A stretch of DNA of 64,000 bases from an uncultured euryarchaeote. Its GTDB lineage: Archaea > Thermoplasmatota > Poseidoniia > Poseidoniales > Poseidoniaceae. Under the pieces are notes generated by a model that was given only the letters and a program-made list of their open reading frames with translations, was not told where the DNA came from and did no database searches. Of this stretch, positions 1-64,000 are shown one piece after another. The stretch lies in contig CALBRH010000063.1 of the NCBI GenBank assembly GCA_937899865.1, positions 1,957-65,956 of the forward strand, read 5' to 3'. The translations under genes were made by a program, and so were the position numbers. Positions within the stretch are counted from its first letter, which is position 1. Every line of letters begins with the position of its first letter.

Positions 1-150
1 CCCTGGTAACATTACATCTGGGTCGGAGAAACCCCAAGCCATGCCAGGGATAAACAAAACCAAAATTGGAATCATTATTAACATCCGAGTAGAGGTTAAT
101 TTGTCAACAAAAATTCGCTTGGAGATAGAAAAAATTTGACTACTCAGCAT
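1..150 (-). CDS. Membrane protein, N-terminal fragment that runs off the window edge. It is probably the ABC-2-type permease partner of the adjacent ATPase.
   Basis: There is a reverse-strand ATG at 150-148, one nt after the ATPase stop (154-152). My translation, MLSSQIFSISKRIFVDKLTSTRMLIMIPILVLFIPGMAWGF..., contains a hydrophobic span. It is absent from the ORF track because it has no stop in the window. Confidence 0.4.
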   Translation of the reverse strand, partial: MLSSQIFSISKRIFVDKLTSTRMLIMIPILVLFIPGMAWGFSDPDVMLPG

Positions 151-151
151 G

Positions 152-1177
152 TCATTCCTCCTCCGTAGTCGACCTTAATGGCATCATATTTGATGCTTGA
201 ATTTCCATGCCGATATCTTCAATTTCTAATCCAGTAGCGTGACACAATAATTCGACAATATCAGGGGTCTTACGCTTCCATTCAGTAATCTTGTGACCAG
301 CATCAACAATTTTCTTTATGGCATCATCAGCTGGATTTTGAATAGTGCATAGCCAGGTATTTTCAGTTGAAACACAGTCAAGAATAGTACCGGAATTAAT
401 TAAATTTTCAAAATCAGGTATTTCTCCTTCACCATTTAATTCGATTCTATTATCTAAGCCAAGACTAGATTCAATATCTTCTATAGTACCATTTGCAACT
501 ACTTGTCCACGATGAATTAGCAATAACTTATCGATTAAACCAACCAATCCACTAACTTGATGTGATGAGATAATAATTGAAACACCTTTACTTGCTAATT
601 GTTTAATCATTTTCTCAACAGATTTGGCTGCTACTGGATCAAGTCCATTGAATGGTTCGTCAAGCAGCAATATTTTCGGTGAACCCATCAAAGCAATCGC
701 TAAACTCAATCTTTGACGCATTCCTTGACTTAATTCATCGAGTGATGAGTCTGATTTAGTAGTAAGCCCGACTAATTTTAGTAACTTTTCACATGAGATT
801 GATTCAGGTCTCATTTCTGCAAATTCGTTCATTGTTTGCATTACAGTAGTACTACCAGACCACCTTACCTGCTCTGGCATATGCCCAACATTAACTCTAA
901 GTTGATTATCTATGGACATGCCTGATTTTGTAAGATCTATGCCATTGAGTTTAATGGTTCCATTATCGATTGGTATAATTCCCGCTAAAACTCGTAGTAG
1001 AGTGGTTTTCCCAGCACCATTTGGCCCGACAAGTCCGAAAATTTGACCCTTCGTTAGTGAAAAATTCATTCCAAAAATACCAGGTCCCTTGCGTGTTTTC
1101 CAAGGATTAGTGAATTTTGGATTAGGGATTTTATGGCGAAATGTGATATCAATTAACTCGATAACCTTGTCTGCCAT
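152..1177 (-). CDS. ABC transporter ATP-binding protein (ABC-2/exporter type) with a C-terminal extension of about 100 aa
   Basis: Walker A GPNGAGKTT, ABC signature LSQGMRQRL, Walker B LLLDEP and H-loop SSHQ. Confidence 0.9.
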   Translation of the reverse strand: MADKVIELIDITFRHKIPNPKFTNPWKTRKGPGIFGMNFSLTKGQIFGLVGPNGAGKTTLLRVLAGIIPIDNGTIKLNGIDLTKSGMSIDNQLRVNVGHMPEQVRWSGSTTVMQTMNEFAEMRPESISCEKLLKLVGLTTKSDSSLDELSQGMRQRLSLAIALMGSPKILLLDEPFNGLDPVAAKSVEKMIKQLASKGVSIIISSHQVSGLVGLIDKLLLIHRGQVVANGTIEDIESSLGLDNRIELNGEGEIPDFENLINSGTILDCVSTENTWLCTIQNPADDAIKKIVDAGHKITEWKRKTPDIVELLCHATGLEIEDIGMEIQASNMMPLRSTTEEE

Positions 1178-1274
1178 GATGTGGCCTGTTGGTTCAACTA
1201 TGACAAATTAACTTGAAAATCAATATATTTGGCAAACATTATTGCTATGTTACTTAATCCTCAATCTGTTTAAG

Positions 1275-2159
1275 ATGCTTTTCTCGGTTATCATATCCTT
1301 TCTTATGGTAGCTGTTCTATTCTTGATAGTTTACATTTCAAAGCGAAATGAAACAGATGGCCAAATCGAATACAGACTTGCATATGGTGACAAAGGTTTG
1401 GAAATGCTAATTGCATGTGTGGCCCTTTTATGGTTAATTCCATGGGGCGTTTTGATAGTTTTACCACTGGCATTAATTCTCTCAATACTAAGTCCAGCGG
1501 GCAGGGAATCATGGCAAGAATTTGGTAAAATTCGAACATATGCGATTATTTCTATGATTATTGTATTATTAATCGGAGGCTTTGCTCCAACATCAATCCC
1601 TAAGTCTCCAGAAGAGTGGGGGGCGCCATTATTTGTTGAAAATCCAAACGCACCTTTGTACCCTGCCGGACAACAATACACATGGCTAATGCTGCCAACA
1701 GATGGAGGATTGAATGTTGAAATCGTACAATCACTCAGTCTTAGAACGCCTCATCAATTAGGTAAATTTGCATCAGCATCATCCACTCTAGCAATTGCAG
1801 ATATTTTCGATATGCAACAGTCTAGAATGGTACAAGCAATCCAGTTGCTAGATGAACAGATTGTCTTTGATATTGATGAAAATGAAATGCTATTATTACC
1901 GATCAAGGACAAGAAAACACATACTTACGAGGCAGGTGGAGAAAAACATGAATTGGATATAAGACTGTATGAATTAAGGAGTCTGACGTTGAGTTCTGAT
2001 CCTCAAGGAGTTAAAGTTGGTGAAGTGTTTTGTGCAGCAGAATCATCTTGGGGTGGTGAACTGGATATTCTTGTAGTGGTTAGGCCAATAGGACATACAG
2101 GCTTGTCGAGCGACAGGTATGCTGAAAGCCTCACAGTACAGTGGTTATCTGCAGAATAA
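1275..2159 (+). CDS. Hypothetical membrane protein with N-terminal TM helices and a soluble C-terminal half
   Basis: Long ORF (the track starts at a TTG at 1242; I prefer the ATG at 1275). It has several hydrophobic spans in the first 120 aa or so. No recognisable family motif. Confidence 0.45.
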   Translation: MLFSVIISFLMVAVLFLIVYISKRNETDGQIEYRLAYGDKGLEMLIACVALLWLIPWGVLIVLPLALILSILSPAGRESWQEFGKIRTYAIISMIIVLLIGGFAPTSIPKSPEEWGAPLFVENPNAPLYPAGQQYTWLMLPTDGGLNVEIVQSLSLRTPHQLGKFASASSTLAIADIFDMQQSRMVQAIQLLDEQIVFDIDENEMLLLPIKDKKTHTYEAGGEKHELDIRLYELRSLTLSSDPQGVKVGEVFCAAESSWGGELDILVVVRPIGHTGLSSDRYAESLTVQWLSAE

Positions 2160-2233
2160 GTGCGGAAATTGAAAATTTAGGTCAGCCTAAACAATATATA
2201 TGAGTCACTTTTCGGGCAACCTAAAGTGATATC

Positions 2234-4423
2234 ATGACTAAAGCAAAAATACCAGCAATAATGATACTGATAACCCTACTTTCTGCAAGTCTTGCAGGAT
2301 GTATAGGAAATGAAGAAGAATCCAACTCGTCAAACTGTAGTGGTGATGAGTTAAAGATCGCATTTGATCTTAAAGATGATTTGACTCCTGAATCTATTGA
2401 TAACCCAAGTAGAATAGCAGACTATCTTTGTGATGTCTTAGATATGGATGTCACTATCTATGATGTTGACAGTGCTGCCTTAGCAATGGAGGCATTGAGA
2501 TTCGGAAATGCTGACATAGCAATGAATATTGACGGAGGTCCTGCCTGGGTTGGATGGAATGCTTACAATTTAGAAGTTCTAGCAGCCGACACAAAAGATG
2601 ATGGAAGAGCCTTCTATAATGCCCATGCATGGGTACTCAAGGGTAGTGAAATGGAGTTGGCTTTGAATGACGATGATGAGAATACAGATCCATTCGCTCT
2701 ACTAGAAGGAAAAACCTCATGCCACACAGGATGGTTGAAATCTGCAGGCATGCTAATGCCAATGGGATATTTGATCGGGAATGGTTACGTTAATGTTGAA
2801 GGAGATTTATCTGATACTGAAACCCTAAGAACCACAATTAATGACTACTTTGACGGCTCAACTGGAAAAGGCAACCCTGCATCAATACCTGTTAGTGGCG
2901 GATTGTATTCTGGCTACGCAGGAGCATTGGAGTGCTTGAGTGATGGACATGGAGATGTAGCGTTTGCTAAGGATTCAACTGTTGGCAGTTATTGTGCAAA
3001 TGAGAATGCTACAGATAATGCTGAGTGGTGTTTAGACATTAGCCAATATGTGCCACTTCCAAAATTCGGCTCATCACCTTCTCACTCCGTAATGTATAAC
3101 GAAGATGTGTTGGCAGAAGACAAAGAACAGGCTATCAAGGATGCCTTGATTCAGATGAAGGATGATGAAGAGGGACTAGCAATTCTACAAGAGGTTCTTG
3201 GAACTGATGCAATGATTGCAACCAACTCTCAAGACCATCTTGGCACATATGGTGCTGCATTAGAAAATATACCTGGAATCTCCACAAAATATGGCAATGC
3301 ATTTGATGGTGGAACTGCTTTGTCTGATATCAAGTCAACAATAACCATAGCATATTATCTTGCAGAGGACTCATCCGCTAATGCCAACGCAATAGGAATG
3401 GCTGAAAGACTGGAGAATGACCTTGGAGTAAATGTTGAATTGTATGATGTATCTTCTGAAGGTATGATTATTCAGGCCCTAAGATTCGGTAATGCAGACA
3501 TTGGTTTCATGGAAGGCGGTCCAGCATGGATTGCTTGGAAAGAGTATAATCTACAAGTCTTAGCGGTTGAAACCACAACCGCTGAACGAGATACATATTA
3601 CAATGCAGCAGCATGGGTACTGGCAAACAGTACTATGGCTCAATATCACCTTGATGGAGATGATACAACTGATCCGTTTGCCGAATTGGCTGGAAAAACA
3701 TCATGCCACACTGGTTGGTTGAAATCTGCGGGAATGTTGATGCCAATGGGTTACATGATTGGTAATGGTTATGTAAATCCTGTAGGAGATACTGAAGATA
3801 TCAATTCTCTAAGGGATACCATAAATGGTCATTTTGATGGCTCAACCGGAGCAGGAAATCCAGCTTCCATACCAGAAAGTGGTGGACTGTATTCCGGATA
3901 TTCAGGCGCTCTCGAGTGTTTAAGCGAGGGTTATGGAGATGTCGCATTTGCTAAAGGTGATGAATTCAGTACTGTTCACAAATATTGTGATAATGAGGAT
4001 TCAAATGACAACTCTGATTGGTGTTTGCCTTTAGATCAATACGTCCAATTGCCTGCATGGGGTTCCTCTCCAAGCCATCCGATAATGTACAATCCGGAAA
4101 CACTTGATGTTAGGACTCGAAATGCAATATTGAATTCAATGTTAAGTTGGAATGATGAGATGTGGGTAGAAGATTATGAGATGAATGGAGAGACTTACAC
4201 AGGTTGCTACAATACTGTAACTCATTTCGTTGCTGACATACCTCAAGTTCAATGTGGTGGAGAGATTCTATCTAGCGTCACAAGCAAGGGCTACGGTTTA
4301 GCTGCAGGAAATAGTCAGAACCATTTGGGAAGTTATTCTGATCTGTTATCAGCAATACCTGGATTGTCAAAGTACTATCATGACGAAAAATATGGTATTA
4401 CTGAAGCACAAGACCAGTCCTAG
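2234..4423 (+). CDS. Bilobal transferrin-like substrate-binding lipoprotein of an ABC importer. It would probably be auto-annotated as PhnD-like.
   Basis: Signal peptide with lipobox LAGC (Cys23, nt 2300-2302). Two homologous halves each carry ADI..(D/E)GGPAW, (F/Y)YNA.AWVL, KTSCHTGWLKSAGMLMPMGY, GGLYSGY.GALECLS.G.GDVAFAK and SSPSH. These align by eye with the transferrin lobe ligand and anion-site motifs. The gene lies directly upstream of the ABC ATPase and permease. Confidence 0.8.
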   Translation: MTKAKIPAIMILITLLSASLAGCIGNEEESNSSNCSGDELKIAFDLKDDLTPESIDNPSRIADYLCDVLDMDVTIYDVDSAALAMEALRFGNADIAMNIDGGPAWVGWNAYNLEVLAADTKDDGRAFYNAHAWVLKGSEMELALNDDDENTDPFALLEGKTSCHTGWLKSAGMLMPMGYLIGNGYVNVEGDLSDTETLRTTINDYFDGSTGKGNPASIPVSGGLYSGYAGALECLSDGHGDVAFAKDSTVGSYCANENATDNAEWCLDISQYVPLPKFGSSPSHSVMYNEDVLAEDKEQAIKDALIQMKDDEEGLAILQEVLGTDAMIATNSQDHLGTYGAALENIPGISTKYGNAFDGGTALSDIKSTITIAYYLAEDSSANANAIGMAERLENDLGVNVELYDVSSEGMIIQALRFGNADIGFMEGGPAWIAWKEYNLQVLAVETTTAERDTYYNAAAWVLANSTMAQYHLDGDDTTDPFAELAGKTSCHTGWLKSAGMLMPMGYMIGNGYVNPVGDTEDINSLRDTINGHFDGSTGAGNPASIPESGGLYSGYSGALECLSEGYGDVAFAKGDEFSTVHKYCDNEDSNDNSDWCLPLDQYVQLPAWGSSPSHPIMYNPETLDVRTRNAILNSMLSWNDEMWVEDYEMNGETYTGCYNTVTHFVADIPQVQCGGEILSSVTSKGYGLAAGNSQNHLGSYSDLLSAIPGLSKYYHDEKYGITEAQDQS
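2348..3337 (+). repeat. Lobe 1 of the intragenic tandem duplication in the transferrin-like protein
   Basis: Roughly aa 39-368. It is collinear with lobe 2, and long motif blocks are identical (for example tcatgccacac.gg.tggttgaaatctgc at about 2717 and about 3700). Confidence 0.8.
3338..4423 (+). repeat. Lobe 2 of the intragenic tandem duplication in the transferrin-like protein
   Basis: Roughly aa 369-729, with the same motif order as lobe 1. It has an extra C-terminal segment of about 40 aa (WNDEMWVEDYEMNGETYTGCY...). Confidence 0.8.
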
Positions 4424-4458
4424 ATAGGGTAGTTCCTAAATACAATCTGCTTGCCGCA

Positions 4459-5193
4459 GTGGAATGGGGTGAATTTTTGGGGCGGCCTAAACCAGTGGAC
4501 GAAGTTACTGTTTGGGACGGTTTAACCGCTGGTTTAGAACCCATTATTCAACTACGTAGCCTAAATATTGGATATGGCAAATCTTTGGCAAAAGACATAA
4601 CTGCAGAAATTTACACTGGAGATAGAATTGCAATTATTGGTCCATCTGGTGTTGGTAAAACTACCTTACTTCGGACCATTGCCGGTCTAATAGCACCATT
4701 GTCAGGAGAAATCAATAACAATTGTTCTGGCAGAGGCGATATAGGTTACATTCCACAGAAACTAGGTTTAGTAAGGCATAGTAGCGCTAAGAGCAATGTT
4801 ATGCTTGGTGCAAGAACCAGAAAGTCTCGACTACACTTACCATTCTTTGGTATTGGTGAGGAGCTGAATAAAGAGGTCGATCAATTATTACAAAAATTAG
4901 GAATTAGCGAAATTTCTGATGAGCCAGTTAGGATTTTATCTGGTGGTCAACAAAGACGTGTAGCGATTGCAAGAGCCTTGATTCAGAAGCCGAAATTAAT
5001 TCTGGCAGATGAATTTCTTGGTGAACTTGATTCTGATAATATAGATTCAATCATAGATATTTTAGAGACTCAACTTAGTGAGATAAATGCCACTTTAGTG
5101 ATGGTTGAACATCAAGAAAATATTGCCCGAAGCATAGCGACAAGAATATGGCGCATTGTGGATAATCAAATCATTGAGGAGAGAGTTCAATGA
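4459..5193 (+). CDS. ABC importer ATP-binding protein (PhnC-like)
   Basis: Walker A GPSGVGKTT, signature LSGGQQRRV, Walker B LILADE and H-loop VEHQ. GTG start in the track. The stop overlaps the start of the next gene (ATGA). Confidence 0.85.
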   Translation: MEWGEFLGRPKPVDEVTVWDGLTAGLEPIIQLRSLNIGYGKSLAKDITAEIYTGDRIAIIGPSGVGKTTLLRTIAGLIAPLSGEINNNCSGRGDIGYIPQKLGLVRHSSAKSNVMLGARTRKSRLHLPFFGIGEELNKEVDQLLQKLGISEISDEPVRILSGGQQRRVAIARALIQKPKLILADEFLGELDSDNIDSIIDILETQLSEINATLVMVEHQENIARSIATRIWRIVDNQIIEERVQ

Positions 5194-6077
5194 ACAAAAA
5201 ACTCCTGCTATGGATTATTGCTACTGGGATTCTAACAATCCTAGCAATTGATGATATTGTAGAAGATTGGTCTACAATTGATGGTAGTTTTGAGAATATT
5301 TACATATTTTTTACCCAAGATTTGTTTCCTCCTGATTGGTCAATTTTATCATCAGAGCCTAACATAAAGTGTAACTCAGAGATTGGTTTTTTCTGTTCTC
5401 AAGCATGGAAAGGTATTTCGGAAACACTTCAAATGGCGTTTATTGCTACAGTTCTTGGATTTGTAATCTCATTGCCAATAGCATCTTTAGCAGCGAATAA
5501 CCTGTATCCTCTTCCAATCGCAATGGCAGCAAGAGTAGTATTAGCAGGCCTTCGAAGTTTGCCGAGTATTATTTGGGCACTAATTTTTACTATTGCGATT
5601 GGATTTGGCCCATTTTCAGGGGTTTTAGCAATGACACTGTACACTATTGGTTATTTGGGTAAACTTCAGTATGAAGCAATTGAGGGCATTGCTAACGAAC
5701 CTTTAGAAGCCTCGATGGCAATGGGGCTAACTAAATCTGAACGATTCTTATTCGTTGTAATTCCCGAGTCAAGTAATAATTTGATAAGTCAATTGCTGTT
5801 TATGTTTGAATACAATGTACGCCATGGAACAGTTCTAGGATTAGTTGGTGCTGGCGGTATAGGGCAATATATTGATACAAATCTAAAATTCTTCGTTTAT
5901 GACAAAGCTATGGCTTTCTTGATAGTGATATTTGTTGTGGTCGTGATTATCGATATATTGTCGATGGTTATCCGCTCCTATGTGACCGATGAAAGCGATT
6001 TCAAGCGACCAAAATGGTGGACGGTTTTACTACCTAGCGATGCCGCGATGAAAATTCACAGGCGAAATTTAGAGTAG
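5190..6077 (+). CDS. ABC importer permease (PhnE-like)
   Basis: Multi-TM protein with an EAA-type loop, EAIEGIANEPLEASMAMGLTKSERFLFVVIPE. It is translationally coupled to the ATPase. Confidence 0.8.
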   Translation: MNKKLLLWIIATGILTILAIDDIVEDWSTIDGSFENIYIFFTQDLFPPDWSILSSEPNIKCNSEIGFFCSQAWKGISETLQMAFIATVLGFVISLPIASLAANNLYPLPIAMAARVVLAGLRSLPSIIWALIFTIAIGFGPFSGVLAMTLYTIGYLGKLQYEAIEGIANEPLEASMAMGLTKSERFLFVVIPESSNNLISQLLFMFEYNVRHGTVLGLVGAGGIGQYIDTNLKFFVYDKAMAFLIVIFVVVVIIDILSMVIRSYVTDESDFKRPKWWTVLLPSDAAMKIHRRNLE

Positions 6078-6083
6078 GAGTAA

Positions 6084-6299
6084 TTACTCAGCAGCAATGT
6101 GAACTGCACCTGCTTTGTAGAATACCTGGATTCTATCTGGTACTTTTCTAGTTAGTCCAGCAACAGCCTCATAAATCTCATCTTTCTTTACTTTGAATGC
6201 TTTAGCTGCATTGGCGGTAGACCATGGAACAGTTTCAAAGTCAGACTGGCGAATCCACTCGAACAGTCTCGCTTCTAGTTCGCTCAATTCATCCGCCAT
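6084..6299 (-). CDS. Small hypothetical protein (71 aa), possibly winged-helix-like
   Basis: The ORF fits neatly between neighbouring genes and has a balanced composition. No motif recognised. Confidence 0.35.
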   Translation of the reverse strand: MADELSELEARLFEWIRQSDFETVPWSTANAAKAFKVKKDEIYEAVAGLTRKVPDRIQVFYKAGAVHIAAE

Positions 6300-6348
6300 G
6301 ATGTGCGGAAGGCAATATCATACAAAACAACACCGACGAATAAACAAT

Positions 6349-7347
6349 TCAATTCAAACCGACAATTCTACGACAGCATTCTTCTGCATCAATGTCGCCA
6401 TCAAGTAATTTGTTGATTGCTTTAGTGAATGGAACATTGATATTTTCATCTTCAGCTCGATTGATGAACATTCTTGCTGCTCTAACACCTTCTGCTACCA
6501 TGGTCATCTCTGCCAACGCTTCTTCAACTGATAATCCGGTACCTAACTTCTCGCCCATACTACGATTTCTTCCGTAGGGGGATGTGGCAGTAACGTATAG
6601 ATCGCCTAAGCCAGCCGGTCCAAATGCAACTTCTGCTTTCGCTCCAAGTTGCGGTAATAGTAGACAACCTTCCTTGAATCCAGCCATGAAAATTGCCGCT
6701 TTTAGATTGTCTCCGCCAAGTGTTCCGACTTTTTTGAGTCCATCAACAAGACCACAGGTTAATGCGATGACATTCTTGAATGCGCCCCATAATTCTGCAC
6801 CGACAGGATCTGATGCAGAATGTAGAATAAATGTTTGAGTGGTCAAAGTTTCTGCTAATCGTTTAGCAATAGATTCATCCTCACTCGCAACTAAGGCGGT
6901 CGTGATGACTCCACCTGCCGCTTCTGGTGCAATAGTTGGACCAGTAACTACAGCTAATGGATTGGATTTTTGTGCGGCATTGAGTTTTTCATGAATAGCT
7001 TGAGAGATTAACCGTTTGCCTGGGGCTAAACCTTTTGCAAGGTCAATAAGAACATGCCCAGGTCTCAAGTGTGGAATTACTTCATCAACAACATCTAAAA
7101 TAACTGAAGATGGAATTGCTAAAACGACTATTTCTACGCCATCTAAAGCCTCATCAAGCCGCATTGTTGCTTCCAATCCTTCGACAGAATGATTTGGGAG
7201 ATATTTTCTGTTTATACCATCCATAACAACAGACTCATACACTTCTTGTTCGATGGTCCATCCCTTTACCTTGTGGCCTTCTAACAACCACATTCTAGCC
7301 ACCGCAGTGCCCCAATTTCCAAGTCCAAGAATTGCAATATGTGCCAT
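6349..7347 (-). CDS. gpsA: NAD(P)H-dependent sn-glycerol-3-phosphate dehydrogenase
   Basis: N-terminal Rossmann motif ILGLGNWGTA, a length of 332 aa, and GpsA-like blocks (PSS..., GPT.A.E, NV.A...G..DGL). Confidence 0.85.
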   Translation of the reverse strand: MAHIAILGLGNWGTAVARMWLLEGHKVKGWTIEQEVYESVVMDGINRKYLPNHSVEGLEATMRLDEALDGVEIVVLAIPSSVILDVVDEVIPHLRPGHVLIDLAKGLAPGKRLISQAIHEKLNAAQKSNPLAVVTGPTIAPEAAGGVITTALVASEDESIAKRLAETLTTQTFILHSASDPVGAELWGAFKNVIALTCGLVDGLKKVGTLGGDNLKAAIFMAGFKEGCLLLPQLGAKAEVAFGPAGLGDLYVTATSPYGRNRSMGEKLGTGLSVEEALAEMTMVAEGVRAARMFINRAEDENINVPFTKAINKLLDGDIDAEECCRRIVGLN

Positions 7348-7441
7348 GTTGACCGAAACTGCGATTTGTATTGTCTTTATGTTAATTGCCGCTATATGAA
7401 GGTGAAATTATTGATTTGAGGATGTTATTCCAACAACGAGG

Positions 7442-8635
7442 TCAGAAAAGGTCTTCATCTTCTTCATCAAAGTCAAAGACATCAGTATCGTCTTTTTCTT
7501 CTTTCTTCTTTGCTTTAGTAGCCTTAGGCTTTGGTTTCGCTTTTTGCTTTGTTTCTTTAGCGGAATCATCTTTTTTGGCCTTTGCATCAGCCTCGGCCTT
7601 TTGCGCAGCAGCCTTCTTTTTCATCTCTTCAGTAGCAGCTTGAGTACGAGCATTAGCAATTTCAAGTTCTCTAGCTTTTATTTCTTCAGTAGACCTACCA
7701 GTTTGCGCTGCGAGACTTCTTCTTCTATCTTCTCTGGCTTTACGCTCGAGTTGCTTGTGTCTTGCCTTTTCGATATTTTGTAGCATGTACATAGCATCGT
7801 GCTCAAGCAATGGCGAATCTGAGATAAGTGTAATGTCTAACCATCCGCCCTCTTCTACAATAAATTCTGCTAGAGGTTCAAAGTTCAAGTCTGACTTCTT
7901 GATTTGAGTATAGTGCATTGCATTACCAGTTCTGTGTTCGACTCCAGAGAAATGGCAGTAGAATTCTTTGGTACCAATTGTTTCCCTCACTAAATCAAAC
8001 ATTTCTCCATAATCTTCAGAGGTCCTCATACTACCATGTCCTCTGGAATGTATGTGGGCAATGTTGAGTACCGGTACAGTTCCTTCAACATGGTTAACAA
8101 CTTCAAGAACTTCTTCAAGACTACCCCATAACTCTTGTCGACCTGAGGTTTCAATACCAATTTTTGATGGAGTTCCGTCCTTTAACCATGGGAATACAGG
8201 GTAAATATCTTCATCATCATGCCAAATTTCGTGGACTCTATCAACAATTCCGGCAAATACATTCGCTAATTGTTCGTTTGCTGCACGACCTCTGCCCATA
8301 TCGCCGTAATGTCCAGCATGGAGCGTTATGTGACGAGCATTGATTGTCTTAGCTGCTTGTAATGTAGATTCAATTTTGGTCAATGAACGTCCTCTTTCGA
8401 CTCTATCACCAAGTAATTCCGAATAATAAGGGCCGTGAATGTTCATTTCGAATTCAGTTTTATTAGCCAAAACTCCGGCTTGCCAGTATTGTTCAAAATG
8501 TTGTGGAGCAATCATTCTAACAGTCTGGACTTCCATGGTTTCCAAACCAAGAGAGATGATGTCGTCCATACCTTCTACGATAGTACGACCTTTGCATGAT
8601 AATGGAATACCTGCTGGACCCAATCTAATCGGCAA
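7442..8635 (-). CDS. Endonuclease IV family (AP endonuclease 2, TIM barrel) protein with a Lys/Glu/Ala-rich C-terminal tail of about 95 aa
   Basis: Blocks parallel E. coli Nfo metal-ligand regions: IHGPYYSEL, ITLHAGHYG, IGIETSGRQ, LNIAHIHSRGHG, YCHFSGVEH and LISDSP. The tail runs KKKAAAQKAEADAKAKKDDSAKETKQKAKPKPKATKAKKKEE...DEEDEDLF. Confidence 0.6.
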   Translation of the reverse strand: MPIRLGPAGIPLSCKGRTIVEGMDDIISLGLETMEVQTVRMIAPQHFEQYWQAGVLANKTEFEMNIHGPYYSELLGDRVERGRSLTKIESTLQAAKTINARHITLHAGHYGDMGRGRAANEQLANVFAGIVDRVHEIWHDDEDIYPVFPWLKDGTPSKIGIETSGRQELWGSLEEVLEVVNHVEGTVPVLNIAHIHSRGHGSMRTSEDYGEMFDLVRETIGTKEFYCHFSGVEHRTGNAMHYTQIKKSDLNFEPLAEFIVEEGGWLDITLISDSPLLEHDAMYMLQNIEKARHKQLERKAREDRRRSLAAQTGRSTEEIKARELEIANARTQAATEEMKKKAAAQKAEADAKAKKDDSAKETKQKAKPKPKATKAKKKEEKDDTDVFDFDEEDEDLF

Positions 8636-8778
8636 CTACATCCCCCCGCAGGTTCAAGCCAATGGTCACCTAATGATAAGACCTTTCCGTTATTCGGGCA
8701 AAAAGACCCGTAAAAAGGTAAATTTGGTTGCTATGATTTTATGCGACACTTCATCAATGAGAGGTTCAACCCGTAGGC

Positions 8779-9492
8779 ATGAGCAATTCAATTAAAGAGG
8801 CTATTGATGCATTTTCCAATGGCTTGCCAGTTTGTCTTTTTGATTCTGAAAAAAGAGAGGGAGAGACTGACCTTCTATTCTCTGCTCAACACGTTACTCC
8901 GGCAAATATGAGGCAATTACGTCAAGATTGTGGAGGATTACTTTTCTTAGCGATCGGGCACGAAGTTGGCGAAAAGTTTGGTTTACCATTTTTGCAAGAC
9001 CTTCATACGCATGAAGTTTTAACAAGTCAATATGATGTATTGAAAGAATTAGTAACCAATGATTTACGCTATGATTCGCGTTCTGCATTTACCTTGTCTT
9101 TAAATCACAGAGGAACATATACAGGGATTACCGACAAAGACCGTTGCCTAACAACAAGGAGATTTGCAGAATTAACCAATGAGGTTTTTAGTAACAATAT
9201 AAGTCCTAAAGAGGCTAAAAGATTACTTGGACAAGAATTTAGAACACCCGGTCATATCCCAGTTTGCAGAGAAACCGAGGGTGGTTTGTCACGCCGGCAA
9301 GGGCATACTGAATTAGCAGTTGGCTTAGCAAGATTAGCTAATGTTTCACCAGTAGTAATTGGTGCAGAAATGCTTGAACCAGATGGCGATTTAGCACTCT
9401 CTGTTGATGAAGCTAAATTATGGGCGAAATCAAGAGATATTCCATTTCTTGAGGGTGCTGATATCATCGAAGCATTAAACATGAAAAACTAA
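8779..9492 (+). CDS. ribB: 3,4-dihydroxy-2-butanone-4-phosphate synthase
   Basis: REGETDL motif and the PGHIPV/RRQGHTELAV blocks, in a riboflavin operon context. Confidence 0.85.
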   Translation: MSNSIKEAIDAFSNGLPVCLFDSEKREGETDLLFSAQHVTPANMRQLRQDCGGLLFLAIGHEVGEKFGLPFLQDLHTHEVLTSQYDVLKELVTNDLRYDSRSAFTLSLNHRGTYTGITDKDRCLTTRRFAELTNEVFSNNISPKEAKRLLGQEFRTPGHIPVCRETEGGLSRRQGHTELAVGLARLANVSPVVIGAEMLEPDGDLALSVDEAKLWAKSRDIPFLEGADIIEALNMKN

Positions 9493-9542
9493 ACGATAGA
9501 ATCATCAATATCATTGAACAGCATTACTTTGGAGAGGATTTA

Positions 9543-9977
9543 ATGAGAGTTATGGCCGTTGGAGTTTTCGATTTACTTCATGCTGGTCATCTTCATTATC
9601 TTGAACAGGCTAAAGCACTTGGAAATCATCTTACTGTCGTTGTTGCACATGATGATACAGTTAGAATTAGAAAGCATGAGCCGGTAACTAATCATGACTT
9701 GAGAAGACGTATGGTAGAGGGATTAAAGCCTGTTGATGAAGCAATAGTTGGTAACTCACCAGATGTATCAATTTTTGAAATTTTACCAGTGGTTAATCCA
9801 GAGATTATCGCATTAGGTTATGACCAAGAGCATGCTGAAGATTCAATACGACAAAAGTTGAATGAATTAGGTTATGGGGCAATTAAAGTTACTAGGGTCG
9901 AGGGATTGAGTGATGATTTAGATGGCACTAGGAAAATAATTGCACGAATTCTTGATTTGTCAAGAAATAAAGACTGA
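9543..9977 (+). CDS. ribL: Archaeal FAD synthase (CTP-dependent nucleotidyltransferase)
   Basis: GVFDLLHAGHLHYL nucleotidyltransferase motif, 144 aa, with the VVVAHDDTV and LKPVDEAIVG blocks typical of RibL. Confidence 0.8.
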   Translation: MRVMAVGVFDLLHAGHLHYLEQAKALGNHLTVVVAHDDTVRIRKHEPVTNHDLRRRMVEGLKPVDEAIVGNSPDVSIFEILPVVNPEIIALGYDQEHAEDSIRQKLNELGYGAIKVTRVEGLSDDLDGTRKIIARILDLSRNKD

Positions 9978-9987
9978 GGGAAGTAAA

Positions 9988-10593
9988 ATGTTTACTGGAA
10001 TAGTCCAAGGTATTGGTGAGATAATTTCAGTATCTACGGAAAATACTGTAACTTCTTTCGAAATAAAATTACCAAATGTTGATGATTTAGCAATTGGCGC
10101 TAGTGTCTCGGTAAACGGCGTATGTCTTACAGTAGTAACAATAACTTCTGATATAATCAAATTTGATATTATCGATGAAACTATTCAAAGAACAAACTTA
10201 GGCGATTTATCTGTTGGCGATTATGTCAATATAGAGCGCTCACTAAAGTTCGGCGATGAAGTAGGGGGACATATCTTATCAGGGCATATTTTTGATACTG
10301 GAATAATCAAAAAGAAAACCACTTCAGGCGATCAAATGTCATTGAATATTTTAGCACCTCCTTCAATTCACAAATATCTTACTGAGAAGGGTTACATTGC
10401 TGTAGATGGTATTTCACTAACCGTTGGCAAGGTTGTTGATGGTTGCTTTGATTTGCATATTATTCCAGAAACTATGAGATTAACTATTCTCGATACGAAA
10501 GAAGTTGGTGATATTGTCAATATTGAAATTGATAGTAATACTCAATTGATAGTTGAAACCATAGAGCGTTTGTTAAAGGATAAGGTGGCATGA
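9988..10593 (+). CDS. ribE: Riboflavin synthase, eubacterial/eukaryotic-type alpha chain
   Basis: Canonical N-terminus MFTGIVQGIGEI and an internal pseudo-repeat (GASVSVNGVCLTV / IAVDGISLTV). The track ORF starts at 9940; I use the ATG at 9988. Confidence 0.85.
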   Translation: MFTGIVQGIGEIISVSTENTVTSFEIKLPNVDDLAIGASVSVNGVCLTVVTITSDIIKFDIIDETIQRTNLGDLSVGDYVNIERSLKFGDEVGGHILSGHIFDTGIIKKKTTSGDQMSLNILAPPSIHKYLTEKGYIAVDGISLTVGKVVDGCFDLHIIPETMRLTILDTKEVGDIVNIEIDSNTQLIVETIERLLKDKVA

Positions 10594-10594
10594 A

Positions 10595-10987
10595 ATGAAA
10601 ATAGTAGCAGTTTGTGGTTCATTTCACAAAAAAGAAATTGAATTGATGCTTAAATTCGCTAAAGAAGAAGCAATGGCTCATTCTATAGAAATTGCAGAAG
10701 TGATTTGGGTGCCGGGTTCAATGGAAGTTCCACTTGCTTTAAATCGTGCAATAGGAGATTTTGATGGAGCAATTTGCTTGGGAATTATCGAAAAGGGTGA
10801 AACCTTACATGGAGCATCAATGGGTAATGCGGTTTTGAAATCAATTGTAGATCTACAACTTTCACATAACAAACCAATAGGTTTGGGAATTATCGGCCCT
10901 GGTGCAGAGCCACAACATATCGAGCCTCGTTTAGAGCCCCATGCCAGAGCCGCAGTCAATGCAGTTGTGGTCATGAATAATCAGTAG
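10595..10987 (+). CDS. ribH: 6,7-dimethyl-8-ribityllumazine synthase
   Basis: VPGSMEVPLA and DGAICLGIIEKGETLHG blocks, 130 aa, in an operon with ribE. Confidence 0.8.
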   Translation: MKIVAVCGSFHKKEIELMLKFAKEEAMAHSIEIAEVIWVPGSMEVPLALNRAIGDFDGAICLGIIEKGETLHGASMGNAVLKSIVDLQLSHNKPIGLGIIGPGAEPQHIEPRLEPHARAAVNAVVVMNNQ

Positions 10988-11076
10988 AGATATTTACTAA
11001 TTAGTCGAATCAATATCATTTATTGATGTAAAGATTCAATAGGTGAGTGTACCCTCTCAAATTTGCAGGCGATTAG

Positions 11077-12006
11077 ATGAGTAGTGTTAGGGATGTAGTG
11101 ATAATTGGTTCTGGGCCTGCAGGCTATACTGCTGGATTGTATACTGCTAGGGCTATGCTCAATCCATTGATGTTTGCAGGATACATGTCTGGCGGTCAAT
11201 TGATGTTAACATCAGATATCGAAAACTTCCCTGGTTACCCCCAAGGTATTGGTGGGCCAGAAATGATGATGCAGTTGCGTGAACAGGCTGAAAGATTTGG
11301 TCTAGAAGTACAAGATAGAAATGTCGAATCTGTTGATTTATCTCAACGACCCTACAAAGTGGTAGTTGAAGGTGAAGAATTTCTTACTAATGCCATAATT
11401 ATCTCCACTGGTGCCGAATCTATCTGGTTAAATGCACCGGGTGAAGCAGAACAAAAAGGTCGTGGAATCTCAACATGTGCTACCTGTGATGGTGCATTCT
11501 TTAGAGATGAAGAAGTACTGGTAATTGGTGGTGGAGATTCAGCTTGTGAAGAAGCAACATTTTTGACTCGATTTGCCTCAAAAGTAACTCTTGTTCATCG
11601 AAGAGATGTCTTTAGAGCTAGTACAATAATGTACGAGCGTGCTGCAAATAATGACAAGATTGAGATTAAAACTTTCAGACAAGTCAAAGAGTGGTTATCT
11701 GATGAAAACGGACTTACTGGAGCAGTACTTGAGGATCCAAGAGATGGTTCGATTGAAGAAATTGCTGCTAGTGGAGCGTTTATTGCGATTGGACACAAAC
11801 CAATCACTGGGTTCTTAGGTGGTCAAGTTGAGACTGATGATAATGGCTATATTATTCACAAACAACACACTATGACTTCTGTAGAAGGTGTATTTGCGGC
11901 TGGAGATGTAGTCGATACAAGGTACAAGCAAGCAATTACTGCTGCTGGAATGGGTTGTCAAGCGGCAATGGATGCTGAAAAATGGCTGGAAGAAAACCTC
12001 CATTGA
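11077..12006 (+). CDS. trxB: Thioredoxin reductase
   Basis: FAD motif GSGPAGYTA, redox-active CATCDG and the second Rossmann motif GGGDSACEEA. Confidence 0.9.
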   Translation: MSSVRDVVIIGSGPAGYTAGLYTARAMLNPLMFAGYMSGGQLMLTSDIENFPGYPQGIGGPEMMMQLREQAERFGLEVQDRNVESVDLSQRPYKVVVEGEEFLTNAIIISTGAESIWLNAPGEAEQKGRGISTCATCDGAFFRDEEVLVIGGGDSACEEATFLTRFASKVTLVHRRDVFRASTIMYERAANNDKIEIKTFRQVKEWLSDENGLTGAVLEDPRDGSIEEIAASGAFIAIGHKPITGFLGGQVETDDNGYIIHKQHTMTSVEGVFAAGDVVDTRYKQAITAAGMGCQAAMDAEKWLEENLH

Positions 12007-12041
12007 ACAACCTCTTAATTCATCAATTAGCATACTCTCGC

Positions 12042-13199
12042 ATGTTCATGGTCGACATCAATAGGTATGCAAGGCATATCTCGCTTCCTGATGTTGGCAT
12101 AGAGGGTCAGAAATTAATCACCCAATCAAAAGTACTCGTAGTTGGAGCCGGTGGATTAGGTAGCCCGGTACTGCTATACTTGGCTGCTGCAGGAATTGGC
12201 GAGATTGGAATTATTGATGATGACGTAGTTGATTTATCAAATTTGCAAAGACAGGTAATTCACAATGAATCGCATATTGGCATAGCAAAAGTCGAATCAG
12301 CTAAAGAGCGAATATTATCGGTAAATTCAGCAGTAAAGGTAACAATATGGAATGAGCGGTTATCGCCAGATAATGCTCAAAAAATATTTTCAGGTTGGGA
12401 CTTAATTATCGATGGAACTGATAATATTCCAACTAGATATTTAGTTGATGATATTTGCAAAATTCTTGGTATTCCTTGGGTATATGGTTCAATCTATCGA
12501 TTTGAAGGCCAAGTTAGTGTATTCAATTATAATGAAGGGCCCTGTTATAGAGATTTATTTCCTGAACCTCCACCAAGCAAAATGATTCCATCTTGTGCTG
12601 AGGGAGGTGTATTTGGTGTTCTTCCGGGGGTAATCGGATCATTACAAGCAACAGAAGCAATCAAAATTATACTTAATAGAGGTGAATCCCTGTCTGGTAA
12701 ATTATTGCTTTATGATGCTGAAGCCATGTCATTTAGAACGCTTAATTACTCAAAAAATGACAGTACTGAAACTAATTTGAGCGAGGTAAGGAAAATGTTT
12801 GAAGATAATGGGTGGTGCCAATCTTCAAACTTAAGTGATGGTGAAATTGAAGAACCGGCAACCGCTGGTAAGGTTATGTTCAACAATCTATCAGTTGCGC
12901 AGTATGAAGAGAAAAAATCGAATGGTTGGATGCCTTTTTTGATAGATGTTAGGTCTGATGGAGAATATGATCAAATGAGGGTATCGTTTACTGATTTACA
13001 AGTCCCTCACGAAGATATTCTAAGTAAGGTTGAGCAAATACCAAAAGATCGTGATATCATTTTGCTGTGCAGAAGCGGTATGCGTTCACAGATGGCTGCT
13101 ATGTTCTTAATGGATGCAGGATATGATGGACATAAATTGTACAATTTAGATGGTGGAATAATGGCATGGAGTAGTCATATTCCCGCAGATATTGAATGA
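12042..13199 (+). CDS. ThiF/MoeB/UbaA-family E1-like adenylyltransferase with a C-terminal rhodanese domain
   Basis: RYARHISL...VVGAGGLGSP...DLSNLQRQ E1 motifs and the rhodanese active-site loop LLCRSGMRS. The track start at 11982 overlaps trxB; I prefer the ATG at 12042. Confidence 0.8.
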   Translation: MFMVDINRYARHISLPDVGIEGQKLITQSKVLVVGAGGLGSPVLLYLAAAGIGEIGIIDDDVVDLSNLQRQVIHNESHIGIAKVESAKERILSVNSAVKVTIWNERLSPDNAQKIFSGWDLIIDGTDNIPTRYLVDDICKILGIPWVYGSIYRFEGQVSVFNYNEGPCYRDLFPEPPPSKMIPSCAEGGVFGVLPGVIGSLQATEAIKIILNRGESLSGKLLLYDAEAMSFRTLNYSKNDSTETNLSEVRKMFEDNGWCQSSNLSDGEIEEPATAGKVMFNNLSVAQYEEKKSNGWMPFLIDVRSDGEYDQMRVSFTDLQVPHEDILSKVEQIPKDRDIILLCRSGMRSQMAAMFLMDAGYDGHKLYNLDGGIMAWSSHIPADIE

Positions 13200-13207
13200 T
13201 TGGCAAA

Positions 13208-13224
13208 TTTTGTTTGGTTTTTTT
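13208..13224 (+). terminator. Candidate archaeal oligo-T terminator after the MoeB-like gene
   Basis: tttgtttggttttttt includes a T7 run at 13218-13224, directly downstream of the stop at 13199. Confidence 0.35.
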
Positions 13225-13331
13225 AATTCTCGGTAAACTAACCGTTAGGTAGTTTTCCGCATCTTTGGACAATTTACAGGATGAGGTTCAAATGTTGGAG
13301 TTAGTTTTCATCATATACGGGGGGGATAATT

Positions 13332-14429
13332 TTGGCCAAAGTAATCGTTGCAGATGAAAATGAAGGCAGAAGGACTCTTCTTGCAAATACTCTCGAACGA
13401 GAGGGTTTTGATATTACTAGAGCAGGTACTCTAAGGCAAGCTGAAGGCACTGCATTAGTTACAATGCCAGAAATTGTTTTGATGGAAGGGGAATGGAAAA
13501 ATGGCGATGCTATAGACGCTGCGCAAAGATTGATGGGCGACCCTGAATTTGCATTCAAGTGTAGAATTGTTGTTTTGTCAAGAAATTCAAGTCAAGAATA
13601 TTTGATTTCTGCAGCAAAGGCTGGCATCTCAGAAGTGATTGCCAAACCTATAGACATGAAAGTTCTAATTGAACAGTTGAATAAGCATGCGAGAAAGCAG
13701 TTTGTTCCTCCTCCTGCTGATGTTGAAGGGCCAAATTCTAGTGGCGGAAGTTTCGATGTATCGATGCTGATGGGTGATTCAACATGGGCACTTCCTATGC
13801 TGAAAGGTTTGGTAGGTCCAGAAAAAATCAATCCAAGTTTTATCGATGAGATCCTTGTTCAAATGGATGAAGAAGGAATAGAAGTTCAAGATATGTTCGA
13901 CCCTTCAACAATGGCAGCAATGTTGAGGATTGCATTGAATAATTTAGTTCAAGATGTAGACCCTGAGCAACTAAAAACCGGTCAAGAAAGTAGTGGAGAA
14001 GGCGAAGATGGGAAATCTAATACTTCATATGATCAAATGGCTAAAGGCGAGAAATTAGGTTCTGGAAAAGCTAGGTCGAGCAAATTGAAAGGCGGGATGA
14101 CTACAATGGAAGATATTCTCGAGCAACAGGCTTCATCAATTCAAGATGAAGTTGAATCTGTGATGGATGAGGTTTTGGATGAAAAGCCTGATTTGATTGC
14201 TTTGGTACCAGATGAAGTCTTGTTTGGAGTAGATCCTGAGGTTCTAAAATTAACCAGATTGACCAATGAACTAGTCTATGAGTTGATGTGGAGTTTGGGT
14301 CGCCCAGGAGCTGTTGAAGATATTACTTTAATCACTCAAATTGAAGATGTCACACAGATGATAGGTGATGTATTATCCTCATTCCCGACTGTCAAAACTA
14401 TTGATGGAATCGATGAAGAGGAGGAGTAA
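13332..14429 (+). CDS. Receiver-like (CheY-fold) protein with Glu at the phospho-acceptor position and an acidic C-terminal domain of unknown function
   Basis: KVIVADENEG...IVLMEGEW...VVLSRN...AKP follows the receiver layout, but the acceptor Asp is Glu52 (nt 13485-13487). TTG start. Confidence 0.6.
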   Translation: MAKVIVADENEGRRTLLANTLEREGFDITRAGTLRQAEGTALVTMPEIVLMEGEWKNGDAIDAAQRLMGDPEFAFKCRIVVLSRNSSQEYLISAAKAGISEVIAKPIDMKVLIEQLNKHARKQFVPPPADVEGPNSSGGSFDVSMLMGDSTWALPMLKGLVGPEKINPSFIDEILVQMDEEGIEVQDMFDPSTMAAMLRIALNNLVQDVDPEQLKTGQESSGEGEDGKSNTSYDQMAKGEKLGSGKARSSKLKGGMTTMEDILEQQASSIQDEVESVMDEVLDEKPDLIALVPDEVLFGVDPEVLKLTRLTNELVYELMWSLGRPGAVEDITLITQIEDVTQMIGDVLSSFPTVKTIDGIDEEEE

Positions 14430-14431
14430 AA

Positions 14432-15157
14432 TTGTCCGCTCAACCAAAAATCACAATTAAACAAGAGAAAGTTAGTCGTACGAGACTTTATTTTTCGTTA
14501 GGGGTTATTTCCATATGGTTGGTTGTGGGTTTTTTCTTTTTCCAAGACGTTGGGGGGTTTATCGAATGGTTTGATGAACTCGGACCATTATCATCTGTAG
14601 TATATTGTCTAGTGGTATCTTTAGCTATAGTGTTAGTTCTTCCTACACCTATACTAAAAGTTGGAGCAGGTGCTTTATTTCCATATTGGTTAGCTGTAAT
14701 GGTCAATTTCATTGCTTCTTTGATTGGCGGTTTGATTGCATTTTTACTTGGCAGATGGCTGTTTCGAGATTATATCTCACAAATAGTGGCTAGTGATGAG
14801 AGATTGGTAAAATTGGAATCAGCTATCAATGAGGAGGCTATGCAAATTTCTGTATTGGTCAGACTTTCACCCCTGTTGCCCGACGAGTTGTTGAATTATG
14901 TAATGTCAAGTAGTCCAATTTCTATTAGAGTATTCTGTTTGTCGAACCTTTCCAGTATTGTATATTCTCTTGCTTATGCTTATTTTGGATTGGCAGCAGG
15001 TAAATTGGTATTTAGTGGTGAAGGAATGGATGGTTTTGCAGAATCTCCAGTGGGCACGACTCTTTTGATTATTGGCGTAATAGCATCAATTTTAGTCACG
15101 ATGGTGATTGCTAGAATGACCAAGAATGCGGTAAATAACAGAGTTGAGTCTGTTTAA
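14432..15157 (+). CDS. TVP38/TMEM64 (DedA-related, SNARE-associated) family membrane protein
   Basis: Multi-TM protein with the LIGGLIAFLLGRWLFRDYI and RLSPLLPDELLNY blocks typical of the family. TTG start, 2 nt after the upstream stop. Confidence 0.65.
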   Translation: MSAQPKITIKQEKVSRTRLYFSLGVISIWLVVGFFFFQDVGGFIEWFDELGPLSSVVYCLVVSLAIVLVLPTPILKVGAGALFPYWLAVMVNFIASLIGGLIAFLLGRWLFRDYISQIVASDERLVKLESAINEEAMQISVLVRLSPLLPDELLNYVMSSSPISIRVFCLSNLSSIVYSLAYAYFGLAAGKLVFSGEGMDGFAESPVGTTLLIIGVIASILVTMVIARMTKNAVNNRVESV

Positions 15158-15176
15158 TCTACATCGTTCAATTTGT

Positions 15177-17798
15177 ATGGGTGTTTCCTGTGGCCAAACC
15201 ATGGCGCAGGGCGATTTACCGGAAATATTGGGTTCAAATTGGTCGCCTAAGGCCAAATTAGAATTCACTCAACCATTACTGGTCGATGCAGCAAAAAGAG
15301 AGGTTTTGTTATTTGTTGCTCAACAACATGACGGGAAAATTCCAATTGTTTCAGATATATGGGATCATGTTGTTGGTTCAGAAATAAAACAATTTGAAGG
15401 GCCCTCTTGGGATAAATTTTGTCAGCGATTTATCATCTCATTAGAAAACGCTTTAGTCGCACAAGTCGAAGCAAAAATGTCTAATGAAAAAGATGCTGAA
15501 GTTATTCCTCGAAGAAGTCTTGAATCATTTCTTGAAAGAAGAAATACTCATTTCATAATTGATATGAAATTGATGCTTAGAAGACTTGCTCACTATATGT
15601 CGGTTACTATTGAACAGAGACTTGAATGGCAGCGAAACATGACTCGTACAAGATATATGGATGAGGTGCTGAAAGAGATTTTTACCGAAGGAATTGCGAC
15701 GCCAGATGGAAGTAAATTTGGTGGTAAAGGATTCAGATCGACGTGGCAAGAGGGTGTAGTGGCAGTAGCCACCGCACTCAAAACAAATCCAAATTCGAAG
15801 CATGATTCAAAACCAGGAGCAGGTTATGATGGCGATTTAGTAGCGCCAATGATTCGTGATGTAGGGCTTTCTCTTGCAATGGGGGATACTCCGCTTGGAG
15901 TAATGGCGGCAAATTTAGGCAAAGTAGGTTCAAATCAAAATGGAGGTTGGGATGATGCTGGAGGTAGAGATTTACACATTGGCGCTTGGCACGTAGGGGT
16001 GCTTCCTCCAACTGCACCTTTACCTATTGCCAGTGCAACGATGACCGGATTAGCCTTTGGTGCTTGGCAGAAGAAAATAGATAGATTTCATGTTGCATGT
16101 ATTGGAGAGGGTGCTTCATCATCTGGTGAGTTCTGGGAAGCGCTAAATCTTGCAGGAACTAGAGGTCTTCCAATTACTTACATCTTACAAAACAATCAAA
16201 TTGCTTTGGATACTGCTACTATAAATCAATCCGGAGTTGAGATTTGGGCAGATAAAGCAAAAGCGATGGGATTCCCAAGTTGGACAATTGATGGCTCAGA
16301 CCCAGCATCATGGTATGCAAGTGTTGCATGTGCTAGAGAGTTTGCACTAGAAGGTGGCGGTCCCACATTAATTCATGTTGAAACCATGAGAGGTTGTGGA
16401 CATGCTCATCATCATGATGACCTTTATCTCGGTAATGAATCGGGTACGCCTCCCGGTTATGTCGACAGAAGTTTATTGGATTACTGGGCAGCTAAAGACC
16501 CAATTTCAACTCACAGGGAACTAATGCTGGACTTAGGAATTGATACTGAACTTATTGAATCAATTGAGGAAGAAGAGAGATTATTGGTTGATAATGACAG
16601 AGAAAAATTACTTGAAATGGAATGGCCAGATCCTAAAACTGTAACCAAGGGAGTAACCAGCATTACCGATGCAGAAACACATCAAGATCATCTTTCTCGT
16701 TTACAAAATGGCACCACAGATTTCTCAACAGCACCTCTCGATGTAGGTGAATCAACATTAGAATACGCCACAAAGGGTGGATGGACCTATGCTAGAGCAA
16801 TTCAACAAGCCATGGTAGATATTGCAAATCGATATGGAGATGATTGTGTGTTCATAGGTGAAGATATGGAGGTTGCAGGAGCATTTGGAATGAATATTGC
16901 ACTAAAAAATGCGGGTCATGACAATAAATTGGTTGATATGCCTTTATGTGAAGCAGTTATTGTTCATACTGGAACTGGTGCTGCGCTATCTGGTATGAGG
17001 CCGATGGTAGAGATTCAGTTTGGTGGATTCGCGGCTCTTGGATTTAATGCTCTAATCAATAATGCAGCTATGCTTAGGTGGCGTTGGGGTGCAGATTGTC
17101 CAATGACGATTAGAATTCCATTAGGTGCTAAAACTCGCTCTGGACCGTTCCATGCCAATATGATTGAATCTTGGTTTGCCAATGACCCGGGAATTATTTT
17201 ATTAGCACCAGGTACTCCACAAGATGCCTATGATTTGCTTGTAGAAGCTGCGGAAATTAAAGATCCAGTAATAATGTTGGAGCATATTGGTTTGTATGGC
17301 CTAAGAGGCGGTTTGACCGGATGGGGGCAGAATATTAACCAAAAGGTAGACACCAAGAAGGTAAATGATGCGATATCAAAGAATCAGAATTACAAAATTG
17401 GTAAAGCAGAAGTTGTTCGAGGTGGAAGAGATGTCACTCTTGTTACATGGGGTGCAATGTTACATCTCGCCAAACAAGCAGCCGACATTTTGTCTAGTGA
17501 AGGAATTGAAGTAGAGATAATTGATTTGCGGACAATTATTCCCTTTGATGCACAAACATGTGTTGACTCAGTAATGCGTACTGGTCGATTAGTAATCTTG
17601 CAAGAAGGCCAATGGAGCGGCGGTCTTGGCCACACGATACAAAGTCGCATATTGGAGTCATGCTTCTACGCGCTTGAATCAGCACCTTGCGTAATTGGCG
17701 CTCTTGATACACCAGTGCCGTTTTCACCTCCTCTTGAAAATCACACTATTCCATCACTCGAACATATCTTAGATATTCTTAGGACATCCTGTAATTAA
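15177..17798 (+). CDS. Fused 2-oxoacid dehydrogenase E1 component (alpha plus beta in one chain) with an N-terminal extension of about 190 aa
   Basis: ThDP-binding alpha region CIGEGASSSGEFWEALNLAG...LQNNQIA and beta region FIGEDMEVAGAFGMN...EAVIVHTGTGAA...PGTPQDAYDLL. The start is uncertain (track 15144 TTG; ATGs at 15177 and 15201). Confidence 0.8.
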   Translation: MGVSCGQTMAQGDLPEILGSNWSPKAKLEFTQPLLVDAAKREVLLFVAQQHDGKIPIVSDIWDHVVGSEIKQFEGPSWDKFCQRFIISLENALVAQVEAKMSNEKDAEVIPRRSLESFLERRNTHFIIDMKLMLRRLAHYMSVTIEQRLEWQRNMTRTRYMDEVLKEIFTEGIATPDGSKFGGKGFRSTWQEGVVAVATALKTNPNSKHDSKPGAGYDGDLVAPMIRDVGLSLAMGDTPLGVMAANLGKVGSNQNGGWDDAGGRDLHIGAWHVGVLPPTAPLPIASATMTGLAFGAWQKKIDRFHVACIGEGASSSGEFWEALNLAGTRGLPITYILQNNQIALDTATINQSGVEIWADKAKAMGFPSWTIDGSDPASWYASVACAREFALEGGGPTLIHVETMRGCGHAHHHDDLYLGNESGTPPGYVDRSLLDYWAAKDPISTHRELMLDLGIDTELIESIEEEERLLVDNDREKLLEMEWPDPKTVTKGVTSITDAETHQDHLSRLQNGTTDFSTAPLDVGESTLEYATKGGWTYARAIQQAMVDIANRYGDDCVFIGEDMEVAGAFGMNIALKNAGHDNKLVDMPLCEAVIVHTGTGAALSGMRPMVEIQFGGFAALGFNALINNAAMLRWRWGADCPMTIRIPLGAKTRSGPFHANMIESWFANDPGIILLAPGTPQDAYDLLVEAAEIKDPVIMLEHIGLYGLRGGLTGWGQNINQKVDTKKVNDAISKNQNYKIGKAEVVRGGRDVTLVTWGAMLHLAKQAADILSSEGIEVEIIDLRTIIPFDAQTCVDSVMRTGRLVILQEGQWSGGLGHTIQSRILESCFYALESAPCVIGALDTPVPFSPPLENHTIPSLEHILDILRTSCN

Positions 17799-17882
17799 AG
17801 GCGTTCTACTTTATAAATCAGCAATTTATTGGCTTTAAAGTAATACAGTTTCGTTCATTTACCAGTGTCTCATGGCACAATC

Positions 17883-19064
17883 ATGAGCGACTACAACATT
17901 GCGATACTACCTGGCGACGGGACTGGGCGAGAAGTCGCTCTTGAGGCTCAAAAAATCCTTGAAACAATTGTTCAAAATACCAATATTGGATTTGAATTTA
18001 CTGAAATTCCATGCGGTGGTCAAAACTACAAAGAAACAGGAGAAGAATGGGCAGAAGGGTCATTTGAATTTTGTCGCGATGAGGCTGATGCAATATTCTT
18101 AGGGGCTATTGGACATCCTGGTTCATATTTGCCGAATGGCGATTTAGCTGGTGGCTCGGTAATCTTGGGATTAAGATCTGGTTTAGATTTGTATGCCAAT
18201 GTTAGACCAGTAAAACTCTTTGATGGAGTTATGCACAAAGTACATGGAAAGTTTAGACAAATTTGGCAGCCAAATATGGTTGATATGACTATTTTGCGAG
18301 AAAATACTGAAGGGCTTTACCATTCCCTTTTGAAGCGAGCATCTAACCGTGCCCAAGGATTGGATGAATATGTCATTCCAGAAGTAGAATTCCCTGATTT
18401 ACAAGGTGAAGTTGTTTATGACCCAAGACCTATCTCATCACATGGTACTGAACGATTGGTGAAAATGGGTTTTGAAATTTCAAAGACTAGAAACGGAGCA
18501 CCTTCAGACGGAGTAAGTCGAGTATCTTGTATTGACAAAAGTAATGTTACAAGAGGCTGTCAGTTATTTAGAAGAACATTTGACAAGGTAGCAGCAAACT
18601 ATCCTGACATCTCTACAGATTATGGCTATATCGATGCATTTACTCAATGGATAACTAGAACTCCAGAACATTATGATGTTGTAGTTACTTCAAACATGTT
18701 CGGCGATATTGCTACAGATTTGGCATCGGTACTTCAAGGTGGAATGGGGATGGCAGGTTCAGGAAATATAGGTGATAAACATGCATTTTTTGAGCCAGTT
18801 CATGGCTCTGCACCAAAGTATTCTGGAATGAATAAGGTAAATCCAATCGCTTCGGTAAATTCAATTCAGATGATGATGGACTGGCTAGGTAGGAAAAACA
18901 ATAATCAAGAAATAATCAATGTTGCATCAGCAATTGAGCGAAGTGTTTCTGAGCATCTAAAAGAAGGCAAGCATCTAACTTATGACTTAGGTGGCGACTC
19001 AACATGTAGCATGGTTGGCGATTTAATTTCGCAAAGGTTAGCAAATATTCTCAAAGAAAATTGA
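17883..19064 (+). CDS. Isocitrate/isopropylmalate/tartrate dehydrogenase family beta-decarboxylating dehydrogenase
   Basis: IAILPGDGTGRE, ILRENTEGLY and NMFGDIATDLASVLQGGMGMAGSGNIG blocks. Substrate cannot be told by eye. Confidence 0.8.
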   Translation: MSDYNIAILPGDGTGREVALEAQKILETIVQNTNIGFEFTEIPCGGQNYKETGEEWAEGSFEFCRDEADAIFLGAIGHPGSYLPNGDLAGGSVILGLRSGLDLYANVRPVKLFDGVMHKVHGKFRQIWQPNMVDMTILRENTEGLYHSLLKRASNRAQGLDEYVIPEVEFPDLQGEVVYDPRPISSHGTERLVKMGFEISKTRNGAPSDGVSRVSCIDKSNVTRGCQLFRRTFDKVAANYPDISTDYGYIDAFTQWITRTPEHYDVVVTSNMFGDIATDLASVLQGGMGMAGSGNIGDKHAFFEPVHGSAPKYSGMNKVNPIASVNSIQMMMDWLGRKNNNQEIINVASAIERSVSEHLKEGKHLTYDLGGDSTCSMVGDLISQRLANILKEN

Positions 19065-19322
19065 CTAAAATTTTCTTGGAACGCTAACAGCACTGGAGTT
19101 TTCTAAGTCGATATCATCTTCTTCATCGTCTTCTACTATAACTGTGATTTCTTCAGAATCAGATTGGCTTTTCTCAGCCTTAGCTTCCAGTTTTTGGATA
19201 TGTTGTTGTAGAAGTTCAAATTCAATTTCAAGATCTTCTATTTCGTCTCTAACAGATTCCATTTTAGTATGGATTCTTGAAGCAAGCTTCTTCAATTTAC
19301 GAATGACACGCTTCTCGGACAT
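19065..19322 (-). CDS. Small acidic coiled-coil protein (85 aa), hypothetical
   Basis: The ORF fills the gap exactly and has heptad-like E/L/K-rich sequence. No family recognised. Confidence 0.35.
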   Translation of the reverse strand: MSEKRVIRKLKKLASRIHTKMESVRDEIEDLEIEFELLQQHIQKLEAKAEKSQSDSEEITVIVEDDEEDDIDLENSSAVSVPRKF

Positions 19323-19361
19323 GAATCTCCCAACCGCTATCAGTTTTTGAATTAAGCCCCT

Positions 19362-19973
19362 CTAATTTTTTGTATTATAGTGAATTTTTTTGGCAAAAAT
19401 CGCTGCTATTGAAGAACCCAATATTGTTGCTGCAAAGTATATTGGTATGGAATTAAAACTACTTGATGCAACATTTGGACCCAATGTTCTTGCTGGGTTC
19501 ATTGAAGCACCAGTATATTCACCAAAATAAAATGCCAATAATGCAACCATGACTCCAACTACAACTGCAACAAATAGGTCGTTATCGGTATGCCAAATAG
19601 TGAGATAAATACTCAACATTAGGGCGAACGTAATGAAAATTTCAATAAATATTCCAAAACCAAGATTGGTTGAGAACTCAGTAGCACCATATTCTCCAAT
19701 CAACAGTCCCGCAATTAGAGCGCCTAAAAATTGTCCAGCAAGGTATGCTGGCAGTAATTTTCGTTCTAATTCTCCGGTTATTGCGAATGCGATAGATACA
19801 GCAGGATTGATATGAGCGCCACTATACTTTCTTGAAATTAGTATCACTAAGCAAACTGCTAAGCCAAATGCAAAAGATACAATTGGTGCGCTATATCCAT
19901 TCTTGATGGCAAGACAACCAATGAAAACCATCGAAAATGTTCCAACTAATTCTGAAACAAATTCTTTGCGCAT
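19362..19973 (-). CDS. Aquaporin/MIP-family channel
   Basis: Two NPA boxes (HINPAVS and SMNPART) and six hydrophobic segments. At 203 aa it is short for the family. Confidence 0.85.
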   Translation of the reverse strand: MRKEFVSELVGTFSMVFIGCLAIKNGYSAPIVSFAFGLAVCLVILISRKYSGAHINPAVSIAFAITGELERKLLPAYLAGQFLGALIAGLLIGEYGATEFSTNLGFGIFIEIFITFALMLSIYLTIWHTDNDLFVAVVVGVMVALLAFYFGEYTGASMNPARTLGPNVASSSFNSIPIYFAATILGSSIAAIFAKKIHYNTKN

Positions 19974-20061
19974 GGACTGTCGTAAAGAAACTAGTTATTT
20001 CATTTATCTAAATAGTGTTAATTATCATAATTGTGAATAAGTCATTCTACTTAGGATTACC

Positions 20062-21186
20062 ATGACGCGGGAGGTTAAGTTGATGGGAATCCCTCAACTG
20101 CTCCAGTTTAACACATTACTGATTTTAGCAACTTTGTTTTTGGCTATAGTTGGTAGTCAAATAATGTCTGCAAACCTTGGTGGAAGTAATATCATTTATT
20201 CAGTCATAATTTTATTGCTTGCATTAGGATTGTTGGTCGTATCTGCTGACTTCTTTATTGAGGGTGCAAAGGGTTTGGCAAGGAGAGGTGGTATACCAGA
20301 AGTTGTAATTGGTCTGACCATTGTGTCCATTGGTACATCTTTACCAGAAATATTGGTTACCTCCACTTCAGCCTTAAATGTAGAAAGTAATCCCGAAGTA
20401 GCAGATTTCGCAATTGGCGGAATATTGGGTTCAGTTTTAGTTCAAATAACTTTGATATTGGGTTTTGTCGCCCTTGTAAAAGGTCTCAAAATTCGACCAT
20501 CATGGCTTAACCGTGATGGTTTAATCATGATGTTATCTTTGCTTTTGATGACCTTTTTCTTAATCACTGATGAAGGTATAACAAGAATCGAAGGAATTAT
20601 TCTTTCAAGTTTGTACATTTTCTATATTGGTTGGTTACTTTACAATAGGAAGGAGATAATGGACCAGGAATCTAGTGGTGAAGCAGAATCAATCGAATTG
20701 AAGAGTCTTTCATGGTCTGGTGCTGCTTATTTCGTGATGGTTCTTATTGGCCTTGCATTGGCTGTTTTTGCCGCGCACCATCTTGTGGTTAATGCTAGTG
20801 ATTTAGCATATGAAATGAATATCCCTCATTCTATAATAGGTACAGTAGTATCAGGTCTTGGAACATCATTACCAGAATTAACAATTGCCTTTATGGCTGC
20901 AAAACGTTCTCAAGGTGTTGCGATTGGTACATTGATCGGCTCAAATATCACAGATCCTCTATTGTCTATTGGTGTCGCCTCTATCGTACATCCTCTATAC
21001 TTGACTGAAGCAGGTTCTGACATGATAATGTTGGTTATCTTGCCAGCCTCAATTATCAGTACAGCAGTTGCACTACTATTGATGCGAACCTCATATGAAT
21101 TTAGAAAATGGGAAGGAATCGCTTTGATTATGTTATATTTCATTTTCTTAGCAGTTTGTGAATACTTTAGGCGAGTCGGTTTCTAA
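20062..21186 (+). CDS. Ca2+/Na+ antiporter (CaCA/YrbG family)
   Basis: Two alpha-repeat signatures (GTSLPEILV and GTSLPELTI) in a 10-TM-like protein. Confidence 0.8.
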   Translation: MTREVKLMGIPQLLQFNTLLILATLFLAIVGSQIMSANLGGSNIIYSVIILLLALGLLVVSADFFIEGAKGLARRGGIPEVVIGLTIVSIGTSLPEILVTSTSALNVESNPEVADFAIGGILGSVLVQITLILGFVALVKGLKIRPSWLNRDGLIMMLSLLLMTFFLITDEGITRIEGIILSSLYIFYIGWLLYNRKEIMDQESSGEAESIELKSLSWSGAAYFVMVLIGLALAVFAAHHLVVNASDLAYEMNIPHSIIGTVVSGLGTSLPELTIAFMAAKRSQGVAIGTLIGSNITDPLLSIGVASIVHPLYLTEAGSDMIMLVILPASIISTAVALLLMRTSYEFRKWEGIALIMLYFIFLAVCEYFRRVGF

Positions 21187-21223
21187 ACCATGAAATCTTA
21201 ACCCCCAACCTTGTCGGAGCATC

Positions 21224-22372
21224 ATGGTCAACTTCAAACTTGATGAAATGCAAGAAGGTCTAAGAGACCTTGCCCGTGAATTTGCCCTTGATGAAATAAG
21301 GCCAAATGCAGAACACTGGGACGAAAATTCACAGTATCCTAAAGATGCGATATCGGCTGCTCATGATCTCGGAATTCTCAATTTACATATCCCGGAGCAA
21401 TATGGTGGAATGGGTTTAGGTTGTATTGAGGAAGTTTTGGTTAATGAAGAACTTGCTTGGGGCGACCCGGGTTTTGCAACAGCTGCATATGCTACGGCTT
21501 TGGCATGTGCTCCATTGATTACTGGTGCTACCGATGAACAAAAAGAAATCTGGTTGAGAAAAGTTGCTGAAGAAGGACAACTTGCCTCGTACGCGGTTAC
21601 TGAACCAGGAGCAGGTTCTGATGTTGCTGCTTGCAAGACCACTGCAGTATTAGACGGAGATGAATATGTCATTAATGGAGAAAAAATGTGGATTACTGGT
21701 GCTGGTTATTCAGATTTCTTTTTTGTATTAGCTAAAACTGATCCAGATGCAGGATATCGTGGAATGTCAGGATTTATTGTCGAAAAAGATGCTGAAGGAT
21801 TTTCCTTAGGGAAAAAAGAAACCAATATGGGTCAAAGATGTTCTGATACAAGGTCGATTGTCTTTGATAATGTTAGAGTCAACAAGGACCAATTAGTTGG
21901 CGAAAGTGAATCTGGTGGTTGGATGAATGCTATGAAAGCATTTGATTTGAGTCGACCTAATATTGCTGCGCATGCAACTGGTTTAGCTAGAGCATCTTAC
22001 GAGCATGCTTTACAATATTCTAATGAAAGAATGACCTTTGGTAAGCCATTACACAAGCATCAAGCAATCCAATTCATGCTGGCGGATATGAAGACGAAAA
22101 TTGAAGCCTCAAGAATGTTAACTTGGAAATCAGCATTTGAATCAGATCAGGGAATTAGAAATACAGAATCTGCGGCTCATGCAAAGCGTTTTGCTGCTGA
22201 CACTGCTATGGAAGTATCTACTGATGCAGTACAGATTTTCGGAGGCTATGGCTACTCTGAGGAATATCCAGTTGCAAGACTTATGAGAGGCGCTAAGGTA
22301 ATGCAAATTTACGAAGGTTCTTCTCAGGTTCAGCGTATGATTATTGGACGTGAAATAACTAGAGATTTCTAA
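21224..22372 (+). CDS. Acyl-CoA dehydrogenase
   Basis: ACAD blocks YAVTEPGAGSD, KMWITGAG, QIFGGYGY and IYEGSSQVQR. Confidence 0.9.
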   Translation: MVNFKLDEMQEGLRDLAREFALDEIRPNAEHWDENSQYPKDAISAAHDLGILNLHIPEQYGGMGLGCIEEVLVNEELAWGDPGFATAAYATALACAPLITGATDEQKEIWLRKVAEEGQLASYAVTEPGAGSDVAACKTTAVLDGDEYVINGEKMWITGAGYSDFFFVLAKTDPDAGYRGMSGFIVEKDAEGFSLGKKETNMGQRCSDTRSIVFDNVRVNKDQLVGESESGGWMNAMKAFDLSRPNIAAHATGLARASYEHALQYSNERMTFGKPLHKHQAIQFMLADMKTKIEASRMLTWKSAFESDQGIRNTESAAHAKRFAADTAMEVSTDAVQIFGGYGYSEEYPVARLMRGAKVMQIYEGSSQVQRMIIGREITRDF

Positions 22373-22396
22373 GAAATAAGGCCTTGAGGTGTTTTC

Positions 22397-22987
22397 TTGG
22401 CAAAATCAATACCAGCGATAATTCTCAGTGGTGGATTAAGTAAGCGCCTTGGAAAGCCTAAGGCTTTGGTTGAAGTCAATGGAACAACATTGTTAGAACA
22501 TGCGATAGATAAGTTGCATAATGTTGGTTGTAATCCAATTGTAGTTGTAGTGAATAAAGACTTACAATTTGAGGCACTGATGAGATCTAAAGGTGCGGTT
22601 ATAGTAGTAAATAAAAACCCAGAAAAAGGGCGCACTGGTAGTCTAAAAATAGGTTTAAACTCAATTTTATCCGAACTTGGAAGAATGCCAAAATCAGTAA
22701 TCATGTCGCCGATAGATAGACCAGGTTGGAAATCAGGACATATAACAAAATTACTAGAATCAAATGTATCTTCTTGTCTTTTACAAAATGGCAAGAAAGG
22801 TCATCCAGTACATTTAGTAAAGAGTGACTTACTTAATGTGATAAACGCTTCAGATGATACTCCACTGAGAGATTTAGTTGATTTTGATACGGTTGAAATT
22901 CATGATGGCTTGTTATCATTAAATATCGATACACCGGATGATCTCACAATTTTGTTAGATAATTCACAATTTTTTGATAAACTTTGA
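22397..22987 (+). CDS. MobA/MocA-like nucleotidyltransferase (molybdenum cofactor cytidylyl/guanylyl-transferase)
   Basis: N-terminal AIILSGGLSKRLGKPKAL motif, 196 aa, next to xdhC. TTG start. Confidence 0.7.
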   Translation: MAKSIPAIILSGGLSKRLGKPKALVEVNGTTLLEHAIDKLHNVGCNPIVVVVNKDLQFEALMRSKGAVIVVNKNPEKGRTGSLKIGLNSILSELGRMPKSVIMSPIDRPGWKSGHITKLLESNVSSCLLQNGKKGHPVHLVKSDLLNVINASDDTPLRDLVDFDTVEIHDGLLSLNIDTPDDLTILLDNSQFFDKL

Positions 22988-23025
22988 TACGCAAATAGTA
23001 TGTGTAAAGAGGATTAGCCCAAGAC

Positions 23026-23901
23026 ATGACGAAGCAGACGCTGGCTTGGGCATTAGACAAGTTAGCGCTTAGAAGAAGGGTGGTTATAGCTAGTGTAGTT
23101 GATACATCTGGCAGTGTGCCTGGAAAAGTTGGTGCACGCTTGGCAGTAGCAGAATCAAGTGATGGTTTTCATGGTACTATCGGTGGTGCAGGATTGGAGT
23201 TAAAGGTACTAAATCGATGCATGGAGATTCTAGAAAACCATTTTGAACCATTTGGCGAAGTTCAAACATTTGGTTTAAACAAAAGTGCGAAGGGCTATGA
23301 AGTACAACCTCTGGATTCATTGTGCGGGGGCCGAGTAACAGTGTCTATTGAATTAATCATTCCACCACCTCATGTTCTAATGATGGGGGGCGGTCATTGT
23401 GCAAATTCTCTAGCTAAGACCATTAATTCACTTAATTGGCATCATTCAGTTACTGATTCTAGGCAAGAATATTGTAATGCTGAAGTATTTCCTAAAGCAT
23501 CAGAATTAATCCATTCATCGGTAAGCGAATTTCTAAATAAAGAGAATCACGACTCAATCAATCGATTTTCTGATATTTTATTACTTGGTCACGATTGGTC
23601 TGAAGACCAACAAAGATTGTTAGGTTTGCTGAAGTTGTGCCAAAATAACAATTCAAAACTGGATGGGAAAATTTTTCCACGTATCGGAGTGATTGGTAGC
23701 CGTAGTAAATGGCAATCATTTTGTAAAGCAGCAATTAAAGATGGAATAAATAGCCAACTTTTGGAAGAAGTCATTTGTCCAATTGGAATCAATATCGGTG
23801 CTGAATCGCCTGAAGAAATCGCTATAGCTGTAACTGCTCAAATCCTTTCATTATCTAAAGGAGTAACCGTGAGTGACAAAAATTGGCGTGAATCATTGTA
23901 A
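23026..23901 (+). CDS. xdhC: XdhC/CoxI-family molybdoenzyme maturation factor
   Basis: N-terminal XdhC_CoxI-like region (ASVVDTSGSVPGKVGARLAV) and a C-terminal Rossmann-like region (LMMGGGHCANSLA...IGAESPEEIAIAV). Confidence 0.75.
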   Translation: MTKQTLAWALDKLALRRRVVIASVVDTSGSVPGKVGARLAVAESSDGFHGTIGGAGLELKVLNRCMEILENHFEPFGEVQTFGLNKSAKGYEVQPLDSLCGGRVTVSIELIIPPPHVLMMGGGHCANSLAKTINSLNWHHSVTDSRQEYCNAEVFPKASELIHSSVSEFLNKENHDSINRFSDILLLGHDWSEDQQRLLGLLKLCQNNNSKLDGKIFPRIGVIGSRSKWQSFCKAAIKDGINSQLLEEVICPIGINIGAESPEEIAIAVTAQILSLSKGVTVSDKNWRESL

Positions 23902-24441
23902 TTACTGAAAGACTTTATTTCTAAAATATTGTAATTCTTCGATTGATTCTATAATGTCATCCAGAGCTAAATGGGACAACTTCTTTGGATATTTGTCTAC
24001 TTCAGGATACCATCTTTTTGCTAATTCTTTGACTGTAGATACATCAATCATTCTGTAATGCAAATAATCGGCTACAAGTGGCATTTCTTTGTCTAAGAAT
24101 CTACGGTCGTTCCATACACTATTTCCACATAATGGTGCTGAGTTTGGATTAACCCATTCTTGCAAAAATTCAATTGTTTGTTGTTGTGCTTCTTCAATTG
24201 AAACTCCTACTGTTCTTATTCTATCTACTAATCCACTTTGATGATGATGAGTAGTATTCCATTCATCCATGCCTTCAATAAGCTCTTCAGATACTTTAAT
24301 TGCCAAATTTGGCCCTTGGGCAAGAATATTTAATTCACTATCTGTAATAATGGTCGCAATTTCAATTATGGATTCTTTTTCAATGTCTAGTCCAGTCATT
24401 TCCAAATCGATCCAAACCATGCGCTGTTCTCTGCCGTCCAT
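23902..24441 (-). CDS. orn: Oligoribonuclease (DEDDh 3'-5' exonuclease)
   Basis: WIDLEMTGL, the IIEIA and NSVWNDRRFL blocks, and the terminal H...D (SHLALDDIIESI). Confidence 0.85.
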   Translation of the reverse strand: MDGREQRMVWIDLEMTGLDIEKESIIEIATIITDSELNILAQGPNLAIKVSEELIEGMDEWNTTHHHQSGLVDRIRTVGVSIEEAQQQTIEFLQEWVNPNSAPLCGNSVWNDRRFLDKEMPLVADYLHYRMIDVSTVKELAKRWYPEVDKYPKKLSHLALDDIIESIEELQYFRNKVFQ

Positions 24442-24509
24442 GAGTGCCCCTGGCGAGATTTACATTTCAAAACGGCGGCGTGATATTGGATTTTTTGCTA
24501 ATTTACAAA

Positions 24510-25640
24510 TCAATCTATTCTAAATGAACAAACCTTTGGTTGTTTGAAAATTTTATGTCTAAATCGAGCAACTATGCTATATGCTATGTTTCTAATTGGT
24601 AAAGGTACAATCCAGCAGATAGGGTAAAAAATCCTATAGTGCCATTTCATGTAAAGTAGACATCTAATTGCTGCACTTGATTTCATGTACGGCTTACCGT
24701 TTCTAATCAAATAAACTGTATCTGCATCAATAAATTTTTGCGGCATGGATGCAATCACTCTTTTTGCATCTGCAGAATTATTTGGCCTGTATCCTAAATT
24801 CGCATTTTTGCTCATTCTCTTATCAACAAATGTAGCAAGCCTGTGGCATAGTCCACAGTCCCCATCTAGGAATAAAAAATCTCGATTTATATCTTCGCCT
24901 ATTCGCTCTGCAATTTCTATAGAATAAGTCCTTACTCTAACACCCTCAGAGTAATGGACCAATTCAGGAGTTAGACAATCTTTAATCCCTAATTCGAAAC
25001 TTTCAGTCAGAGAATTGTTGTCTAATTCTACTTCTGCAGTTTGGAAATCCCACTTTTTGTGATGTGTATACCCTCTCATGACCTTGCCTTTTTGTTCAGT
25101 GTACAGGCTATATCTTTCGAATAAGAACTCCTCTAAACTACCTTTCTTTGCTTGTTGAGAAACACCATTAATTCTCGTCACTCCTTGAATATTATACTTG
25201 CCATTTTGTCTTGAACTTTTCCAAGTCACAATGCTGTTATGCTTTTTTAGCGATCCTTTGGCATATCGGTATGGCAATCCATATGCTTTAGGAGCAAAAT
25301 TACAAGTAATGAAACTCTTTGCTTCGAGAGTAAGAAAAAATACTCCAGCAATACCATCTTTTTTGACATAAGTCCTAATATTGAATTCTGGGAAAGTTGA
25401 GACAAAGGGTGTGCTTACAAACCAAGTAGGTCTTACATTTTTCATCATAAATGGTACGACGCCAATGTATGCTTTTCCTTCAAAGGTATCAATTTCTAAA
25501 TCCTCTGGCACATGCGGGCGTAATTTTTCCAAATCTACTTCCCAATGCATGAATGTTAAATTCCGCCATTCTTGAGAAAGTGTATGCTTTCTTGATGGCA
25601 TTGGAAATGGGAGATGTTCTGTTACGAAATCTCCCTCCAT
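24510..25640 (-). CDS. Fusion protein with an N-terminal DUF2071 (YqjF-like) domain and a C-terminal DCC-family thiol-disulfide oxidoreductase (DUF393) domain
   Basis: N-terminus WRNLTFMHWEV...GKAYIGVVPFMMKNVRP. C-terminus FLFLDGDCGLCHRLATFVDKR. Confidence 0.6.
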   Translation of the reverse strand: MEGDFVTEHLPFPMPSRKHTLSQEWRNLTFMHWEVDLEKLRPHVPEDLEIDTFEGKAYIGVVPFMMKNVRPTWFVSTPFVSTFPEFNIRTYVKKDGIAGVFFLTLEAKSFITCNFAPKAYGLPYRYAKGSLKKHNSIVTWKSSRQNGKYNIQGVTRINGVSQQAKKGSLEEFLFERYSLYTEQKGKVMRGYTHHKKWDFQTAEVELDNNSLTESFELGIKDCLTPELVHYSEGVRVRTYSIEIAERIGEDINRDFLFLDGDCGLCHRLATFVDKRMSKNANLGYRPNNSADAKRVIASMPQKFIDADTVYLIRNGKPYMKSSAAIRCLLYMKWHYRIFYPICWIVPLPIRNIAYSIVARFRHKIFKQPKVCSFRID

Positions 25641-25743
25641 GGTTGATGCACTAATCTCTCTTGCTTCAATATAACCAATTCCTTTACGATATACTTGTTC
25701 ATTAGGTAGTTATATTGATTTAACAAAGGTATTACAGTAAATC

Positions 25744-27078
25744 ATGGCGGAGACGTTGGAGGCTGAGTTAATTGGGGAAGAATCCTCAACCAATTTGCTT
25801 GCTGGTTTACTAATTGCCTCATTACTAATCAGTGCCTTATTCCTAGTGATTGCTTATTCCCCAGAGGAAAAAACCACAATGAATGCTATTTCTTCAGATA
25901 CATCAAATGAATGGCGAGCATTTTCAGTTGTTGCTCCAATCGATACTGGAATCAATGTTTATCATGACCATTTTCGAACCAATGAAACATATCCTCAGTG
26001 GTTATTGGATGAACTTGGAGTAAACAAAGTCTGTGATTTAACTTTCAATGGAACATGGCAAGAAAGGTACGATGCTGACAAAGCAGATTGTTGGGATAAT
26101 TTGACTACCTCTGATATTGTTTATTTTCCTGGAACTAAAATTATTGGTACATCTCCTGATGGAGATGGCGGGATTCTAATTTTGGACGATCCTAACGATG
26201 GCCACGGGACTGCTGTAACTGGTTCAGTAATCGATGCTAATTCAGATGCGGTAATTTTCTTTGTCGAGGGCTTTTCTGATAGTGCTGTTTTGGCTGCTGC
26301 TAACCAACCTTTAGTAGATGTCATCTCAACTTCCTTTGGGGCAATTGGCTCGATTCCAGTTCCTGGAATTGAAGATGCTACCAAAGTAGCTGTGGTCGAG
26401 AAAAATAAATTGCATACAGGTGCTGCAGATAATTCACCATCTCCTGCGATACAAGATGCAACAGCAGGGCCTCCATGGTCAATAGGTATCGCAGGATATG
26501 CCGAAGAAGGAGACGACCAAAAAGAAATAATGTCGGGTTCCTATCCAGATATTTCAGCAGATTGGACTCAATATCTGCCTAATCATGATGATATCGATGG
26601 TTATCATGAAACCTCAGGGACCTCATTTGCTACTCCAAGAACAGCTGGAATTATTTCCTATGTTCTTGAGAGTTTACGTCATGAATTTTCAGACAACAGG
26701 TCAGGAGCATCACAGGAGCGTGGCGGAATGATGGTCGTTGGAGATAATTTTACTGTGTCAAATGCACAAATTAGAGAAGCGATTAATCTATCTGCATGGT
26801 ATCCTGATTTTGGTTGGGATCCAACTTCTGGAACAATGCCTATTTCACCTATCTTGCCATGTACACAGACCGGCTGGGGTTTTGTCAACTTATCTAACAT
26901 TGAACCAATTATTGCACACTTAAACCAATCACAAATATTCGATGACAGGCCATCAGATGTCGAAGCATGTATGTCTGCCAATCAAGAGATGCGAGAATCA
27001 TATTGGGGTGCATATCCTAGTGCTTCTTTTTCATCAAATATTATTTTCTCAAAAGAATATGTAACTTGGAGAGATTGA
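25744..27078 (+). CDS. Subtilisin-like serine protease (S8 family), N-terminally membrane-anchored
   Basis: Catalytic triad contexts IDTGINVYH (Asp), GHGTAVTGS (His) and SGTSFATPRTAG (Ser). N-terminal TM LLAGLLIASLLISALFLVIAY. Confidence 0.75.
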   Translation: MAETLEAELIGEESSTNLLAGLLIASLLISALFLVIAYSPEEKTTMNAISSDTSNEWRAFSVVAPIDTGINVYHDHFRTNETYPQWLLDELGVNKVCDLTFNGTWQERYDADKADCWDNLTTSDIVYFPGTKIIGTSPDGDGGILILDDPNDGHGTAVTGSVIDANSDAVIFFVEGFSDSAVLAAANQPLVDVISTSFGAIGSIPVPGIEDATKVAVVEKNKLHTGAADNSPSPAIQDATAGPPWSIGIAGYAEEGDDQKEIMSGSYPDISADWTQYLPNHDDIDGYHETSGTSFATPRTAGIISYVLESLRHEFSDNRSGASQERGGMMVVGDNFTVSNAQIREAINLSAWYPDFGWDPTSGTMPISPILPCTQTGWGFVNLSNIEPIIAHLNQSQIFDDRPSDVEACMSANQEMRESYWGAYPSASFSSNIIFSKEYVTWRD

Positions 27079-27140
27079 CACTTTTCAATTTGGTACTAAG
27101 AAACCAATTATTGATTAATCAGTGTTGACTGGAGTTATGT

Positions 27141-29057
27141 ATGACAAGAATGAGTAATGCAGTATCAATTGTATTAATTTCGCTAATGCTACTACCTTCG
27201 CTTGGAGCGATTGTTCCTGCTGATGCGGAGCCTGTAACAGTTGAAGAAGAAGGTTGGTGGGTCGATACTACTGTTGACCGTAACAAAAATGGCATTGGCG
27301 ACATGATTGAGCGTCATATCGATAATCCAATTCTTCTAAAAGATGGAACATTGCCAATAATTGTAGATTTTGACCATACTCCAGATGAAGAAGATGTAAT
27401 TATGCTTGAACAACAAGTTGACTATGAACATCAGTTTTACCTTCCAGCGATCGATGCTGTCGCAGGCAGAGTTCCGGTTGCTCTATTAGACAAAGCAATT
27501 TCACTTCCTGGGGTTGTGATGCTCGAACTTGATGGTATAATGACTATCCAAAATGGAGACGCAGTTGCGCTTCACGGTGTAGATACAGCATGGCAAGAAA
27601 CAGGCTATGATGGATCTGGTACAACGGTTGCAATTATCGATACAGGTATCGATGGTTTACATTCTAGTCTTGATGATCAAGATGATGACCCTGAAACTAA
27701 TGACCCTAAAGTAGTGGCTTTTTATGATCCAGTAAATAATCCAAGTCTTACCAATGGAACAGAAGTATTTCCCTACGATGACCAAGGACATGGCTCTCAT
27801 TGTGCAGGAACTACAGCGGGAACTGGTGCTCCAACCTATGAAAACCCTGGAATGGCCCCACAAGCAAAATTAGTTGGAGTAAAGGTGTTAGATTCTGGAG
27901 GATCTGGTTCTTTTGCAGTTGTAATGGCTGGAATGCAGTGGACTATTGATAATAGATACCAGTTCAACATCAGGGTTGCCTCTATGTCTCTTGGAGCATT
28001 TGGTATAATTGAATGGACTTCTTCTGAAGAAGATAGTGTTAACAGAATGGCTAATGATATGGTGTACAATGATATTACGCTGTTTATCGCTGCAGGTAAT
28101 TCTGCTGGTAGAGGTACCATTGGGACTCCTGGTAGTGCCGAAGATGCAATTACAGTAGGTGCATTGGATAAAGATTCATCAATTGCTGCCTATTCAAGTC
28201 AAGGTCCAACAGAAGAGAACAGGGTCAAGCCAAATCTTGCTTATGTTGGCTCTGATGTCATGTCGGTTGCTCACAACACAGGAGATGGTTATACAGCCTT
28301 TTCAGGAACTTCAATGGCTACTCCTGGTGCTGCTGGAGTTGCTGCTCTTATGCTACAAGCAAACCCTGATTTAAGTCCGTTTGAAGTTAGAAATTTCATG
28401 CAAGAAACTGCCGAGTACCGTGCATGTACATACATGGGCGATCCTGCTGGAATTGATGGATGTGATGACAATGATGCTCAAAATATCATTACTAAAAACC
28501 GCCAAAACAATGTTTACGGACATGGTGAAGTACGTGCTTTAGAATCAGTTTTGGCAGCTGCTGAAAAATACTATGTTTTTGATTCCTCAATGCAAATTAC
28601 AATTGAAAATGATCCAACTCATGATAATTCGCACACTCACTTAACTCCAAAAGAAGCAATCGAGTTCACGACTTCTGGAGGAATTGAATCAATCCAGTGG
28701 CGAAGTAATCATATTGTTGACGATTGGACAAATCTGCAATCTTTTGAAAAGACTGATACCGAGGGTCATGTTTCTGCAATTGATATTATCAATCAACTTG
28801 AACACCTGCCAGGAATTGATTTAGATGGCAACCATACAATTTCAATTAGAGGCTTGAAATCTAATTCGAGTGGAGGTCACTCATCCTCACCACTTGTTAC
28901 TATCGATATCATGTTGATGGACACAGCATCTGCCTTCATGCAAGAGTCAGAGGAGACTCCTGGATTCACAATATTTGCAGTATCAGTCGCTTCTGCTATT
29001 GCATTATTTGTCAATCAGAGAAAGTTAGAATCGAATTCAATATATGAAGAAGATTAA
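27141..29057 (+). CDS. Subtilisin-like serine protease (S8 family) with a signal peptide and a PGF-CTERM-like C-terminal anchor
   Basis: AIIDTGIDGLH (Asp), HGSHCAGT (His) and SGTSMATPGAAG (Ser). The C-terminus is ...EETPGFTIFAVSVASAIALFVNQRK... Confidence 0.85.
   Translation: MTRMSNAVSIVLISLMLLPSLGAIVPADAEPVTVEEEGWWVDTTVDRNKNGIGDMIERHIDNPILLKDGTLPIIVDFDHTPDEEDVIMLEQQVDYEHQFYLPAIDAVAGRVPVALLDKAISLPGVVMLELDGIMTIQNGDAVALHGVDTAWQETGYDGSGTTVAIIDTGIDGLHSSLDDQDDDPETNDPKVVAFYDPVNNPSLTNGTEVFPYDDQGHGSHCAGTTAGTGAPTYENPGMAPQAKLVGVKVLDSGGSGSFAVVMAGMQWTIDNRYQFNIRVASMSLGAFGIIEWTSSEEDSVNRMANDMVYNDITLFIAAGNSAGRGTIGTPGSAEDAITVGALDKDSSIAAYSSQGPTEENRVKPNLAYVGSDVMSVAHNTGDGYTAFSGTSMATPGAAGVAALMLQANPDLSPFEVRNFMQETAEYRACTYMGDPAGIDGCDDNDAQNIITKNRQNNVYGHGEVRALESVLAAAEKYYVFDSSMQITIENDPTHDNSHTHLTPKEAIEFTTSGGIESIQWRSNHIVDDWTNLQSFEKTDTEGHVSAIDIINQLEHLPGIDLDGNHTISIRGLKSNSSGGHSSSPLVTIDIMLMDTASAFMQESEETPGFTIFAVSVASAIALFVNQRKLESNSIYEED
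28959..29057 (+). other. PGF-CTERM-like sorting signal (putative archaeosortase target)
   Basis: PGF tripeptide (nt 28959-28967), then a 15-aa hydrophobic helix, then basic residues. The tail after the helix is longer than I expect for the canonical signal. Confidence 0.5.
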
Positions 29058-29071
29058 TTTCATCATAAACT

Positions 29072-29081
29072 GATATTTTTT
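29072..29081 (+). terminator. Candidate oligo-T terminator after the protease gene
   Basis: A T6 run at 29076-29081, within 25 nt of the stop. Confidence 0.3.
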
Positions 29082-29131
29082 CCTTTGCCATCGGCGGTGA
29101 AGTAAAGAGTAATACGCATCGACCACGACAT

Positions 29132-30721
29132 ATGTCGTGGCTCAAAGACCCAGAGAGCCAAGGTAATCAAAAAATAGGTTTGACATATCGACTATTAAGG
29201 AGATTTAACCGCTCTCTTATGTCTGTGTGGTTTAGAGAGTTAGATATTGTTGATAATGAAAACATGCCACATGAAGGAGGAGTCATATTTGTTTCATGGC
29301 ATCCAAGTGGTTTGATTGATCCAATGCTACTACATGCTTCATTGCCTGGAAAATTATCAATTCTTGCCAAACATACATTGTTCGAAATACCGGTCTTAGG
29401 CCGGATGATTAGGGCAGGTGGTGCGTTGCCAATTTATCGTGCCAAAGATAGTGATAATCTGGAATTGTCTAAACAAAAAAACGCTGAAATGTTAGAAAAT
29501 GCCGGAATGGAAATTTCTTATGGGGGCCGATTATTACTGTTCCCAGAAGGAAAAACTCATACTGAAGCAAATGTAAACAGAGCAAAAACCGGTGCTGCAA
29601 GAATCATGTTAAACGCTTTACGCAATGCTCAAATTAACGAATTGCCAAAGCCAAATATAATTCCGGTAGGGCTTCATTATTCTAATTCTCAAAAATTTAG
29701 AGAACGTGGAGCAGTTATTCTTGAAAGGCCAATGAATTTACCCGAAATACCTCCATTGGTGGAAGATGAAACTCAACAAAAGGAAACTGACTATGAATGG
29801 GTTCAAAGTGTTACAAAATCTATAGAATCAGAACTGAAACGGGCAAGTCTGTCTAAAACTACTTGGGAAGAAAGGCGGTTGATTTGGTTGGCAAGAAGTG
29901 TTGTTCATGCCGAGAGGGCAATCCAGAGTGGAGAAAAAATCCAGCGTCCAAGTTATGCAGAATCGGTAATTGGTGCTAGGAGGATGAGAGCAGGGTGGGA
30001 GTTTTATAATGAAAATAATCCAGACAAGATTTCACCATTAGTAGAGAAATCAAAAGATCATTTTGCCGAATTAGAATCTATTGAAGCTACTCCTTATGAT
30101 GTTGCAGCAAAACCAGAGAAACCCAGTTTGTTTGGTTATTTAGGTGCATTAATCTCATGGTTATGGGTCGCTGCGTGGATGTTAGGTTTAGTGACTTGGA
30201 GTGCAATATTAGGAAATGTTCCACCATATCAAGCAAATTATCTTACAATGTGGCAACTAAAGAAAAGAGGTGTTTCAGATTCTATACATGGTACCTTAAA
30301 AATTGGAACTGCAGTCATAATGTTCCCTATTTGGTGGATTTTTGTTTCTCTATCCGTTACAGTCATCTTTCTGGCTACGGATAGTCCAGTATACATTTTA
30401 CTAAACAAACATTGGCTATTGGCTTACTTCACACAAATTAATCCAATAATAATGTTCTTTGTATTGCTTATTTGGTGGCCGACATCTGGAAAATTACATA
30501 TGAAACTCTATTCAAGATTGGTAAGAAATTGGCGGAATCTTAAGCGTTGGAAAAATTGGCGCAAGAATCAATTTTACTGGGATAAATTGCAAAAGAATCA
30601 AAGAGAAATCGGTGGACTGCTAATTAATTTAGGAGATGGATTAGTTTTGCCTGGAGATGAGGATTGGCAAGAACCAACAACTGGTAGCGATGACTTTACT
30701 TATGTTAAATCAAGAGTTTAA
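29132..30721 (+). CDS. Lysophospholipid/glycerol-phosphate acyltransferase (PlsC-like) with a C-terminal multi-TM region
   Basis: Acyltransferase block I FVSWHPSGLIDP, block III LLLFPEGKTH and a block IV-like IIPVGLHY. TM helices are in the C-terminal third. Confidence 0.7.
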   Translation: MSWLKDPESQGNQKIGLTYRLLRRFNRSLMSVWFRELDIVDNENMPHEGGVIFVSWHPSGLIDPMLLHASLPGKLSILAKHTLFEIPVLGRMIRAGGALPIYRAKDSDNLELSKQKNAEMLENAGMEISYGGRLLLFPEGKTHTEANVNRAKTGAARIMLNALRNAQINELPKPNIIPVGLHYSNSQKFRERGAVILERPMNLPEIPPLVEDETQQKETDYEWVQSVTKSIESELKRASLSKTTWEERRLIWLARSVVHAERAIQSGEKIQRPSYAESVIGARRMRAGWEFYNENNPDKISPLVEKSKDHFAELESIEATPYDVAAKPEKPSLFGYLGALISWLWVAAWMLGLVTWSAILGNVPPYQANYLTMWQLKKRGVSDSIHGTLKIGTAVIMFPIWWIFVSLSVTVIFLATDSPVYILLNKHWLLAYFTQINPIIMFFVLLIWWPTSGKLHMKLYSRLVRNWRNLKRWKNWRKNQFYWDKLQKNQREIGGLLINLGDGLVLPGDEDWQEPTTGSDDFTYVKSRV

Positions 30722-30769
30722 TTCTTGCATTTCATCCCTATATTGATATGCAACCATTGTTAGGATATA

Positions 30770-31384
30770 ATGGGTGAGCAGTTGGTAGGTTCTGAGTATG
30801 TCAAAATGACTCCGTCTGCTGACAAAACCGTATGGAGTGCAACAGTCAACAAAAAGGAAACAGAATTGTTAATCAATTCTAACGCAGTTTTACTTGATGT
30901 ACTTCGTGATCAAGTTGGTACATTAGGCGTTAAACGTGGATGTGATTTAGGGACATGTGGTTGTTGTACTGTAATGATTGATGGTGAGCCAAGGTTGTCT
31001 TGTCTATGTTTAGCAGGGCAGGTTTCAGGTACTGAAATTATCACTGTTGAAGGCCTTGCTGACGGGGCTCACTTGGCACCGATTCAAGCTTGTTTTGCAA
31101 AATATGGCGGCTCACAATGTGGTTTCTGCACTCCAGGATTTTTGGTCGCTTCTCAAGCCTTGTTAGAACATAATAATTCCCCTTCGGATGAACAAATTTC
31201 TGAAGCGATTGAAGGCAATTTGTGCCGCTGTACAGGATATCAGCAAATAATTGAATCAATTCAAGAAGCGGCAAAAATACACCGCGGTGAAAGTGCTGTA
31301 CCTCAACCTGCATCCTCTCCACATCCAGACCCTCATCCTGATGGGCCTGGAGAGCCATCTATGCCGCCCGGTCATGCGAAGTGA
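30770..31384 (+). CDS. [2Fe-2S]-binding small subunit of a xanthine dehydrogenase/aldehyde oxidoreductase-family molybdoenzyme
   Basis: CDLGTCGCCTV (plant-type cluster) and GFCTPGF...CRCTGY (second cluster). Pro/His-rich C-terminal tail. Confidence 0.9.
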   Translation: MGEQLVGSEYVKMTPSADKTVWSATVNKKETELLINSNAVLLDVLRDQVGTLGVKRGCDLGTCGCCTVMIDGEPRLSCLCLAGQVSGTEIITVEGLADGAHLAPIQACFAKYGGSQCGFCTPGFLVASQALLEHNNSPSDEQISEAIEGNLCRCTGYQQIIESIQEAAKIHRGESAVPQPASSPHPDPHPDGPGEPSMPPGHAK

Positions 31385-31389
31385 TAATC

Positions 31390-34191
31390 ATGTCAGCAGG
31401 ATATCGTCAGCAACCGGGCAAATCGTCAGAAAAGCGAACTGATGGTAAAAGAGTTGCTGGGAAGCAGGCATTTCCACCCCCTGGTTCGGGTGGTTCAAAT
31501 CCAACAATGAAGCCAAGAGACCTCAATTTCATACCGGAGTCGGTAGGTGGAAAAGAGCCACAACCTGCTGGTTCACATATACACGACCGTATTCGAACAG
31601 GAACAGTTGTTGGAAAACCCCTGCCTTTGGTTGATTCAAATGCTAAAGTTACTGGGCAGGCTTGGTATGGTGATGATATTAGATTACCCAATGAGGCAAT
31701 CGGCAAAATTTTGCGCTCACCTCATCATTATGCAAAGATAAAATCGATTGATACTTCAAGAGTTGAAGCATTACCTGGAGTCATTTCTGTTGCGACTGGT
31801 AAAGATGCCCCATCTCGTTTTGGTGTTTTACCAGTGACAAAAGATGAGCATGCAATGGCAGTTGAGAAAGTTAGACATATTGGTGATTTAGTTGCGTGTG
31901 TGTGTGCAGAAACAGAAGCGATTGCTATAGAGGCATTGTCCTTATTTGATATAGAATGGGAAATATTGGAGCCAGTTTTTGATAGAAAAAAGGGCTTAGA
32001 AGATGTTGATGAACCTATTCATTGGCGAGGCAAATATCATCTGTCAAAGACGAATGTACAAAAAAGAGTATTCCAGGAATTTGGTGACCGTTCTTTGGTG
32101 GACAATCCACATGCTTCTTCTCACGGCAAATGGAGTATGGAAGGAGTGCATCATGGGTTTACTGAACCACATGCTGTTGTTGCACATTGGGATCCTAATG
32201 GTAGATTACAGTTGTATACTCCTCAGCAAGTACCACATTATACTCACCGAGCGTTATCTACGGTTTTGGATGTACCCATGCATCAAATAAACGTAGTAAG
32301 GACCTTCGTTGGAGGTGGCTTTGGTGGCAAATCAGATCCGTTCCCTCATGAAATGTGTGCAGCAATACTTGCTAGAAAATCTGGTAGGCCAGTTAGAATT
32401 ACTTTTGATAGAGAAGAGGTTTACTGGATTAACCGAGGTAGACATCCTAGTGACATAGAAGTAAAGATGACTGCTGATGATGTTGGTAGAATTTCTGGAT
32501 TTGATATCGATGCACTAATCGATGGAGGAGGCTTTGCATCTTTTGGTCATGTTACATCATACTACAATGGAGTTCTAGCAACCGCCCCATATGAGTTAGG
32601 GTCATTTCACTATACTGGAGCAAGAGTTTGGACTAACAAACCGGCTTCAGGTGCGATGCGTGGACATGGGGCAGTCAATACCAGATGTGCTGTTGAAGTT
32701 GGTCTTGATGAAATGGCCGAACAGATGAATGTTGATCCAATAGACCTTAGATTAGCCAATTTATTGCCCCCACATAGTCGAACAATAACAGGTTTTAGAA
32801 TTACTTCAAATGGCATGCGGGAAGCTCTCGAGAAGGTGCGCGAAGGTTCAAATTGGGATGAGAAATTCCGTCAATTACCTCTTGGTAAAGGTATTGGAGT
32901 AGGTTGTGGATTCTTCATTTCTGGTTCAGGTTTACCTATTCACTGGGACCCTAACAGATTCCCACATGCTACTGTACACATTCAAGTTGACATGGACGGT
33001 GGTGTAACAGTCCATACAGGTGCAGCAGATATTGGACAAGGTTCAACTACTGCAGTAGCACAAGTAGTAGCAGAAGTTTTAGCATTACCAATAGAGATGA
33101 TTCATGTTAGAAGCCATGAAAGTGATACATCTCCAGTTGATTTGGGTTCATATTCAAGCAGAGTTACATTCATGAACGCAAATGCAGCAATAAGGGCTGC
33201 TTTAGAGATTAGAGATCAACTACTCAAAGCAGCATGGGACATACTTGGTTATCACCCAAATACCTTAATTTTGAATGATCGAAGAATCTATTACAAGCAT
33301 GATCCTTCAATTGGAGTTTCTTATCTAAAAGCATTACACAAAGCACAGGAAGACAAAGGTTCACTAATTGCTAGTGGAGCTTACCGCTCACCCCCTATGG
33401 GTGGTGTTCACAAAGGTGCTGCTGCGGGACTTGCTCCTGCTTATTCTTTCTCAGCATATGTTGCAGAAGTAGATGTTGACGTTGAGTTGGGATTGGTTAA
33501 ATGTACCAATGTGTGGGCTGCACATGACTGTGGAAAGGCACTCAATCCTTTAGCAGTGAAAGGTCAGATAATTGGTTCTTGTCACATGGGTCTTGGCCAG
33601 GTATTGTCTGAGAAAATGGTCTATGGAAGAACAGGTCATTTGCAAAATGCAAACTTGTTAGAATACAAAATCCCCTCCGTACATGAGATGCCTCATGTTG
33701 AACCTATAATCATTGAATCCTGTGACCCAGAAGGTCCATTTGGTGCTAAAGAAGCAGGTGAAGGCCCATTATTGCCAATTTTGCCAGCAGTTGTCAATGC
33801 TGTTTACGATGCTGTTGGTGTTAGGTTTAGAGATTTACCACTTACTCCAGATGTTGTATTCAAAGGCATTGAGAGAAAGCGAAAGTCACTCAAATTGGAT
33901 GATTGTATGGATTTGCCAAGCCCTAGACTGGAACATGGTCCAATGCAAGAAGTACTTTCTTCAAGAGCTGATGAACACAAATTACGTGACAAAGCAAGGC
34001 AAAGAACAGAAGATACCTCTCATTATGTCAATGGAGTGTTGTTTGGTTTTGATCCAAACGTCCCACTTGAGGACCAAGTTGATGGATGGCGAATGGCTAC
34101 CGAACCGGATCCAAAGCAATTAGCTGAATTGGGTCTAGCAGGCAAAGCATGGCTTAAGAAAACCCAACGAGAGATGGGAGGTGATTCATGA
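31390..34191 (+). CDS. Molybdopterin-binding large subunit of a xanthine dehydrogenase/aldehyde oxidoreductase-family enzyme
   Basis: FVGGGFGGKSD, SGAMRGHGAV, QGSTTAVAQV and FGAKEAGEGP blocks. The track start is the GTG at 31381, overlapping the upstream stop. There are N- and C-terminal extensions. Confidence 0.9.
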   Translation: MSAGYRQQPGKSSEKRTDGKRVAGKQAFPPPGSGGSNPTMKPRDLNFIPESVGGKEPQPAGSHIHDRIRTGTVVGKPLPLVDSNAKVTGQAWYGDDIRLPNEAIGKILRSPHHYAKIKSIDTSRVEALPGVISVATGKDAPSRFGVLPVTKDEHAMAVEKVRHIGDLVACVCAETEAIAIEALSLFDIEWEILEPVFDRKKGLEDVDEPIHWRGKYHLSKTNVQKRVFQEFGDRSLVDNPHASSHGKWSMEGVHHGFTEPHAVVAHWDPNGRLQLYTPQQVPHYTHRALSTVLDVPMHQINVVRTFVGGGFGGKSDPFPHEMCAAILARKSGRPVRITFDREEVYWINRGRHPSDIEVKMTADDVGRISGFDIDALIDGGGFASFGHVTSYYNGVLATAPYELGSFHYTGARVWTNKPASGAMRGHGAVNTRCAVEVGLDEMAEQMNVDPIDLRLANLLPPHSRTITGFRITSNGMREALEKVREGSNWDEKFRQLPLGKGIGVGCGFFISGSGLPIHWDPNRFPHATVHIQVDMDGGVTVHTGAADIGQGSTTAVAQVVAEVLALPIEMIHVRSHESDTSPVDLGSYSSRVTFMNANAAIRAALEIRDQLLKAAWDILGYHPNTLILNDRRIYYKHDPSIGVSYLKALHKAQEDKGSLIASGAYRSPPMGGVHKGAAAGLAPAYSFSAYVAEVDVDVELGLVKCTNVWAAHDCGKALNPLAVKGQIIGSCHMGLGQVLSEKMVYGRTGHLQNANLLEYKIPSVHEMPHVEPIIIESCDPEGPFGAKEAGEGPLLPILPAVVNAVYDAVGVRFRDLPLTPDVVFKGIERKRKSLKLDDCMDLPSPRLEHGPMQEVLSSRADEHKLRDKARQRTEDTSHYVNGVLFGFDPNVPLEDQVDGWRMATEPDPKQLAELGLAGKAWLKKTQREMGGDS

Positions 34192-35165
34192 TGCTAATGC
34201 CACCATTTACTCTTCATCATCCAAACACTATTGGAGAGGCGACATCGATAGCAGCTAATTTGATAGAACAAGAAGAGGATTTTGATTGGGTTGCTGGAGG
34301 TACAGATGTTCTGCCAAATTACAAATGGCGAATAAATCCAAAACCACATGTAATTTCATTGGCAAAAATACCAGAGGCAAACCAAATTAGCCCGTATGAA
34401 ATTGGTTGTATGACTAAACTTTCATCATTGACTCCAGAAAACGGAATACATCCTTTGATTGTAGAAGCAGCATCAAAAATAGCTTCATCTTTGATTAGAA
34501 AGAGTGCAACTGTAGGTGGAAATTTATGTCTTGATACCAGATGTTTTTGGTATAATCAAAGTGAAGATTGGCGACGTTCAATAGACTGGTGCCATAAAGC
34601 AGATTGTGGAACTGGAGCAGATTGTCGAGTAATTCCGAATCAAAACACACTTTGTGTTGCTACTTATCAAGGAGATTTAGCACCTAATTTCATGGCATTA
34701 GGGGCAAATGTTACTTTGATCGGTCCTAATGGAGAAAGAACAATGCCATTGAATGAATTTTATCAATTGGATGGTATGAAAAAGAATGTCTTACAACCAG
34801 GTGAATTCATGCTAAAGGTGACTTTGCCAAAAGACTCATTTGAATATTGCGGAAGCTATCAAAAGTTACGAGTTAGAGAATCTTGGGATTTCCCCGAAGC
34901 AGGCATTTCTGCAGTATGGAAAAAGGGTGACTATAATACATTGAAGATTGCTTCGACTGCGTTAGAATCGATACCTAAAACCCATGACGAACAAGTGTCA
35001 GAATTTACTTCATCTTGGGATAAAGGTTCTACAATCTCTCAATTATCCGAGGCTATTAGAAAATCGGTAAAACCAGTTAATAATACCGCTTTACCACCTA
35101 ATTATCGTCGGTCAGTAGTTAGAGTTCTTACTAAGCGAGCGTTGAAAAATATTGGATGTGAGTGA
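34188..35165 (+). CDS. FAD-binding medium subunit of the molybdoenzyme, with a Cys-rich insertion
   Basis: VAGGTDVLPN and ATVGGNL FAD-domain blocks. There is a six-Cys insertion between GGNL and GDLAPNFMALGA (nt 34527-34655). The start overlaps the large-subunit stop (ATGA). Confidence 0.85.
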   Translation: MMLMPPFTLHHPNTIGEATSIAANLIEQEEDFDWVAGGTDVLPNYKWRINPKPHVISLAKIPEANQISPYEIGCMTKLSSLTPENGIHPLIVEAASKIASSLIRKSATVGGNLCLDTRCFWYNQSEDWRRSIDWCHKADCGTGADCRVIPNQNTLCVATYQGDLAPNFMALGANVTLIGPNGERTMPLNEFYQLDGMKKNVLQPGEFMLKVTLPKDSFEYCGSYQKLRVRESWDFPEAGISAVWKKGDYNTLKIASTALESIPKTHDEQVSEFTSSWDKGSTISQLSEAIRKSVKPVNNTALPPNYRRSVVRVLTKRALKNIGCE

Positions 35166-36125
35166 ATGAAAAGAAGCAATACGAAATTGGTTGTAATTTT
35201 GTTCACATGTTTGTTGACTATCTCATTTTTACCGTTTAGTAGCGGACAAGACCAAGTTGAAATTCCATCATGGGAGGTAGGCTGGGAAACTAACATGGAC
35301 GGCGTCTATGAACTCCAATTATCAGGTGAAGAAGACATCACGGATTCAATAGAATTCTTTGTCGCAAATGATAGAATGGCTGACTTAAACTTGGAGATAA
35401 GCATTGAATGGGATGAATCAGAGAATATCCCTATCGAGTTGGATTATGATGAGTCAATTTCCGTATCTGCATCAGATAATCAAACATTTACTATCGAGAT
35501 TTCAGATGTTTCTGGTTATTCTTTTGAACGTTCGCCAAATGATTCTATGACTCTATTACTTACTGCACAAGAGATTTTGTTAGAACAACCACTTTCTACT
35601 CAAGAAATTGATGCTGAATTATCAGTTCCTGCAGTGTTTGATTTAACTTTGGAATCAGAATCTAAAGATGAGACTCTATTTGCAGGTTCATCGATAGAAT
35701 ACTCGCTTATTGTGACTAATGATGGTAATACAAAAGATGTCATAAAAATGCCAGAATCATCGATTAAATCCTGTCCAAGTGTTTCGGTTGAGGGGTTAGA
35801 TTCTATGAATGATATTGAGATCGAGAATTCCTCTACGAAAGATTTCGCAATTCGAATTTCAGCATCAGAATCACAACCAGAGAGGCTTTGTGAAATTACT
35901 ATTTCAATAAAATCAGCGGGTAATGGAAAAATATCTAGTATAGTTTTTGAAATAAATGTAAATTCAAATTCTGCTGAAAATGATGACAAAGGAGATTCTA
36001 ATGTTGAAGAATCACCTGATGATGATAATTCTGAACTTACTGAAACCAATACACTCAATTTCGTAATGGGTTATGAGATTATTTTGATGATAATGATTGC
36101 ATTGATATTTCGTTCTAGAAATTAA
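35166..36125 (+). CDS. Secreted acidic protein with a C-terminal TM anchor, possibly with CARDB/DUF11-like beta-sandwich repeats
   Basis: Signal peptide MKRSNTKLVVILFTCLLTISFLPF. The segment LFAGSSIEYSLIVTNDGNTKDV resembles CARDB-type strands. C-terminal helix YEIILMIMIALIF. The ATG directly abuts the upstream stop. Confidence 0.5.
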   Translation: MKRSNTKLVVILFTCLLTISFLPFSSGQDQVEIPSWEVGWETNMDGVYELQLSGEEDITDSIEFFVANDRMADLNLEISIEWDESENIPIELDYDESISVSASDNQTFTIEISDVSGYSFERSPNDSMTLLLTAQEILLEQPLSTQEIDAELSVPAVFDLTLESESKDETLFAGSSIEYSLIVTNDGNTKDVIKMPESSIKSCPSVSVEGLDSMNDIEIENSSTKDFAIRISASESQPERLCEITISIKSAGNGKISSIVFEINVNSNSAENDDKGDSNVEESPDDDNSELTETNTLNFVMGYEIILMIMIALIFRSRN

Positions 36126-36299
36126 TGTTAAAAAATAGCAATATGTGGCCTATTTTTAGTAATAATAACTGTTTGAAAATTGGTCATCATTGTCTATAAA
36201 CCATCGTATCAATTTGCTCACCAATGAGCAAGCATTATGAGTGGAGAGAATTTCGAGAGGATAGTAGTGCGCTATGCATTGTGCAAAAGGAGGAATAAT

Positions 36300-37889
36300 A
36301 TGGCGGATGAAGAGAAGAAAAAAATCAGTCTTGAGACTTGGCTCAAGGTTGGATTTATGGCTTCTCTACTAATTTCTGTTGTATTGATAGGTTTGTTCAG
36401 TCTAAACAAAGAAACTGTATTTTCACCCTACGAGCAAGATCCCGAATATTACAATATTCAGTTGACCGAAATGAGAGCTAATATGGGCGAAGACGGTACT
36501 GGGTACACAGTTGCTAACACAATGTCAACACCTATGTTAGTTAATGATTGGAAAGATCCTCATCGAACTTTACTAGTTATTGCTGCACCTGAGAAACCAT
36601 TCGATGCTGCAGAAGCTGCTGCGATTCACGACTTCGTGACTGAAAAAGGCGGAAAAGTTGTATTGGCTTCAAACTCTACCAATGCTCAACTTGTAGCTTC
36701 TGAATTTGGGGTAAAGTACTTTGATGCTCCAGTTGTTGATCCATTTCAATTTTATGAAGTAGCTGATGAAACAGGGCAGGCATTGAAACCCGATGAAAGA
36801 AAACTTTGGGCTGCTGCAAGCATTACTCGTGATGTCACTCAAATGGGTGATGAAAAGCATGTTCCTTGTTCGAATAACGATATAGATAATGCACGGGTTA
36901 ACGATTGTCGAATGCCTGTATTATTTCATAGAGCAACCGCAATCCAAGTATTAGATGAAGAGGTAGATGATGACAGGGAAGTCATGGTACTTGCACACGC
37001 ATCAACTCCTGCATTTATTGCAAGACAAGATACCAATATTGACAACCTAAACAATCCAACTCTTGGAGAAGGTAAAACCGGCCTGATAATCCGAATGGAT
37101 TATCCAGGAATAGAGGTTCTTGATGAGCAGCCAAACAACAACTTTGGTGAAGTTGATGTTACAGGTTCAATCGTATTTGTTTCAGATCATTCTGTTCTCG
37201 CTAACCATCTATGGAATCAAACAATAGGTGAAGAAACCGGTAAGCAACAATGCGAATCACCATATTATGTTTCAAATGCTTTGGGTAATTCTCACGCTTG
37301 TTGGGATAGTGCCTTATTCTCTTCTGATGGTAGAGAAGTGGAGTGGAATGGTAATGGTCCATATTTTGAAGCATTATTTTATGATATGATGGAATTCGAT
37401 AATGAGGAAATTACTACCAAGGTGACTAGAGATCCTTCAGAATTTAATTTGGTATTCGATGAAAGTAGACACGTTTCAAGTGCCCTTTCATCACCATTTA
37501 CCGAAGCGATTGGTGCGGTGGTTCTGCTTACAAGCGATAATGTGTTGAAGTGGTTAATTATCCTCAATCTCTTTGCATTGCTTGCCATAGCAATTATGGT
37601 AGTACCAGAAAAAGAGAATTGGCGCCATGTCTTTGACTTGACGAGATTTAGAGAAAGGCCAACAAAAATAGATACTTCCCAATATCAAATGCGAGTTAGG
37701 GAAGCGTTCTTGTCTAAAGTTAGACAATTTAACGATCTCACGAGAGATGAATTTGCTCGCAAAACCCCAGCGGAAATCATGTATATGGTAAAAGACCCGC
37801 GCTTAGTAGAACTGATTAGTTCTAACCGTTCCTACTCCAACGAAGAATTGAGGGAAGTGATTCCCCAAATACGTCGTTGGGGTAAATGA
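36300..37889 (+). CDS. Bitopic membrane protein (N-terminal and C-terminal TM helices around a large external domain), possibly DUF4350-like. First gene of the MoxR cluster.
   Basis: AGGAGG Shine-Dalgarno-like motif before the ATG at 36300 (track start 36237). TM helices at FMASLLISVVLIGLF and LIILNLFALLAIAIMVV. The family call rests on architecture and context only. Confidence 0.5.
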   Translation: MADEEKKKISLETWLKVGFMASLLISVVLIGLFSLNKETVFSPYEQDPEYYNIQLTEMRANMGEDGTGYTVANTMSTPMLVNDWKDPHRTLLVIAAPEKPFDAAEAAAIHDFVTEKGGKVVLASNSTNAQLVASEFGVKYFDAPVVDPFQFYEVADETGQALKPDERKLWAAASITRDVTQMGDEKHVPCSNNDIDNARVNDCRMPVLFHRATAIQVLDEEVDDDREVMVLAHASTPAFIARQDTNIDNLNNPTLGEGKTGLIIRMDYPGIEVLDEQPNNNFGEVDVTGSIVFVSDHSVLANHLWNQTIGEETGKQQCESPYYVSNALGNSHACWDSALFSSDGREVEWNGNGPYFEALFYDMMEFDNEEITTKVTRDPSEFNLVFDESRHVSSALSSPFTEAIGAVVLLTSDNVLKWLIILNLFALLAIAIMVVPEKENWRHVFDLTRFRERPTKIDTSQYQMRVREAFLSKVRQFNDLTRDEFARKTPAEIMYMVKDPRLVELISSNRSYSNEELREVIPQIRRWGK

Positions 37890-37907
37890 AATTAGGAGGA
37901 AAAAGAC

Positions 37908-38090
37908 ATGCAACCAGCCCCCCCACCCCAGCCTGCGCCAGCGCAGCCAGGGATGCCAGCAGCACCTGCACCAGCAGCGCCAATGCCAGCACCACCAATG
38001 CCAGCAGCACCAGCGCCAGCGGCTCCAATGCCAGCAGCACCTGCACCAGCAGCCCCAGCAGCACCGGCCGCTCCGGCAAAGCCGAAGCAC
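37908..38090 (+). repeat. GC-rich imperfect tandem repeat encoding a (P/A/M)-rich low-complexity tract
   Basis: Repeated atgccagcagcacc.gc.ccagc.gc.cca units encode MPAAPAPAAP-type repeats. Composition contrasts sharply with the AT-rich surroundings. Confidence 0.8.
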
Positions 38091-39059
38091 CAGAGTAGCC
38101 CAGAAGTTCGCGAGAGACTATCTGCAGTAGGAGCAATCGCTCAAGCGATTAGTGCCGAAGTTCAGAAAGTAATTATCGGTAAATCACACATTATTGATAA
38201 TGTACTCGTCAACATTCTTTCCAACGGAAATCTTCTGTTCGAAGATTACCCAGGTTTGGCAAAGACATTGATGACTAATACTTTCGCAGATGCACTTGGT
38301 TGTGATTTCAAGCGTGTACAATTTACACCTGACTTGTTACCTGCAGATATTACAGGTACCAATGTTTACGATGCCAAGAAGGGTGAATTTACATTCAAGC
38401 CAGGACCATTGTTCTGTAATCTACTTCTTGCTGACGAGATAAACCGTGCTCCGCCTAAGACTCAAGCGGCTTTGCTTGAGGCTATGCAGGAAAAGCAAGT
38501 AACAATCGGTACAGTAACTCACAAACTACCAGCACCGTTTATTGTTATGGCAACACAAAATCCAGTAGAGCAAGAAGGAACATATCCACTTCCTGAAGCA
38601 CAATTAGACCGATTTATGTTTAAGATGTCTGTAGGATATCCAGACCGTGCTGATGAGGACGAAATTTTAGCTCGTCGTATTACTCGTGGTAAGGATGCTG
38701 TTGATGTTGATGTTATTACTGATCCTCAGAGAGTTATTGCCATGCAACAAGCCTGTGAAGATGTATATGTTGACCCTGCACTTAGAATGTACATGGTTGA
38801 GATTGTAGCACGTACAAGAGAAGATCCAAGAGTACTTGTTGGTTCCTCACCTCGTGGTTCTCAAGCATTACTGAAGACTTCAAGAGCAGCAGCTGCACTT
38901 AGAGGCAGAGATTTCGTTACTCCAGATGATATCAAGGCTATTGCTGAATTGGCAATTGCTCACAGAATCATCTTAAAGCCGGAGCATCAAATCAAGGGAC
39001 TTGAAGCCGGTGAAGTAATTCAAACAATCCTGCGAGAAGTACCAGTACCAACAGTCTGA
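37908..39059 (+). CDS. MoxR-family AAA+ ATPase with a Pro/Ala-rich N-terminal extension of about 60 aa
   Basis: LFEDYPGLAKT (MoxR-type Walker A), LLADEINRAPPKTQAALLEAMQE (Walker B and sensor), and the VMATQNP and GSSPRG blocks. Confidence 0.9.
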   Translation: MQPAPPPQPAPAQPGMPAAPAPAAPMPAPPMPAAPAPAAPMPAAPAPAAPAAPAAPAKPKHQSSPEVRERLSAVGAIAQAISAEVQKVIIGKSHIIDNVLVNILSNGNLLFEDYPGLAKTLMTNTFADALGCDFKRVQFTPDLLPADITGTNVYDAKKGEFTFKPGPLFCNLLLADEINRAPPKTQAALLEAMQEKQVTIGTVTHKLPAPFIVMATQNPVEQEGTYPLPEAQLDRFMFKMSVGYPDRADEDEILARRITRGKDAVDVDVITDPQRVIAMQQACEDVYVDPALRMYMVEIVARTREDPRVLVGSSPRGSQALLKTSRAAAALRGRDFVTPDDIKAIAELAIAHRIILKPEHQIKGLEAGEVIQTILREVPVPTV

Positions 39060-39072
39060 TAATCTACTTACG

Positions 39073-40395
39073 GTGTTAATCATGTGGAGTCGCAAATCAG
39101 CAATGTTGGGGAGTTTAGCTATAGCAATGTATTTGCTAGGCTTGACTTTACGAAATGAGCAATTAGTAACTATTGCAGTTGTTATTTTCGTTTTCCTAAC
39201 TTGGGCTGCCTTATTTGGCGGACATGCTGATGTAGCTTCATCTGGAAGAAGAGCAGATGAATGGTCAGGAGAGGAAGGAATTGCCCTTGGTAGCGTAATT
39301 GCCATGCGCAAACTTTCCAGTGCTAGGCTGTTCGAAGATGGAGAGTTAAATGTCACACTACGTATGCAAAATAATTCACCTTTGCCTAGGATTCTAGAAG
39401 TCAAGGACAGAGTACCAGAAGTAATGAGAATAAAAGAAGGTTCAAATTACATTTTGATGGAGTTAGGGCCTAGAAGAGAGACTTTCATTGAATATACAAT
39501 CGAGTGCCCGCTTAGAGGATTTTACAGCATCGGGCCGGTTGCTGTAAGAATTCAGGATCCATTTGGTTTGTTTCACAAGGAAAAAGAAATGCATGTCTAC
39601 GATGATTTCCTTGTATTTCCAAAGATGGAAGATCTCAAAGAGACTTTTGTTAAGTCAAGAGTTCCAAAGATTTTCACTGGCGCAGTAAACATTAGGCAAC
39701 CAGGTCCAGGTTCAGAATTTTATTCTCTAAGAGAATATTTTGAAGGGGATTCGTTTAGATCTATCAATTGGTCAGCCTACGCTCGTTCTGGAAAGTTGAT
39801 GGTTAACGAGAGAGAAAGAGACGCAGTTTCTGATATTATCATAATTGTTGATTCAAGAGCAGTTTCTGAAACAGGTCCTGTGTCTAGAAACGCTTTAGTT
39901 TACTCAACTAGAGCTGCAGCATCATTGGCTAAGTATTTCCTCAGCAGAAGAGATTCAGTAGGCGTTATTGTTTATGGTGATGAGGTTGTAAGCGTTGACC
40001 GTGACACAGGTAAGAAGCAACTTTATGTGATCCTAACGAAACTTGCTGGCGCAGTTGCTAGAGGTAATATTCCATTACAAGTTGTAGTAAACCGTATCAT
40101 GCCTCATATCAACAAAGGAAGTCCGATTATTTTCCTATCAAACTTAGAGGATGATCCAACAATAGTTAGCGCATTAAGAGACTTTAGAGCAAGAAATTTC
40201 GATGTAACAGTTCTATCACCTTCATCACTTGAATTTGAGTTTGATGCAAAGAGAATTGATCGAACTGGATATGAAGTATTGAAGACTGAAAGAGATGTTT
40301 TGATTGGTGAATTGAGAGGTCTCGGTGTAAACATCATGGACTGGGAGCCAGATATGCTTCTATCAACAGCATTAGCAGGTGCAAGAGGATTCTGA
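39073..40395 (+). CDS. DUF58-family protein (vWA-like fold, usual MoxR partner) with N-terminal TM helices
   Basis: FYSLREYFEGDSFRSINW (the DUF58 hallmark is R.Y..GD....I.W) followed by IIIVDSRA. It lies immediately downstream of MoxR. Confidence 0.8.
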   Translation: MLIMWSRKSAMLGSLAIAMYLLGLTLRNEQLVTIAVVIFVFLTWAALFGGHADVASSGRRADEWSGEEGIALGSVIAMRKLSSARLFEDGELNVTLRMQNNSPLPRILEVKDRVPEVMRIKEGSNYILMELGPRRETFIEYTIECPLRGFYSIGPVAVRIQDPFGLFHKEKEMHVYDDFLVFPKMEDLKETFVKSRVPKIFTGAVNIRQPGPGSEFYSLREYFEGDSFRSINWSAYARSGKLMVNERERDAVSDIIIIVDSRAVSETGPVSRNALVYSTRAAASLAKYFLSRRDSVGVIVYGDEVVSVDRDTGKKQLYVILTKLAGAVARGNIPLQVVVNRIMPHINKGSPIIFLSNLEDDPTIVSALRDFRARNFDVTVLSPSSLEFEFDAKRIDRTGYEVLKTERDVLIGELRGLGVNIMDWEPDMLLSTALAGARGF

Positions 40396-40404
40396 GGTGA
40401 AAAA

Positions 40405-41328
40405 ATGACTATGAATAAACCATCTGGAGATACAAGAGTCCTCTATGAGGGGAAAACTGTAAGGTCTTCTGCACCATCAAGGAAAAAACTTGCAGGTCAA
40501 GCAGGTGCTGGCTCGGAAATACCAAAGGATGCAATTCCAACTGTTGAGATGCCGAGCTTTATTGAGAGTCTTTTAGGAGGCCCATTAGTGCCTAAAACAA
40601 AGTTTCTGCCACCAGATAAGATGGTACAAAATCTACAACTTGCAGTATATGGAGTTCTAGTAGCTCTTTCTTTACTTACCTACATGATTTCACCACCAGA
40701 AGGGACATTATGGTACATGATTACAGGAAGTCTAGGCATCTCATTCATAATGCAAATTGTCATCATAGTTGTTGCTGCAGGGACAGGATTCTGGGGTACT
40801 ATGCAAAGAGATGCTAGGTTTACCTTAGTAAGTAACTTCATGTTTATCTTGGCCATTTTACGTTTTGCTGCTTCTAAGGTTTCTCTTGCGAGTGATCCAT
40901 TTGATCTGCAAGATAGTCCAGCTTTACTCAATATCTTGGTAGTAAGTTATGCTGTTTTATTAGTCATGTATTTTGAATTGGCTAATGGCGTGATTAGGTA
41001 TTCAATGCTTGATACAAGCATTAGAACTAACGAAGTTTATGTAATGAATCCAAAGAAGATAGTTGGAAAATATCATCGCTCTTTAATTATCAATCCAATT
41101 TCAGCCGCTGTTTTAGCAATAATTGTATTATCTGCAAATACAATCTTGCCATTTATTGTTGGTATATTTTCTTCTGATACTGCAACTAGGATGGAAGAGT
41201 CTGTTGAACTAATTTCAGTATACGGAGTAGCACTTGGCACATTCTTTGTGTTTTGTGTAGTGGGCGGACTATTTGCACTTAATCTACCGAATCATTTGCA
41301 AAAGTTTAGAGAAAAGCGTGCTGAATAA
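40405..41328 (+). CDS. Polytopic membrane protein, hypothetical. Last gene of the MoxR cluster.
   Basis: About 6 hydrophobic helices. It starts 9 nt after the DUF58 stop. No family motif recognised. Confidence 0.5.
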   Translation: MTMNKPSGDTRVLYEGKTVRSSAPSRKKLAGQAGAGSEIPKDAIPTVEMPSFIESLLGGPLVPKTKFLPPDKMVQNLQLAVYGVLVALSLLTYMISPPEGTLWYMITGSLGISFIMQIVIIVVAAGTGFWGTMQRDARFTLVSNFMFILAILRFAASKVSLASDPFDLQDSPALLNILVVSYAVLLVMYFELANGVIRYSMLDTSIRTNEVYVMNPKKIVGKYHRSLIINPISAAVLAIIVLSANTILPFIVGIFSSDTATRMEESVELISVYGVALGTFFVFCVVGGLFALNLPNHLQKFREKRAE

Positions 41329-41329
41329 A

Positions 41330-42649
41330 TTAAGCACTCGATTTTTTAAACACAATTTGAGATAATGATTTCATTAATTTTTTGATATCTTCAGTGTTAG
41401 CAATATATTGAACTGAAAGGCTTGTTGAATTAAGGTAAGTTAACTCCATTTCTCTAGAATTAATATTTGATAATCTTTGATCAATAACTTGTTTATTATT
41501 GGTTCCGATAAATGAAATTAAGCAGGAATAAAATTCTACATTTGATATGTGCAATTTTTTGCCAATTATACTTTCTACAGTTTGAAGTTGTTGTTGAGAT
41601 ACTACAATATCAATTTTTGATGGACTAGATTCAACAGACCAACAAGTAATATTTTCCTGGTCTAGTAGAATCAAAATTTGTCCCAAGATTTTACTTTGGT
41701 TAGTATAATCTCCAACTTCTGCAGTGATTTTGGCTATACTTCTCATACAACCAATTGCTTTCAATTGATTCGATTCAATGATGTTTGGTCCAATCACAGT
41801 TGGAGCATTTGTTTCAAAAGCAGAATGTAGATTTCTAATTTCTATTGGGATTCCAATGTCTTTGACGGGAATAACAGTTGTATGGTGTATAACTGGAGCA
41901 TCCAATCTAGATAATTCTCTAGCTTCATCATAACCAAGGTATGGTATTGGTTTGGTATTTACACCCCATCTCGGGTTGATGGACAAAACACCATCAACAT
42001 CTTTCCAAAGAATTAATTTTTTAGCATCGAGAATCCTTGCGATAGCCGCGGCTGAATGGTCGCTACCGCCTCTACTTAGTAAAGCCAATTTTCCATCTTT
42101 ACCTTCACCAAACCATCCGGTAATTACAGGTATTCCAACAAATGCTGTTTTGTCAAGAGTTTGTATTGATTTTTCTATATCTACGCTTGAAGCAGTGTTA
42201 GAGCCATCCAAGCAAATTCCTATATCTTCAGAACCAACAGGATGTGTATCTAATCCTTGTTTCCTTAATTCATTTGCCACAACAAGTGCTGAAAGTCTCT
42301 CGCCAGCAGCGAGTAGTGTGTTTACATCAACATCATTGTGGGGATTTTTTGATAGATTAAATAGTGATTTTTCAATTCCTAAGAAGACATTATTGAATTT
42401 TTCAGAAAATATTGATTCATTGATTTTTGGTGAAAACCGCAGATGTTGTTTTCTAAGGTCTGATACCAGTCTTGTAGCATATCTCGGCTCATTAGCGGCT
42501 CTTAACAAACGATCAGTTGCCCCCCAAAGAGCTGATACAACAATTACAGTTTTACACCGTTGAGACTTTATTATCTTGGCAATTAATTCTATATCAGAAG
42601 AATCCCTTAAGCAAGAACCACCAAATTTGTGAATAGTAACATCATTCAA
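41330..42649 (-). CDS. Aspartate kinase
   Basis: IHKFGGSCL N-terminal motif, the amino-acid kinase blocks (VVSALWGATD, SRGGSDHSAA) and a C-terminal ACT-like region. Its start overlaps the aroC stop by 8 nt. Confidence 0.85.
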   Translation of the reverse strand: MNDVTIHKFGGSCLRDSSDIELIAKIIKSQRCKTVIVVSALWGATDRLLRAANEPRYATRLVSDLRKQHLRFSPKINESIFSEKFNNVFLGIEKSLFNLSKNPHNDVDVNTLLAAGERLSALVVANELRKQGLDTHPVGSEDIGICLDGSNTASSVDIEKSIQTLDKTAFVGIPVITGWFGEGKDGKLALLSRGGSDHSAAAIARILDAKKLILWKDVDGVLSINPRWGVNTKPIPYLGYDEARELSRLDAPVIHHTTVIPVKDIGIPIEIRNLHSAFETNAPTVIGPNIIESNQLKAIGCMRSIAKITAEVGDYTNQSKILGQILILLDQENITCWSVESSPSKIDIVVSQQQLQTVESIIGKKLHISNVEFYSCLISFIGTNNKQVIDQRLSNINSREMELTYLNSTSLSVQYIANTEDIKKLMKSLSQIVFKKSSA

Positions 42650-43745
42650 GGTAAAATCCTCCTCTAAGTGCTAAATCTCCTATGACAAATTTTGCCATTG
42701 CTTCAACTACTGCAACTGCTCTAGGTGCTAGAACAGGATCATGTCTTCCTTTGACAGTTAAAGGCTCTTGTTTATTTGTAGCCAAATTAAGAGTGACTTG
42801 TTCTTTCGGTATACTTGAAGGTGGCTTAAATGCTACTTTACAGAATAAATCTGAACCAGTTGATAGACCGGCAAGTGCTCCATCAGGTTTTTCTCCCAAC
42901 ATTACTGGATTATTTTTGTCACCGCCCCAAGGACTATTATGCTCGCTACCTTTCATTTCAACCACTGAAAAACCGTTACCAAATTCCACACCTCTTGCAG
43001 CAGGTATTGACATCATAGCGCGTGCTAGATATGGCTCAATTCCGTCAAACCACGGCTCACCTATTCCAATTGGCATTCCAGAAATTTGTAATTCTACTTC
43101 ACTTCCTATCGAGTCTAAACTCTTACGATGTGATTCTACTAGTTTTATCATTGCGATTGCTGAATCATAGTCTTGACATCTAATCTCTTGACATTCTTGA
43201 CTTTGCCATTTTTCAGGACAGGAAACTATTGGTTTTGCTTTAACATTACCAATCGAAGATACATGAGCATTAACTTTGATATTTAATTTTTTAATAATCG
43301 GAGAGATTATTGCAGCAGCAGCCACAATTGGTGCAGTAAGTCTGGCACTTGATGTTCCACCACCACGCAAATCTGCTTTTCCATCAGACTTTTTCATCAT
43401 AACCATGTCTTGATGACCAGGCCTTGGTTGATTTGGAAGAAATGAATAATCCTTTGATCTTACATCACTATTTTTGATTGAGATTTCTATAGTTTCTCCA
43501 GTTGTGGTAAAATTGTTTACTCCAGAGAGTAATTCAACAATATCGGCCTCTTTTCGCTTACTAGCATATTTTCCACCCGGCTTTCTATTGTCCATCGCCT
43601 TTTGAATTGCTTCCGAATCAATCTTTAATCCGGCTGGAACCCCTTCAAGAAAAGCACCAACTCTCGGCCCATGGCTAGTGCCAAATAGAGTAAGTCGCAA
43701 GACTTCACCAAGGCTCATCTGCATCGGTATCAGCAATTCCTGCAC
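42642..43745 (-). CDS. aroC: Chorismate synthase
   Basis: LTLFGTSHGPRVGAFLEGVPAGL, RPGHQD, GGGTSSARLTA and KGRHDPV blocks. Confidence 0.85.
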   Translation of the reverse strand: MQELLIPMQMSLGEVLRLTLFGTSHGPRVGAFLEGVPAGLKIDSEAIQKAMDNRKPGGKYASKRKEADIVELLSGVNNFTTTGETIEISIKNSDVRSKDYSFLPNQPRPGHQDMVMMKKSDGKADLRGGGTSSARLTAPIVAAAAIISPIIKKLNIKVNAHVSSIGNVKAKPIVSCPEKWQSQECQEIRCQDYDSAIAMIKLVESHRKSLDSIGSEVELQISGMPIGIGEPWFDGIEPYLARAMMSIPAARGVEFGNGFSVVEMKGSEHNSPWGGDKNNPVMLGEKPDGALAGLSTGSDLFCKVAFKPPSSIPKEQVTLNLATNKQEPLTVKGRHDPVLAPRAVAVVEAMAKFVIGDLALRGGFYLE

Positions 43746-43771
43746 GCTTTAGTTCAAGAACCTGCGCAAAG

Positions 43772-44671
43772 TTATTCCATTTCTAATTCATCAGAATCAA
43801 GAGATAAAAATTTAGTTTCAATAATTTGTTCTTTTGGCACCATTCTTACAATTACAGATTTTAATCTTTCAACTGAATTCTTGAGAATACTTGGTATTAC
43901 AATTACAACTGCAGGCCCTGAACCTGATAATCCTGAAGCTCTTGCGCCATTAATAAAAGCATCATTAGAAATTTTTCTACCTTGTATGTCATTAGTAACC
44001 GAGCAAACGGCTCTGCCATTCATGGTTAAACAATTGAACACCTCGCCTTGTTGTAAAGCAATTAACGCTTTTTCAAATTCTTGATACATTGGTACAAAGT
44101 CTTCTAATTGAGGCCTACTTGTTCTAGCATCTCGAGTGACGATTAAGACTATCCAGTCATCTGAGTTTGGTCCAGGTCCCTCCATAATAACTCCAGATGT
44201 TATATCTTCAGCATTAGCATCAATTAACTTCCATCCTTTGGTTAGACAAGCCCAGGAATCATCTATTGAACCGGTGATTGAAACTCCTGCATTAATTTGA
44301 GATTGTGAAGATAAACTTACAATTTCAGCATCTTCTAATTCTGTGCTAGTTGCTTCACAAAGAGCTTTAATTGCAGCAATTGAAACTGCTGCACTTGATT
44401 TAAGACCTCTATTTTGAGGTATTTTTGAGGCTACAGCCCAGTGAATATCTTGCATTTCTAATCCTTCAGGCAAGGATAAATTATTTCCAACCCATGTTTC
44501 AACTACAGATTTTAGTAGATTATCGGAGTCATTTAGTTCTCTCTTACTTGGTTTATCAAGGGCTTTGACTATTACTGGAAGGTCGAGTGACAATGATGCA
44601 CCATATCCTGTTCCAGCAGCATGTAATAAACTACAAGCGCCATGAGCTTGTCCAGTGCCTATTACTGCCAT
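43772..44671 (-). CDS. Archaeal-type shikimate kinase (GHMP kinase superfamily)
   Basis: GHMP motif II-like RGLKSSAAVSIAAIKAL and the SGSGPAV block. Its position is between aroC and DHQ synthase II. Confidence 0.7.
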   Translation of the reverse strand: MAVIGTGQAHGACSLLHAAGTGYGASLSLDLPVIVKALDKPSKRELNDSDNLLKSVVETWVGNNLSLPEGLEMQDIHWAVASKIPQNRGLKSSAAVSIAAIKALCEATSTELEDAEIVSLSSQSQINAGVSITGSIDDSWACLTKGWKLIDANAEDITSGVIMEGPGPNSDDWIVLIVTRDARTSRPQLEDFVPMYQEFEKALIALQQGEVFNCLTMNGRAVCSVTNDIQGRKISNDAFINGARASGLSGSGPAVVIVIPSILKNSVERLKSVIVRMVPKEQIIETKFLSLDSDELEME

Positions 44672-44672
44672 A

Positions 44673-45689
44673 TCATACCTCCTTTGAATTAATTGAAACT
44701 TTGTTACCTATGTGGCGTGTATGTTCTGAATCGTGACAAAGAATAGAGTCACCAGTTTTCAAATCTGTCACTGATTTCACCTCGCCAACTCGAGACAGGA
44801 TGCGTACGGTCTCCGCCTGTTGAAGAAAGATAGAATTAGATATGTGATAGTCATTTTCCCAACAAATACGTAAGAATGGGCGTTTTTCGATTTTTAGTCG
44901 GCCGATTATTGCAGGTCTAGTTGAGCCGTTTTCAGTAACTAGCATAACCTCATCTCCTGAAATTAATTCTGACAGGTATTTTGTATTCCCATTAGCCATT
45001 AAGATATAGGAGTGCGGAGGTCCTGCATTTACTCTAAATGGTCTTGAAGGAACAAATTCAGACTCCAAAACTTCACCGTGAACCAAAGCCAATGATGAGG
45101 AACTGGAACCAATTAACATACCTTCACCATGAGAGATTAAGCATGTGAGATCGATGCAGTATCTTTCTCCTGTCCCTCCAGATTCTATTTTAGTTATCTT
45201 TGATGTGGTCAGTTGTAATTCTGAAAAGGAATCTTCTACAATCTCTATTACGTTATTTTGACTTTCAAGTCTTTGAGATTTAGCAATTTCACAAGCTTGA
45301 ATTAAACTGGTTTCATTTTCAATTACGATTGCTCCAACACCTTTTTCGAGTGCAAATGCAATTCCATTGACCTCTTTTTCATCAGTTACTATTACAGCAA
45401 TACTTGTTCCAGTACCTTCACATTCAGAAATTAGATTTTCGACAGGAATCATTTTCCAACTAGAGAATTCAAGGATTATCCAACTTAACAAACCAATTTT
45501 TCCTCTAACAATATCGTATGTATTGCTGTCGTTAACAGAGAAAAGTTGTCCGGTTATCGAACCATCTTCAATCAATTTGTCATCAACCAAGCAAAAATTT
45601 GTATTACTGTCATTAGATAATATTTTGTCAAATACAGCATTTTTCTTTGATGGTGCCGAATTTACTCGACAGTCACACCAAACCTGCAT
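44673..45689 (-). CDS. 3-dehydroquinate synthase II (archaeal AroB')
   Basis: Size (338 aa) and position immediately downstream of ADH synthase in a tight operon (1-9 nt gaps). The call rests mostly on context and overall resemblance. Confidence 0.65.
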   Translation of the reverse strand: MQVWCDCRVNSAPSKKNAVFDKILSNDSNTNFCLVDDKLIEDGSITGQLFSVNDSNTYDIVRGKIGLLSWIILEFSSWKMIPVENLISECEGTGTSIAVIVTDEKEVNGIAFALEKGVGAIVIENETSLIQACEIAKSQRLESQNNVIEIVEDSFSELQLTTSKITKIESGGTGERYCIDLTCLISHGEGMLIGSSSSSLALVHGEVLESEFVPSRPFRVNAGPPHSYILMANGNTKYLSELISGDEVMLVTENGSTRPAIIGRLKIEKRPFLRICWENDYHISNSIFLQQAETVRILSRVGEVKSVTDLKTGDSILCHDSEHTRHIGNKVSINSKEV

Positions 45690-45698
45690 CTAATCACC

Positions 45699-46496
45699 TT
45701 ACAAAGAGCACTTTTCAATTGCCTGCTCAACCGATGAGTTTTGGTGCACAATCATTACAATCGCTTTGGCAATTGCAGTTATATTTTCGTGGGCAAAAAT
45801 TTGTCTACCCATACAAACACCGGCGCCACCTGATTCAATCGATTCTTTTACCATGGTGAGGATTTCTTTGCTATTGCCAGTAGATGGGCCTCCAGCAACA
45901 AGTAGAGGAATCGGTGCAGCCTTACAAACTTGAGAAAAACTATCTTTGTCACCTGTCCAAACGGTTTTTGCTACATCACATCCAAGTTCAAAAGCAATTC
46001 TTGCCGCATGAGCGTATCCTTTGGTAGAATCTGATTTCATTAAATTTACATTTTCACCTCGAACATATACCATGCCCAATACTGGAACATCATTAAGATA
46101 GGCTTCAGTAGTAATATGGCCCATTCTTTCAAGCATTGCTGACTCCTTTTTGCTGCCTATATTAAGTTGACAAGAAACCCCAACTGCTCCTCTCATAATT
46201 GCTTCATCTACATCTCCAACTAAGACTTTGTTACTCTGATTTTTCCCACCGTGTCGAGTGGATGCCGATAGATGAGCGATCATGCTGGTTTTCGTTCCTT
46301 CACAAAGGTGGCTGAATTTATCTACTACGCCTTTGTGAGCAACTATTACATCAACTTCTCCAGCGATAAGTGAATTGATTGTTGACTCAATATCTTCAAG
46401 TCCTCGACTTGGAAAATCAGTGACTCCATGGTCAATTGGCACCCAAACACCCCTGCCGTTCGGTAAAATTTCCGACAGGATTTCTTGCTTCCCCAT
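45699..46496 (-). CDS. 2-amino-3,7-dideoxy-D-threo-hept-6-ulosonate (ADH) synthase (archaeal AroA', class I aldolase fold)
   Basis: VPIDHGVTDFP...GLEDI...VIVAHKG and the Schiff-base lysine context GCDVAKTVWTGD. 265 aa. Confidence 0.8.
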   Translation of the reverse strand: MGKQEILSEILPNGRGVWVPIDHGVTDFPSRGLEDIESTINSLIAGEVDVIVAHKGVVDKFSHLCEGTKTSMIAHLSASTRHGGKNQSNKVLVGDVDEAIMRGAVGVSCQLNIGSKKESAMLERMGHITTEAYLNDVPVLGMVYVRGENVNLMKSDSTKGYAHAARIAFELGCDVAKTVWTGDKDSFSQVCKAAPIPLLVAGGPSTGNSKEILTMVKESIESGGAGVCMGRQIFAHENITAIAKAIVMIVHQNSSVEQAIEKCSL

Positions 46497-46572
46497 GCTA
46501 AGGCCTAAAATCTCTTATTTCTCAATACTTTGCATATCCTTCAAGCAATATTTCTAACATAAGCTATCTAAG

Positions 46573-46580
46573 TTTAATAT
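46573..46580 (+). promoter_or_regulatory. Candidate archaeal TATA box for the 46615 gene
   Basis: tttaatat lies about 38 nt upstream of the ATG, which would give a short 5' leader. Confidence 0.3.
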
Positions 46581-46614
46581 GATTTCAACCGATGCTTCAA
46601 AAGACTAGTTCGCT

Positions 46615-48378
46615 ATGGGTGGTATGATGGAACCGGTGACTATGGCCACAATGGGAGCCCTTGGTGGGGGTTTCTTATTTGGCATGTGGTATACATTAGT
46701 ACGCAGTGATGCGAAATTAAATATGCGCCCTGGAATGTCTGCTGAAGGTCTTAGACAAGACACAGGTGCTCCAAGTTTTGGTAAGACAAAACAGGAAATA
46801 GACCGAAAATTAGCAATTGTTGAGGCTCGAAGAAGAAGGGCGGAATTAGTTGAATCAAAACTAGCTGCTCAAGAAGCAGAACTTAGAGCTGCTGAGAATG
46901 CTAGAAAGTTAGCAGAAGAATCGGAAAAAGCGAGACTACGACGACAACAAGAACGGCTAAGAGCTGAGGAAGAAGAACTTTTGAGGCGAGAAACCGAAGA
47001 ACAGCAAAGAAAAGAGCAGGAAGAATCTGAACGTCAAAGACTTGAAGAAGAGGCTCGTATGTCAAAATTACGTTTGGAGGAGGAAGAAAGACTTGCCAAA
47101 GAACAGGAAGAGTTGCGTCAAGCAGAAATGGCGGCAGCTGAAGAGCAGAGACTTGCTGAGTTGGAGGCGGCTAAATTACAAGAAGAAATGGAATCTCGAG
47201 CGGCTGCTGAGGCTGCAATGGCTGAACTACAAGCCCGACTAGAAAGAGAAGGTGCAATGACTGGCGATGTTCAAATATCCTTGATGTGGGAGAATTACAA
47301 TGATTTGGATTTGCATGTAGTTTGTCCATCTGGTGAAAGAATTCATGGTGGTAACAAAAAATCAGAGTGTAATGGCGAATTAGATGTAGATGCTAATGTT
47401 AGGCCTGAAACTAAGAAACCTGTTGAGAATGTAGTTTGGCCAGGGGTTACCGCACCACCTGGTAATTACCAAGTTTATGTCCATCATTACAAGAAACATA
47501 GGAAGCGTAGAACCAAAGATCCTACAGGATTCCAAATCATAGTCAATAATGTTGGCGATTATCGAGAATATCATGGTGATTTGACTCACGGAGATCCAAT
47601 AAGATTAGTCTGTCAGTTTGAAGTTCCAGAAAGAGATGAGCAATCTGAAAATGTTAAGCGAAGTTTGGAAGAACAAATGCGTCTAGAAGCAGAAGAGTCT
47701 GCAAAAATAGAACAAGAAAGAGAAGCCGAGGAAAATCAAAGGCAAGCTGAACTCGCTGCAGCAGAAGAACAAAGATTGGCAGAGTTGGAAGCCGCTCGAC
47801 AAGAAGAAGAAATTGCGGCTAAGCAAGCGGCAGAAACTGCGATGCAAGAATTACAAGAGCGATTGGACAGAGAAGGCGCAAGGTCAGGGGATGTCCAGAT
47901 TTCTCTGATGTGGGATAACTACAATGATTTGGATTTGCATGTAGTTTGTCCTTCTGGCGAAAGAATTCATGGTGGCAACAAACTTTCACAATGTGGTGGC
48001 GAATTAGATGTAGATGCTAATGTTCGCCCAGAGACCAAAAAACCAGTTGAAAATGTAGTATGGGATGATGACACTGCTCAGGCGGGAGAGTATCAAGTAT
48101 ATGTTCATCATTACAAGAAACATAAGAAGCGTAGAACCAAAGATCCGACAAAATTCAAGGTTATCGTCAACAATATTGGTGAACTGCTAGAATTTGATGG
48201 TAAATTATCTCATGGTGACCCAATCAAATTAGTTGCCCAATTCGAAGTTCCAACTGCTGAAGAAAGGCAAGCAAGAATTGCTGCCATTCGTGCTGAAATG
48301 GAATTATTATCTTCAAGTAAAAAAGATACAGAGACTGAAGAGATAGAAGTTGAAGTTAAACTTGAAGATGATGAATGA
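46615..48378 (+). CDS. N-terminally anchored protein with ER/K-rich helical spacers and two copies of an uncharacterised Cys-containing domain of about 120 aa (DLDLHV signature)
   Basis: TM helix MGALGGGFLFGMWYTLV, then long E/R/K/A/Q-rich segments, then two near-identical modules ending in GDVQISLMW.NYNDLDLHVVCPSGERIHGGNK.S.C.GELDVDANVRPETKKPVENVVW...YQVYVHHYKKH.KRRTKDPT... Confidence 0.7.
   Translation: MGGMMEPVTMATMGALGGGFLFGMWYTLVRSDAKLNMRPGMSAEGLRQDTGAPSFGKTKQEIDRKLAIVEARRRRAELVESKLAAQEAELRAAENARKLAEESEKARLRRQQERLRAEEEELLRRETEEQQRKEQEESERQRLEEEARMSKLRLEEEERLAKEQEELRQAEMAAAEEQRLAELEAAKLQEEMESRAAAEAAMAELQARLEREGAMTGDVQISLMWENYNDLDLHVVCPSGERIHGGNKKSECNGELDVDANVRPETKKPVENVVWPGVTAPPGNYQVYVHHYKKHRKRRTKDPTGFQIIVNNVGDYREYHGDLTHGDPIRLVCQFEVPERDEQSENVKRSLEEQMRLEAEESAKIEQEREAEENQRQAELAAAEEQRLAELEAARQEEEIAAKQAAETAMQELQERLDREGARSGDVQISLMWDNYNDLDLHVVCPSGERIHGGNKLSQCGGELDVDANVRPETKKPVENVVWDDDTAQAGEYQVYVHHYKKHKKRRTKDPTKFKVIVNNIGELLEFDGKLSHGDPIKLVAQFEVPTAEERQARIAAIRAEMELLSSSKKDTETEEIEVEVKLEDDE
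47131..47632 (+). repeat. Intragenic tandem duplication, copy 1 (helix end plus DLDLHV domain)
   Basis: Begins at AAAEEQRLAELEAA and ends at QFEVP. Long stretches match copy 2 at the nucleotide level, for example caatgatttggatttgcatgtagtttgtcc and ggcgaattagatgtagatgctaatgtt. Confidence 0.85.
47755..48255 (+). repeat. Intragenic tandem duplication, copy 2
   Basis: Offset of 624 nt (208 codons) from copy 1. By my hand alignment the domain core is about four-fifths identical at the protein level. Confidence 0.85.
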
Positions 48379-48386
48379 AAATAATT

Positions 48387-49499
48387 TCATGATAGAATAT
48401 CTGTCAAGCGAGATTCATTTTTTGCTTTCTTTATTGACCTAGCAATTCTTCTACCAGTTGACATCCTTTCTTCGTTGATATCGGAATAAGGTGAACCTCC
48501 AACAAATGGATTGGAGCCTGCAACAATTCTTGCACTTATTTCAAAGACTTTGAATTCTAATTGATCAGTAACAATTGTTTCCAAGCAGAAAGGACCTATC
48601 ATGCCACGACTCCCCTCTTCAAGAACGAAAGATTCGGCTACAGTTCCCTCTGCCATTTCAAATGCTTTAGGAAGTAACGATTCTCTAATCACTACTGGTT
48701 GATTGCCAGTTACAACAAAAGAAGGCTCTAAGCTCATTTCACGCAAGTCTCTCAAAGAACCTAATTTGTAGAACTCATCAACATTAGATTCATCTCTTCT
48801 ATCCATTGATAGTAACTCAAGTCTTCCAAGATTTTTTCCTGCATGTTTGCCTTTCCCTTGAACTTGATATCCATCCTCAGCAATTGGGTCAAAGAAGAAA
48901 TGCAAATAATAACGGCAGCCAAGGACATATTCTTGGATAGTGAATTCTTCCTCTATGTCGACATTTCTACGGAAGTCACGATAATCTCTTGCGATAAAGT
49001 AACCTCTACCACCTTTTGCTCCAGCGTACTTGACAATTACTGGGCCATCGATATTGTGTGGGTCATCCAATACTTTAGGCATGTCACAACCACCAGCTTC
49101 TAACCAATCTCTTTGTCTTTGTCTACTACTTTCCCAGTGAAGGATTCCTCTATTCCCAAAAGTGGGGACTTGGAGATTTTTGAAATTTGTAGAGCCAAGA
49201 TATTCTACAAGAGAACCGTGTGGGATTATTATCACGTTACGCTTCCTAAACCATTCTGCATAATCTAACATTTCTCGATAATCTTCTAACATTAACCATT
49301 CATCTGGATCAGCGCCAGGAAATGCTTGGTAGAACTTTCTACGGTTTTCACCAACAGCTATTCCTAGAGTTCGAAAACCTTCTTTTCTTGCCCCATGAAG
49401 GATTTGTAAAGACGAGTGAGATGCGACAACTCCTATTGTTAAGTTGTCAAGGTCGTAGTCGGAAAGCCAAGATTCCAGAGTATCCGTGTCTACGCCCAT
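48387..49499 (-). CDS. purP: 5-formaminoimidazole-4-carboxamide ribonucleotide (FAICAR) synthetase, archaeal PurP
   Basis: IGVVASHSSLQILHGARKEGF N-terminal block and an ATP-grasp-like core. 370 aa. Confidence 0.85.
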   Translation of the reverse strand: MGVDTDTLESWLSDYDLDNLTIGVVASHSSLQILHGARKEGFRTLGIAVGENRRKFYQAFPGADPDEWLMLEDYREMLDYAEWFRKRNVIIIPHGSLVEYLGSTNFKNLQVPTFGNRGILHWESSRQRQRDWLEAGGCDMPKVLDDPHNIDGPVIVKYAGAKGGRGYFIARDYRDFRRNVDIEEEFTIQEYVLGCRYYLHFFFDPIAEDGYQVQGKGKHAGKNLGRLELLSMDRRDESNVDEFYKLGSLRDLREMSLEPSFVVTGNQPVVIRESLLPKAFEMAEGTVAESFVLEEGSRGMIGPFCLETIVTDQLEFKVFEISARIVAGSNPFVGGSPYSDINEERMSTGRRIARSIKKAKNESRLTDILS

Positions 49500-49609
49500 G
49501 TCGAGGGGTTTAGTGTCCCCCCTATGAGCATTATGGACTTATTTTTCATACTGCGATAAAAACAATCACCAAAAACTACCTCCAGTTTTTACATTTTGTC
49601 GAAAAGACA

Positions 49610-50740
49610 GTGAAAGTTCAAGTCTCTATTAGTCATCCGTTAAACATGGAAGATGTTGAGAGGTCTAGTCGAATGACTTATGGAAATTATCTCAGGTTAG
49701 AAGAAATGCTCACATTACAAGAGGGGCCTGAAGGTTATTTGCCAGAACCATGCAATGATGAGAAACATTTCATTATTGTTCATCAGGCATTTGAATTATG
49801 GTTTAAATTAGTCCTTTCAGAGTTAAAAGAAGTTCATTCTCTAATGAATAGTCAAAATATTGACGAAAATTCAATGCCTAAAATAGTTCACCATCTTAAC
49901 AGAGTGTCTACAGTATTCGGTTTAATGTCACAACAGTGGAAGGTAATGGAAACCTTAACGCCTCAAGATTTTCTGTCATTTAGAGATCGATTAGGTACCT
50001 CTTCTGGTTTTGAGTCATGGCAATTAAGACAAATCGAGATTATTCTTGGTCTTGAGCAGCAACAGAGAGATGCAGGCATGGATCCCTTGAGTCATATGAA
50101 AAAGTTGGAAAAAGAAGGTAAAATATCTTCAAACGTGCTTACTGAATTTGAAGAAATGATTAATTCACCATCGCTTAATAAATTGCTCAATGATTGGCTT
50201 TCTCGCACACCAATAAATGGTTCTTTACCTAGTGATTCAAACGACGAAAAAATAGTTTCAGATTATATAGAAAGCCACCTTGATGCTATGAAAACTCATT
50301 CTGGAATGGTAATTTCTCACTTTAAATCGATTGGACATGGTGATGAATCAACACTTGGCGATAGATTAAACAAATCAATATTGGGTGCAAGAGAATTCCT
50401 TCTTCCAAGTGAAAAACCAAATAGAGCAAGAGCAGGACTTTTATTCATTGAATCATATCGAGAATTACCTCTATTGTCTTGGCCAAGAGCACTCATTGAT
50501 TCATTTGTTGAACTTGAAGAATCTATATTGTTATTCAGAAATTCACACGCAAGAATGGTTGAGAGAATGATTGGTAGAAGGATGGGTACAGGTGGATCAA
50601 GTGGAGTTGATTATCTTGATGCAACCTTGAAATATCGTATATTCGTTGATTTATGGACCATTAGGACCATTTTGGTCAAAAGAGATTTGTTACCTGAAGT
50701 TACAAATTCAGCTTATTACGGATTTAACTCTCAAGTATGA
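49610..50740 (+). CDS. kynA: Tryptophan 2,3-dioxygenase
   Basis: YGNYLRLEEMLTLQ, HQAFELWFKL, FRDRLGTSSGFES, H.RMVERMIG.R.GTGGSSG blocks. GTG start in the track; the true start may be the ATG about 14 codons in. Confidence 0.85.
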   Translation: MKVQVSISHPLNMEDVERSSRMTYGNYLRLEEMLTLQEGPEGYLPEPCNDEKHFIIVHQAFELWFKLVLSELKEVHSLMNSQNIDENSMPKIVHHLNRVSTVFGLMSQQWKVMETLTPQDFLSFRDRLGTSSGFESWQLRQIEIILGLEQQQRDAGMDPLSHMKKLEKEGKISSNVLTEFEEMINSPSLNKLLNDWLSRTPINGSLPSDSNDEKIVSDYIESHLDAMKTHSGMVISHFKSIGHGDESTLGDRLNKSILGAREFLLPSEKPNRARAGLLFIESYRELPLLSWPRALIDSFVELEESILLFRNSHARMVERMIGRRMGTGGSSGVDYLDATLKYRIFVDLWTIRTILVKRDLLPEVTNSAYYGFNSQV

Positions 50741-50741
50741 C

Positions 50742-51005
50742 TTAGTCTTCGTGAGGGTCAATATCAATTGGAATTAATTCGTGCTCATATTCATAAAGAG
50801 CGATTTTTAGTGGGTCAAGAACAAATCTAACCGATGCTTCTTCGAATCCATAAAGAGAAATTAGTTCTTCTTTGAATGCCTCACGTAGAACATCTTCATT
50901 GGCATAGAGTGGAGCGCCCATTCCAATTTGAAGGGCTCTTGCCCCAATAATTCTAGCTCTTTCAAATCGGGTATGAAGACGAATCGGTTTTACCATAGCA
51001 ATCAC
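50742..51005 (-). CDS. rpoK: DNA-directed RNA polymerase subunit K (Rpo6)
   Basis: [21 protein letters not shown] core motif. 87 aa. Confidence 0.8.
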
Positions 51006-51061
51006 TTCGACACTCAGTCGTAGCCATGCCTAAGTGCAGTTGTTTTTCAAACTAACCCACA

Positions 51062-51946
51062 TTATTCCGATTCATAAGCATCTTGTTTTTGGAGTTTTCT
51101 AAACCAAATTAGTGCAGGCATTAAGCACAAAAGCAACCCGATAAATGCGATTAATGCAATGTCATATCCGCCATCGTATGCAAGTAAATCGTAATCTTCA
51201 TTAGATTCATAATTGAGATTTTTTTCTCCAGTAGGACTTGTCGATAATGATTGCAAAGGTTGGATTTTATCTTCTTGTAAGACAAAAATCAACCTACTGG
51301 TTGAATCATTTAACCACATACTGATGTTTTGCTCGCGGGAATAATTGGGAATTGTCATTTTGTCAACTGCGAGAAAGGGTAATGTTCGATTATCCAACTC
51401 ATGCTTGACAGATTCCAATTTCCATATTGTCAAATTGTAATTTGTTGTAGTATTCCAATAAACCATTCCTTTGGAAACTGATAAGTTATCAATGCCTGAA
51501 AAGTTGTTATCTATTTCGGCAAGACTTTGATTTAATTCCATTCCTTGACTTGACCCCGTTAGTAAACTATCACTATTGATTACTAAGGATGGAATAAATA
51601 ACAATCGATACGTATTTTCGAATTTATTTTTGGAATGATTTAGATAACTTTGATCAAGAACCGATGGGTGATGTTGCATCAATGCAATTTTTTCAAAGTC
51701 CAATGTTTCTAAAAGTAACTCCAGTGATTCACATGGTTCACACCAATCTGCGCCAAAATATTCAATCATATGTTCAGGTCTTGAAGGCTCACAAGTTTCA
51801 TTATCATTACATGGCAAATCAAGTACAAATACATCTAAAATATCAAGAGAATCGCTTTCTGAGTTAGTATTGTCAATTTCATTCTCTGCAGCAGAAAAAG
51901 GCATTATTAGCATTGAAGAAATCAAAAAAACCATCATCATTGGCAT
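51062..51946 (-). CDS. Exported thioredoxin-fold protein (WCxPC) with a C-terminal TM anchor
   Basis: YFGADWCEPCESLE redox motif, signal-like MPMMMVFLISSMLIMPFSAAE and C-terminal helix IALIAFIGLLLCLMPALIWF. The track start at 52021 would overlap the divergent ctaA start codon, so I use Met26. Confidence 0.55.
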   Translation of the reverse strand: MPMMMVFLISSMLIMPFSAAENEIDNTNSESDSLDILDVFVLDLPCNDNETCEPSRPEHMIEYFGADWCEPCESLELLLETLDFEKIALMQHHPSVLDQSYLNHSKNKFENTYRLLFIPSLVINSDSLLTGSSQGMELNQSLAEIDNNFSGIDNLSVSKGMVYWNTTTNYNLTIWKLESVKHELDNRTLPFLAVDKMTIPNYSREQNISMWLNDSTSRLIFVLQEDKIQPLQSLSTSPTGEKNLNYESNEDYDLLAYDGGYDIALIAFIGLLLCLMPALIWFRKLQKQDAYESE

Positions 51947-52019
51947 GCGTTTCTTTAAACCATCACTTGTCAAATTTCTAAGGCATGTGTTCAAAAGGGG
52001 CACTCTACTCCATTGAACC

Positions 52020-53081
52020 ATGGAGGAGGCTTGGTGGCGACGCCCTTCAACATTGCCTCTTTTTATGTTGATTTTTGCCGTGTTAATTATCTCTTTTGGC
52101 GGTGCGATAAGAATTCATGATGCAGGTGAATCTTGCCCTGATTGGCCTAAATGTTTTGGAACTTATGGCTTTGACATATCAGAAGATGAACAAGCGGCTT
52201 ACTGGGAAGAAAATCCCGATCAAATCGATTCAAGAGGCGTGGAACATCGCTATACAGTGTTTGAAATATTCTTAGAATGGTTTCATAGATTCTTAGTTGG
52301 TGTAATCGCAATTCCAGTATTATTGAATGTGTTTGTTGCAAAGCGTAAAATAGAATTTTATGGTAAACAAAATTTCTATGCCTCAGTATTCATTGCAATT
52401 TTATTATTTACCCAAGCATTTGTTGGCGCTATCACAGTATTCTATGATAATGTAGATTGGTCTGTTGCGCTTCATTTGTCATTAGCCTCGATATTTACTG
52501 CTTCGATAATATGGCAATACAAATTAACTCGAGTTAAGGAAGGAGCAAATTGGAGTTTCATCAAGGTTAAATCAGACTTTGTTCGACTTTATCGAAAGAA
52601 ATTTGACTTGATGGCAATGTCAGTATTGATTCTACTTATTTTGGGTGCTTGGGTTTCTTCAACAGCAGGAGGACAATACAATCAATCATGTTCGGTTGGA
52701 TTCCCCGATGCTTGGCCACAATGTAATGGTCAGTTCCTTCCATCACTTGACAATTCAGGCATATTGGTGCAGATGATTCATAGAATTGGAGCTTTGTTGG
52801 TTGGTCTGGTGTTGATTGTTTCATTATTGAGATTAAAAGAGGAAAAAGATGACTTTCAAAACTCTACACCATTTTACAATGCATTACTTCTAACCTCAAT
52901 TCTGTGGTTCAGTAATTTGATGATTGGGGCTGCTTACCTAATCAAAGCAAAGATAGGCGAATTTCCTGAATGGATATCTCTATTACACCTATTGTTCGGG
53001 GTATCAACATTCCTAGTTGCAGCAAGCGGCCCAATGATGTTTAGATTAAGCCAAAGCGATGCACAGGACAATGAAGAGTGA
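52020..53081 (+). CDS. ctaA: Heme A synthase (CtaA/COX15)
   Basis: GGAIRIHDAGESCPDWPKCFG N-terminal motif, conserved His-containing helices (HRF, HL, HRIGA, HLLFG) and 8 TM-like segments. Confidence 0.8.
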   Translation: MEEAWWRRPSTLPLFMLIFAVLIISFGGAIRIHDAGESCPDWPKCFGTYGFDISEDEQAAYWEENPDQIDSRGVEHRYTVFEIFLEWFHRFLVGVIAIPVLLNVFVAKRKIEFYGKQNFYASVFIAILLFTQAFVGAITVFYDNVDWSVALHLSLASIFTASIIWQYKLTRVKEGANWSFIKVKSDFVRLYRKKFDLMAMSVLILLILGAWVSSTAGGQYNQSCSVGFPDAWPQCNGQFLPSLDNSGILVQMIHRIGALLVGLVLIVSLLRLKEEKDDFQNSTPFYNALLLTSILWFSNLMIGAAYLIKAKIGEFPEWISLLHLLFGVSTFLVAASGPMMFRLSQSDAQDNEE

Positions 53082-53085
53082 TTTC

Positions 53086-54102
53086 ATGAGCGAAATAAAA
53101 CCGGCAATTCCTCATCCTGGATGGCCAAAAGTTTTCATCAAGTTAATGAAATTAAGAGTTATCGTTTTGTTACAAATAACTGCAATATGTGCTATATTAG
53201 TTCACGATATGTTATCCAGGCATGGATTGATAGATGTAGACAGGTCATGGGAAGATACATTTTTTGCATCTTTAATTACCTTAGTAGGGGGTACTTTGTC
53301 TGCTGGAGGCTCCAATGCCATCAATATGTGGTTCGATGCTGATATAGACCAACATATGAGAAGAACCCAAAACAGACCAGTTCCATTAGGACATATTTCG
53401 GCAAATGGTGCCTTAATTTTTGGAATTATAATTGCTGTAATAGGGTCTGCACTATTTTTGTTAGTGAGTTGGAAAGCAGCCTTTTGGTCATTTTTCTCAG
53501 TTTTGTTTTATGTTCTAATTTATACAATTTGGCTAAAAAGAAGAACGCCACAAAACATTGTCATCGGAGGTATAGCAGGATCAACTCCACCACTTATTGG
53601 CTGGGCAGTAGCAGCAGCAGATTACACTAGTAATTACAATCCACTAGACTTGGGTTCAGCAATACCTTGGATGTTATTTGCCCTGATTTTCCTTTGGACT
53701 CCACCTCATTTCTGGGCTCTAGCTTTGTATCGTTCTGGAGAATATGCTAAAGCAGAGGTTCCAATGATGAATGAAGTTAAAGGAACAGAACATACATTGT
53801 TTCAATCAAAAATTTATTGTGTTTTGTTATTTATGTTAGGCTCAGTACCTTGCTTTTGGCCAAATTCAGGCCTTCCTTTAATTTGGTCTTTCATCGCTGG
53901 TGGGCTAACATTGTGGTATTCAGCGTCAGTTTGGGCAATAGACCCCAATGAGCCTTTTGATGAAAATGGGAGAATGCCTAAGGCAGCAAAATCATTCTTC
54001 AGGTCATTGTATTATCTTGGCTACATGTTCCTACTATTGGTTTTAGTGTCAGCAATTCCACCAGAATCGTTAGGTTATTTCGGACCTTTATCGCAGAATT
54101 GA
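53086..54102 (+). CDS. ctaB: Protoheme IX farnesyltransferase (heme O synthase)
   Basis: UbiA-family motif NMWFDADIDQHMRRTQNRP and the second Asp-rich/YxxxK region. The start is uncertain (track 53059). Confidence 0.85.
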   Translation: MSEIKPAIPHPGWPKVFIKLMKLRVIVLLQITAICAILVHDMLSRHGLIDVDRSWEDTFFASLITLVGGTLSAGGSNAINMWFDADIDQHMRRTQNRPVPLGHISANGALIFGIIIAVIGSALFLLVSWKAAFWSFFSVLFYVLIYTIWLKRRTPQNIVIGGIAGSTPPLIGWAVAAADYTSNYNPLDLGSAIPWMLFALIFLWTPPHFWALALYRSGEYAKAEVPMMNEVKGTEHTLFQSKIYCVLLFMLGSVPCFWPNSGLPLIWSFIAGGLTLWYSASVWAIDPNEPFDENGRMPKAAKSFFRSLYYLGYMFLLLVLVSAIPPESLGYFGPLSQN

Positions 54103-54158
54103 ATGACATAATATCAACCGTCATATTCATGACTACATCTAATTTGGCAAGGCTTACT

Positions 54159-54245
54159 GCGGCAGTCGCATAGCCTGGCCATTGCGCCGGATTGCTAATC
54201 CGGTGGTGTCTCACCTCGGGAGTTCGAATCTCCCCTGCCGCGCCA
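54159..54245 (+). tRNA. tRNA-Ser (anticodon GCU) with a genomically encoded CCA
   Basis: Folded by hand. Acceptor GCGGCAG/CTGCCGC. Anticodon stem CCGGA/TCCGG with loop TTGCTAA. Long variable arm GGTG-TCT-CACC. T-arm GGGAG-TTCGAAT-CTCCC. Discriminator G, then CCA. Confidence 0.85.
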
Positions 54246-54246
54246 A

Positions 54247-57207
54247 TCATTCGTATAGGTCTTCGAATTCATTGGCCATTGATTCGGCCAATCTTCTATT
54301 TCTTGCACTGATAACTTTTCTAAGTCTTTTCAAGCGTTTTGAAATGAATGCTAACATAATAAATCCTAGACAAAGTGTAACCAAAGTTACTATTCCTGCC
54401 GTCTTGAATTCCTGTTTCTCTAAGCTATCCGAAAAATTACCTAGCCATTCACTGTTTAATGGTGGTTCAGGCTCAGGTTCAGGTTCTGGAATAATATGTT
54501 GATTGTATGACCACCAATCATCTTCTATGTACACTCTTTCGACATTTGGTGAAGGATAAATTGCTACAGTACGCTCATTACCATATTGATCGGTGGGGGT
54601 TAAGATATAGTAGAAAGTCTTCATTGGTCTAATACTATCATCATCAATACCATTTTCAGTATATTGATAATTCTCTCCTGCTGTATAAGCAATATTTTCT
54701 AACACTGGTTCAAGTAAATGTAAATTGATGCCATTAGGGTTTTGCTCAATACGATATAAGTTCCAAGTTTCATTTTCTTCACCTTCTGGCCAAGTCCATG
54801 AAATTGTTACTTCATAGCACATATTCCAATCTTTAAGAATATCAAAACATGCAGTATCATTGGTGAATCTCCAACTATTTTGCATATTTATTACAGAAGT
54901 GGATGGCGGTGTTGAATCACCACAGATAAATGTCGCGTTTCCATCGATCATTGAAACGTTTGCTAGATGATTAAATGTTTCACCAGTTCTATCAACTGGG
55001 ATTATAGCATATGATGAACAAAATCCGTCAGGAATTGCGATTGTGTCCTGCCAATTAGTCTGATCAATTGGGATGAATTCTCTAAATGATTCTTCAACTA
55101 GACTTTCCCAAACCGCTTCATTATAATCTAGTTGAGGTGATGGGAAAATTGTACCACCAAAATCAGGAACAAGTTTCTGATGTATGTTCCAACCAAGAAT
55201 ATAATCGCTTTCTGTATCACCATAAGGTTGCCAATTCAGATTAAAGTTCCCGTTAGCGATTAAATCAACTGAGAAATTTAAAGCCTCGATATTAGGTTCG
55301 CCAAGATCTCCAATAAATAGAATCGTGGTGGCTTCATAGACTTTGATTGACATTTTAGTTTGGTTGATATATCCAACATTATCAGAATTGAAGAATTCCC
55401 ACTCAGTGTCACTAAAGGAGTCTAATTTTCTTATTTCTATCGATGATAATGGTACTTGTGAAGGCATTAAATCGAAGAGACTTAATTCAATTTCAATCCA
55501 GTTCTGGCCATTGAAATCAGATTGATTAGTTTGGGAATTGATTAAGTCAAATTGCAATAAAAACAACGGACTTTTGCCACCTCCGATGTTATATCCTTCT
55601 CTCTCCATAGGTAATGTAGAATCATGTAAAATCTGTACGGTATCAGTTGCAGAAATCGCACTCGCTTCATACAATGGAAGATTTGAAATTTGTACTTCAG
55701 TATAAACTAATATGTTGAAATAAATAGTTTCACTATTGCCTAAGGAATCACTGGTAATTAATTTGAAATCATGACTTCCTAGGCCATAATCTGATGTGTT
55801 AATCTGTGTGGTTTGACCATAATCTATGTTTATTATTCCCGAATACCACCAAGAAAAATTTACAGGAGGTGATGAATATGGATTTATGTTTGCTGATATT
55901 GTAATTATTTCATTATCCGTATACCATTCCTTTTCATTATCAATTTCAATGCTACTCATTAGTTGAGGTATAATGACGCTTGTGGTTTCTTCTAATACAT
56001 TATCTAGTGGATTTGTATCTTGATTATTCATTACATTGTCTTGAAGTATAGCTTTTATCAAGATAGATTCGCCTTCGAAAGTCATGTCAAAAACACAATT
56101 TTTATTTTGTTCAGGAATTAGAATAGTTATTATACAAATTTGTGAATTGGTTTTCTCACCATTAGAAAGTTCCAATTCTAGTTGGACATTCTCTGCCGTC
56201 ATGTTGGCATTGTTACTTACTTGAACATTAATCATATTAACTCCATAAAAGTAACTTGTTGCAGATGGATTATGGCTTGGAGAAATACTATCTATTGAAA
56301 TATCTAACTCAGTATTGATTTTTACAATTACAGAATTTAGATTATTTGATTCAAATAAATCACTGAATGGGTTTCCAGTTGAATTAAAAATCCCATAAAT
56401 AAGTGTAAATGTGCCATCCTCCGAATGGTTGAATGTTGGTAGATTCATAGTGAAAGACTTATAGAACGAGAGTTTTGGATAATTTTCTTCAAAAATATAA
56501 TTTTCATTAACCATCTCAGTTTGATTTTCATCCCAAAGTTGCCATCCTAATGTAGTATTAACATTGCAAGAGGCGCAAATGTTGGCATATCCCGAAAATG
56601 ATATTTCGTATTCTGTATTATTGGAGAGTATTTTCTCTCCATCATAAATTGCTAAACCGTTCAATTGATCAATAATATCTTCATTATCTTCAATCATAAT
56701 ATCAGTATATTGCAACGAAGCATTAAGAATGAAATTAAATATATCATTGCTTGGATTAAAATCTAATTCTTCAAATTGGTATACTACAGTAATTGTTTCA
56801 TTAAGTCCATTTGGATAGAACGCGTCACCAGAAATAAAACTCGAGGATTCTCCTGGAAGCAAACTATTGATAGAGATTTCACCCTGTGCTATTTTGTTAT
56901 TAATACAAACATTTGAGACCTTTTCTCCAAGACAAACATACCAATCTATGATTCTGTTTGGAGATGTAAAAATGTCTTGATTAGTTACAGTTACTTCAAA
57001 ATTTGTTGCTGAATATGCCGGGATGTAATCATCATTACTTGGACTGGAACTGTCGATAGACAAATCTCCGCTAACAGAAGCTGTAACATTAGGGGAATAA
57101 TTGGTGATAATTAGTGTGCTAAATAATATCAAAAAAGCAACTAACATTGATGAAAATCTACCGACATCATTGTTAGCGCGGGCTACACTCATACAGTTGC
57201 CTGACAT
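54247..57207 (-). CDS. Large (986 aa) Asn/Ser/Thr-rich surface protein with an N-terminal signal and a C-terminal TM anchor (putative S-layer/adhesin-type glycoprotein)
   Basis: N-terminal hydrophobic MLVAFLILFSTLIIT. Many N-x-S/T sequons. A PEPEPEPEPP linker precedes the TM helix TAGIVTLVTLCLGFIMLAFI and a basic tail. No enzymatic motif. Confidence 0.6.
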   Translation of the reverse strand: MSGNCMSVARANNDVGRFSSMLVAFLILFSTLIITNYSPNVTASVSGDLSIDSSSPSNDDYIPAYSATNFEVTVTNQDIFTSPNRIIDWYVCLGEKVSNVCINNKIAQGEISINSLLPGESSSFISGDAFYPNGLNETITVVYQFEELDFNPSNDIFNFILNASLQYTDIMIEDNEDIIDQLNGLAIYDGEKILSNNTEYEISFSGYANICASCNVNTTLGWQLWDENQTEMVNENYIFEENYPKLSFYKSFTMNLPTFNHSEDGTFTLIYGIFNSTGNPFSDLFESNNLNSVIVKINTELDISIDSISPSHNPSATSYFYGVNMINVQVSNNANMTAENVQLELELSNGEKTNSQICIITILIPEQNKNCVFDMTFEGESILIKAILQDNVMNNQDTNPLDNVLEETTSVIIPQLMSSIEIDNEKEWYTDNEIITISANINPYSSPPVNFSWWYSGIINIDYGQTTQINTSDYGLGSHDFKLITSDSLGNSETIYFNILVYTEVQISNLPLYEASAISATDTVQILHDSTLPMEREGYNIGGGKSPLFLLQFDLINSQTNQSDFNGQNWIEIELSLFDLMPSQVPLSSIEIRKLDSFSDTEWEFFNSDNVGYINQTKMSIKVYEATTILFIGDLGEPNIEALNFSVDLIANGNFNLNWQPYGDTESDYILGWNIHQKLVPDFGGTIFPSPQLDYNEAVWESLVEESFREFIPIDQTNWQDTIAIPDGFCSSYAIIPVDRTGETFNHLANVSMIDGNATFICGDSTPPSTSVINMQNSWRFTNDTACFDILKDWNMCYEVTISWTWPEGEENETWNLYRIEQNPNGINLHLLEPVLENIAYTAGENYQYTENGIDDDSIRPMKTFYYILTPTDQYGNERTVAIYPSPNVERVYIEDDWWSYNQHIIPEPEPEPEPPLNSEWLGNFSDSLEKQEFKTAGIVTLVTLCLGFIMLAFISKRLKRLRKVISARNRRLAESMANEFEDLYE

Positions 57208-57314
57208 TTGGCATTCAAAGACTCATCGGCCATATTGGTCAAAATCTGCCAAATTTTGCAATCTTTATCATCTTCCATCGGTAGTCTATTGAGTCTCCTC
57301 CTCTTGGGAGTAGC

Positions 57315-58400
57315 ATGGTCTCCATGCAATCATCTTTGCAAAGAGATGAAAATGGTATGACAGCAGTTATTGAGTTCTTAGCAGCATTCACTCTTTTTTT
57401 GATGATATTAACTGCATTTTTATCATTAGCACAGCTGGAGATGGGTTCAAATGATACTTCGGTTGATAGATTAGATAGAGCCGCAGCGCAAGGTCTTGAC
57501 AGAATGACCTCAGACGGCGGTTGGTTTGTACCAGTATTTGATGATGGCTCTTTGGATTATGAAAATTCAACCTCACATTGGCACCTTCAGCCAATTGATG
57601 AGTTAAATCAAGGTATTGTTTTAGCAGGTTTGATGGGATCTAACACATTAGATTTTGATAAGATTGAAGCATTGAGTAATTTGACCGAGGATAATTTGGC
57701 AAGAGGTTTGGGTCTTAGTGATGAATTCAGTATAAATTTAGAGATTAAAATTACTGAATCAAATATTCCTTCTAGAGATGATTTAGTACTATTTTCAGGC
57801 GGTACTGAAAGAGGAACTGCTCAAGCATCATCGTCTTCATACAAAGAATTACAAGTTGGGCAAGAAAAATTCTTGATAATATTAGAAGTTCATAATGGCG
57901 GCAGGAAAGCCAATAATCTACACATTACCGAGATTAGTCCACGCTCAGTTTCTGGAGCTCCAGAGTGGATAGAATTGTATAATCCTAATAACTTCGCAAT
58001 AGACTTGAATGGCTGGAGTTTTTCACACACATCTTCTAATCAAGACACAAATCTATTGCTTAGAAAGGGTGTGATTTCGGGCAACTCTCTAACCTTGTTT
58101 AGCGGCGATCCAAATGTTCAACAGATTGGGGATGCCGACCATGTTATTGATTTAGGAAGTGAAGGATTCCTTGGAGTGGGGCAAATCGATTTATTGAATG
58201 ACGGCGGCGGAGAGTTAGTTTTATCATATACTCAATTAAGTGAATTTCAGCCGTTTGAAGTTATGCGAGTAACTTGGGGAGGGGATACAGGATTCTTTTT
58301 GACACCAAGCCAATCATTGCAATATGTGACCGATAATTTCCCTCCTGAACAGCAAGATTGGCAAATTTCTAACAACCCAAGCCCGGGAATCATTGAGTAG
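57315..58400 (+). CDS. Lamin-tail-domain (LTD) protein with a pilin/TadE-like N-terminal hydrophobic segment
   Basis: The N-terminus QRDENGMTAVIEFLAAFTLFLMILTAFLSL resembles class III/TadE-type signal sequences. The C-terminal ITEISPRSVSGAPEWIELYNPNNFAIDLNGWSF matches the LTD hallmark (EWIELYN...L.GW). Confidence 0.6.
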   Translation: MVSMQSSLQRDENGMTAVIEFLAAFTLFLMILTAFLSLAQLEMGSNDTSVDRLDRAAAQGLDRMTSDGGWFVPVFDDGSLDYENSTSHWHLQPIDELNQGIVLAGLMGSNTLDFDKIEALSNLTEDNLARGLGLSDEFSINLEIKITESNIPSRDDLVLFSGGTERGTAQASSSSYKELQVGQEKFLIILEVHNGGRKANNLHITEISPRSVSGAPEWIELYNPNNFAIDLNGWSFSHTSSNQDTNLLLRKGVISGNSLTLFSGDPNVQQIGDADHVIDLGSEGFLGVGQIDLLNDGGGELVLSYTQLSEFQPFEVMRVTWGGDTGFFLTPSQSLQYVTDNFPPEQQDWQISNNPSPGIIE

Positions 58401-58441
58401 TATTAATTTGCTATTTATTACATTCAATAATCGGATGCTTC

Positions 58442-59257
58442 ATGAACCTGCGTGATTTAGGGGTAGTGTTCCACATGCAGCCAGCTACTGTGTATTCACG
58501 TGACAGATGTGTTACAGGTGTTCACGGTCTTGATGAGATACTTAGAGGTGGAATACCTTACGGTTCGACAGTATTGGCCGCAGGTACTTGTGGTTCTGGA
58601 AAAACTACATTGGGAATGGAATTCTTGGTGAGAGGTGCTAATGCTGGTGAAGCATGTGCGCATTTTACTGCTACAGAACCATCAGTAAAATTGCTAGAAA
58701 ACATTCGTCAATTTGCATTTTTCGATATGAACATGGTAGATACTGGATTAATCAACGTATTCGATATGGATGTTCTATATTCTTGGCTAGGTTTGGAAAA
58801 ATCAACTTTTGATTTAGAAGATGTTCATTCACTAATCAAATCAATCGTAGATATTGTAAATACAATTGGAGTAACAAGATTAGTTATTGATTCGGTAACT
58901 ACATTATGTTACAAAATTAAATCAGAACAGTTGATAAGAGATTTCCTGTTCACTCTTGGTAAGAAATTAGCCACACTGGGTTGTACTACCATTCTGATTG
59001 CAGAGATTACTTCAGCAACTGAAAATGCTCACTGGTCTTCTTTTGGTGTAGAAGAAGCGATTTGTGATGGTATAATTGTTCTTGGCGATGTTGAAAGAAT
59101 GGGTCATCTACTTAGGTTCTTGCAAGTGGTTAAGATGCGAGGAACTCCTCATAGCAGGGCTAAGCATGCTATCGAATTGACACCTCTTGGTGTGATGCTG
59201 ACACCTATGCTTAAGTGGGGTGCAATAAGCGATAATGTAAATCGATGGGGTAGTTGA
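58442..59257 (+). CDS. KaiC/RecA-superfamily ATPase (single-domain, COG0467-like), motifs intact
   Basis: GLDEILRGGIPYGSTVLAAGTCGSGKTTLG (Walker A), RLVIDSVT (Walker B) and VVKMRGTPH. The true start may be the ATG at 58475. Confidence 0.8.
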   Translation: MNLRDLGVVFHMQPATVYSRDRCVTGVHGLDEILRGGIPYGSTVLAAGTCGSGKTTLGMEFLVRGANAGEACAHFTATEPSVKLLENIRQFAFFDMNMVDTGLINVFDMDVLYSWLGLEKSTFDLEDVHSLIKSIVDIVNTIGVTRLVIDSVTTLCYKIKSEQLIRDFLFTLGKKLATLGCTTILIAEITSATENAHWSSFGVEEAICDGIIVLGDVERMGHLLRFLQVVKMRGTPHSRAKHAIELTPLGVMLTPMLKWGAISDNVNRWGS

Positions 59258-59258
59258 G

Positions 59259-59843
59259 ATGTTTGAATTAGACCAAGGAATTGCAGATCAGTTAACCGAG
59301 GTTTCACTAAACAGTTCAGTTCAAGTTAGGTGTGGCAACTCAAATTCATTTATGGTTACCGCAAGCACCTTGATTCCTCTATTACAAATGTTTGAGATGA
59401 AAGGAGTTTACATATCGGCTAGTCGTGGTGCTGCTGAGATAATTCAAGCATTCGAATCGGTAGGTATTGATGTTTCACAGATTCAATTCATTGACTTAGT
59501 CTCATCAGGAATTCTTGGTGGCACTAATGTCCCATATTCTAACGTACATTTTGTAGATAGTCCCATTATGCTTGAGTCGATATTACTTCGAACATTGTAT
59601 ATTTTGCAGACCAACCAATCAGAAAGAAATTTTGTCTTTGTAGATAGCGTGAATGCACTAGCGATTTACAATGACGATAGGATGCTTGCTGAATATCTGC
59701 ACACTTTCATCAATACATTTAGACAACAGGAGGTTCTATCTGTTATTCTCAATGTACCAGACCAAACTCCGCCACTAGTCTTATCAAACTTAGATTTGTA
59801 TTGTACCGATTTGGTTGACAGAGGTCAAGTAGTAATTCATTGA
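59259..59843 (+). CDS. Degenerate KaiC/RecA-like protein lacking a P-loop
   Basis: It starts 1 nt after the upstream stop. It keeps a KaiC-like strand order (VYISASRG..., FVFVDSVNAL, VLSVILNV), but the P-loop position reads CGNSNSF. Confidence 0.45.
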   Translation: MFELDQGIADQLTEVSLNSSVQVRCGNSNSFMVTASTLIPLLQMFEMKGVYISASRGAAEIIQAFESVGIDVSQIQFIDLVSSGILGGTNVPYSNVHFVDSPIMLESILLRTLYILQTNQSERNFVFVDSVNALAIYNDDRMLAEYLHTFINTFRQQEVLSVILNVPDQTPPLVLSNLDLYCTDLVDRGQVVIH

Positions 59844-60658
59844 TGGGTGATTATATGTCTAAAGAGATTCAATTTGACTCAGAAGATGAGGAGTTTTTCG
59901 GCTCAGTTGGATCATTTGGTGTTCCCAAGTTTGACAATGAAATGAGAGGAGGAGTGCCTCGTGGTTTCACAATGATTGCGTTTACAGAAACAGGTTCAGG
60001 TAGTGAGTTGTTTGCCAAGCAATTTGTATCTCCTGCCGAAGAGGCTGAAAATACCATTTACATCTCAACTAACGAAGGTCAGGCAGAAATAGTTCGGATT
60101 TTTCAGAAATATGACTGGCCACTGGATATCAATGTACGTACAATAGGAGAAGAGTATAATTCTAACGTTTTGGAAAAAGAGTTACTTGCTAGCAGGTATC
60201 GTTTGGAAGGTTTCCGTTTGGAGGATATTCAAAGGTTAGCTCAAACAAGATTTGTTGAAGAAAATAACCAAGATTATCTTACTGAGGTAACCAATGAAGT
60301 CATGGCGCTTGGACCCTACTTTAGAGCAGTTGTTGACAGTCTCGATTTCTTTTTGCAAAGAGACGATCCTACAAGAGTAGTTGCTATGGTTAGAATGCTT
60401 CAAGCACATGCACAAATGTATCGAGGGTTGCTGTTTATTACTGTCTCAACCGATGGTCTTTCTCTAAGCATAAAACAAGAATTATCCTCTATTGCCGATA
60501 TGGTATTGTCGTTTCAAGTTAGAACGATAGGTAGCGATTTCGAAACTTCAATGATGGTTTCAAAGTTTAGAAACGCACCTGAAAATTTGAAAATCTTGGT
60601 ATTCAGAGTTACTCCGGAGGAAGGAATAACACCAGAAACCGTCGAGCGTATTGCTTGA
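59843..60658 (+). CDS. KaiC/RecA-like protein with a degenerate Walker A (GSGSE)
   Basis: The start overlaps the upstream stop (TGATG). Motifs are FDNEMRGGVPRGFTMIAFTETGSGSELFAKQF, AVVDSLDFF and MVSKFRNAP. Confidence 0.6.
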   Translation: MGDYMSKEIQFDSEDEEFFGSVGSFGVPKFDNEMRGGVPRGFTMIAFTETGSGSELFAKQFVSPAEEAENTIYISTNEGQAEIVRIFQKYDWPLDINVRTIGEEYNSNVLEKELLASRYRLEGFRLEDIQRLAQTRFVEENNQDYLTEVTNEVMALGPYFRAVVDSLDFFLQRDDPTRVVAMVRMLQAHAQMYRGLLFITVSTDGLSLSIKQELSSIADMVLSFQVRTIGSDFETSMMVSKFRNAPENLKILVFRVTPEEGITPETVERIA

Positions 60659-60702
60659 CAGTCAAACGATATGTCCAAAGAGGACGGGCTTGAGGATAGA
60701 AC

Positions 60703-61449
60703 ATGGCAGGTCGCAGTGCAACAGGCGGTTATGATCCGTCTGGAATTGATTTGCATGAATGGGAAATTCTAGAATCACAATTGGAAGAATCTATTCCAAA
60801 TTATGACCGTGTTAATCGGTTGATGACTTTTGGTCAAGACTCTGTTTGGCGCAAAAATGTCCGCAATCATGCCAAAGCAGGTATGAAAGTATTAGAAGTT
60901 GGATGCGGACCTGGGTCCTTTGCCGAAGATATCGAGAATGTGGATTTGACTTGTTTAGATCCATCTGAAGAAATGCTCAAAGTTGCAAGAAAAAGAGTCG
61001 AAGCAGCTCGTAAATCAAGAGGAGAAGAGCCGGCTGAATATGTTCAAGCAATAGCGGAATCGATACCTTTGCCTGACAATACCTTTGATAGAGTATTTTG
61101 TTTGTTTTCATTTAGGGATTTTCAAGACAAAGAAAAAGGGTTACAGGAAATCTTACGAGTCTTGAAACCAGGCGGGCAATTGGTAATTTGTGATGCAGGT
61201 AAGGCCAATTGGTTACATGGATTGGCTGGTAGGATTTGGATGTCAACTGTGGTTCAATTGATGGCTAGGTATGTGACAAAGAAAAAAGACCATCCTTGGA
61301 AAGGATTAGCGAAAACATACTCACACTATGGCACTAATGGATATTATAGAAAATTGCTAAGAAATGTTGGCTTTGAAAGAGTGCAAGGAAGGCTGTTAAT
61401 GCCCTTCGGCATGTCTAGCAGATTTAGGGGATGGAAGCCTAAAAATTAA
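60703..61449 (+). CDS. ubiE: UbiE/MenG-family quinone C-methyltransferase (class I SAM-dependent)
   Basis: YDRVNRLMTFGQDSVWRK (UbiE/COQ5 hallmark), SAM motif VLEVGCGPG and LKPGGQLVI. Confidence 0.75.
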   Translation: MAGRSATGGYDPSGIDLHEWEILESQLEESIPNYDRVNRLMTFGQDSVWRKNVRNHAKAGMKVLEVGCGPGSFAEDIENVDLTCLDPSEEMLKVARKRVEAARKSRGEEPAEYVQAIAESIPLPDNTFDRVFCLFSFRDFQDKEKGLQEILRVLKPGGQLVICDAGKANWLHGLAGRIWMSTVVQLMARYVTKKKDHPWKGLAKTYSHYGTNGYYRKLLRNVGFERVQGRLLMPFGMSSRFRGWKPKN

Positions 61450-61482
61450 TTAGAAATTTAGAATTCTCAAAAAATAATATCG

Positions 61483-61492
61483 ATTTTAAAAT
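61483..61492 (+). promoter_or_regulatory. Candidate TATA box for the atp operon
   Basis: attttaaaat lies about 50 nt upstream of atpH. A GGAG Shine-Dalgarno-like motif at 61520-61523 lies 13 nt before the ATG at 61537. Confidence 0.3.
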
Positions 61493-61533
61493 CATTACAC
61501 TCATAAACCCCCTTTAGTTGGAGTTTTTTGTAG

Positions 61534-61860
61534 GTGATGGCAGTGGCAATGTCAGATGTCTTAAGAAAAATCAAACAAACAGAAAGAGAGGCGGCCCGTC
61601 AACTGTCTGATGCTAAAGATGAAGCATCTAAAATCGTTACAGATGCACGTAAAAAATCAGCAGAATTGCTATCCAAGGCATCCGAAGAATCAGTTTCTAA
61701 TACTCAGGCAACTTTGGATTCTGCAAGAGAAGAGGCATCTAAATCAGCAGATAAAGTGCTCAAAGAAGGTTCAAAAACAGTAGATTCAATAAGTGCTACG
61801 GCAAATAAAAATGAATCAAAAGCGGTAGATCATATCCTCAAAACGATGTCTTCATTGTAG
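61534..61860 (+). CDS. atpH: A-type (archaeal V-type) ATP synthase subunit H
   Basis: Small charged helical protein (VLRKIKQTEREAARQLSDAKDEASKIV...) immediately upstream of subunit I, as in archaeal atpHIK... operons. Confidence 0.7.
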   Translation: MMAVAMSDVLRKIKQTEREAARQLSDAKDEASKIVTDARKKSAELLSKASEESVSNTQATLDSAREEASKSADKVLKEGSKTVDSISATANKNESKAVDHILKTMSSL

Positions 61861-61870
61861 GTGTTAATCA

Positions 61871-64000
61871 ATGTTTGAAACTGCTGAAATGTCCAGACTT
61901 ACTGTGGCATCTCCAGTTGATAAATTAGAGGAAGTAATTCGAATCTGCGCAGATTTAGGATGTGTACATATTGAAGAATATGGCAACTTCGAAGACGGAA
62001 TAGGAGTCGGGCAATCAATTTCTTCCGATGAATCAGCCAAGACCAGTCAATTGTTAACCAAAGCTCGTGCTCTTCAATCTGAAATTAGTGCGATTAATAC
62101 GGATGGTCCAAAATCTCTTGCTGAAGTGAAGAAGTTAGTAGATTCTATGGCTTCAAAGATCGATGACGCTTTAGCAAATATCGATGAGGTTAGAGATTCA
62201 GAGTCTGAGATCTCCAATCTTAATGAAAGAGTAAAAGCGCTTGAAAGAGTAGCTCCTCTTGGCATACCATTGGACTTAATGGCCGGTTTTGAGGGTTTAG
62301 AATTATTTATTGCTGAGACATCTAAGGCTTCTAAAGCATATTCAGAATTTTCCGACATTTTGTCCAACATTGAACTTCAGGTGGCAAAGGGAGTTATTGC
62401 TGTTGCTTGCAGGCCATCAGATAGCGCTGCTATTCAAATCGGATTAAGTGCACTAGGTGCAAAACCAATTCAAATTCCATCTGGTGAAGGTTCTGCTGAA
62501 ACAATGATCGCAGAGGCCAAATCAAATATTGAATCTCTTGAATCAAGTATTGACTCATCAAATAAAGCAATCAATCAATGGAGCAAGGAATACGGAAGAG
62601 ATTTAGTGATACTTCTTGAACATCTAGAAAGGGAAGAATCAATTTACACTGCCCCAACACTTTTTGCAGTTAGTAACAAAGCATTTGTTCTGGATGGATG
62701 GGTGCCGAGTTCAGATAAAAGCAAAGTGGAAAGTGCACTTGGAAAAGTCGCATCACATATTTCTATAGAACAGCATGTTGACGACCACCATCATCATGAT
62801 GACCATGATGATTCAAGCCATGTAAAAGAAGTTCCAGAAGAACTTCAAATGCTTTCAGACTATCTTGAAATGAAGAATATTACTGTATTCGAATTTTTCA
62901 AGAGCATGGACTTAGATGAGTCTGGTGAACTGGAATTTGCAGAGATTGAGGCAGCGATGAAAAAAGCAGACATCCCTGATATGCCGCCGCTAAATATGGC
63001 TAGATTTTTAGCCGCTATCGATTTGAATCGAGACGGGAAAATAAACCTCCCAGAGCTTGATTTAGCGATTGGTGCAATCCGTAATGGATCTTATACTACA
63101 GCGGAACACCATGATGACGCACAACCCCCAATCAAATTTGAAAATGGAGAATTTTCAGAACCATTCGAACTGTTAGTAGATTTAGTTGGAAGGCCGAAAT
63201 ATGGAACCTTTGATCCGACACTATTGATGACTTTTACATTCCCAATATTCTACGGTATGATTCTAGGAGACTGGGGTTACGGTCTAGTTCTATGTGCTAT
63301 TGCAGCATACTTTGGAAGTAAACCATTCGCAGTAGATCCACTGGCTCAAAATGGACTTACAATTTTGAGATGGATGGGGATTTGGTGTATAATATGGGGG
63401 CTAATATTCGCAGAAGGTTTTGGTTTCGTTTGGGACGATACGGGTCAAATGGGCAATTCTTCACCATTCGATTTCATCTATGATTGGACCTATGCTAATA
63501 TTCATGTTCCAGGTACATTAGCAGACTTACTAGCAATGGGAGGATTACACGTGCCTTTCCATAGAGCAACTCCTGGAGGCGGCCTTCAAGAGTATGTAGT
63601 GTTATCAGTTTATGTTGGAATATTACATATTTTTGTTGGACTATTTATCGGATTATACACCGTCTGGAAGGCACATGGTGCAGCAGCAGCATTCTTCGAA
63701 AAAGGCTCATGGTTACTGATTATGACTGGCGGTACAATGCAAGCAAGAAACATGGTTATGGGATTCAATGAATTATTTGAATTCCAAATTTGGACACTAT
63801 TGATTGCTGTTGGATTGGTTTCTCTTGTTATTGGATTGGCAGTCTACGAGAAGTTTGGATGGGTTGGAGGCCTTGTAATGGGTCCAATTGAAATATTTGG
63901 CCTATTGGCAAATACTCTCTCATATCTAAGAATAATGGGCGTAGGTGTTGCAGGCGTTAAAATCGCAGAGATCTCTATCAATATGGGTTGGGAAAAAATC
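61871..64000 (+). CDS. atpI: A-type ATP synthase subunit I (stator/proton-channel a subunit), 5' part that continues past the window. It contains an inserted EF-hand pair.
   Basis: My own translation from the ATG at 61871 is open to the window end. It begins MFETAEMSRLTVASPVDKLEEVIRICADLGCVHIEEY. The later section reads PPIKFENGEFSEPFELLVDLVGRPKYGTFDPT and is followed by TM helices. It is absent from the ORF track because there is no stop in the window. Confidence 0.85.
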   Translation, partial: MFETAEMSRLTVASPVDKLEEVIRICADLGCVHIEEYGNFEDGIGVGQSISSDESAKTSQLLTKARALQSEISAINTDGPKSLAEVKKLVDSMASKIDDALANIDEVRDSESEISNLNERVKALERVAPLGIPLDLMAGFEGLELFIAETSKASKAYSEFSDILSNIELQVAKGVIAVACRPSDSAAIQIGLSALGAKPIQIPSGEGSAETMIAEAKSNIESLESSIDSSNKAINQWSKEYGRDLVILLEHLEREESIYTAPTLFAVSNKAFVLDGWVPSSDKSKVESALGKVASHISIEQHVDDHHHHDDHDDSSHVKEVPEELQMLSDYLEMKNITVFEFFKSMDLDESGELEFAEIEAAMKKADIPDMPPLNMARFLAAIDLNRDGKINLPELDLAIGAIRNGSYTTAEHHDDAQPPIKFENGEFSEPFELLVDLVGRPKYGTFDPTLLMTFTFPIFYGMILGDWGYGLVLCAIAAYFGSKPFAVDPLAQNGLTILRWMGIWCIIWGLIFAEGFGFVWDDTGQMGNSSPFDFIYDWTYANIHVPGTLADLLAMGGLHVPFHRATPGGGLQEYVVLSVYVGILHIFVGLFIGLYTVWKAHGAAAAFFEKGSWLLIMTGGTMQARNMVMGFNELFEFQIWTLLIAVGLVSLVIGLAVYEKFGWVGGLVMGPIEIFGLLANTLSYLRIMGVGVAGVKIAEISINMGWEKI
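62777..63124 (+). other. Insertion in AtpI consisting of a His/Asp-rich tract, two EF-hand loops and a second His/Asp tract
   Basis: Translated as VDDHHHHDDHDDSSH...FFKSMDLDESGELEFAEIEAAM...FLAAIDLNRDGKINLPELDLAI...TTAEHHDDAQ. The EF loops are at nt 62909-62944 and 63020-63055. Confidence 0.75.

Follow-up and report, generated by a model that had tools for sequence, protein, structure and literature searches.

The window, by which we mean the whole 64-kb stretch of DNA that was analysed, matches a Poseidoniaceae MGIIa MAG at 98% identity, and its host is thus a marine archaeon, as a preliminary description had supposed. Its open reading frames at 2234-4423, 4459-5193 and 5190-6077, together with a lipobox and profile matches, bear out the gene order and coordinates given there: a 729-aa lipoprotein followed by a PhnC-like ATPase and a PhnE-like permease (Table 1). 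Annotation pipelines do, as predicted, name the first product a phosphate/phosphonate binding protein. Its N-terminus carries the lipobox LAGC, in which Cys23 is the candidate for lipid attachment; a lipobox was found in 118 of 121 relatives, and Gly22 and Cys23 are invariant in a set of 25 relatives. This would be consistent with export and lipid anchoring on the outer face of the membrane. The remainder consists of two lobes that are 50% identical (E = 2e-109), the main alignment gap being due to a cysteine-rich insert at about residues 650-676 of lobe 2 (...TYTGCYNTVTH...C) that lobe 1 lacks. The AF2 entry for lobe 1 has a pLDDT of 92.1.

Table 1. Features of the transferrin-like importer locus (positions in the window)
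Feature	Position	Strand	Remarks
Putative operator 1, perfect 16-nt palindrome TTTAGGTCAGCCTAAA	2176..2191		just upstream of TATA-like box
TATA-like box TATATAT	2195..2201	+	between operators, 33-39 nt before ATG
Putative operator 2 TTTCGGGCAACCTAAA	2210..2225		between TATA-like box and start codon; expected transcription start region
Signal peptide and lipobox	2234..2302	+	residues 1-23, ...LSASLAG-C23
Lobe 1, residues about 36-365	2339..3328	+	Pfam Transferrin 73 bits vs Phosphonate-bd 59 bits
Lobe 2, residues 366-729, then stop codon	3329..4423	+	Pfam Transferrin 59 bits vs Phosphonate-bd 42
ABC ATP-binding subunit, PhnC-like	4459..5193	+	PF00005, E=2.9e-31
Operator-like site 3 TTTGGGGCGGCCTAAA, 1 mismatch	4476..4491		between binding-protein stop codon and probable ATPase start
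ABC permease, PhnE-type	5190..6077	+	PF00528; TIGR01097 PhnE

The order binding protein-ATPase-permease is kept in nearly all related loci: the ATPase gene comes after that of the binding protein in 73 of 79, and the permease gene lies downstream in 64, the remaining loci being mostly truncated contigs. The best NCBIfam model for the ATPase, which is 32% identical to E. coli PhnC, is PhnC, at 133 bits and below the cut-off of 266; a homologue 40% identical to it bears the NCBI name "metal ABC transporter ATP-binding protein". Since homologue P0276 begins at a position that corresponds to residue 26 in the ORF of the window, the true start of the ATPase probably lies downstream of 4459, for example at the GTG at 4495. 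The permease, 31% identical to E. coli PhnE, exceeds the cut-off of the NCBIfam PhnE model (237.5 bits vs 216.7) and, being encoded by a single gene, presumably acts as a homodimer.

The preliminary description had proposed that the binding protein is a transferrin, and that the Pfam models Transferrin (PF00405) and Phosphonate-bd (PF12974) be compared on each lobe. The transferrin model scores higher in both lobes, as it does on the whole protein (E = 8.6e-36 vs 6.6e-27), on the N half (4.3e-20 vs 1.1e-15) and on the C half (5.6e-16 vs 1.2e-10), and the Pfam search of the binding protein returned no match besides these two families. Transferrins account for all of the best matches in a sequence search of the PDB, with E-values of 1.8e-25 for the single sequence and 3e-37 for the family profile. 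An exhaustive phmmer search of lobe 1 against 1.84 billion representatives recovered only 301 clusters, in which the next best after the archaeal relatives are ichthyosporean/holozoan transferrins (1e-114 to 1e-30). With a lobe HMM, the N-lobe of human transferrin (hTf) obtains 60 bits and authentic E. coli PhnD 11.5. Moreover, the binding protein falls below the cut-offs of both the PhnD equivalog (36 bits vs 261) and the phosphate/phosphite/phosphonate subfamily model (67.5 vs 112). These sequence comparisons support its place as a genuine transferrin-family member. On the side of PhnD, PF12974 is significant in both lobes and in all 44 single-lobed relatives, whose best E-value with that model (1.4e-40) is better than their best with PF00405 (1.2e-30). 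Foldseek places transferrin lobes among the top structures (TM 0.5-0.62), level with the phosphite-binding PtxB (TM 0.60/0.74), so that comparison of predicted folds does not separate the two, and the argument is built on sequence, residues and context and not on fold.

Five motif alignments to hTf had been made by eye, and all hold. In the lobe HMM, Asp100, Tyr128, Thr165, Lys169, Tyr228 and His284 share columns with hTf residues 63, 95, 120, 124, 188 and 249 (the numbering of the hTf N-lobe sequence used is self-consistent), and phmmer pairs Asp100, Tyr128, Thr165/Lys169 and Tyr228 with the corresponding ovotransferrin residues. Lobe 1 thus has Asp100, Tyr128, Tyr228 and His284 as candidate iron ligands and Thr165 and Lys169 as candidate anion site, and lobe 2 carries the signature E-Y-T-K-Y-H at Glu427, Tyr456, Thr493, Lys497, Tyr556 and His615. 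The anion-site arginine (hTf Arg124) is replaced by lysine, as had been noticed, in both lobes, a point that speaks against the iron reading. Cys163 and Cys234 of lobe 1 correspond to the Cys118/Cys194 pair of hTf. The claim that the iron-ligand residues are intact is borne out, and ligand and anion residues alike are strongly conserved: the signature is kept in 119 of 121 first lobes and 120 of 121 second lobes from relatives 46-98% identical, those with names being all Marine Group II/III archaea, which means that the motif match is not due to chance. It is also kept in single-lobed archaeal forms of only 37-45% identity, and in divergent paralogues the six key positions decay together and are lost as a set. 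E. coli PhnD has a Gly in the Asp column and is without the Asp, CHTG..K, GY.G..C and PSH motifs; beyond the Asp column its motifs cannot be aligned to those of the lobes, with the exception of the Tyr95-equivalent column, which is Tyr in PhnD too (Tyr93, mature numbering).

Inter-domain transfer and independent lobe duplication had both been offered as origins of the two-lobed architecture. Archaea of four named lineages (Thermoplasmatota, Halobacteriales, Nitrosopumilus and Heimdallarchaeota) have a form with just one lobe, encoded beside the same transporter partners, and in a related Poseidoniales genome a gene of this kind sits at the syntenic position. In an unrooted lobe tree, the archaeal lobes are nearer to each other than to any eukaryotic lobe, and those of holozoans group in a single clade (91% bootstrap) that excludes every archaeal lobe. 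Together with the 50% identity of the two lobes, these data favour, of the two origins first offered, a duplication within Poseidoniales, independent of that of eukaryotic transferrins. One may still suppose that marine archaea acquired a eukaryotic transferrin secondarily and later recruited it to an ABC transporter, so that the lineage would not be a native prokaryotic one. The nearest non-archaeal relatives are indeed eukaryotic transferrins (ichthyosporean, algal, amphioxus; 31-39% identity, unicellular holozoans nearest), which have the lysine variant of the anion site in common with the archaeal protein and come from organisms that share the marine habitat of MGII, and the tree is unrooted. 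We regard this as rather unlikely, given the spread of single-lobed forms with unchanged operon partners, the separate holozoan clade and the cysteine content (5-7 per archaeal single-lobed protein vs 20-37 per multi-lobed eukaryotic one); in addition, the PF12974 match and the PhnC/PhnE-type partners are what joint descent from a PhnCDE-like system would give.

Ahead of the binding-protein gene, two palindromes of the form TTTAGG-N4-CCTAAA bracket the TATA-like box, in a position conserved across relatives. No other site in the 64 kb matches TTTMGG-N4-CCKAAA exactly; with at most one mismatch there are 3, vs 0.56 expected, and 1 of 100 shuffles reaches 3. In most related loci, the pair recurs within about 100 nt of the binding-protein gene, on its upstream side. 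The operators are paired in 43 of the 84 loci with exact matches, mostly 33-35 nt apart from start to start, and AT-rich boxes separate the two palindromes elsewhere too. TATATAT would be an archaeal promoter, and its distance from the ATG leaves room for at most a very short 5' leader. Exact copies of the third, operator-like site stand at the equivalent place in two other loci. The palindrome appears to resemble the DtxR/IdeR iron box, and the operators are putative binding sites of a DtxR-family metal-dependent repressor. A gene for such a repressor (PF01325 + PF02742), not found within the 64-kb window, lies directly upstream of single-lobed homologues in three loci, just downstream of the operon in one and divergently upstream in six. 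In two further loci, the operator pair fronts a lipoprotein gene of the FEA1/ISIP2a family (PF07692, the phytotransferrin family of Pfam; E about 1e-24) that precedes the transferrin-like gene, and three others have homologous genes in the same place. The operator pair, the linkage to DtxR-type repressors and the FEA1/ISIP2a neighbour are three independent lines that lead to iron, and add support to the iron reading first proposed from the residues.

The metal could nevertheless be another hard one, such as Mn(II/III) or a tri- or tetravalent cation, under an MntR-like regulator. DtxR-family repressors may sense Mn as well, and MntR is a two-domain protein of about 140 aa, as are the linked repressors, in which Glu appears to replace Met10 of DtxR, Cys102 being matched by Cys (read by eye against DtxR/MntR residues), so that their metal selectivity is ambiguous. 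Transferrin sites also take many hard cations; structures of Al-, Ti-, Cr-, Bi-, Ru- and Yb-transferrin are among the matches. By the same reading, the linked repressor keeps the equivalents of Cys102, Glu105 and His106, and in some lineages the neighbour under the same operator is of a low-iron-inducible family, FEA1/ISIP2a. Two tyrosinates, a histidine and a carboxylate beside an anion pocket make up the classic Fe(III) site, and soluble Mn(II) in seawater would not call for one. Import of another metal is therefore unlikely.

Phosphonate transport has been counted among the core traits of MGII (Tully 2019), and a PhnD-type protein feeding phosphonate, phosphite or phosphate to PhnCE, with transferrin-like residues that bind an oxyanion or lack any metal function, would agree with that count, with the PF12974 matches, the PhnE and PhnC models, the nearness to PtxB and the shared tyrosine, but is improbable in view of the failed PhnD cut-offs, the poor fit of E. 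coli PhnD to the lobes, an Asp/Tyr/Tyr/His set that is invariant and that paralogues lose as a whole, and neighbours and regulators of the iron type, neither a gene for phn catabolism nor a Pho-type element having been seen in any locus examined.

We thus consider it likely that the locus encodes a metal-regulated, binding-protein-dependent ABC importer of Fe(III) whose binding protein truly belongs to the transferrin family. With enough iron, a DtxR-family repressor, encoded outside the window but adjoining the operon in several related lineages, would occupy the palindromes at 2176-2191 and 2210-2225 and block transcription initiation; low iron would relieve the repression. The 729-aa product would then be exported and anchored outside the membrane through Cys23, and each lobe, to judge from residue homology, would close on one Fe(III) and a synergistic anion, probably carbonate. 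In lobe 1, iron would be held by the four candidate ligands, and the anion by Thr165, Lys169 and the N-terminus of the following helix; in lobe 2, Glu427, Tyr456, Tyr556 and His615 would be the ligands, with Thr493 and Lys497. A loaded lobe would dock on the PhnE-type permease dimer, the conserved gene partner, and the PhnC-type ATPase would drive release and import. Two lobes on one anchor would double the capture capacity at the transporter. A gene set read so far as "phosphonate uptake" would most likely serve iron uptake in very abundant ocean archaea, and its two-lobed lipoprotein would most likely be a prokaryotic relative of animal transferrins. No description of an archaeal two-lobed transferrin-like importer was found in the literature searched.

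Among known systems, the eukaryotic transferrins (serotransferrin, lactoferrin, ovotransferrin, melanotransferrin, and the multi-lobed proteins of Ichthyosporea and green algae; PF00405) are about 20-39% identical per lobe and share the Asp/Tyr/Tyr/His positions, the Thr and basic residue of the anion site (with Lys at the Arg124 position in ichthyosporean lobes), the Cys118-Cys194 pair and tandem lobes. The archaeal protein differs in being a lipid-anchored binding protein with an ABC operon instead of receptor-mediated endocytosis, in its few cysteines, its own lobe duplication and the insert in lobe 2, and in its still significant similarity to the PhnD Pfam model. The proposed working principle is that of FbpABC, FutABC and AfuABC, in which an extracytoplasmic protein binds Fe(III) through tyrosinates and a synergistic anion and yields it to an ABC permease, with expression repressed in response to iron; FbpA has indeed been called the bacterial transferrin. 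However, the archaeal protein lies outside their sequence families, matching only PF00405 and PF12974, its partners are of the PhnC/PhnE and not the FbpB/C type, and FbpA is a one-lobed periplasmic protein, not a two-lobed lipoprotein. PhnCDE and PtxABC share the operon layout, the transporter subunits, with the PhnE equivalog passed, the PF12974 match and the superposition on PtxB; they differ from the archaeal system in the PhnD cut-offs and lobe HMM scores, in its metal-ligand set, disulfide cysteines and duplicated lobes, and in its regulation and genomic context, which are of the iron type and not those of Pho or C-P lyase. Diatom ISIP2a and algal FEA1 (PF07692) offer a membrane-anchored, low-iron-induced, carbonate-dependent capture of Fe(III) at the surface of marine plankton, much as is proposed here, and some MGII lineages carry a PF07692 lipoprotein gene directly upstream, behind the same operator; the window protein is of the PF00405 type, and its iron would enter by way of an ABC transporter, not by endocytosis. 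The literature derives both ISIP2a phytotransferrin and transferrin from phosphonate-binding periplasmic proteins. Lastly, like GlnPQ of Lactococcus, an amino-acid transporter with tandem binding domains fused to the permease, the archaeal importer has two homologous binding domains in series per translocator, but here they make up a lipoprotein of their own, which belongs to the transferrin family.

The three open reading frames (ORFs) of the operon were found where the preliminary description had placed them, all on the plus strand (see the table). Its reading of the first product as a lipoprotein also holds: the signal peptide ends in a lipobox, LAG-C23, and a lipobox is found in 118 of a set of 121 proteins, namely the window protein plus the 120 relatives nearest to it in the database. 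From its sequence, this product is classified as a transferrin-family protein, whose role would be that of binding protein in an ABC importer of PhnCE type with DtxR-type control. Taken whole, it matches the Pfam model PF00405 (Transferrin) with E=8.6e-36 and 124 bits, for a gathering cut-off of 20.3, and PF12974 (Phosphonate-bd) with 6.6e-27 and 94.9 bits, for a cut-off of 27. The profile comparison that had been proposed for each half comes out on the transferrin side, PF00405 exceeding PF12974 both in the N half (4.3e-20 vs 1.1e-15) and in the C half (5.6e-16 vs 1.2e-10), with 72.6 and 59.1 bits for PF00405, both above the 20.3 cut-off. The single-lobed relatives (44/44) match both models, the best E-value being that of PF12974. 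PF12974 is the sole PhnD-side model passed by the binding protein among the three compared: neither the PhnD equivalog TIGR03431 (36 bits vs 261) nor the phosphate/phosphite/phosphonate subfamily model TIGR01098 (67.5 vs 112) is reached. The best listed sequence matches of solved structure are all transferrins (ovotransferrin, 1.8e-25; lactoferrin, 3e-37 with the family profile). No Pfam or NCBIfam family of the FbpA/FutA type matches the binding protein at E <= 1, and FbpA is absent among the best 50-60 matches listed per PDB or Foldseek search. Annotation pipelines had been expected to give this protein a phosphonate-type name, and indeed the source databases call it 'ABC-type phosphate/phosphonate transport system substrate-binding protein' or 'PhnD/SsuA/transferrin family substrate-binding protein' and, occasionally, 'melanoma-associated antigen p97'.

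Coordinates of the operon, its putative control sites and associated features (L-numbers are fetched loci of relatives)
Feature	Position	Strand	Remark
Binding protein, 729 aa	2234-4423	+	ORF read from sequence
ABC ATPase	4459-5193	+	nearest NCBIfam model PhnC, below cut-off
Permease	5190-6077	+	NCBIfam PhnE equivalog passed, 237.5 > 216.7
Operator 1 palindrome, TTTAGGTCAGCCTAAA	2176-2191		exact TTTMGG-N4-CCKAAA match
Operator 2 palindrome, TTTCGGGCAACCTAAA	2210-2225		exact TTTMGG-N4-CCKAAA match
Third operator-like site	4476-4491		1 mismatch; within 4424-4540, between GTG 4459 and GTG 4495
Cys-rich module (...TYTGCYNTVTH...C...)	4187-4261		residues ~652-676 of the binding protein
Upstream ABC ATPase	152-1177	-	PF00005 + AAA_21
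Upstream multi-pass membrane protein, 305 aa	1242-2159	+	no Pfam family
397-aa protein	7442-8635	-	
Riboflavin/FAD biosynthesis-like ORF run	8779-10987	+	by eye
Second two-lobed paralogue	L026:8441-10537	+	own lipobox
FEA1/ISIP2a-family lipoprotein gene	L066:2080-3567		PF07692
FEA1/ISIP2a-family lipoprotein gene	L073:3434-4894		PF07692
FEA1/ISIP2a-family lipoprotein gene	L074:2163-3818		PF07692

The residues that hold iron in human serotransferrin (hTf) were compared column by column, by aligning all lobes to a profile HMM built from 50 archaeal lobes. The numbering of the hTf N-lobe sequence entered in this comparison agrees with every known ligand position. The preliminary description had found by eye matches to Asp63, Tyr95, Tyr188 and His249, with Thr120 of the anion site kept and Arg124 replaced by Lys; in the alignment, window residues D100, Y128, Y228 and H284 of lobe 1 fall in the four ligand columns and T165 and K169 in columns 120 and 124. 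The same columns are occupied in lobe 2 by E427, Y456, T493, K497, Y556 and H615. A phmmer alignment with ovotransferrin pairs D100 with Asp60, Y128 with Tyr92, T165/K169 with Thr117/Arg121 and Y228 with Tyr191. Within the set of 121 proteins, the signature D-Y-T-K-Y-H (hTf columns 63/95/120/124/188/249) is found in lobe 1 of 119, and [D/E]-Y-T-K-Y-H in lobe 2 of 120. Lys in place of the anion-site Arg is also found in all ichthyosporean transferrin lobes that contain the site. In addition, lobe 1 has the equivalent of the hTf Cys118-Cys194 pair, with a predicted disulfide: its C163 and C234 stand in the columns of these two cysteines and are invariant in the relatives.

The two 16-nt palindromes upstream of the binding-protein gene flank a TATATAT box, itself 33-39 nt before the ATG, and no other site in the 64-kb window matches TTTMGG-N4-CCKAAA exactly. 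With up to one mismatch allowed, the count rises to 3, for an expectation of 0.56; among 100 shuffles, one attains this count. Of the 89 loci fetched, 76 contain the motif in exact form, and the pair stands immediately before the binding-protein gene in 43 of the 84 loci with enough upstream sequence, at a spacing of 33-35 nt, sometimes 43-44 nt. It is also present in single-lobed lineages with an adjacent repressor. The core TTAGG-N4-CCTAA resembles the classical DtxR/IdeR box, a resemblance that serves as a lead. A scan for sigma-70 promoters and terminators, whose models are not applicable to archaea, gave background level. The ATPase ORF, read from GTG 4459, has an in-frame GTG at 4495, and exact operator copies lie just upstream of the ATPase gene in two loci (L026 and L035). 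Since a homologous ATPase has its start where residue 26 of the window ORF would be, and since the third operator-like site lies in this region, the data suggest that the ORF has probably been called too long and that the gene may have its own regulated start.

The linkage of the operon to a candidate regulator comes from the relatives, no DtxR-family gene having been found in the 64-kb window. In three Thermoplasmatota-type contigs (L080, L087 and L088), single-lobed homologues that are only ~45-50% identical to the query, P0145, are directly preceded on their own strand by the gene of a DtxR-family repressor of about 140 aa (PF01325 + PF02742). In L089 such a gene closely follows the operon, and repressor homologues are divergently upstream of the two-lobed gene in six MGIII/MGII loci (L033, L034, L040, L046, L079 and L085). 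In L066 and L074 the operator pair precedes an extra lipoprotein gene, itself located before the transferrin-like gene, whose product matches the Pfam family Fea1, 'Low iron-inducible periplasmic protein' (PF07692, E ~1e-24), and L067, L073 and L075 have homologues of this gene at the corresponding position. The ATPase and permease are missing immediately downstream in L066, L067 and L073. The PF07692/Fea1 annotation covers the diatom phytotransferrin ISIP2A. In Thalassarchaeaceae the NCBI name is 'FEA1-related lipoprotein', and the family is abundant in MGII (862 matches); no FEA1-family gene was found in the window. A Cys-rich module, inserted in lobe 2 only, occurs once in 110 of the 121 relatives, as 3-4 repeats in P0015 and P0028, and at the C-terminus of 90 of 120 FEA1-related lipoproteins. 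It is possibly a docking or metal-handling element common to both types of protein.

These observations support the interpretation given in the preliminary description, and the operators, the DtxR linkage and the FEA1 linkage extend it; together with the loss of ligands in paralogues, these are independent lines of evidence that point to iron. When iron is sufficient, a DtxR-family protein would repress at both operators. The binding protein would be exported and lipid-anchored, each of its lobes capturing Fe(III) together with a synergistic anion, and the loaded protein would dock on a homodimer of the PhnE-type permease for ATP-driven import. This scheme is based on the observed gene order, lipobox, lobe homology, conservation of residues and operators, and linkage to the repressor and FEA1 genes in relatives. 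Another hard metal, such as Mn, may be the cargo, membership of the regulator in the DtxR family not being discriminating by itself.

An exhaustive phmmer search with lobe 1 against 1.84 billion cluster representatives (E <= 1e-3) returned 301 clusters only, where thousands would be expected were ordinary PhnDs in reach. The best non-archaeal matches are multi-lobed transferrins, Chromosphaera coming first (1e-114, 36% identity), with Corallochytrium, Creolimax, Amoebidium, Ichthyophonus and Abeoforma as further matches; after these ichthyosporean/holozoan proteins come the green alga Bryopsis (13 matched stretches), then amphioxus. The lobe HMM gives 60 bits to the hTf N-lobe and 11.5 bits over 79 residues to PhnD of the annotated E. 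coli K-12 genome, which BLASTP relates to the binding protein at E >= 0.001. This PhnD has Gly in the Asp column, shares only the Tyr95-equivalent Tyr, and has no alignable CHTG..K, GY.G..C or PSH motif. P0199, a distant relative without the ligands, was tried as a route to PhnD-like sequences; it matched melanotransferrin and saxiphilin first. The predicted model of lobe 1 (pLDDT 92.1) finds transferrin lobes as its top Foldseek matches, with TM 0.5-0.62 and 20-25% identity, and the phosphite-binding protein PtxB, with TM 0.60/0.74 and 16-17% identity, ranks level with them. Fold was dropped as a discriminator, since transferrin lobes and PtxB score alike against this model. The full-length model is mediocre (pLDDT 69.7), and the bilobal superposition has a TM of only ~0.3 because lobe orientation differs. 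Being transferrin by sequence, residues and cysteines, and PhnD-like by its partners and general fold, the family is, as far as such comparisons go, a true intermediate.

A Poseidoniaceae (MGIIa) MAG matches the window at 98% identity, and a pattern scan of GTDB species-representative genomes found relatives in 287 stretches. The 79 fetched loci are all from Poseidoniales or MGIII, except two contigs binned as bacteria with archaeal synteny. These two are labelled Pseudobdellovibrionaceae (L011) and Rhodobiaceae (L070) MAGs but carry the archaeal operon, and L070 also has archaeal neighbours (GpsA, 83%; the 397-aa protein, 85%); both contigs probably come from Poseidoniales and were assigned to the wrong bin. 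A metagenome scan started from one single-lobed protein, with overly specific patterns, returned one locus. The full signature is found in single-lobed lipoproteins of Poseidoniaceae (P0125, 55% identity) and of Thermoplasmatota; Halobacteriales have one single-lobed relative. Four proteins have Gly at the position of the anion-site Lys (D-Y-T-G-Y-H): P0217 from Nitrosopumilus, P0252 from a Heimdallarchaeota MAG, P0198 and P0225. All are single-lobed, with zero cysteines and, instead of a lipobox, a signal peptide or N-terminal anchor. The Asgard occurrence (P0252), of note for the question of origin, comes from one MAG annotation. The second paralogue of L026, located between the canonical gene and the ATPase, has in lobe 1 His for Lys, Phe for the Tyr188 equivalent and Asp for His, and in lobe 2 has lost nearly all ligand positions. 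Similarly degraded clades are represented by P0122, P0123, P0127, P0129/P0307 and P0131. Such paralogues have shed their ligands as a set, a parallel to the non-iron-binding members of the vertebrate transferrin family.

Lobes 1 and 2 of the binding protein are 50% identical (E=2e-109), far closer to each other than to any eukaryotic lobe. In L083 and L084 a single-lobed gene sits at a locus syntenic with the window: it is preceded by an ABC-2 transporter and membrane protein and followed by GpsA and a gene of AP-endonuclease fold, and a rhodopsin is nearby. A crude, unrooted neighbour-joining tree was built from 59 lobes. In it the lobes from holozoans make up a single clade (91% bootstrap), those of eukaryotes cluster species by species, and the MGII lobes 1 and 2 stand together, apart from eukaryotes. 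Rooting with E. coli PhnD failed, ~79 residues being alignable and different long branches being chosen across bootstraps. Of the two origins first envisaged for the bilobal form, independent lobe duplication is the one favoured by the lobe identity, the single-lobed forms and the tree, which together argue that lobe multiplication is independent in archaea and was repeated in eukaryotes. The three lobes of P0015 (1156 aa) each have D-Y-T-K-Y-H; lobes 1 and 2 are mutually closest, so the third lobe came from a further, recent duplication.

To our knowledge, transferrins have been regarded as an invention of eukaryotes. It has already been proposed that they descend from periplasmic proteins that bind phosphonate, and no description of a living intermediate on this path from PhnD-like proteins to transferrin was found in the literature. 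The present family unites the transferrin iron site, cysteines and multi-lobe form with a PhnC/PhnE-type ABC operon, and these mixed features make the question of origin directly testable. The retention of PhnC/PhnE-type partners and of PF12974 similarity argues for the archaeal state being ancestral and against back-transfer; a recent passage of transferrin from eukaryotes to archaea is considered less likely. Our most far-reaching reading, a tentative one to which we give somewhat less than an even chance, is that in these archaeal proteins the prokaryotic stem of the transferrins survives, that the iron site (Asp/Tyr/Tyr/His plus anion) had already evolved in a PhnCDE-derived importer and that eukaryotic transferrins descended by archaea-to-eukaryote transfer, with the corollary that the core 'phosphonate transporter' of MGII, the most abundant planktonic archaea of the ocean, is a carbonate-dependent iron importer. 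Such a stem would be spread over Thermoplasmatota, Halobacteria, Nitrososphaeria and Heimdallarchaeia. Were this true, some lineages would pair an iron importer with a phytotransferrin-family lipoprotein, and archaeal iron uptake, the importer being carbonate-dependent, would be sensitive to carbonate (acidification), as shown for diatoms.

The permease and ATPase are 31-32% identical to E. coli PhnE and PhnC, and the order binding protein-ATPase-permease is found in essentially every one of the 79 fetched loci with a long enough contig. No phn catabolic genes were found in ~10 kb of the window around the operon, nor in the examined loci, where the neighbours are DtxR-family and FEA1-family genes. 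Uptake of phosphonate or phosphite has on its side the transporter subunits, the broad PF12974 model and the fold and nothing else; the curated PhnD models, the set of residues and the iron-type context all contradict it. Other genes accompany the operon. The upstream pair formed by the divergently transcribed ABC ATPase and the 305-aa membrane protein is syntenic with it in many Poseidoniales loci (membrane protein in 34/79; ATPase in 59/79, a figure that weak cross-matches with the ATPase of the operon itself make too high), and an ABC-2 permease lies beside this pair in L083 and L084. The 397-aa protein, with a long, highly charged Lys/Glu/Ala-rich tail, is near the operon in many loci at 82-98% identity; its L084 homologue has a weak AP_endonuc_2 Pfam match. 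Further on is the riboflavin/FAD-type run (DHBP-synthase-, nucleotidyltransferase-, riboflavin-synthase- and lumazine-synthase-like), behind which lie genes resembling thioredoxin reductase and ThiF/MoeB-rhodanese (by eye).

Tully (2019) listed 'the transport of phosphonates' among MGII core traits, and this trait presumably rests on the transferrin-like operon. The searched MGII literature makes no mention of transferrin, the MGII genomics papers examined do not address iron acquisition, and no paper found ties transferrin to MGII, Poseidoniales, Thermoplasmatota or archaeal binding proteins; the phylogeny of McQuaid et al. (2018) may include such sequences. The finding is of great interest for the question of how transferrins arose and suggests a route of iron acquisition in Marine Group II: the 'core' phosphonate-transport trait would be reassigned to iron, carbonate-dependent iron uptake is predicted in a dominant ocean heterotroph, and the operator and repressor pair offers a handle on archaeal iron stress in metatranscriptomes.

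Among known systems, those built on PhnD are alike in their PhnC/PhnE-type partners and differ in that the binding protein fails the PhnD model cut-offs and that no linkage to phosphonate catabolism was seen. With the FbpA/FutA ferric-binding proteins it has in common being a binding protein, without membership of their sequence families. As in DtxR/IdeR regulons, the candidate operators are palindromes that overlap the putative promoter, and relatives keep them at the same position. Serum transferrin is a secreted or GPI-anchored carrier that works through a receptor and endocytosis, whereas here an archaeal lipoprotein is encoded in an ABC importer operon; the binding protein is thus a member of the transferrin sequence family and not a functional equivalent of serum transferrin.

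Follow-up and report, generated by a model that had tools for sequence, protein, structure and literature searches.

Does the three-gene locus at positions 30770-35165 of the 64-kb stretch of archaeal DNA analysed here (the window) encode a 4-hydroxybenzoyl-CoA reductase (hereafter 4-HBCR), and would such an enzyme work in the reductive direction? The locus encodes a genuine molybdenum enzyme with three subunits, from an archaeon of Marine Group II (MGII, Poseidoniales). The observations of the initial annotation were confirmed overall, and its interpretation as a whole was partly supported.

Subunits of the locus

The features of the locus are the following.

30770-31384, + strand: small subunit S, HcrC-like, two [2Fe-2S] clusters (Pfam, PDB match, Cys positions)
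31277-31381, + strand: Pro/His-rich C-terminal tail of S, from about residue 170 to 204 (Poseidoniales alignment)
31381-34191, + strand: molybdenum (MCD) subunit L, HcrA-like, probable start ATG 31390 (Pfam, PDB, NCBIfam)
31390-31605, + strand: N-terminal extension of L, about 70 aa, Poseidoniales-specific, predicted to be disordered
33880-34188, + strand: C-terminal extension of L, about 103 aa, Poseidoniales-specific, partly helical
34188-35165, + strand: FAD subunit M, HcrB-like (Pfam, PDB, AF2, Foldseek)
34527-34655, + strand: predicted Hcr-type [4Fe-4S] loop of M (alignment, conservation)
34542-34544, 34590-34592, 34623-34625 and 34653-34655, + strand: putative cluster ligands Cys119, Cys135, Cys146 and Cys156 of M

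The three open reading frames (204 aa, 936 aa when L is read from GTG, and 325 aa) follow each other in the order S-L-M described earlier, which is also the order in every loop-bearing relative with all three genes callable. Overlapping stops and starts had been claimed for the whole locus: the L/M junction is a true ATGA overlap of 4 nt, whereas S and L overlap only if L begins at GTG 31381. It is more likely that L starts at ATG 31390, 5 nt past the S stop, since its orthologues begin at a conserved Met immediately 5' of a conserved GYRQQP motif, and a GTGAT Shine-Dalgarno-like motif lies upstream of this ATG. An alternative start of S is found at 30806, and the gene call in GCA_003672825.1 has 192 aa.

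The small subunit carries the Pfam domains Fer2_2 (1.3e-29) and Fer2, with a plant-type motif (Cys58/63/66/78) and a second motif (Cys117/120/152/154). Its closest PDB match is 1rm6_C (162 bits), and this alignment stops at residue 170, thus the Pro/His-rich tail, which is present as claimed, lies beyond the HcrC homology; its DPHP motif is kept in the alignment of Poseidoniales S subunits.

The large subunit consists of Ald_Xan_dh_C (hammerhead), MoCoBD_1 and MoCoBD_2 domains, and it aligns to HcrA residues 10-765 with just three short gaps (1rm6_A, 581 bits; the runner-up solved structure, CoxL, gave 258 bits). The generic Mo-site motifs TPQQVP, GGGFGGK, AMRGHG, AADIGQGS, GSYSSRVTF and GAKEAGEG are present, and the catalytic Glu is retained (E794, equivalent to HcrA E726). 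Both terminal extensions were found, close to the lengths of about 70 and about 110 aa given originally. The N-terminal one contains the motifs GYRQQP, PGSGG, IPES.GG and QP.G.H.HD (the first 75 residues of L include G11, P9, S7, R6 and K6), it is kept in MGIIa and MGIIb and is missing in Thermoplasmata and most bacterial relatives; its pLDDT is below 50 in a weak model. In the C-terminal extension the positions H..RD..R, Y.NG.LFG and AG.AW are conserved, and the same weak model of the 933-aa protein places helices at 820-833 and 852-871, the first part having locally high pLDDT.

The cysteine loop of the FAD subunit

M contains FAD_binding_5 (4.4e-31) and a weak CO_deh_flav_C domain, and its alignment with 1rm6_B (E 4.5e-41) covers the full length, loop included. 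The AF2 model (pLDDT 93.3) superposes on the same chain in Foldseek with a TM of 0.89. The six cysteines (114, 119, 135, 140, 146 and 156) occupy exactly the claimed positions at nt 34527-34655. The insertion estimated at about 45 residues is real, its net size being 42 relative to CutM, where the match breaks at residue 114 of M and resumes at 169 (CutM 117 to 130).

It was established that this insertion is positionally homologous to the [4Fe-4S] loop of HcrB: in addition to the similar fold, Cys119/135/146/156 align with HcrB Cys122/138/146/155. None of the four varies in a diverse set of homologues that represent 50%-identity clusters (invariant in 125/125) or among the Poseidoniales (53/53); the invariance among the 125 representatives argues that the Cys pattern is not due to chance. 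The other two of the six cysteines are not family-wide: Cys114 varies (72/125), and Cys140 is confined to the Poseidoniales clade, whose loop has a 3-residue insertion with this additional cysteine and, in most MGIIb, also Cys138. Within Poseidoniales the loop is the best-conserved part of M (majority fraction 0.92 vs 0.68). Its spacing is of the Hcr type, C-x15-C-x7-10-C-x8-9-C followed by NQS..WR, as opposed to the Pao type, C-x11-C-x8-C-x19-20-C; the loop is expected to hold a [4Fe-4S] cluster.

Placement, distribution and gene neighbourhood

The proposed likeness to HcrCAB was borne out, as all three subunits resemble their HcrCAB counterparts far more than any Cox, Xdh or Pao protein: the 1RM6 chains are by large margins their best solved relatives, and the 4-HBCR models of NCBIfam are the top match for each. 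True 4-HBCR identity did not survive the comparison. S, L and M all miss the NCBIfam equivalog cut-offs (L 757.5 bits with TIGR03194, cut-off 994.55; M 225.7 bits with TIGR03195, cut-off 404.55), a cut-off that the L subunit of an acidobacterial homologue passes, and in an NJ tree of the Mo subunit L belongs to a clade sister to, and outside, the group of Thauera HcrA and Acidobacteriota. A 4-HBCR orthologue was ruled out by the three scores and the position of L. The identity to the Thauera proteins is 41% (L to HcrA) and 30% (M to HcrB). Judged from its sequence, the enzyme is assigned to an uncharacterised sister subfamily of the bona fide HcrCAB, with hosts among Poseidoniales, other Thermoplasmata, Planctomycetota, KSB1 and others.

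Existing labels are divided: JGI and some NCBI records automatically name these genes '4-hydroxybenzoyl-CoA reductase', other NCBI records use the generic 'xanthine dehydrogenase family protein', and an MGII transcriptome study takes apparently the same genes ('xdhC and yagS') as a putative xanthine dehydrogenase, together with a highly transcribed xanthine/uracil permease (PMC9723583). A xanthine or purine dehydrogenase is nevertheless highly improbable: L scores 504 with the NCBIfam XdhA model (cut-off 780), well under its 4-HBCR score, the solved structures of XDH/XO match L only remotely (about 151-162 bits), and the PDB comparison shows no insertion at the loop site in any solved XDH. Furthermore, the residue after GGGFGGK in L is Ser, at the position which in bovine XO we take to be occupied by Glu802, a residue that binds the substrate. 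An aerobic CO dehydrogenase (CoxSLM, form I or II) could be suggested by CoxL and CutM, which come next among the solved relatives, an assignment of practically negligible probability given the scores of the CODH models (273-305, cut-offs 950-991), a gene order differing from coxMSL, the lack of the loop in CutM, and an active-site loop that reads AMRGHG in L and AYRCSFR in form I CODH.

The enzyme, which had been regarded as unexpected in an apparently aerobic marine archaeon, is no oddity of this one genome. The same cluster occurs in 52 Poseidoniales species representatives and is conserved across the order. Three upstream genes belong to this picture.

21224-22372, + strand: acyl-CoA dehydrogenase, immediately 5' of mocA (Pfam ACAD domains)
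22397-22987, + strand: MocA-like molybdenum cofactor cytidylyltransferase, which makes MCD (Pfam NTP_transf_3, synteny)
23026-23901, + strand: XdhC-family maturation factor for cofactor sulfuration and insertion (Pfam XdhC_C, XdhC_CoxI)

The two maturation genes, placed originally 7 kb upstream, lie about 7-8 kb from the enzyme genes; TIGR03310 is among the top matches of the MocA-like protein, under its cut-off. In MGIIb and other Thermoplasmata mocA adjoins the enzyme genes, xdhC-S-L-M synteny is seen in relatives, and mocA-xdhC-S-L-M, maintained across Thermoplasmatota, is taken as the ancestral Poseidoniales arrangement. The L extensions, the DPHP tail of S and loop Cys140 are additions of the Poseidoniales themselves.

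In several Poseidoniales loci the acyl-CoA dehydrogenase stays beside mocA, and homologues with 52-53% identity stand immediately upstream of S in two bacterial loci (L061 and L068; ALDH-ECH-thiolase-ACAD-S-L-M-3HCDH). CoA-thioester enzymes are thus abundant around the enzyme genes, and the dehydrogenase is a possible functional partner, although such beta-oxidation neighbours may be coincidental.

Possible function and comparison with known systems

We consider it probable that this is a loop-bearing enzyme of the HcrCAB sister subfamily with an HcrCAB-like electron route. MocA and XdhC would mature its cofactor, and the surface [4Fe-4S] cluster of M would be the port to a one-electron carrier, for which ferredoxin readily suggests itself as the candidate, since Thermoplasmatota archaea use it in the oxidation of 2-oxoacids. 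The path would be [4Fe-4S] - FAD - [2Fe-2S] - [2Fe-2S] - Mo.

A 4-HBCR-like reaction, in which a phenolic acyl-CoA or close relative would reductively lose a hydroxyl that stands para to an electron-withdrawing group of the carboxyl-thioester type, can be put forward tentatively, at slightly under even chances: the two sequence-nearest characterised enzymes, 4-HBCR and the urolithin dehydroxylase Ucdh, are both reductive. Against it stands the host, which the heme A and heme O synthases, present in the window as claimed (52020-54102), indicate to be aerobic, whereas 4-HBCR is described as oxygen-sensitive (PMC12771579). That 4-hydroxybenzoyl-CoA itself is the substrate, feeding a benzoyl-CoA pathway, is unlikely. 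The aromatic-CoA context sought for the enzyme was missing from the 64-kb window, where we found no aryl-CoA ligase, benzoyl-CoA reductase/oxygenase or other benzoyl-CoA pathway gene and no ferredoxin motif; our literature search found no paper linking MGII to this pathway.

The loop had been read as a sign of reductive, ferredoxin-driven operation. It is no proof of this direction, because two oxidative aldehyde oxidoreductases, E. coli PaoABC (5G5G) and the aldehyde oxidase of Methylobacillus sp. KY4400 (5Y6Q), carry an insertion with four Cys at this very site of the FAD subunit. An oxidative hydroxylase or dehydrogenase, with an aldehyde, N-heterocycle or (hetero)aromatic acyl-CoA as substrate and with electrons leaving through the [4Fe-4S] cluster to ferredoxin or some other acceptor and finally to the aerobic respiratory chain, is possible but rather doubtful. 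Most xanthine-oxidase-family enzymes are oxidative, L retains E794 and all generic hydroxylase motifs, and the aerobic host, the missed 4-HBCR thresholds and the window without downstream benzoyl-CoA genes fit as well; yet the closest characterised relatives are reductases, PaoC and PaoB reach 208 and 53 bits compared with 581 for HcrA and 144 for HcrB, and the NCBIfam PaoC model gives 288 (cut-off 1180).

Both aldehyde oxidoreductases are, like the archaeal enzyme, xanthine-oxidase-family heterotrimers, and the PaoABC insertion is documented as a [4Fe-4S] cluster, but their FAD subunits are much less similar (53-60 bits), their Cys spacing is Pao-type, and in PaoABC the genes are ordered S-M-L and the small subunit is exported by Tat. 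Ucdh (UcdCFO) of Enterocloster, the urolithin C 9-dehydroxylase, is the second reductive enzyme of the family, is closest to 4-HBCR among characterised enzymes and requires MCD and XdhC (PMC12771579); it differs in using NADH, in gene order and in a substrate that is no CoA ester. From HcrCAB of Thauera aromatica (1RM6/1SB3) and HbaBCD of Rhodopseudomonas palustris the archaeal enzyme is set apart by the L extensions, the S tail, Cys140, the aerobic host and the different gene neighbourhood, with no aryl-CoA ligase, ferredoxin or benzoyl-CoA genes nearby. It shares with them the 2Fe-2S / Mo / FAD order, an insertion in the FAD subunit, some 40 residues long, that carries the same four Cys and has the motif GGNLC.DTRC..YNQSE.WR around them, an almost gap-free Mo subunit alignment, the predicted fold of M and MCD-type maturation genes.

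Subunits of the enzyme and their genes

Three co-oriented ORFs at 30770-35165 stand in the order 2Fe-2S, Mo and FAD subunit (S, L and M below), as the initial annotation had it, and the maturation genes mocA and xdhC are likewise found upstream of them, at 22397-23901, about 7-8 kb away.

Genes of the molybdoenzyme and of its maturation
22397-22987, MobA/MocA-like cytidylyltransferase (Pfam and a below-cut-off NCBIfam match)
23026-23901, XdhC, maturation gene
30770 (start of the cluster 30770-35165), + strand, S, 204 aa
from GTG 31381, + strand, L, 936 aa
ending at 35165, + strand, M, 325 aa

According to Pfam, S has the [2Fe-2S] domains, with 8 Cys in two canonical motifs, L has an a/b-hammerhead and two MoCo-binding domains (PF01315, PF02738, PF20256), and M has the FAD_binding_5 domain of the xanthine-oxidase-family type. 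[quoted passage not shown] Judged by sequence, the three subunits together with the maturation genes have the features of the xanthine-oxidase family, heterotrimeric MCD type.

Overlapping starts and stops had been described throughout the cluster; the L/M junction does have an ATGA overlap, but S and L overlap only with the GTG start of L. In the orthologues L begins with a conserved Met immediately ahead of GYRQQP, a conserved motif, and upstream of ATG 31390 there is a GTGAT motif; this ATG, 5 nt past the S stop, is therefore probably the true start of L. The meeting of two low-complexity ends at the S/L junction had raised the idea of an S-L fusion made by frameshifting, which was dropped in view of the conserved Met start and the upstream stop of the orthologues.

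The N-terminal extension of L is about 70 aa long (motifs GYRQQP, PGSGG, IPES.GG and QP.G.H.HD), the C-terminal one about 103 aa; both are conserved in both Poseidoniales families and missing from Thermoplasmata and most bacterial relatives, the alignments of which span only residues ~75-835 of the query. The tail of S keeps a DPHP motif in Poseidoniales. A model of L from a shallow alignment, weak (pLDDT 62.8) and usable as a rough view of the extensions only, suggests that the N-terminal extension is disordered and the C-terminal one partly helical.

The Cys-rich loop of the FAD subunit

The six Cys of the insertion in M are exactly where they had been noted (114, 119, 135, 140, 146 and 156; nt 34527-34655). 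The best match of M is 1rm6_B, the HcrB chain of the Thauera enzyme, in a single alignment that spans the insertion (E 4.5e-41), whereas the alignment with CutM, the next best (2e-17), is split in two around it; relative to CutM the insertion has a net length of 42 residues. Cys114, 119, 135, 146 and 156 of M face Cys117, 122, 138, 146 and 155 of HcrB, the last four of which are its [4Fe-4S] ligands, and Cys140 sits in a 3-residue insertion not found in HcrB.

Among 125 full-length representatives of clusters at 50% identity, Cys119, 135, 146 and 156 were invariant (125/125), but the six-Cys pattern as a whole did not extend to the family, Cys114 being present in 72/125 and Cys140 in 2/125. 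Conservation thus independently points to the same four residues as putative cluster ligands. Within Poseidoniales (n=53) Cys114, 119, 135, 146 and 156 are all invariant, Cys140 is present in 52/53, a further Cys138 in 37/53, and the loop is the best-conserved part of M (majority fraction 0.92 vs 0.68 elsewhere). The AlphaFold2 model of M (pLDDT 93.3, and 83-94 across the loop) has 1rm6_B as its closest structure (TM 0.89, E 2.7e-30). The insertion had been proposed to be positionally homologous to the Fe-S loop of HcrB, and alignment, conservation and predicted fold all agree with it; this structural reading is right, the enzyme being HcrCAB-like and the loop of its M subunit a predicted [4Fe-4S] loop of the Hcr type.

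Distribution and gene neighbourhood

A scan for the loop motif over one genome per GTDB species returned at least 600 matches, and the best 80 of them include 52 Poseidoniales species from both families, followed by other Thermoplasmata, Planctomycetota, KSB1, Acidobacteriota and others with an M identity of 36-42%. Proteins identical to those of the window occur on Tara Oceans contigs and in the MAG GCA_003672825.1; the homologues carry the names Candidatus Poseidoniales or Thermoplasmatota, which places the window in a Marine Group II (MGII) archaeon, and the S-L-M protein clusters hold up to ~1,700 member sequences.

A few taxon labels among these sequences are doubtful, namely those of the contigs NZEQ01000021.1, CAXRAI010000016.1 and DASROJ010000082.1 (loci L012, L022 and L071). 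MAG contigs labelled 'Verrucomicrobiales bacterium' or 'Salinimicrobium sp.' share the complete Poseidoniales gene arrangement, their proteins being 62-87% identical, and are therefore probably mis-binned archaeal contigs, and the assignment of a 'Patescibacteria group' MAG contig with a Mo enzyme of the Thermoplasmata/bacterial clade is also suspicious.

The order S-L-M was found in every relative in which all three genes could be called; greedy ORF calling was unreliable in several high-GC loci, and a 'gene' recurring upstream of xdhC in Thermoplasmata (cluster c3) was discarded as an artefact, an Arg-rich ORF that high-GC DNA had produced. In non-marine Thermoplasmata the genes form a compact mocA-xdhC-S-L-M operon. 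In MGIIb an acyl-CoA dehydrogenase (ACAD), mocA and xdhC precede S, L and M, with no more than a single subtilase-like gene between xdhC and S, and a probably unrelated DUF4350/MoxR/DUF58 module comes after M. The window, of MGIIa type, also has ACAD before mocA; the gap of about 7 kb between its xdhC and S (23902-30721) holds an RNase T, a DUF2071-DCC1 fusion, two subtilase-family genes and a membrane acyltransferase. Abutting the stop of M, at 35166-41328, stand a signal/anchor surface protein, DUF4350, a MoxR AAA+ ATPase, DUF58 and a 307-aa protein without Pfam match; this module keeps its place in nearly every Poseidoniales locus, but in other phyla the enzyme genes lack it as a neighbour, so a connection between the two is improbable.

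The ACAD gene adjoins mocA in Poseidoniales, and its homologues (52-53% identity) immediately precede S in two bacterial loci with the arrangement ALDH-ALDH-ECH-thiolase-ACAD-(SnoaL)-S-L-M-ADH-3HCDH. These neighbours might hint at a CoA-thioester substrate, with which they are compatible, and they could be coincidental. Three acidobacterial loci (L082, L084 and L086) have TetR, enoyl-CoA hydratase, S-L-M and Amidohydrolase_2 clusters, and the homologues they encode, whose hosts are soil Acidobacteriota that typically live aerobically, lie nearer to Thauera HcrA. HcrA-like enzymes may thus be commoner in aerobes than the textbook anaerobic role suggests.

The heme A and heme O synthases that had been mentioned for the same window are confirmed at 52020-54102. 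Elsewhere on this DNA a tryptophan 2,3-dioxygenase gene, here in an archaeon (49610-50740, Pfam 1.1e-58), adjoins archaeal-type shikimate pathway genes (41330-46496) and points to breakdown of aromatic amino acids or to NAD synthesis de novo. A fusion of ThiF and rhodanese (11982-13199), resembling the sulfur-carrier activating enzymes MoeB/MOCS3, lies beside riboflavin synthesis genes and could serve molybdopterin synthesis. A polypeptide of 884 aa (15144-17798) joins E1_dh, Transket_pyr and Transketolase_C, that is, a 2-oxoacid dehydrogenase E1 with alpha and beta fused, and is followed by an isocitrate/isopropylmalate dehydrogenase gene. Genes of an ABC ATPase and a permease flank 2234-4423, which encodes an ABC substrate-binding protein of 729 aa that combines transferrin-like and phosphonate-binding domains. 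The window has a single tRNA gene, for tRNA-Ser GCT (54159-54245), and it directly adjoins a 986-aa ORF without Pfam match (54247-57207, - strand).

Position relative to 4-HBCR and other family members

The HcrCAB-like identity proposed in the initial annotation holds as far as gene order, loop and best matches are concerned. L matches 1rm6_A with 581 bits (residues 76-833 on 10-765, with three short gaps) and CoxL, the next best, with 258 bits; S matches 1rm6_C with 162 bits, the next best reaching 141 bits. The NCBIfam equivalog models of 4-HBCR (TIGR03193/03194/03195) are the top match of all three subunits, but every cut-off was missed: S 171.5 < 257.8, L 757.5 < 994.55, M 225.7 < 404.55. 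As a control, the L subunit of the acidobacterial locus L084 passes with 1023 and its M subunit fails (325.6 < 404.55), and L subunits from three loci of the Poseidoniales-containing clade (L061, L070 and L024) stay below the cut-off at 818-833.

Nor did L branch inside the HcrA clade: in a distance-based neighbour-joining tree that included a single characterised sequence and a single outgroup and had no support values, Poseidoniales, Thermoplasmata and Planctomycetota/KSB1 form the sister group of Thauera HcrA plus Acidobacteriota, L being 41% identical to HcrA and 52-56% to its clade mates. The tree was rooted with a distant member of the family carried on a plasmid; a tblastn search of plasmids with L returned only remote relatives (<=34% identity), which served for rooting alone.

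The aromatic-CoA and ferredoxin context of a strict 4-HBCR did not appear in the DNA covered. No aryl-CoA ligase, benzoyl-CoA reductase or oxygenase was found within the 64-kb window, and no 4-hydroxybenzoate-CoA ligase, benzoyl-CoA pathway or ferredoxin/2-oxoglutarate:ferredoxin oxidoreductase in the window or in conserved Poseidoniales synteny; the ferredoxin motif CxxCxxCxxxC[PAGS] had no match in any of the six frames of the window. On the evidence of sequence, the enzyme is not a 4-HBCR by the available curated criteria. It belongs to a sister subfamily, as yet uncharacterised, that is common in aerobes. Its presence in an aerobic archaeon had been regarded as unexpected, which is not established.

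The cut-offs for three other identities within the family were missed as well. The scores stayed below those of the xanthine dehydrogenase equivalogs XdhA, XdhB and XdhC (504 < 780, 101 < 310 and 154.6 < 217) and of aerobic CO dehydrogenase (CoxL models, 273-305 vs cut-offs of 950-991). For a PaoABC-type aldehyde oxidoreductase, the scores with the NCBIfam equivalogs PaoC and PaoA also fell short (288 < 1180 and 129.6 < 322), the Cys spacing differs, the gene order is S-L-M and not S-M-L, and inspection of the start of S showed neither a twin-arginine nor a hydrophobic signal for Tat export.

The loop had been taken to imply operation in the reductive direction. Because a four-Cys insertion of different spacing is found at the same site in E. 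coli PaoB (5G5G) and in the Methylobacillus aldehyde oxidase (5Y6Q, medium subunit), the loop gives no indication of the reaction direction; a 2026 preprint calls the [4Fe-4S] motif characteristic of aldehyde oxidoreductases of the PaoABC type. On the reductive side count the Hcr-type spacing and flanking motifs of the Poseidoniales loop and the example of Ucdh, the urolithin C 9-dehydroxylase of Enterocloster, which is the second reductive enzyme of the family and whose nearest relative among characterised enzymes is 4-HBCR, with 33% identity (PMC12771579); Ucdh is farther from HcrA than L is. In 4-HBCR itself 4-hydroxybenzoyl-CoA fits an 18-Å channel with an aromatic lining, and its dehydroxylation depends on ferredoxin. 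Reductive operation on 4-hydroxybenzoyl-CoA is not established.

Thermoplasmatota archaea generally oxidise 2-oxoacids with ferredoxin, thus a ferredoxin-linked enzyme would not be out of place in an aerobic archaeon. We think it rather unlikely that Poseidoniales use an oxygen-tolerant, ferredoxin-driven enzyme of the HCR type, adapted through the extra Cys of the loop and the extensions of L and S, for the dehydroxylation of phenolic acyl-CoA esters. If they did, phenolic dissolved organic matter or compounds derived from tyrosine would be processed by a CoA-dependent 'hybrid' route, one that to date is known from anaerobes alone, in the oxic surface ocean, where Poseidoniales are more abundant than any other planktonic archaea.

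Public records name these proteins in several ways: '4-hydroxybenzoyl-CoA reductase subunit alpha/beta' at JGI and in some NCBI entries, 'xanthine dehydrogenase family protein' or 'aldehyde oxidase' in others. In the MGII literature searched, the enzyme was discussed only in a study that read 'xdhC and yagS', apparently the same cluster, as xanthine dehydrogenase genes (PMC9723583), and a review of Poseidoniales describes all four steps of Moco synthesis as encoded and leaves the enzyme unnamed (PMC6461757). Searches for literature linking MGII/Poseidoniales to hydroxybenzoyl-CoA or benzoyl-CoA, or joining furoyl-CoA dehydrogenase and 4-HBCR, found nothing relevant.

The archaea of Marine Group II have not been cultured, yet their abundance is very high. 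The enzyme is a conserved, probably major, Mo enzyme of this order, mislabelled in several ways, and it is an obvious consumer of the Moco of MGII, whose Mo enzymes have hardly been discussed. Its recognition as an Hcr-type [4Fe-4S] enzyme of a separate subfamily sets metabolic reconstructions right: the presence of the enzyme allows no inference of 'anaerobic benzoate degradation' or of 'xanthine catabolism'. For biochemistry it is a tractable target, a whole clade, present in aerobes, beside 4-HBCR, to our knowledge the one reductase of the xanthine-oxidase family that depends on ferredoxin.

From a strict 4-HBCR the enzyme differs by the missed cut-offs, the position of L outside the HcrA clade and the absence of aryl-CoA genes from the window. 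With HcrCAB and with HbaBCD of Rhodopseudomonas palustris, both of which have the gene order gamma-alpha-beta, it shares this order (2Fe-2S, Mo, FAD), and with HcrCAB also the FAD-subunit insertion, some 40 residues long, and its four aligned Cys.

Follow-up and report, generated by a model that had tools for sequence, protein, structure and literature searches.

A conserved Poseidoniales gene encodes a predicted membrane-anchored protein with two YfaP_C/DUF2135-type domains on charged helices of invariant length

The window analysed here, a 64,000-nucleotide stretch of a contig (CALBRH010000063.1) from an uncultured euryarchaeote of the Poseidoniaceae, carries a complete coding sequence at positions 46615..48378 of the forward strand (+), on which all features described below are located. 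The product of this gene, as given in the list of open reading frames, comprises 587 amino acids followed by a stop codon, and consists of a 23-residue hydrophobic N-terminal segment, a 152-aa helix, a 127-aa β-sandwich, an 81-aa helix, a second β-sandwich and an acidic tail. The reading frame, the charged regions and the domain consensus quoted in an earlier note on this DNA agree with the sequence, while the architecture which it proposed (an anchor followed by two units, each a helix with a globular domain) holds, the full-length AF2 model having helices at aa 59-213 and 340-419 and two β-sandwiches. The C-terminal end (48253..48375) is formed by a short helix (aa 548-573 in the AF2 model) and the acidic tail, the latter with a pLDDT below 50, and this region is variable in length with only 35-49% identity among orthologs. 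The orthologs are 575-590 aa in length, share 78-99% identity and represent more than 100 independent clusters, and the gene is genuine and conserved among marine Group II archaea.

A genome scan with a single domain as query, which reaches close relatives only, identified the gene in 80 species genomes, a list that as such speaks for the Poseidoniales and not for the whole domain family. All of these are Poseidoniales, except for two contigs in MAGs labelled bacterial. The gene is found in the same locus wherever checked, with the neighbor order ADH synthase, this gene, PurP and Trp dioxygenase shared by the window and two other genomes. Its neighbors are housekeeping genes (shikimate, purine and haem genes) and no functional links were found in the gene neighborhood, while the PADLOC anti-phage defence models yielded no matching families at e-values up to 0.1. 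Inherited vertically, the gene belongs to the core genes of the Poseidoniales (Marine Group II archaea).

The two globular domains (copy 1: aa 212-338, 47248..47628; copy 2: aa 420-546, 47872..48252) are 80% identical to one another and are β-sandwiches of the YfaP_C/DUF2135 type, with nine strands in the AF2 domain model (pLDDT: 91.7). The earlier note had guessed at DUF2135, and rightly so. The whole protein matches the Pfam model PF09906 (DUF2135) in two stretches (29.8 bits; cut-off: 22; e-value: 6.5e-7), but this match is borderline, the single copies scoring 20.1 and 17.7 bits, below the cut-off of 22, and each being covered by the model over 22 residues only, at profile positions 1-22 of 48. 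Furthermore, an hhalign comparison with a 35-sequence domain alignment as query aligned the domain with aa 142-256 of E. coli YfaP over 109 columns (probability: 98.6%; e-value: 6.9e-16). On the strength of these profile comparisons the domain is assigned to the YfaP_C/DUF2135 family, with homology to the YfaP C-terminus along its full length and the shared motifs sLsW..n.DLDLHV..P.GE, G.LD.D and G.Y.VyV.yY. Orthologs are already named 'YfaP family' or 'DUF2135' in the databases, and the domain family, which occurs in bacteria, archaea and phages alike, comprises approximately 4,900 clusters at 50% identity. No functional information was found in the literature on DUF2135, YfaP and yfaS/yfaQ, and in 2025 YfaP was still listed without a regulator or a GO function. 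The match is not to a well-characterised family, and the earlier description of a protein with no described function holds.

YfaP, with a length of 258 aa, is periplasmic and carries a signal peptide, and its gene is located in a yfaA-yfaT-yfaS(alpha-2-macroglobulin)-yfaQ-yfaP cluster, whereas the archaeal gene has the housekeeping neighbors described above. The archaeal protein is further distinguished by an anchor predicted to be reverse-oriented, a pair of long charged helices, the presence of the domain in two copies and a polybasic loop. The periplasmic or secreted location and the yfaS cluster, which are features of E. coli YfaP and not of the family as a whole, are not among the features of the archaeal protein as predicted here. 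The same domain also occurs in the phage proteins of PHROG 1735, including Klebsiella phage KpS11 gp017 and Cellulophaga phage phi4:1 S0A5K4 (e-value: 7e-48; Foldseek TM: 0.76), in which it is likewise preceded by an RvkaaGG-type helix and for which Pfam yielded no match. Unlike the archaeal protein, these are soluble proteins of 665-713 aa with one internal copy of the domain and no anchor or charged stalks. They lack a signal peptide and their genes are located amid phage replication genes, suggesting that the domain is able to work in the cytoplasm.

Comparison of a single domain against the PDB sequences with phmmer gave no match, and only the family profile reached subtilase domains, with marginal but consistent values (5fax, e-value: 5.2e-4; 1wmd, 1e-3; 9ues, 0.018; 3afg, 0.026). 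The matched stretch of 5fax corresponds to Pfam PPC (31.8 bits; cut-off: 25.9). Two relatives pass the cut-offs, namely P0126 (P_proprotein: 34.8 bits; PPC: 27.3 bits) and P0124 (P_proprotein: 21.4 bits). The window protein itself falls below those of both PPC and P_proprotein (P_proprotein: 13.2 bits against 21; e-value: 0.1), and PPC/P-domain entries are absent from the best 50 Foldseek matches in the PDB. The PPC (PF04151) and P-domains (PF01483) of subtilases, as found in KP-43 (1wmd), SubHal (5fax), Tk-SP (3afg) and the halolysin C-terminal extension (CTE), are all-β units of about 120 aa like the archaeal domain, and share with it a distant similarity over some 80 residues (sLvW, nDLDL.i..P.G, nvENv and G.Y.v.V.aY; e-values from 5e-4 to 0.026). 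The archaeal domain thus appears, by sequence profile, to be distantly related to these PPC/P-domain jelly rolls. It differs from them in having no attached protease and in its predicted intracellular location, while a GGELDVDxN motif and a preceding RLxReGA helix are confined to the YfaP_C-like family. The C-terminal jelly rolls on secreted proteases serve as binding and stabilising modules (PMC3158780).

Five nearly invariant residues of the domain, D230, D232, D257, E271 and N272, form an acidic/amide cluster that, by analogy, probably constitutes a putative cation site of the Ca2+ type. Each copy furthermore has a Cys pair (C237/C252 in copy 1, C445/C460 in copy 2), and copy 1 alone has an additional C333. 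Both Cys of the C237/C252 pair co-occur in 95 cases, with only the first present in three, only the second in 54 and neither in 69. The pair resembles that in a loop of the halolysin CTE, which forms a disulfide (PMC3158780), and a disulfide would suit an external location better. A polybasic, His-containing loop is found in copy 1 (HHYKKHRKRRTKDP, aa 290-303; 47482..47523) and in copy 2 (HHYKKHKKRRTKDP, aa 498-511; 48106..48147). This loop is retained in 139/139 Poseidoniales domain copies, with an average of 9.6 K/R/H per 14 residues, and is specific to the Poseidoniales; it is also the sole stretch matched by the Pfam DUF2135 model. It probably contacts a polyanionic partner, for example an acidic lipid, a nucleic acid or an acidic protein.

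The domain copies belong to a duplicated module, composed of the last approximately 40 aa of the helix and the domain, which is present as a direct repeat with a 624-nt offset (copy A: 47119..47631; copy B: 47743..48255). The two copies show 75% nucleotide identity over these 513 nt, reaching 78% between 47203-47502 and 47827-48126, exactly 624 nt apart, and 76% between 47119-47189 and 47743-47813 at the same distance. The corresponding protein sequences (aa 169-338 and 377-546; 208-aa offset) are 77% identical, far above chance, with about 80% identity in the domain cores. Both the 624-nt repeat distance and the core identity estimated by hand in the earlier note are reproduced by direct-repeat and protein alignment. 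At the nucleotide level the copies, with about 75-78% identity, fall short of being nearly identical. The many identical nucleotide runs which it reported are present, but are mainly confined to a single tract (47269-47390; 85-95% identity), and none of the exact runs exceeds 32 nt, the length of the one at 47296. Synonymous divergence between the copies is high in relation to the non-synonymous (dS: 1.15-1.45; dN: 0.13-0.15), identity at third positions is 56%, and purifying selection acts on the two copies alike (dN/dS of approximately 0.1). In 22 species-level genomes copy 1 and copy 2 form separate, reciprocally monophyletic clades, and two copies are present in all 119 of the closest protein clusters. 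Two modules occur in 57 of the 80 Poseidoniales species genomes and one in the remaining 23. The helix-plus-domain duplication is, judging from this divergence, the separate clades and the copy counts, old, and the evolutionarily recent event proposed in the earlier note is contradicted. The module may have been duplicated repeatedly, in independent events, or a single duplication may have been followed by gene conversion.

Each domain is preceded by a charged helical stalk. Stalk 1 (aa 60-211; 46792..47247) is predicted as a single uninterrupted helix (AF2 helix 59-213; pLDDT: 70-92), about 23 nm long if straight, and stalk 2 (aa 339-419; 47629..47871) as a second charged helix of about 12 nm (AF2 helix 340-419), although a single α-helix and a coiled coil look alike to AF2. 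Glu is the major constituent of both, with stalk 1 containing 28% E, 21% K+R, 19% A and 9% Q (net charge: -12) and stalk 2 containing 30% E and 14% K+R. Charged residues make up 47-60% of aa 61-180, a region with many opposite-charge pairs at i/i+4, and 53-60% of aa 91-180, where the pair scores peak. The occupancy of heptad a/d positions by LIVMFY is at best 0.12-0.38 over most of both stalks. These are the features of an ER/K single α-helix (SAH), namely a composition of E, K and R, i/i+4 charges and no hydrophobic seam, although they are weaker at the stalk ends and in stalk 2. As in the ER/K SAH spacers of myosin VI/X and caldesmon, the stalks are thus long, E/R/K-rich predicted helices which appear to serve as spacers of defined length, but they differ in their excess of Glu, in their Ala and Gln content and in their conserved amphipathic ends; the helix before each domain is conserved, bears Ala, Leu and Met, and is not of the ER/K type. 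The ER/K spacer envisaged in the earlier note fits the middle of stalk 1 (aa 91-170), with its 53-60% of charged residues and low heptad occupancy, and fits less well with the E-rich excess and the conserved Ala/Leu/Met helices.

Stalk 1 is exactly 152 aa and stalk 2 exactly 81 aa long in 36 orthologs, with mean identities of 76% and 74%, respectively, and no indels were observed in either stalk among these orthologs, whereas the C-terminal tail varies. The distance from the end of the anchor to domain 1 is 173 aa in 21/22 species of the clade to which the window belongs, and 165 aa in most of another clade of 27 species. This invariance supports a role as spacer or ruler, and with it the ruler-like protein suggested earlier.

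The presumed single membrane anchor is an uncharged hydrophobic segment (aa 7-29; 46633..46701), 23 residues in length in most of the 80 species genomes. It is Gly-rich and retains a small-xxx-small motif (G14, G18, G19-x3-G23), with G18, G19, F20, G23 and Y26 invariant in 36 orthologs. The N-terminal transmembrane helix of the earlier note is supported by the presence of this segment, but hydropathy in the window protein is moderate (best Kyte-Doolittle 19-mer: 1.21; ortholog mean: 2.1) and AF2 models a low-confidence hairpin here rather than a helix (pLDDT below 52). The juxtamembrane segment that follows (aa 30-59; 46702..46791) is the best conserved region outside the domains, with a fixed length of 30 aa and 93% mean pairwise identity in 36 orthologs, and its motif G-M-x-x-E-G-L ... 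F-x-x-A-K/R recurs in distant Poseidoniales homologs. The earlier note left it to topology prediction whether the domains are cytoplasmic or external. K+R in the flanks of the anchor average 0.07 before it and 3.05 after it. The C-terminal flank is the richer one in 125/126 orthologs, and this distribution predicts an N-out/C-in orientation. No signal peptide is present in the window protein, the charge bias being the reverse of one. On this charge distribution the short N-terminus is predicted to lie outside, and the stalks and domains in the cytoplasm.

Two of the alternatives to be weighed concern the nature of the domain and of its duplication. The top Foldseek matches in the PDB are of the TerD family (TM of at most 0.56), the two best being 2qng (TM: 0.56; rmsd: 5.5 Å; e-value: 0.013) and 2qz7 (TM: 0.47; rmsd: 11.9 Å), whose membership in TerD was confirmed with K. 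pneumoniae TerD, and a W...DLD motif near the beginning of the fold is common to the two families. The e-values of these matches nevertheless exceed 0.01 with rmsd values of 5.5-12 Å, the GDN(R/L)TGEGDGDDE motif is missing, and Pfam TerD has no match in the window protein. As the sequence profiles favor the PPC/P-domains, and the hhalign probability is 3.1%, a TerD-type Ca2+-binding stress-response domain was rejected as very improbable. Still less credible is that the tandem module was duplicated only very recently, or that it was created from a single-copy gene by faulty assembly. The 32-nt exact run and the 85-95% identical tract could point in this direction, as could the interruption of the gene by contig ends in some cases and the existence of single-copy genes with 99% identity to copy 1 of two-copy relatives. 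This explanation is refuted by the dS and third-position values, the reciprocally monophyletic copies and the copy counts, the 119 two-copy clusters being drawn from numerous independent assemblies, some of them with contigs of 1.9-2.0 Mb.

The remaining alternatives concern the stalks and their orientation. In one of them the stalks, instead of being single α-helices, would pair as parallel coiled-coil dimers with the GxxxG anchor as their nucleus, and the protein would make up a structural fibre bound to the membrane, with a valency of two or four. The conserved small-xxx-small motif could drive such dimerisation, the Leu/Met/Ala-bearing helix at aa 174-211 shows 3-4 spacing near its end, and stalk lengths of 159, 165/166 and 173 across clades differ by about 7-8 residues. 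We consider this unlikely, given the low a/d occupancy over most of both stalks and the high charge and many i/i+4 opposite-charge pairs of aa 61-180. Somewhat less unlikely, but still not favored, is the opposite orientation, that of a TolA-like tether or adhesin which would span the envelope, its stalk bridging the gap from membrane to surface layer and its domains binding the S-layer, extracellular polymers or protein substrates. At about 23 nm, the stalk is comparable in length with the membrane-to-S-layer distances reported for archaea. Counting against a cytoplasmic location, the annotated relatives are mostly extracytoplasmic, with signal peptides and lectin C (C-type lectin), OmpA or PD40 domains, the PPC/P-domains are extracellular on secreted proteases, and E. 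coli YfaP carries a signal peptide; the Asp-rich cluster and co-occurring Cys pair furthermore resemble an extracellular Ca2+ site and disulfide. TolA, like the archaeal protein, begins with a single anchor, which is followed by a long charged helical part (domain II) and, at the C-terminus, by a globular domain, but the NCBIfam match of the stalk to TolA is sub-threshold (TIGR02794; 19.5 bits against a cut-off of 59.45; e-value: 4.8e-4), the head domain is another one, Tol-Pal partners are absent nearby and the host is an archaeon. The outside orientation is also opposed by the lack of a positive N-region, the reverse of both TolA and Sec signal peptides, by the occurrence of the domain in phage proteins without signal peptides and, weakly, by the complete absence of N-X-S/T sequons from the 587 aa.

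We therefore favor, with a probability of about one half, the reading of this Poseidoniales core gene as coding for a membrane-anchored, cytoplasmic, length-calibrated tether that presents binding modules. The short Gly-rich hydrophobic N-terminal segment would hold the protein at the membrane, from which the rigid, highly charged 152-aa helix would project for about 23 nm, ending in a YfaP_C/DUF2135 β-sandwich, and the fixed-length 81-aa helix of about 12 nm would carry another copy of the domain. In such a tether the binding modules, one or two in number, would be held at fixed distances from the membrane. A more specific version, a molecular ruler anchored at the inner face, whose indel-free SAHs would set cation-dependent, polyanion-binding heads at depths of about 23 nm and about 35-40 nm under the membrane, is a good deal more speculative, and we regard it as improbable. 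If true, such a ruler might determine where the nucleoid, ribosomes or some other large assembly of the cytoplasm lie with respect to the envelope. A domain superfamily that is otherwise known from secreted proteins would in that case have been put to a new use, and repeated duplication of helix and head in several lineages would tune reach and valency.

The domain family is already catalogued, though uncharacterised, and the finding by itself overturns nothing known. The new points are the invariant stalk lengths, the N-out/C-in charge bias, the Poseidoniales-specific polybasic loop and the phage homologs without signal peptides. The stalks represent a rare prokaryotic case of charged helices conserved in length and not in sequence, and as such a clean natural test case for single α-helices as rulers, while the protein provides an entry point to the ligands of YfaP_C domains, including those of E. 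coli YfaP and the phage proteins. Marine Group II archaea, which rank with the most abundant archaea of the plankton, lack a cultured representative, and uncharacterised conserved genes such as this one therefore offer one of the few ways into their cell biology.

The open reading frame (ORF) at 46615..48378 on the forward strand encodes a 587 amino acid protein, in which an N-terminal anchor is followed by two charged stalks, each leading to a copy of the same domain (aa 212-338 and aa 420-546), and a tail. A direct repeat with an offset of exactly 624 nt is found at 47203-47502 versus 47827-48126 (78% identity) and at 47119-47189 versus 47743-47813 (76% identity). The protein likewise matches itself at a 208-aa offset from about aa 169 to aa 338, the copies sharing 77% identity over the module, consisting of the end of the charged helix and the domain, and about 80% over the domain. 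Stalk 1 (aa 60-210) comprises 28% E, 21% K+R, 19% A and 9% Q, and stalk 2 (aa 339-418) 30% E and 14% K+R. The ORF, repeats and residue counts thus bear out the anatomy proposed in the earlier note, with its duplicated module and charged helices.

The neighboring genes in the window have archaeal housekeeping functions, encoding an ADH synthase-type aldolase, type II 3-dehydroquinate synthase, shikimate kinase-like GHMP kinase, chorismate synthase, PurP (DUF1246/DUF1297), tryptophan 2,3-dioxygenase, CtaA and UbiA. The nearest homologues of the protein carry the names Candidatus Poseidoniaceae or Poseidoniales. A genome scan, with each GTDB species represented once, located the gene in 80 genomes, all Poseidoniales or unclassified euryarchaeal MAGs except for two contigs in bacterial-labelled MAGs, which are probably mis-binned. 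The order aldolase, studied gene, PurP and tryptophan dioxygenase recurs in GCA_016779765.1 and one Candidatus Poseidonia genome, and the gene is therefore a vertically inherited core gene rather than part of an island. The neighborhood in the window and compared genomes gives no clue to the function of the protein. Positions 44673-46496 code for an ADH synthase-like aldolase and DHQS II, the shikimate entry enzymes of archaeal type; the genes for archaeal PurP (48387-49499, reverse strand) and tryptophan 2,3-dioxygenase (49610-50740, forward strand) are adjacent, and the order of these genes is kept across Poseidoniaceae. At the edge of this syntenic block, an ORF of 986 aa (54247-57207, reverse strand) occupies a conserved position, with counterparts of 982-985 aa in the genome loci L001 and L002. 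For P0378-P0380, which are orthologues of the 587-aa protein, precomputed annotation lists the Pfam family PF27332.

The protein matches the Pfam family DUF2135 (PF09906; YfaP_C in the newer release) with a score of 29.8 bits, the cut-off being 22. The model spans just 22 residues in each copy (PGNYQVYVHHYKKH...), and either copy alone scores below the cut-off, and homology was therefore tested directly against YfaP of E. coli. An alignment of 35 sequences of the ~133-aa unit, used as hhalign query, matched aa 142-256 of YfaP with 98.6% probability (E 7e-16), so that the DUF2135 assignment suggested in the earlier note proves correct. The domain in fact measures about 125 aa rather than 48. 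The AlphaFold2 (AF2) model of the domain is a confident nine-strand beta-sandwich (pLDDT 91.7), and the family profile matches PDB entries of subtilase C-terminal domains, namely SubHal (5fax; E 5e-4), KP-43 (1wmd; E 1e-3), 9ues (E 0.018) and Tk-SP (3afg; E 0.026). The matched stretch of 5fax is a Pfam PPC domain, and some relatives themselves pass the P_proprotein and PPC cut-offs. The assignment to YfaP_C is thus confirmed and extended to about 125 aa, with a distant PPC/P-domain-like relationship. Jelly-roll C-terminal extensions serve in protease stabilization and macromolecular substrate binding, and a loop disulfide is present in the halolysin extension (PMC3158780). Two TerD-family structures (2qng, TM 0.56; 2qz7, TM 0.47) ranked first in Foldseek, but the domain was not filed under TerD because profile-profile comparison gave a probability of only 3%.

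An exhaustive HMMER search recovered 4,919 clusters (50% identity) with a YfaP_C-like domain, in one to twelve copies per protein. The giant relatives P0143, P0144, P0253, P0196 and P0203 (1,566-2,505 aa) carry 9-12 tandem copies, and other relatives pair the domain with zinc ribbons, GYF_2, a C-type lectin, or OmpA plus PD40. The YfaP_C-like domain is a widely shuffled module. A literature search found no paper mentioning DUF2135, and a 2025 survey of hypothetical proteins in E. coli still listed YfaP with neither a regulator nor a GO function.

Across 221 domain copies, W225, D230, D232, L233, P238, G254, L256, D257, E271, N272, G283 and Y285 show little or no variation; 88% of copies retain H234, and 60-72% retain H290, H291 and H295. 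By analogy, the conserved acidic/amide cluster resembles a putative cation site. C237 hardly ever occurs without C252 (both in 95 copies, only the first in 3, only the second in 54, neither in 69), which is compatible with a putative disulfide or shared metal site. Furthermore, a polybasic/His loop, HHYKKHKKRR(S/T)KDP, is retained in 139/139 Poseidoniales copies, with K, R or H at a mean of 9.6/14 residues; bacterial relatives have HHYANHGGRDPT-like loops in its place. From this loop we infer a putative polyanionic partner.

The duplication had been taken for evolutionarily recent, a view that the divergence of the modules refutes. By the Nei-Gojobori method, dS reaches 1.15 over the domain and 1.45 over the whole module, with the helix part saturated, dN is 0.13-0.15 (dN/dS about 0.1), and third codon positions are 56% identical. 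In a tree of the domain copies from the 80 species genomes, copy 1 of the window clusters with copy 1 of 21 other two-copy genomes, and copy 2 likewise with copy 2, and the duplication therefore predates the radiation of these 22 genomes. Two copies are also present in 119/119 of the closest protein clusters (78-99% identity), many of which stem from independent assemblies, some with contigs of 1.9-2.0 Mb. The copy-wise grouping and independent assemblies exclude an assembly artefact. A tract at 47269-47390 versus 47893-48014 is 85-95% identical, with a 32-nt exact run at 47296, and accounts for the earlier impression of many identical runs; it hints at small conversion events, and may reflect either these or a strong constraint on the codons of the YNDLDLHVVCP motif.

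Two modules occur in 57 of the 80 genomes, one in 23 and three in none. Sister clades of copy 1 and copy 2 are also found separately in 27-species, 5-species and 3-species clades and in the locus L077, and the copies in the homologues P0122 and P0124 are 91-92% identical; either the module was independently duplicated at least four times, or its copies are occasionally homogenized by gene conversion. The domain of the single-copy locus L027 shares 99% identity with copy 1 of the two-copy loci L026 and L035, and the single-copy L029 and L030 fall in or beside the same copy-1 clade (two-copy comparators L026, L033 and L035), indicating that the second module was lately lost or the repeat collapsed in assembly. 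Contigs end within the gene in L002 (position 1), L015, L042 and L045. Metagenome assembly seems to break off at the internal repeat, hence the many fragments of 140-250 aa among the protein homologues. P0132 (408 aa), which compared with P0122 (603 aa) has an apparent out-of-frame second module after domain 1, is a frameshifted two-copy gene, through sequencing error or as a pseudogene.

Using an alignment of 36 orthologues, AF2 predicts an uninterrupted helix at aa 59-213 (pLDDT 70-92) and further helices at aa 340-419 and aa 548-573. In the best heptad frame, only 0.12-0.38 of the a/d positions are hydrophobic along most of both stalks, and charged residues make up 53-60% of aa 91-180, where i/i+4 pairs of opposite charge are numerous. 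The middle of stalk 1 therefore fits the proposed ER/K single alpha-helix, and the stalk ends fit it less well. The ~40 residues ahead of each domain (AAAEEQRLAELEAA...AAMxELQxRLxREGA) hardly vary, and RLxReGA, being conserved also in bacterial and phage relatives, forms part of the domain unit. Among the 36 orthologues, stalk 1 (152 aa) and stalk 2 (81 aa) are invariant in length, with zero indels, at a stalk identity of only 74-76% (minimum 58-64%); length is variable in the C-terminal helix and tail. When species genomes are compared, the spacing between anchor end and domain 1 falls into discrete classes, at 173 aa in 21/22 members of the window's clade, 165 aa for most members of another clade, with 27 species, and 205-213 aa for the majority of single-copy genes, and the interdomain linker measures 72-74 aa in both large clades. 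Constant length with changing residues in low-complexity charged sequence is what would be expected of a spacer of defined reach, and at 0.15 nm per residue the two stalks are predicted to extend about 23 nm and about 12 nm. The suggestion of a ruler-like spacer is strengthened by this length invariance, and continues to be an interpretation.

The uncharged N-terminal segment (aa 7-29) is moderately hydrophobic in the window (best 19-mer 1.21), the least so of the orthologues examined, and is clearly hydrophobic in related genomes (mean 2.1), with 23 residues in most. The anchor residues G18, G19, F20, G23 and Y26 are invariant, the glycines suggesting small-xxx-small motifs, often involved in helix-helix packing, and the 30 juxtamembrane residues are 93% conserved, the highest value outside the domains. 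The short N-tail is acidic, and in 125/126 orthologues K+R are more numerous in the 15 residues that follow the hydrophobic segment than in those preceding it (means 3.05 versus 0.07). By the positive-inside rule, this distribution predicts an N-out/C-in topology with the stalk and both domains in the cytoplasm, an orientation opposite to that of TolA and signal peptides.

Three points count against a cytoplasmic location of the domains, namely the mostly secreted or periplasmic annotated relatives, the disulfide-like Cys pair and the unreliable AF2 model of the anchor, in which aa 1-29 (46615-46701) form a beta hairpin around the GGG triplet with pLDDT below 52. However, phage homologues (PHROG 1735; E 7e-48; 665-676 aa), such as those of Klebsiella phage KpS11 (L085, 3735-5765) and Pseudomonas phage Arace01 (L084, 4750-6747), lack signal peptides and lie amid replication genes. 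The domain therefore operates inside cells in these cases, which counts for cytoplasmic domains in the archaeal protein. The same domain occurs mid-protein in 118 phage records (PHROG 1735 and 23228). Some phage homologues bear the label 'DNA-directed RNA polymerase'; a Pfam search of these homologues found no domain, and the label therefore looks like a misannotation that was carried over. The Poseidoniales protein, with stalk and domains predicted to be cytoplasmic, is a new architectural variant, whose domain family is already catalogued and uncharacterized.
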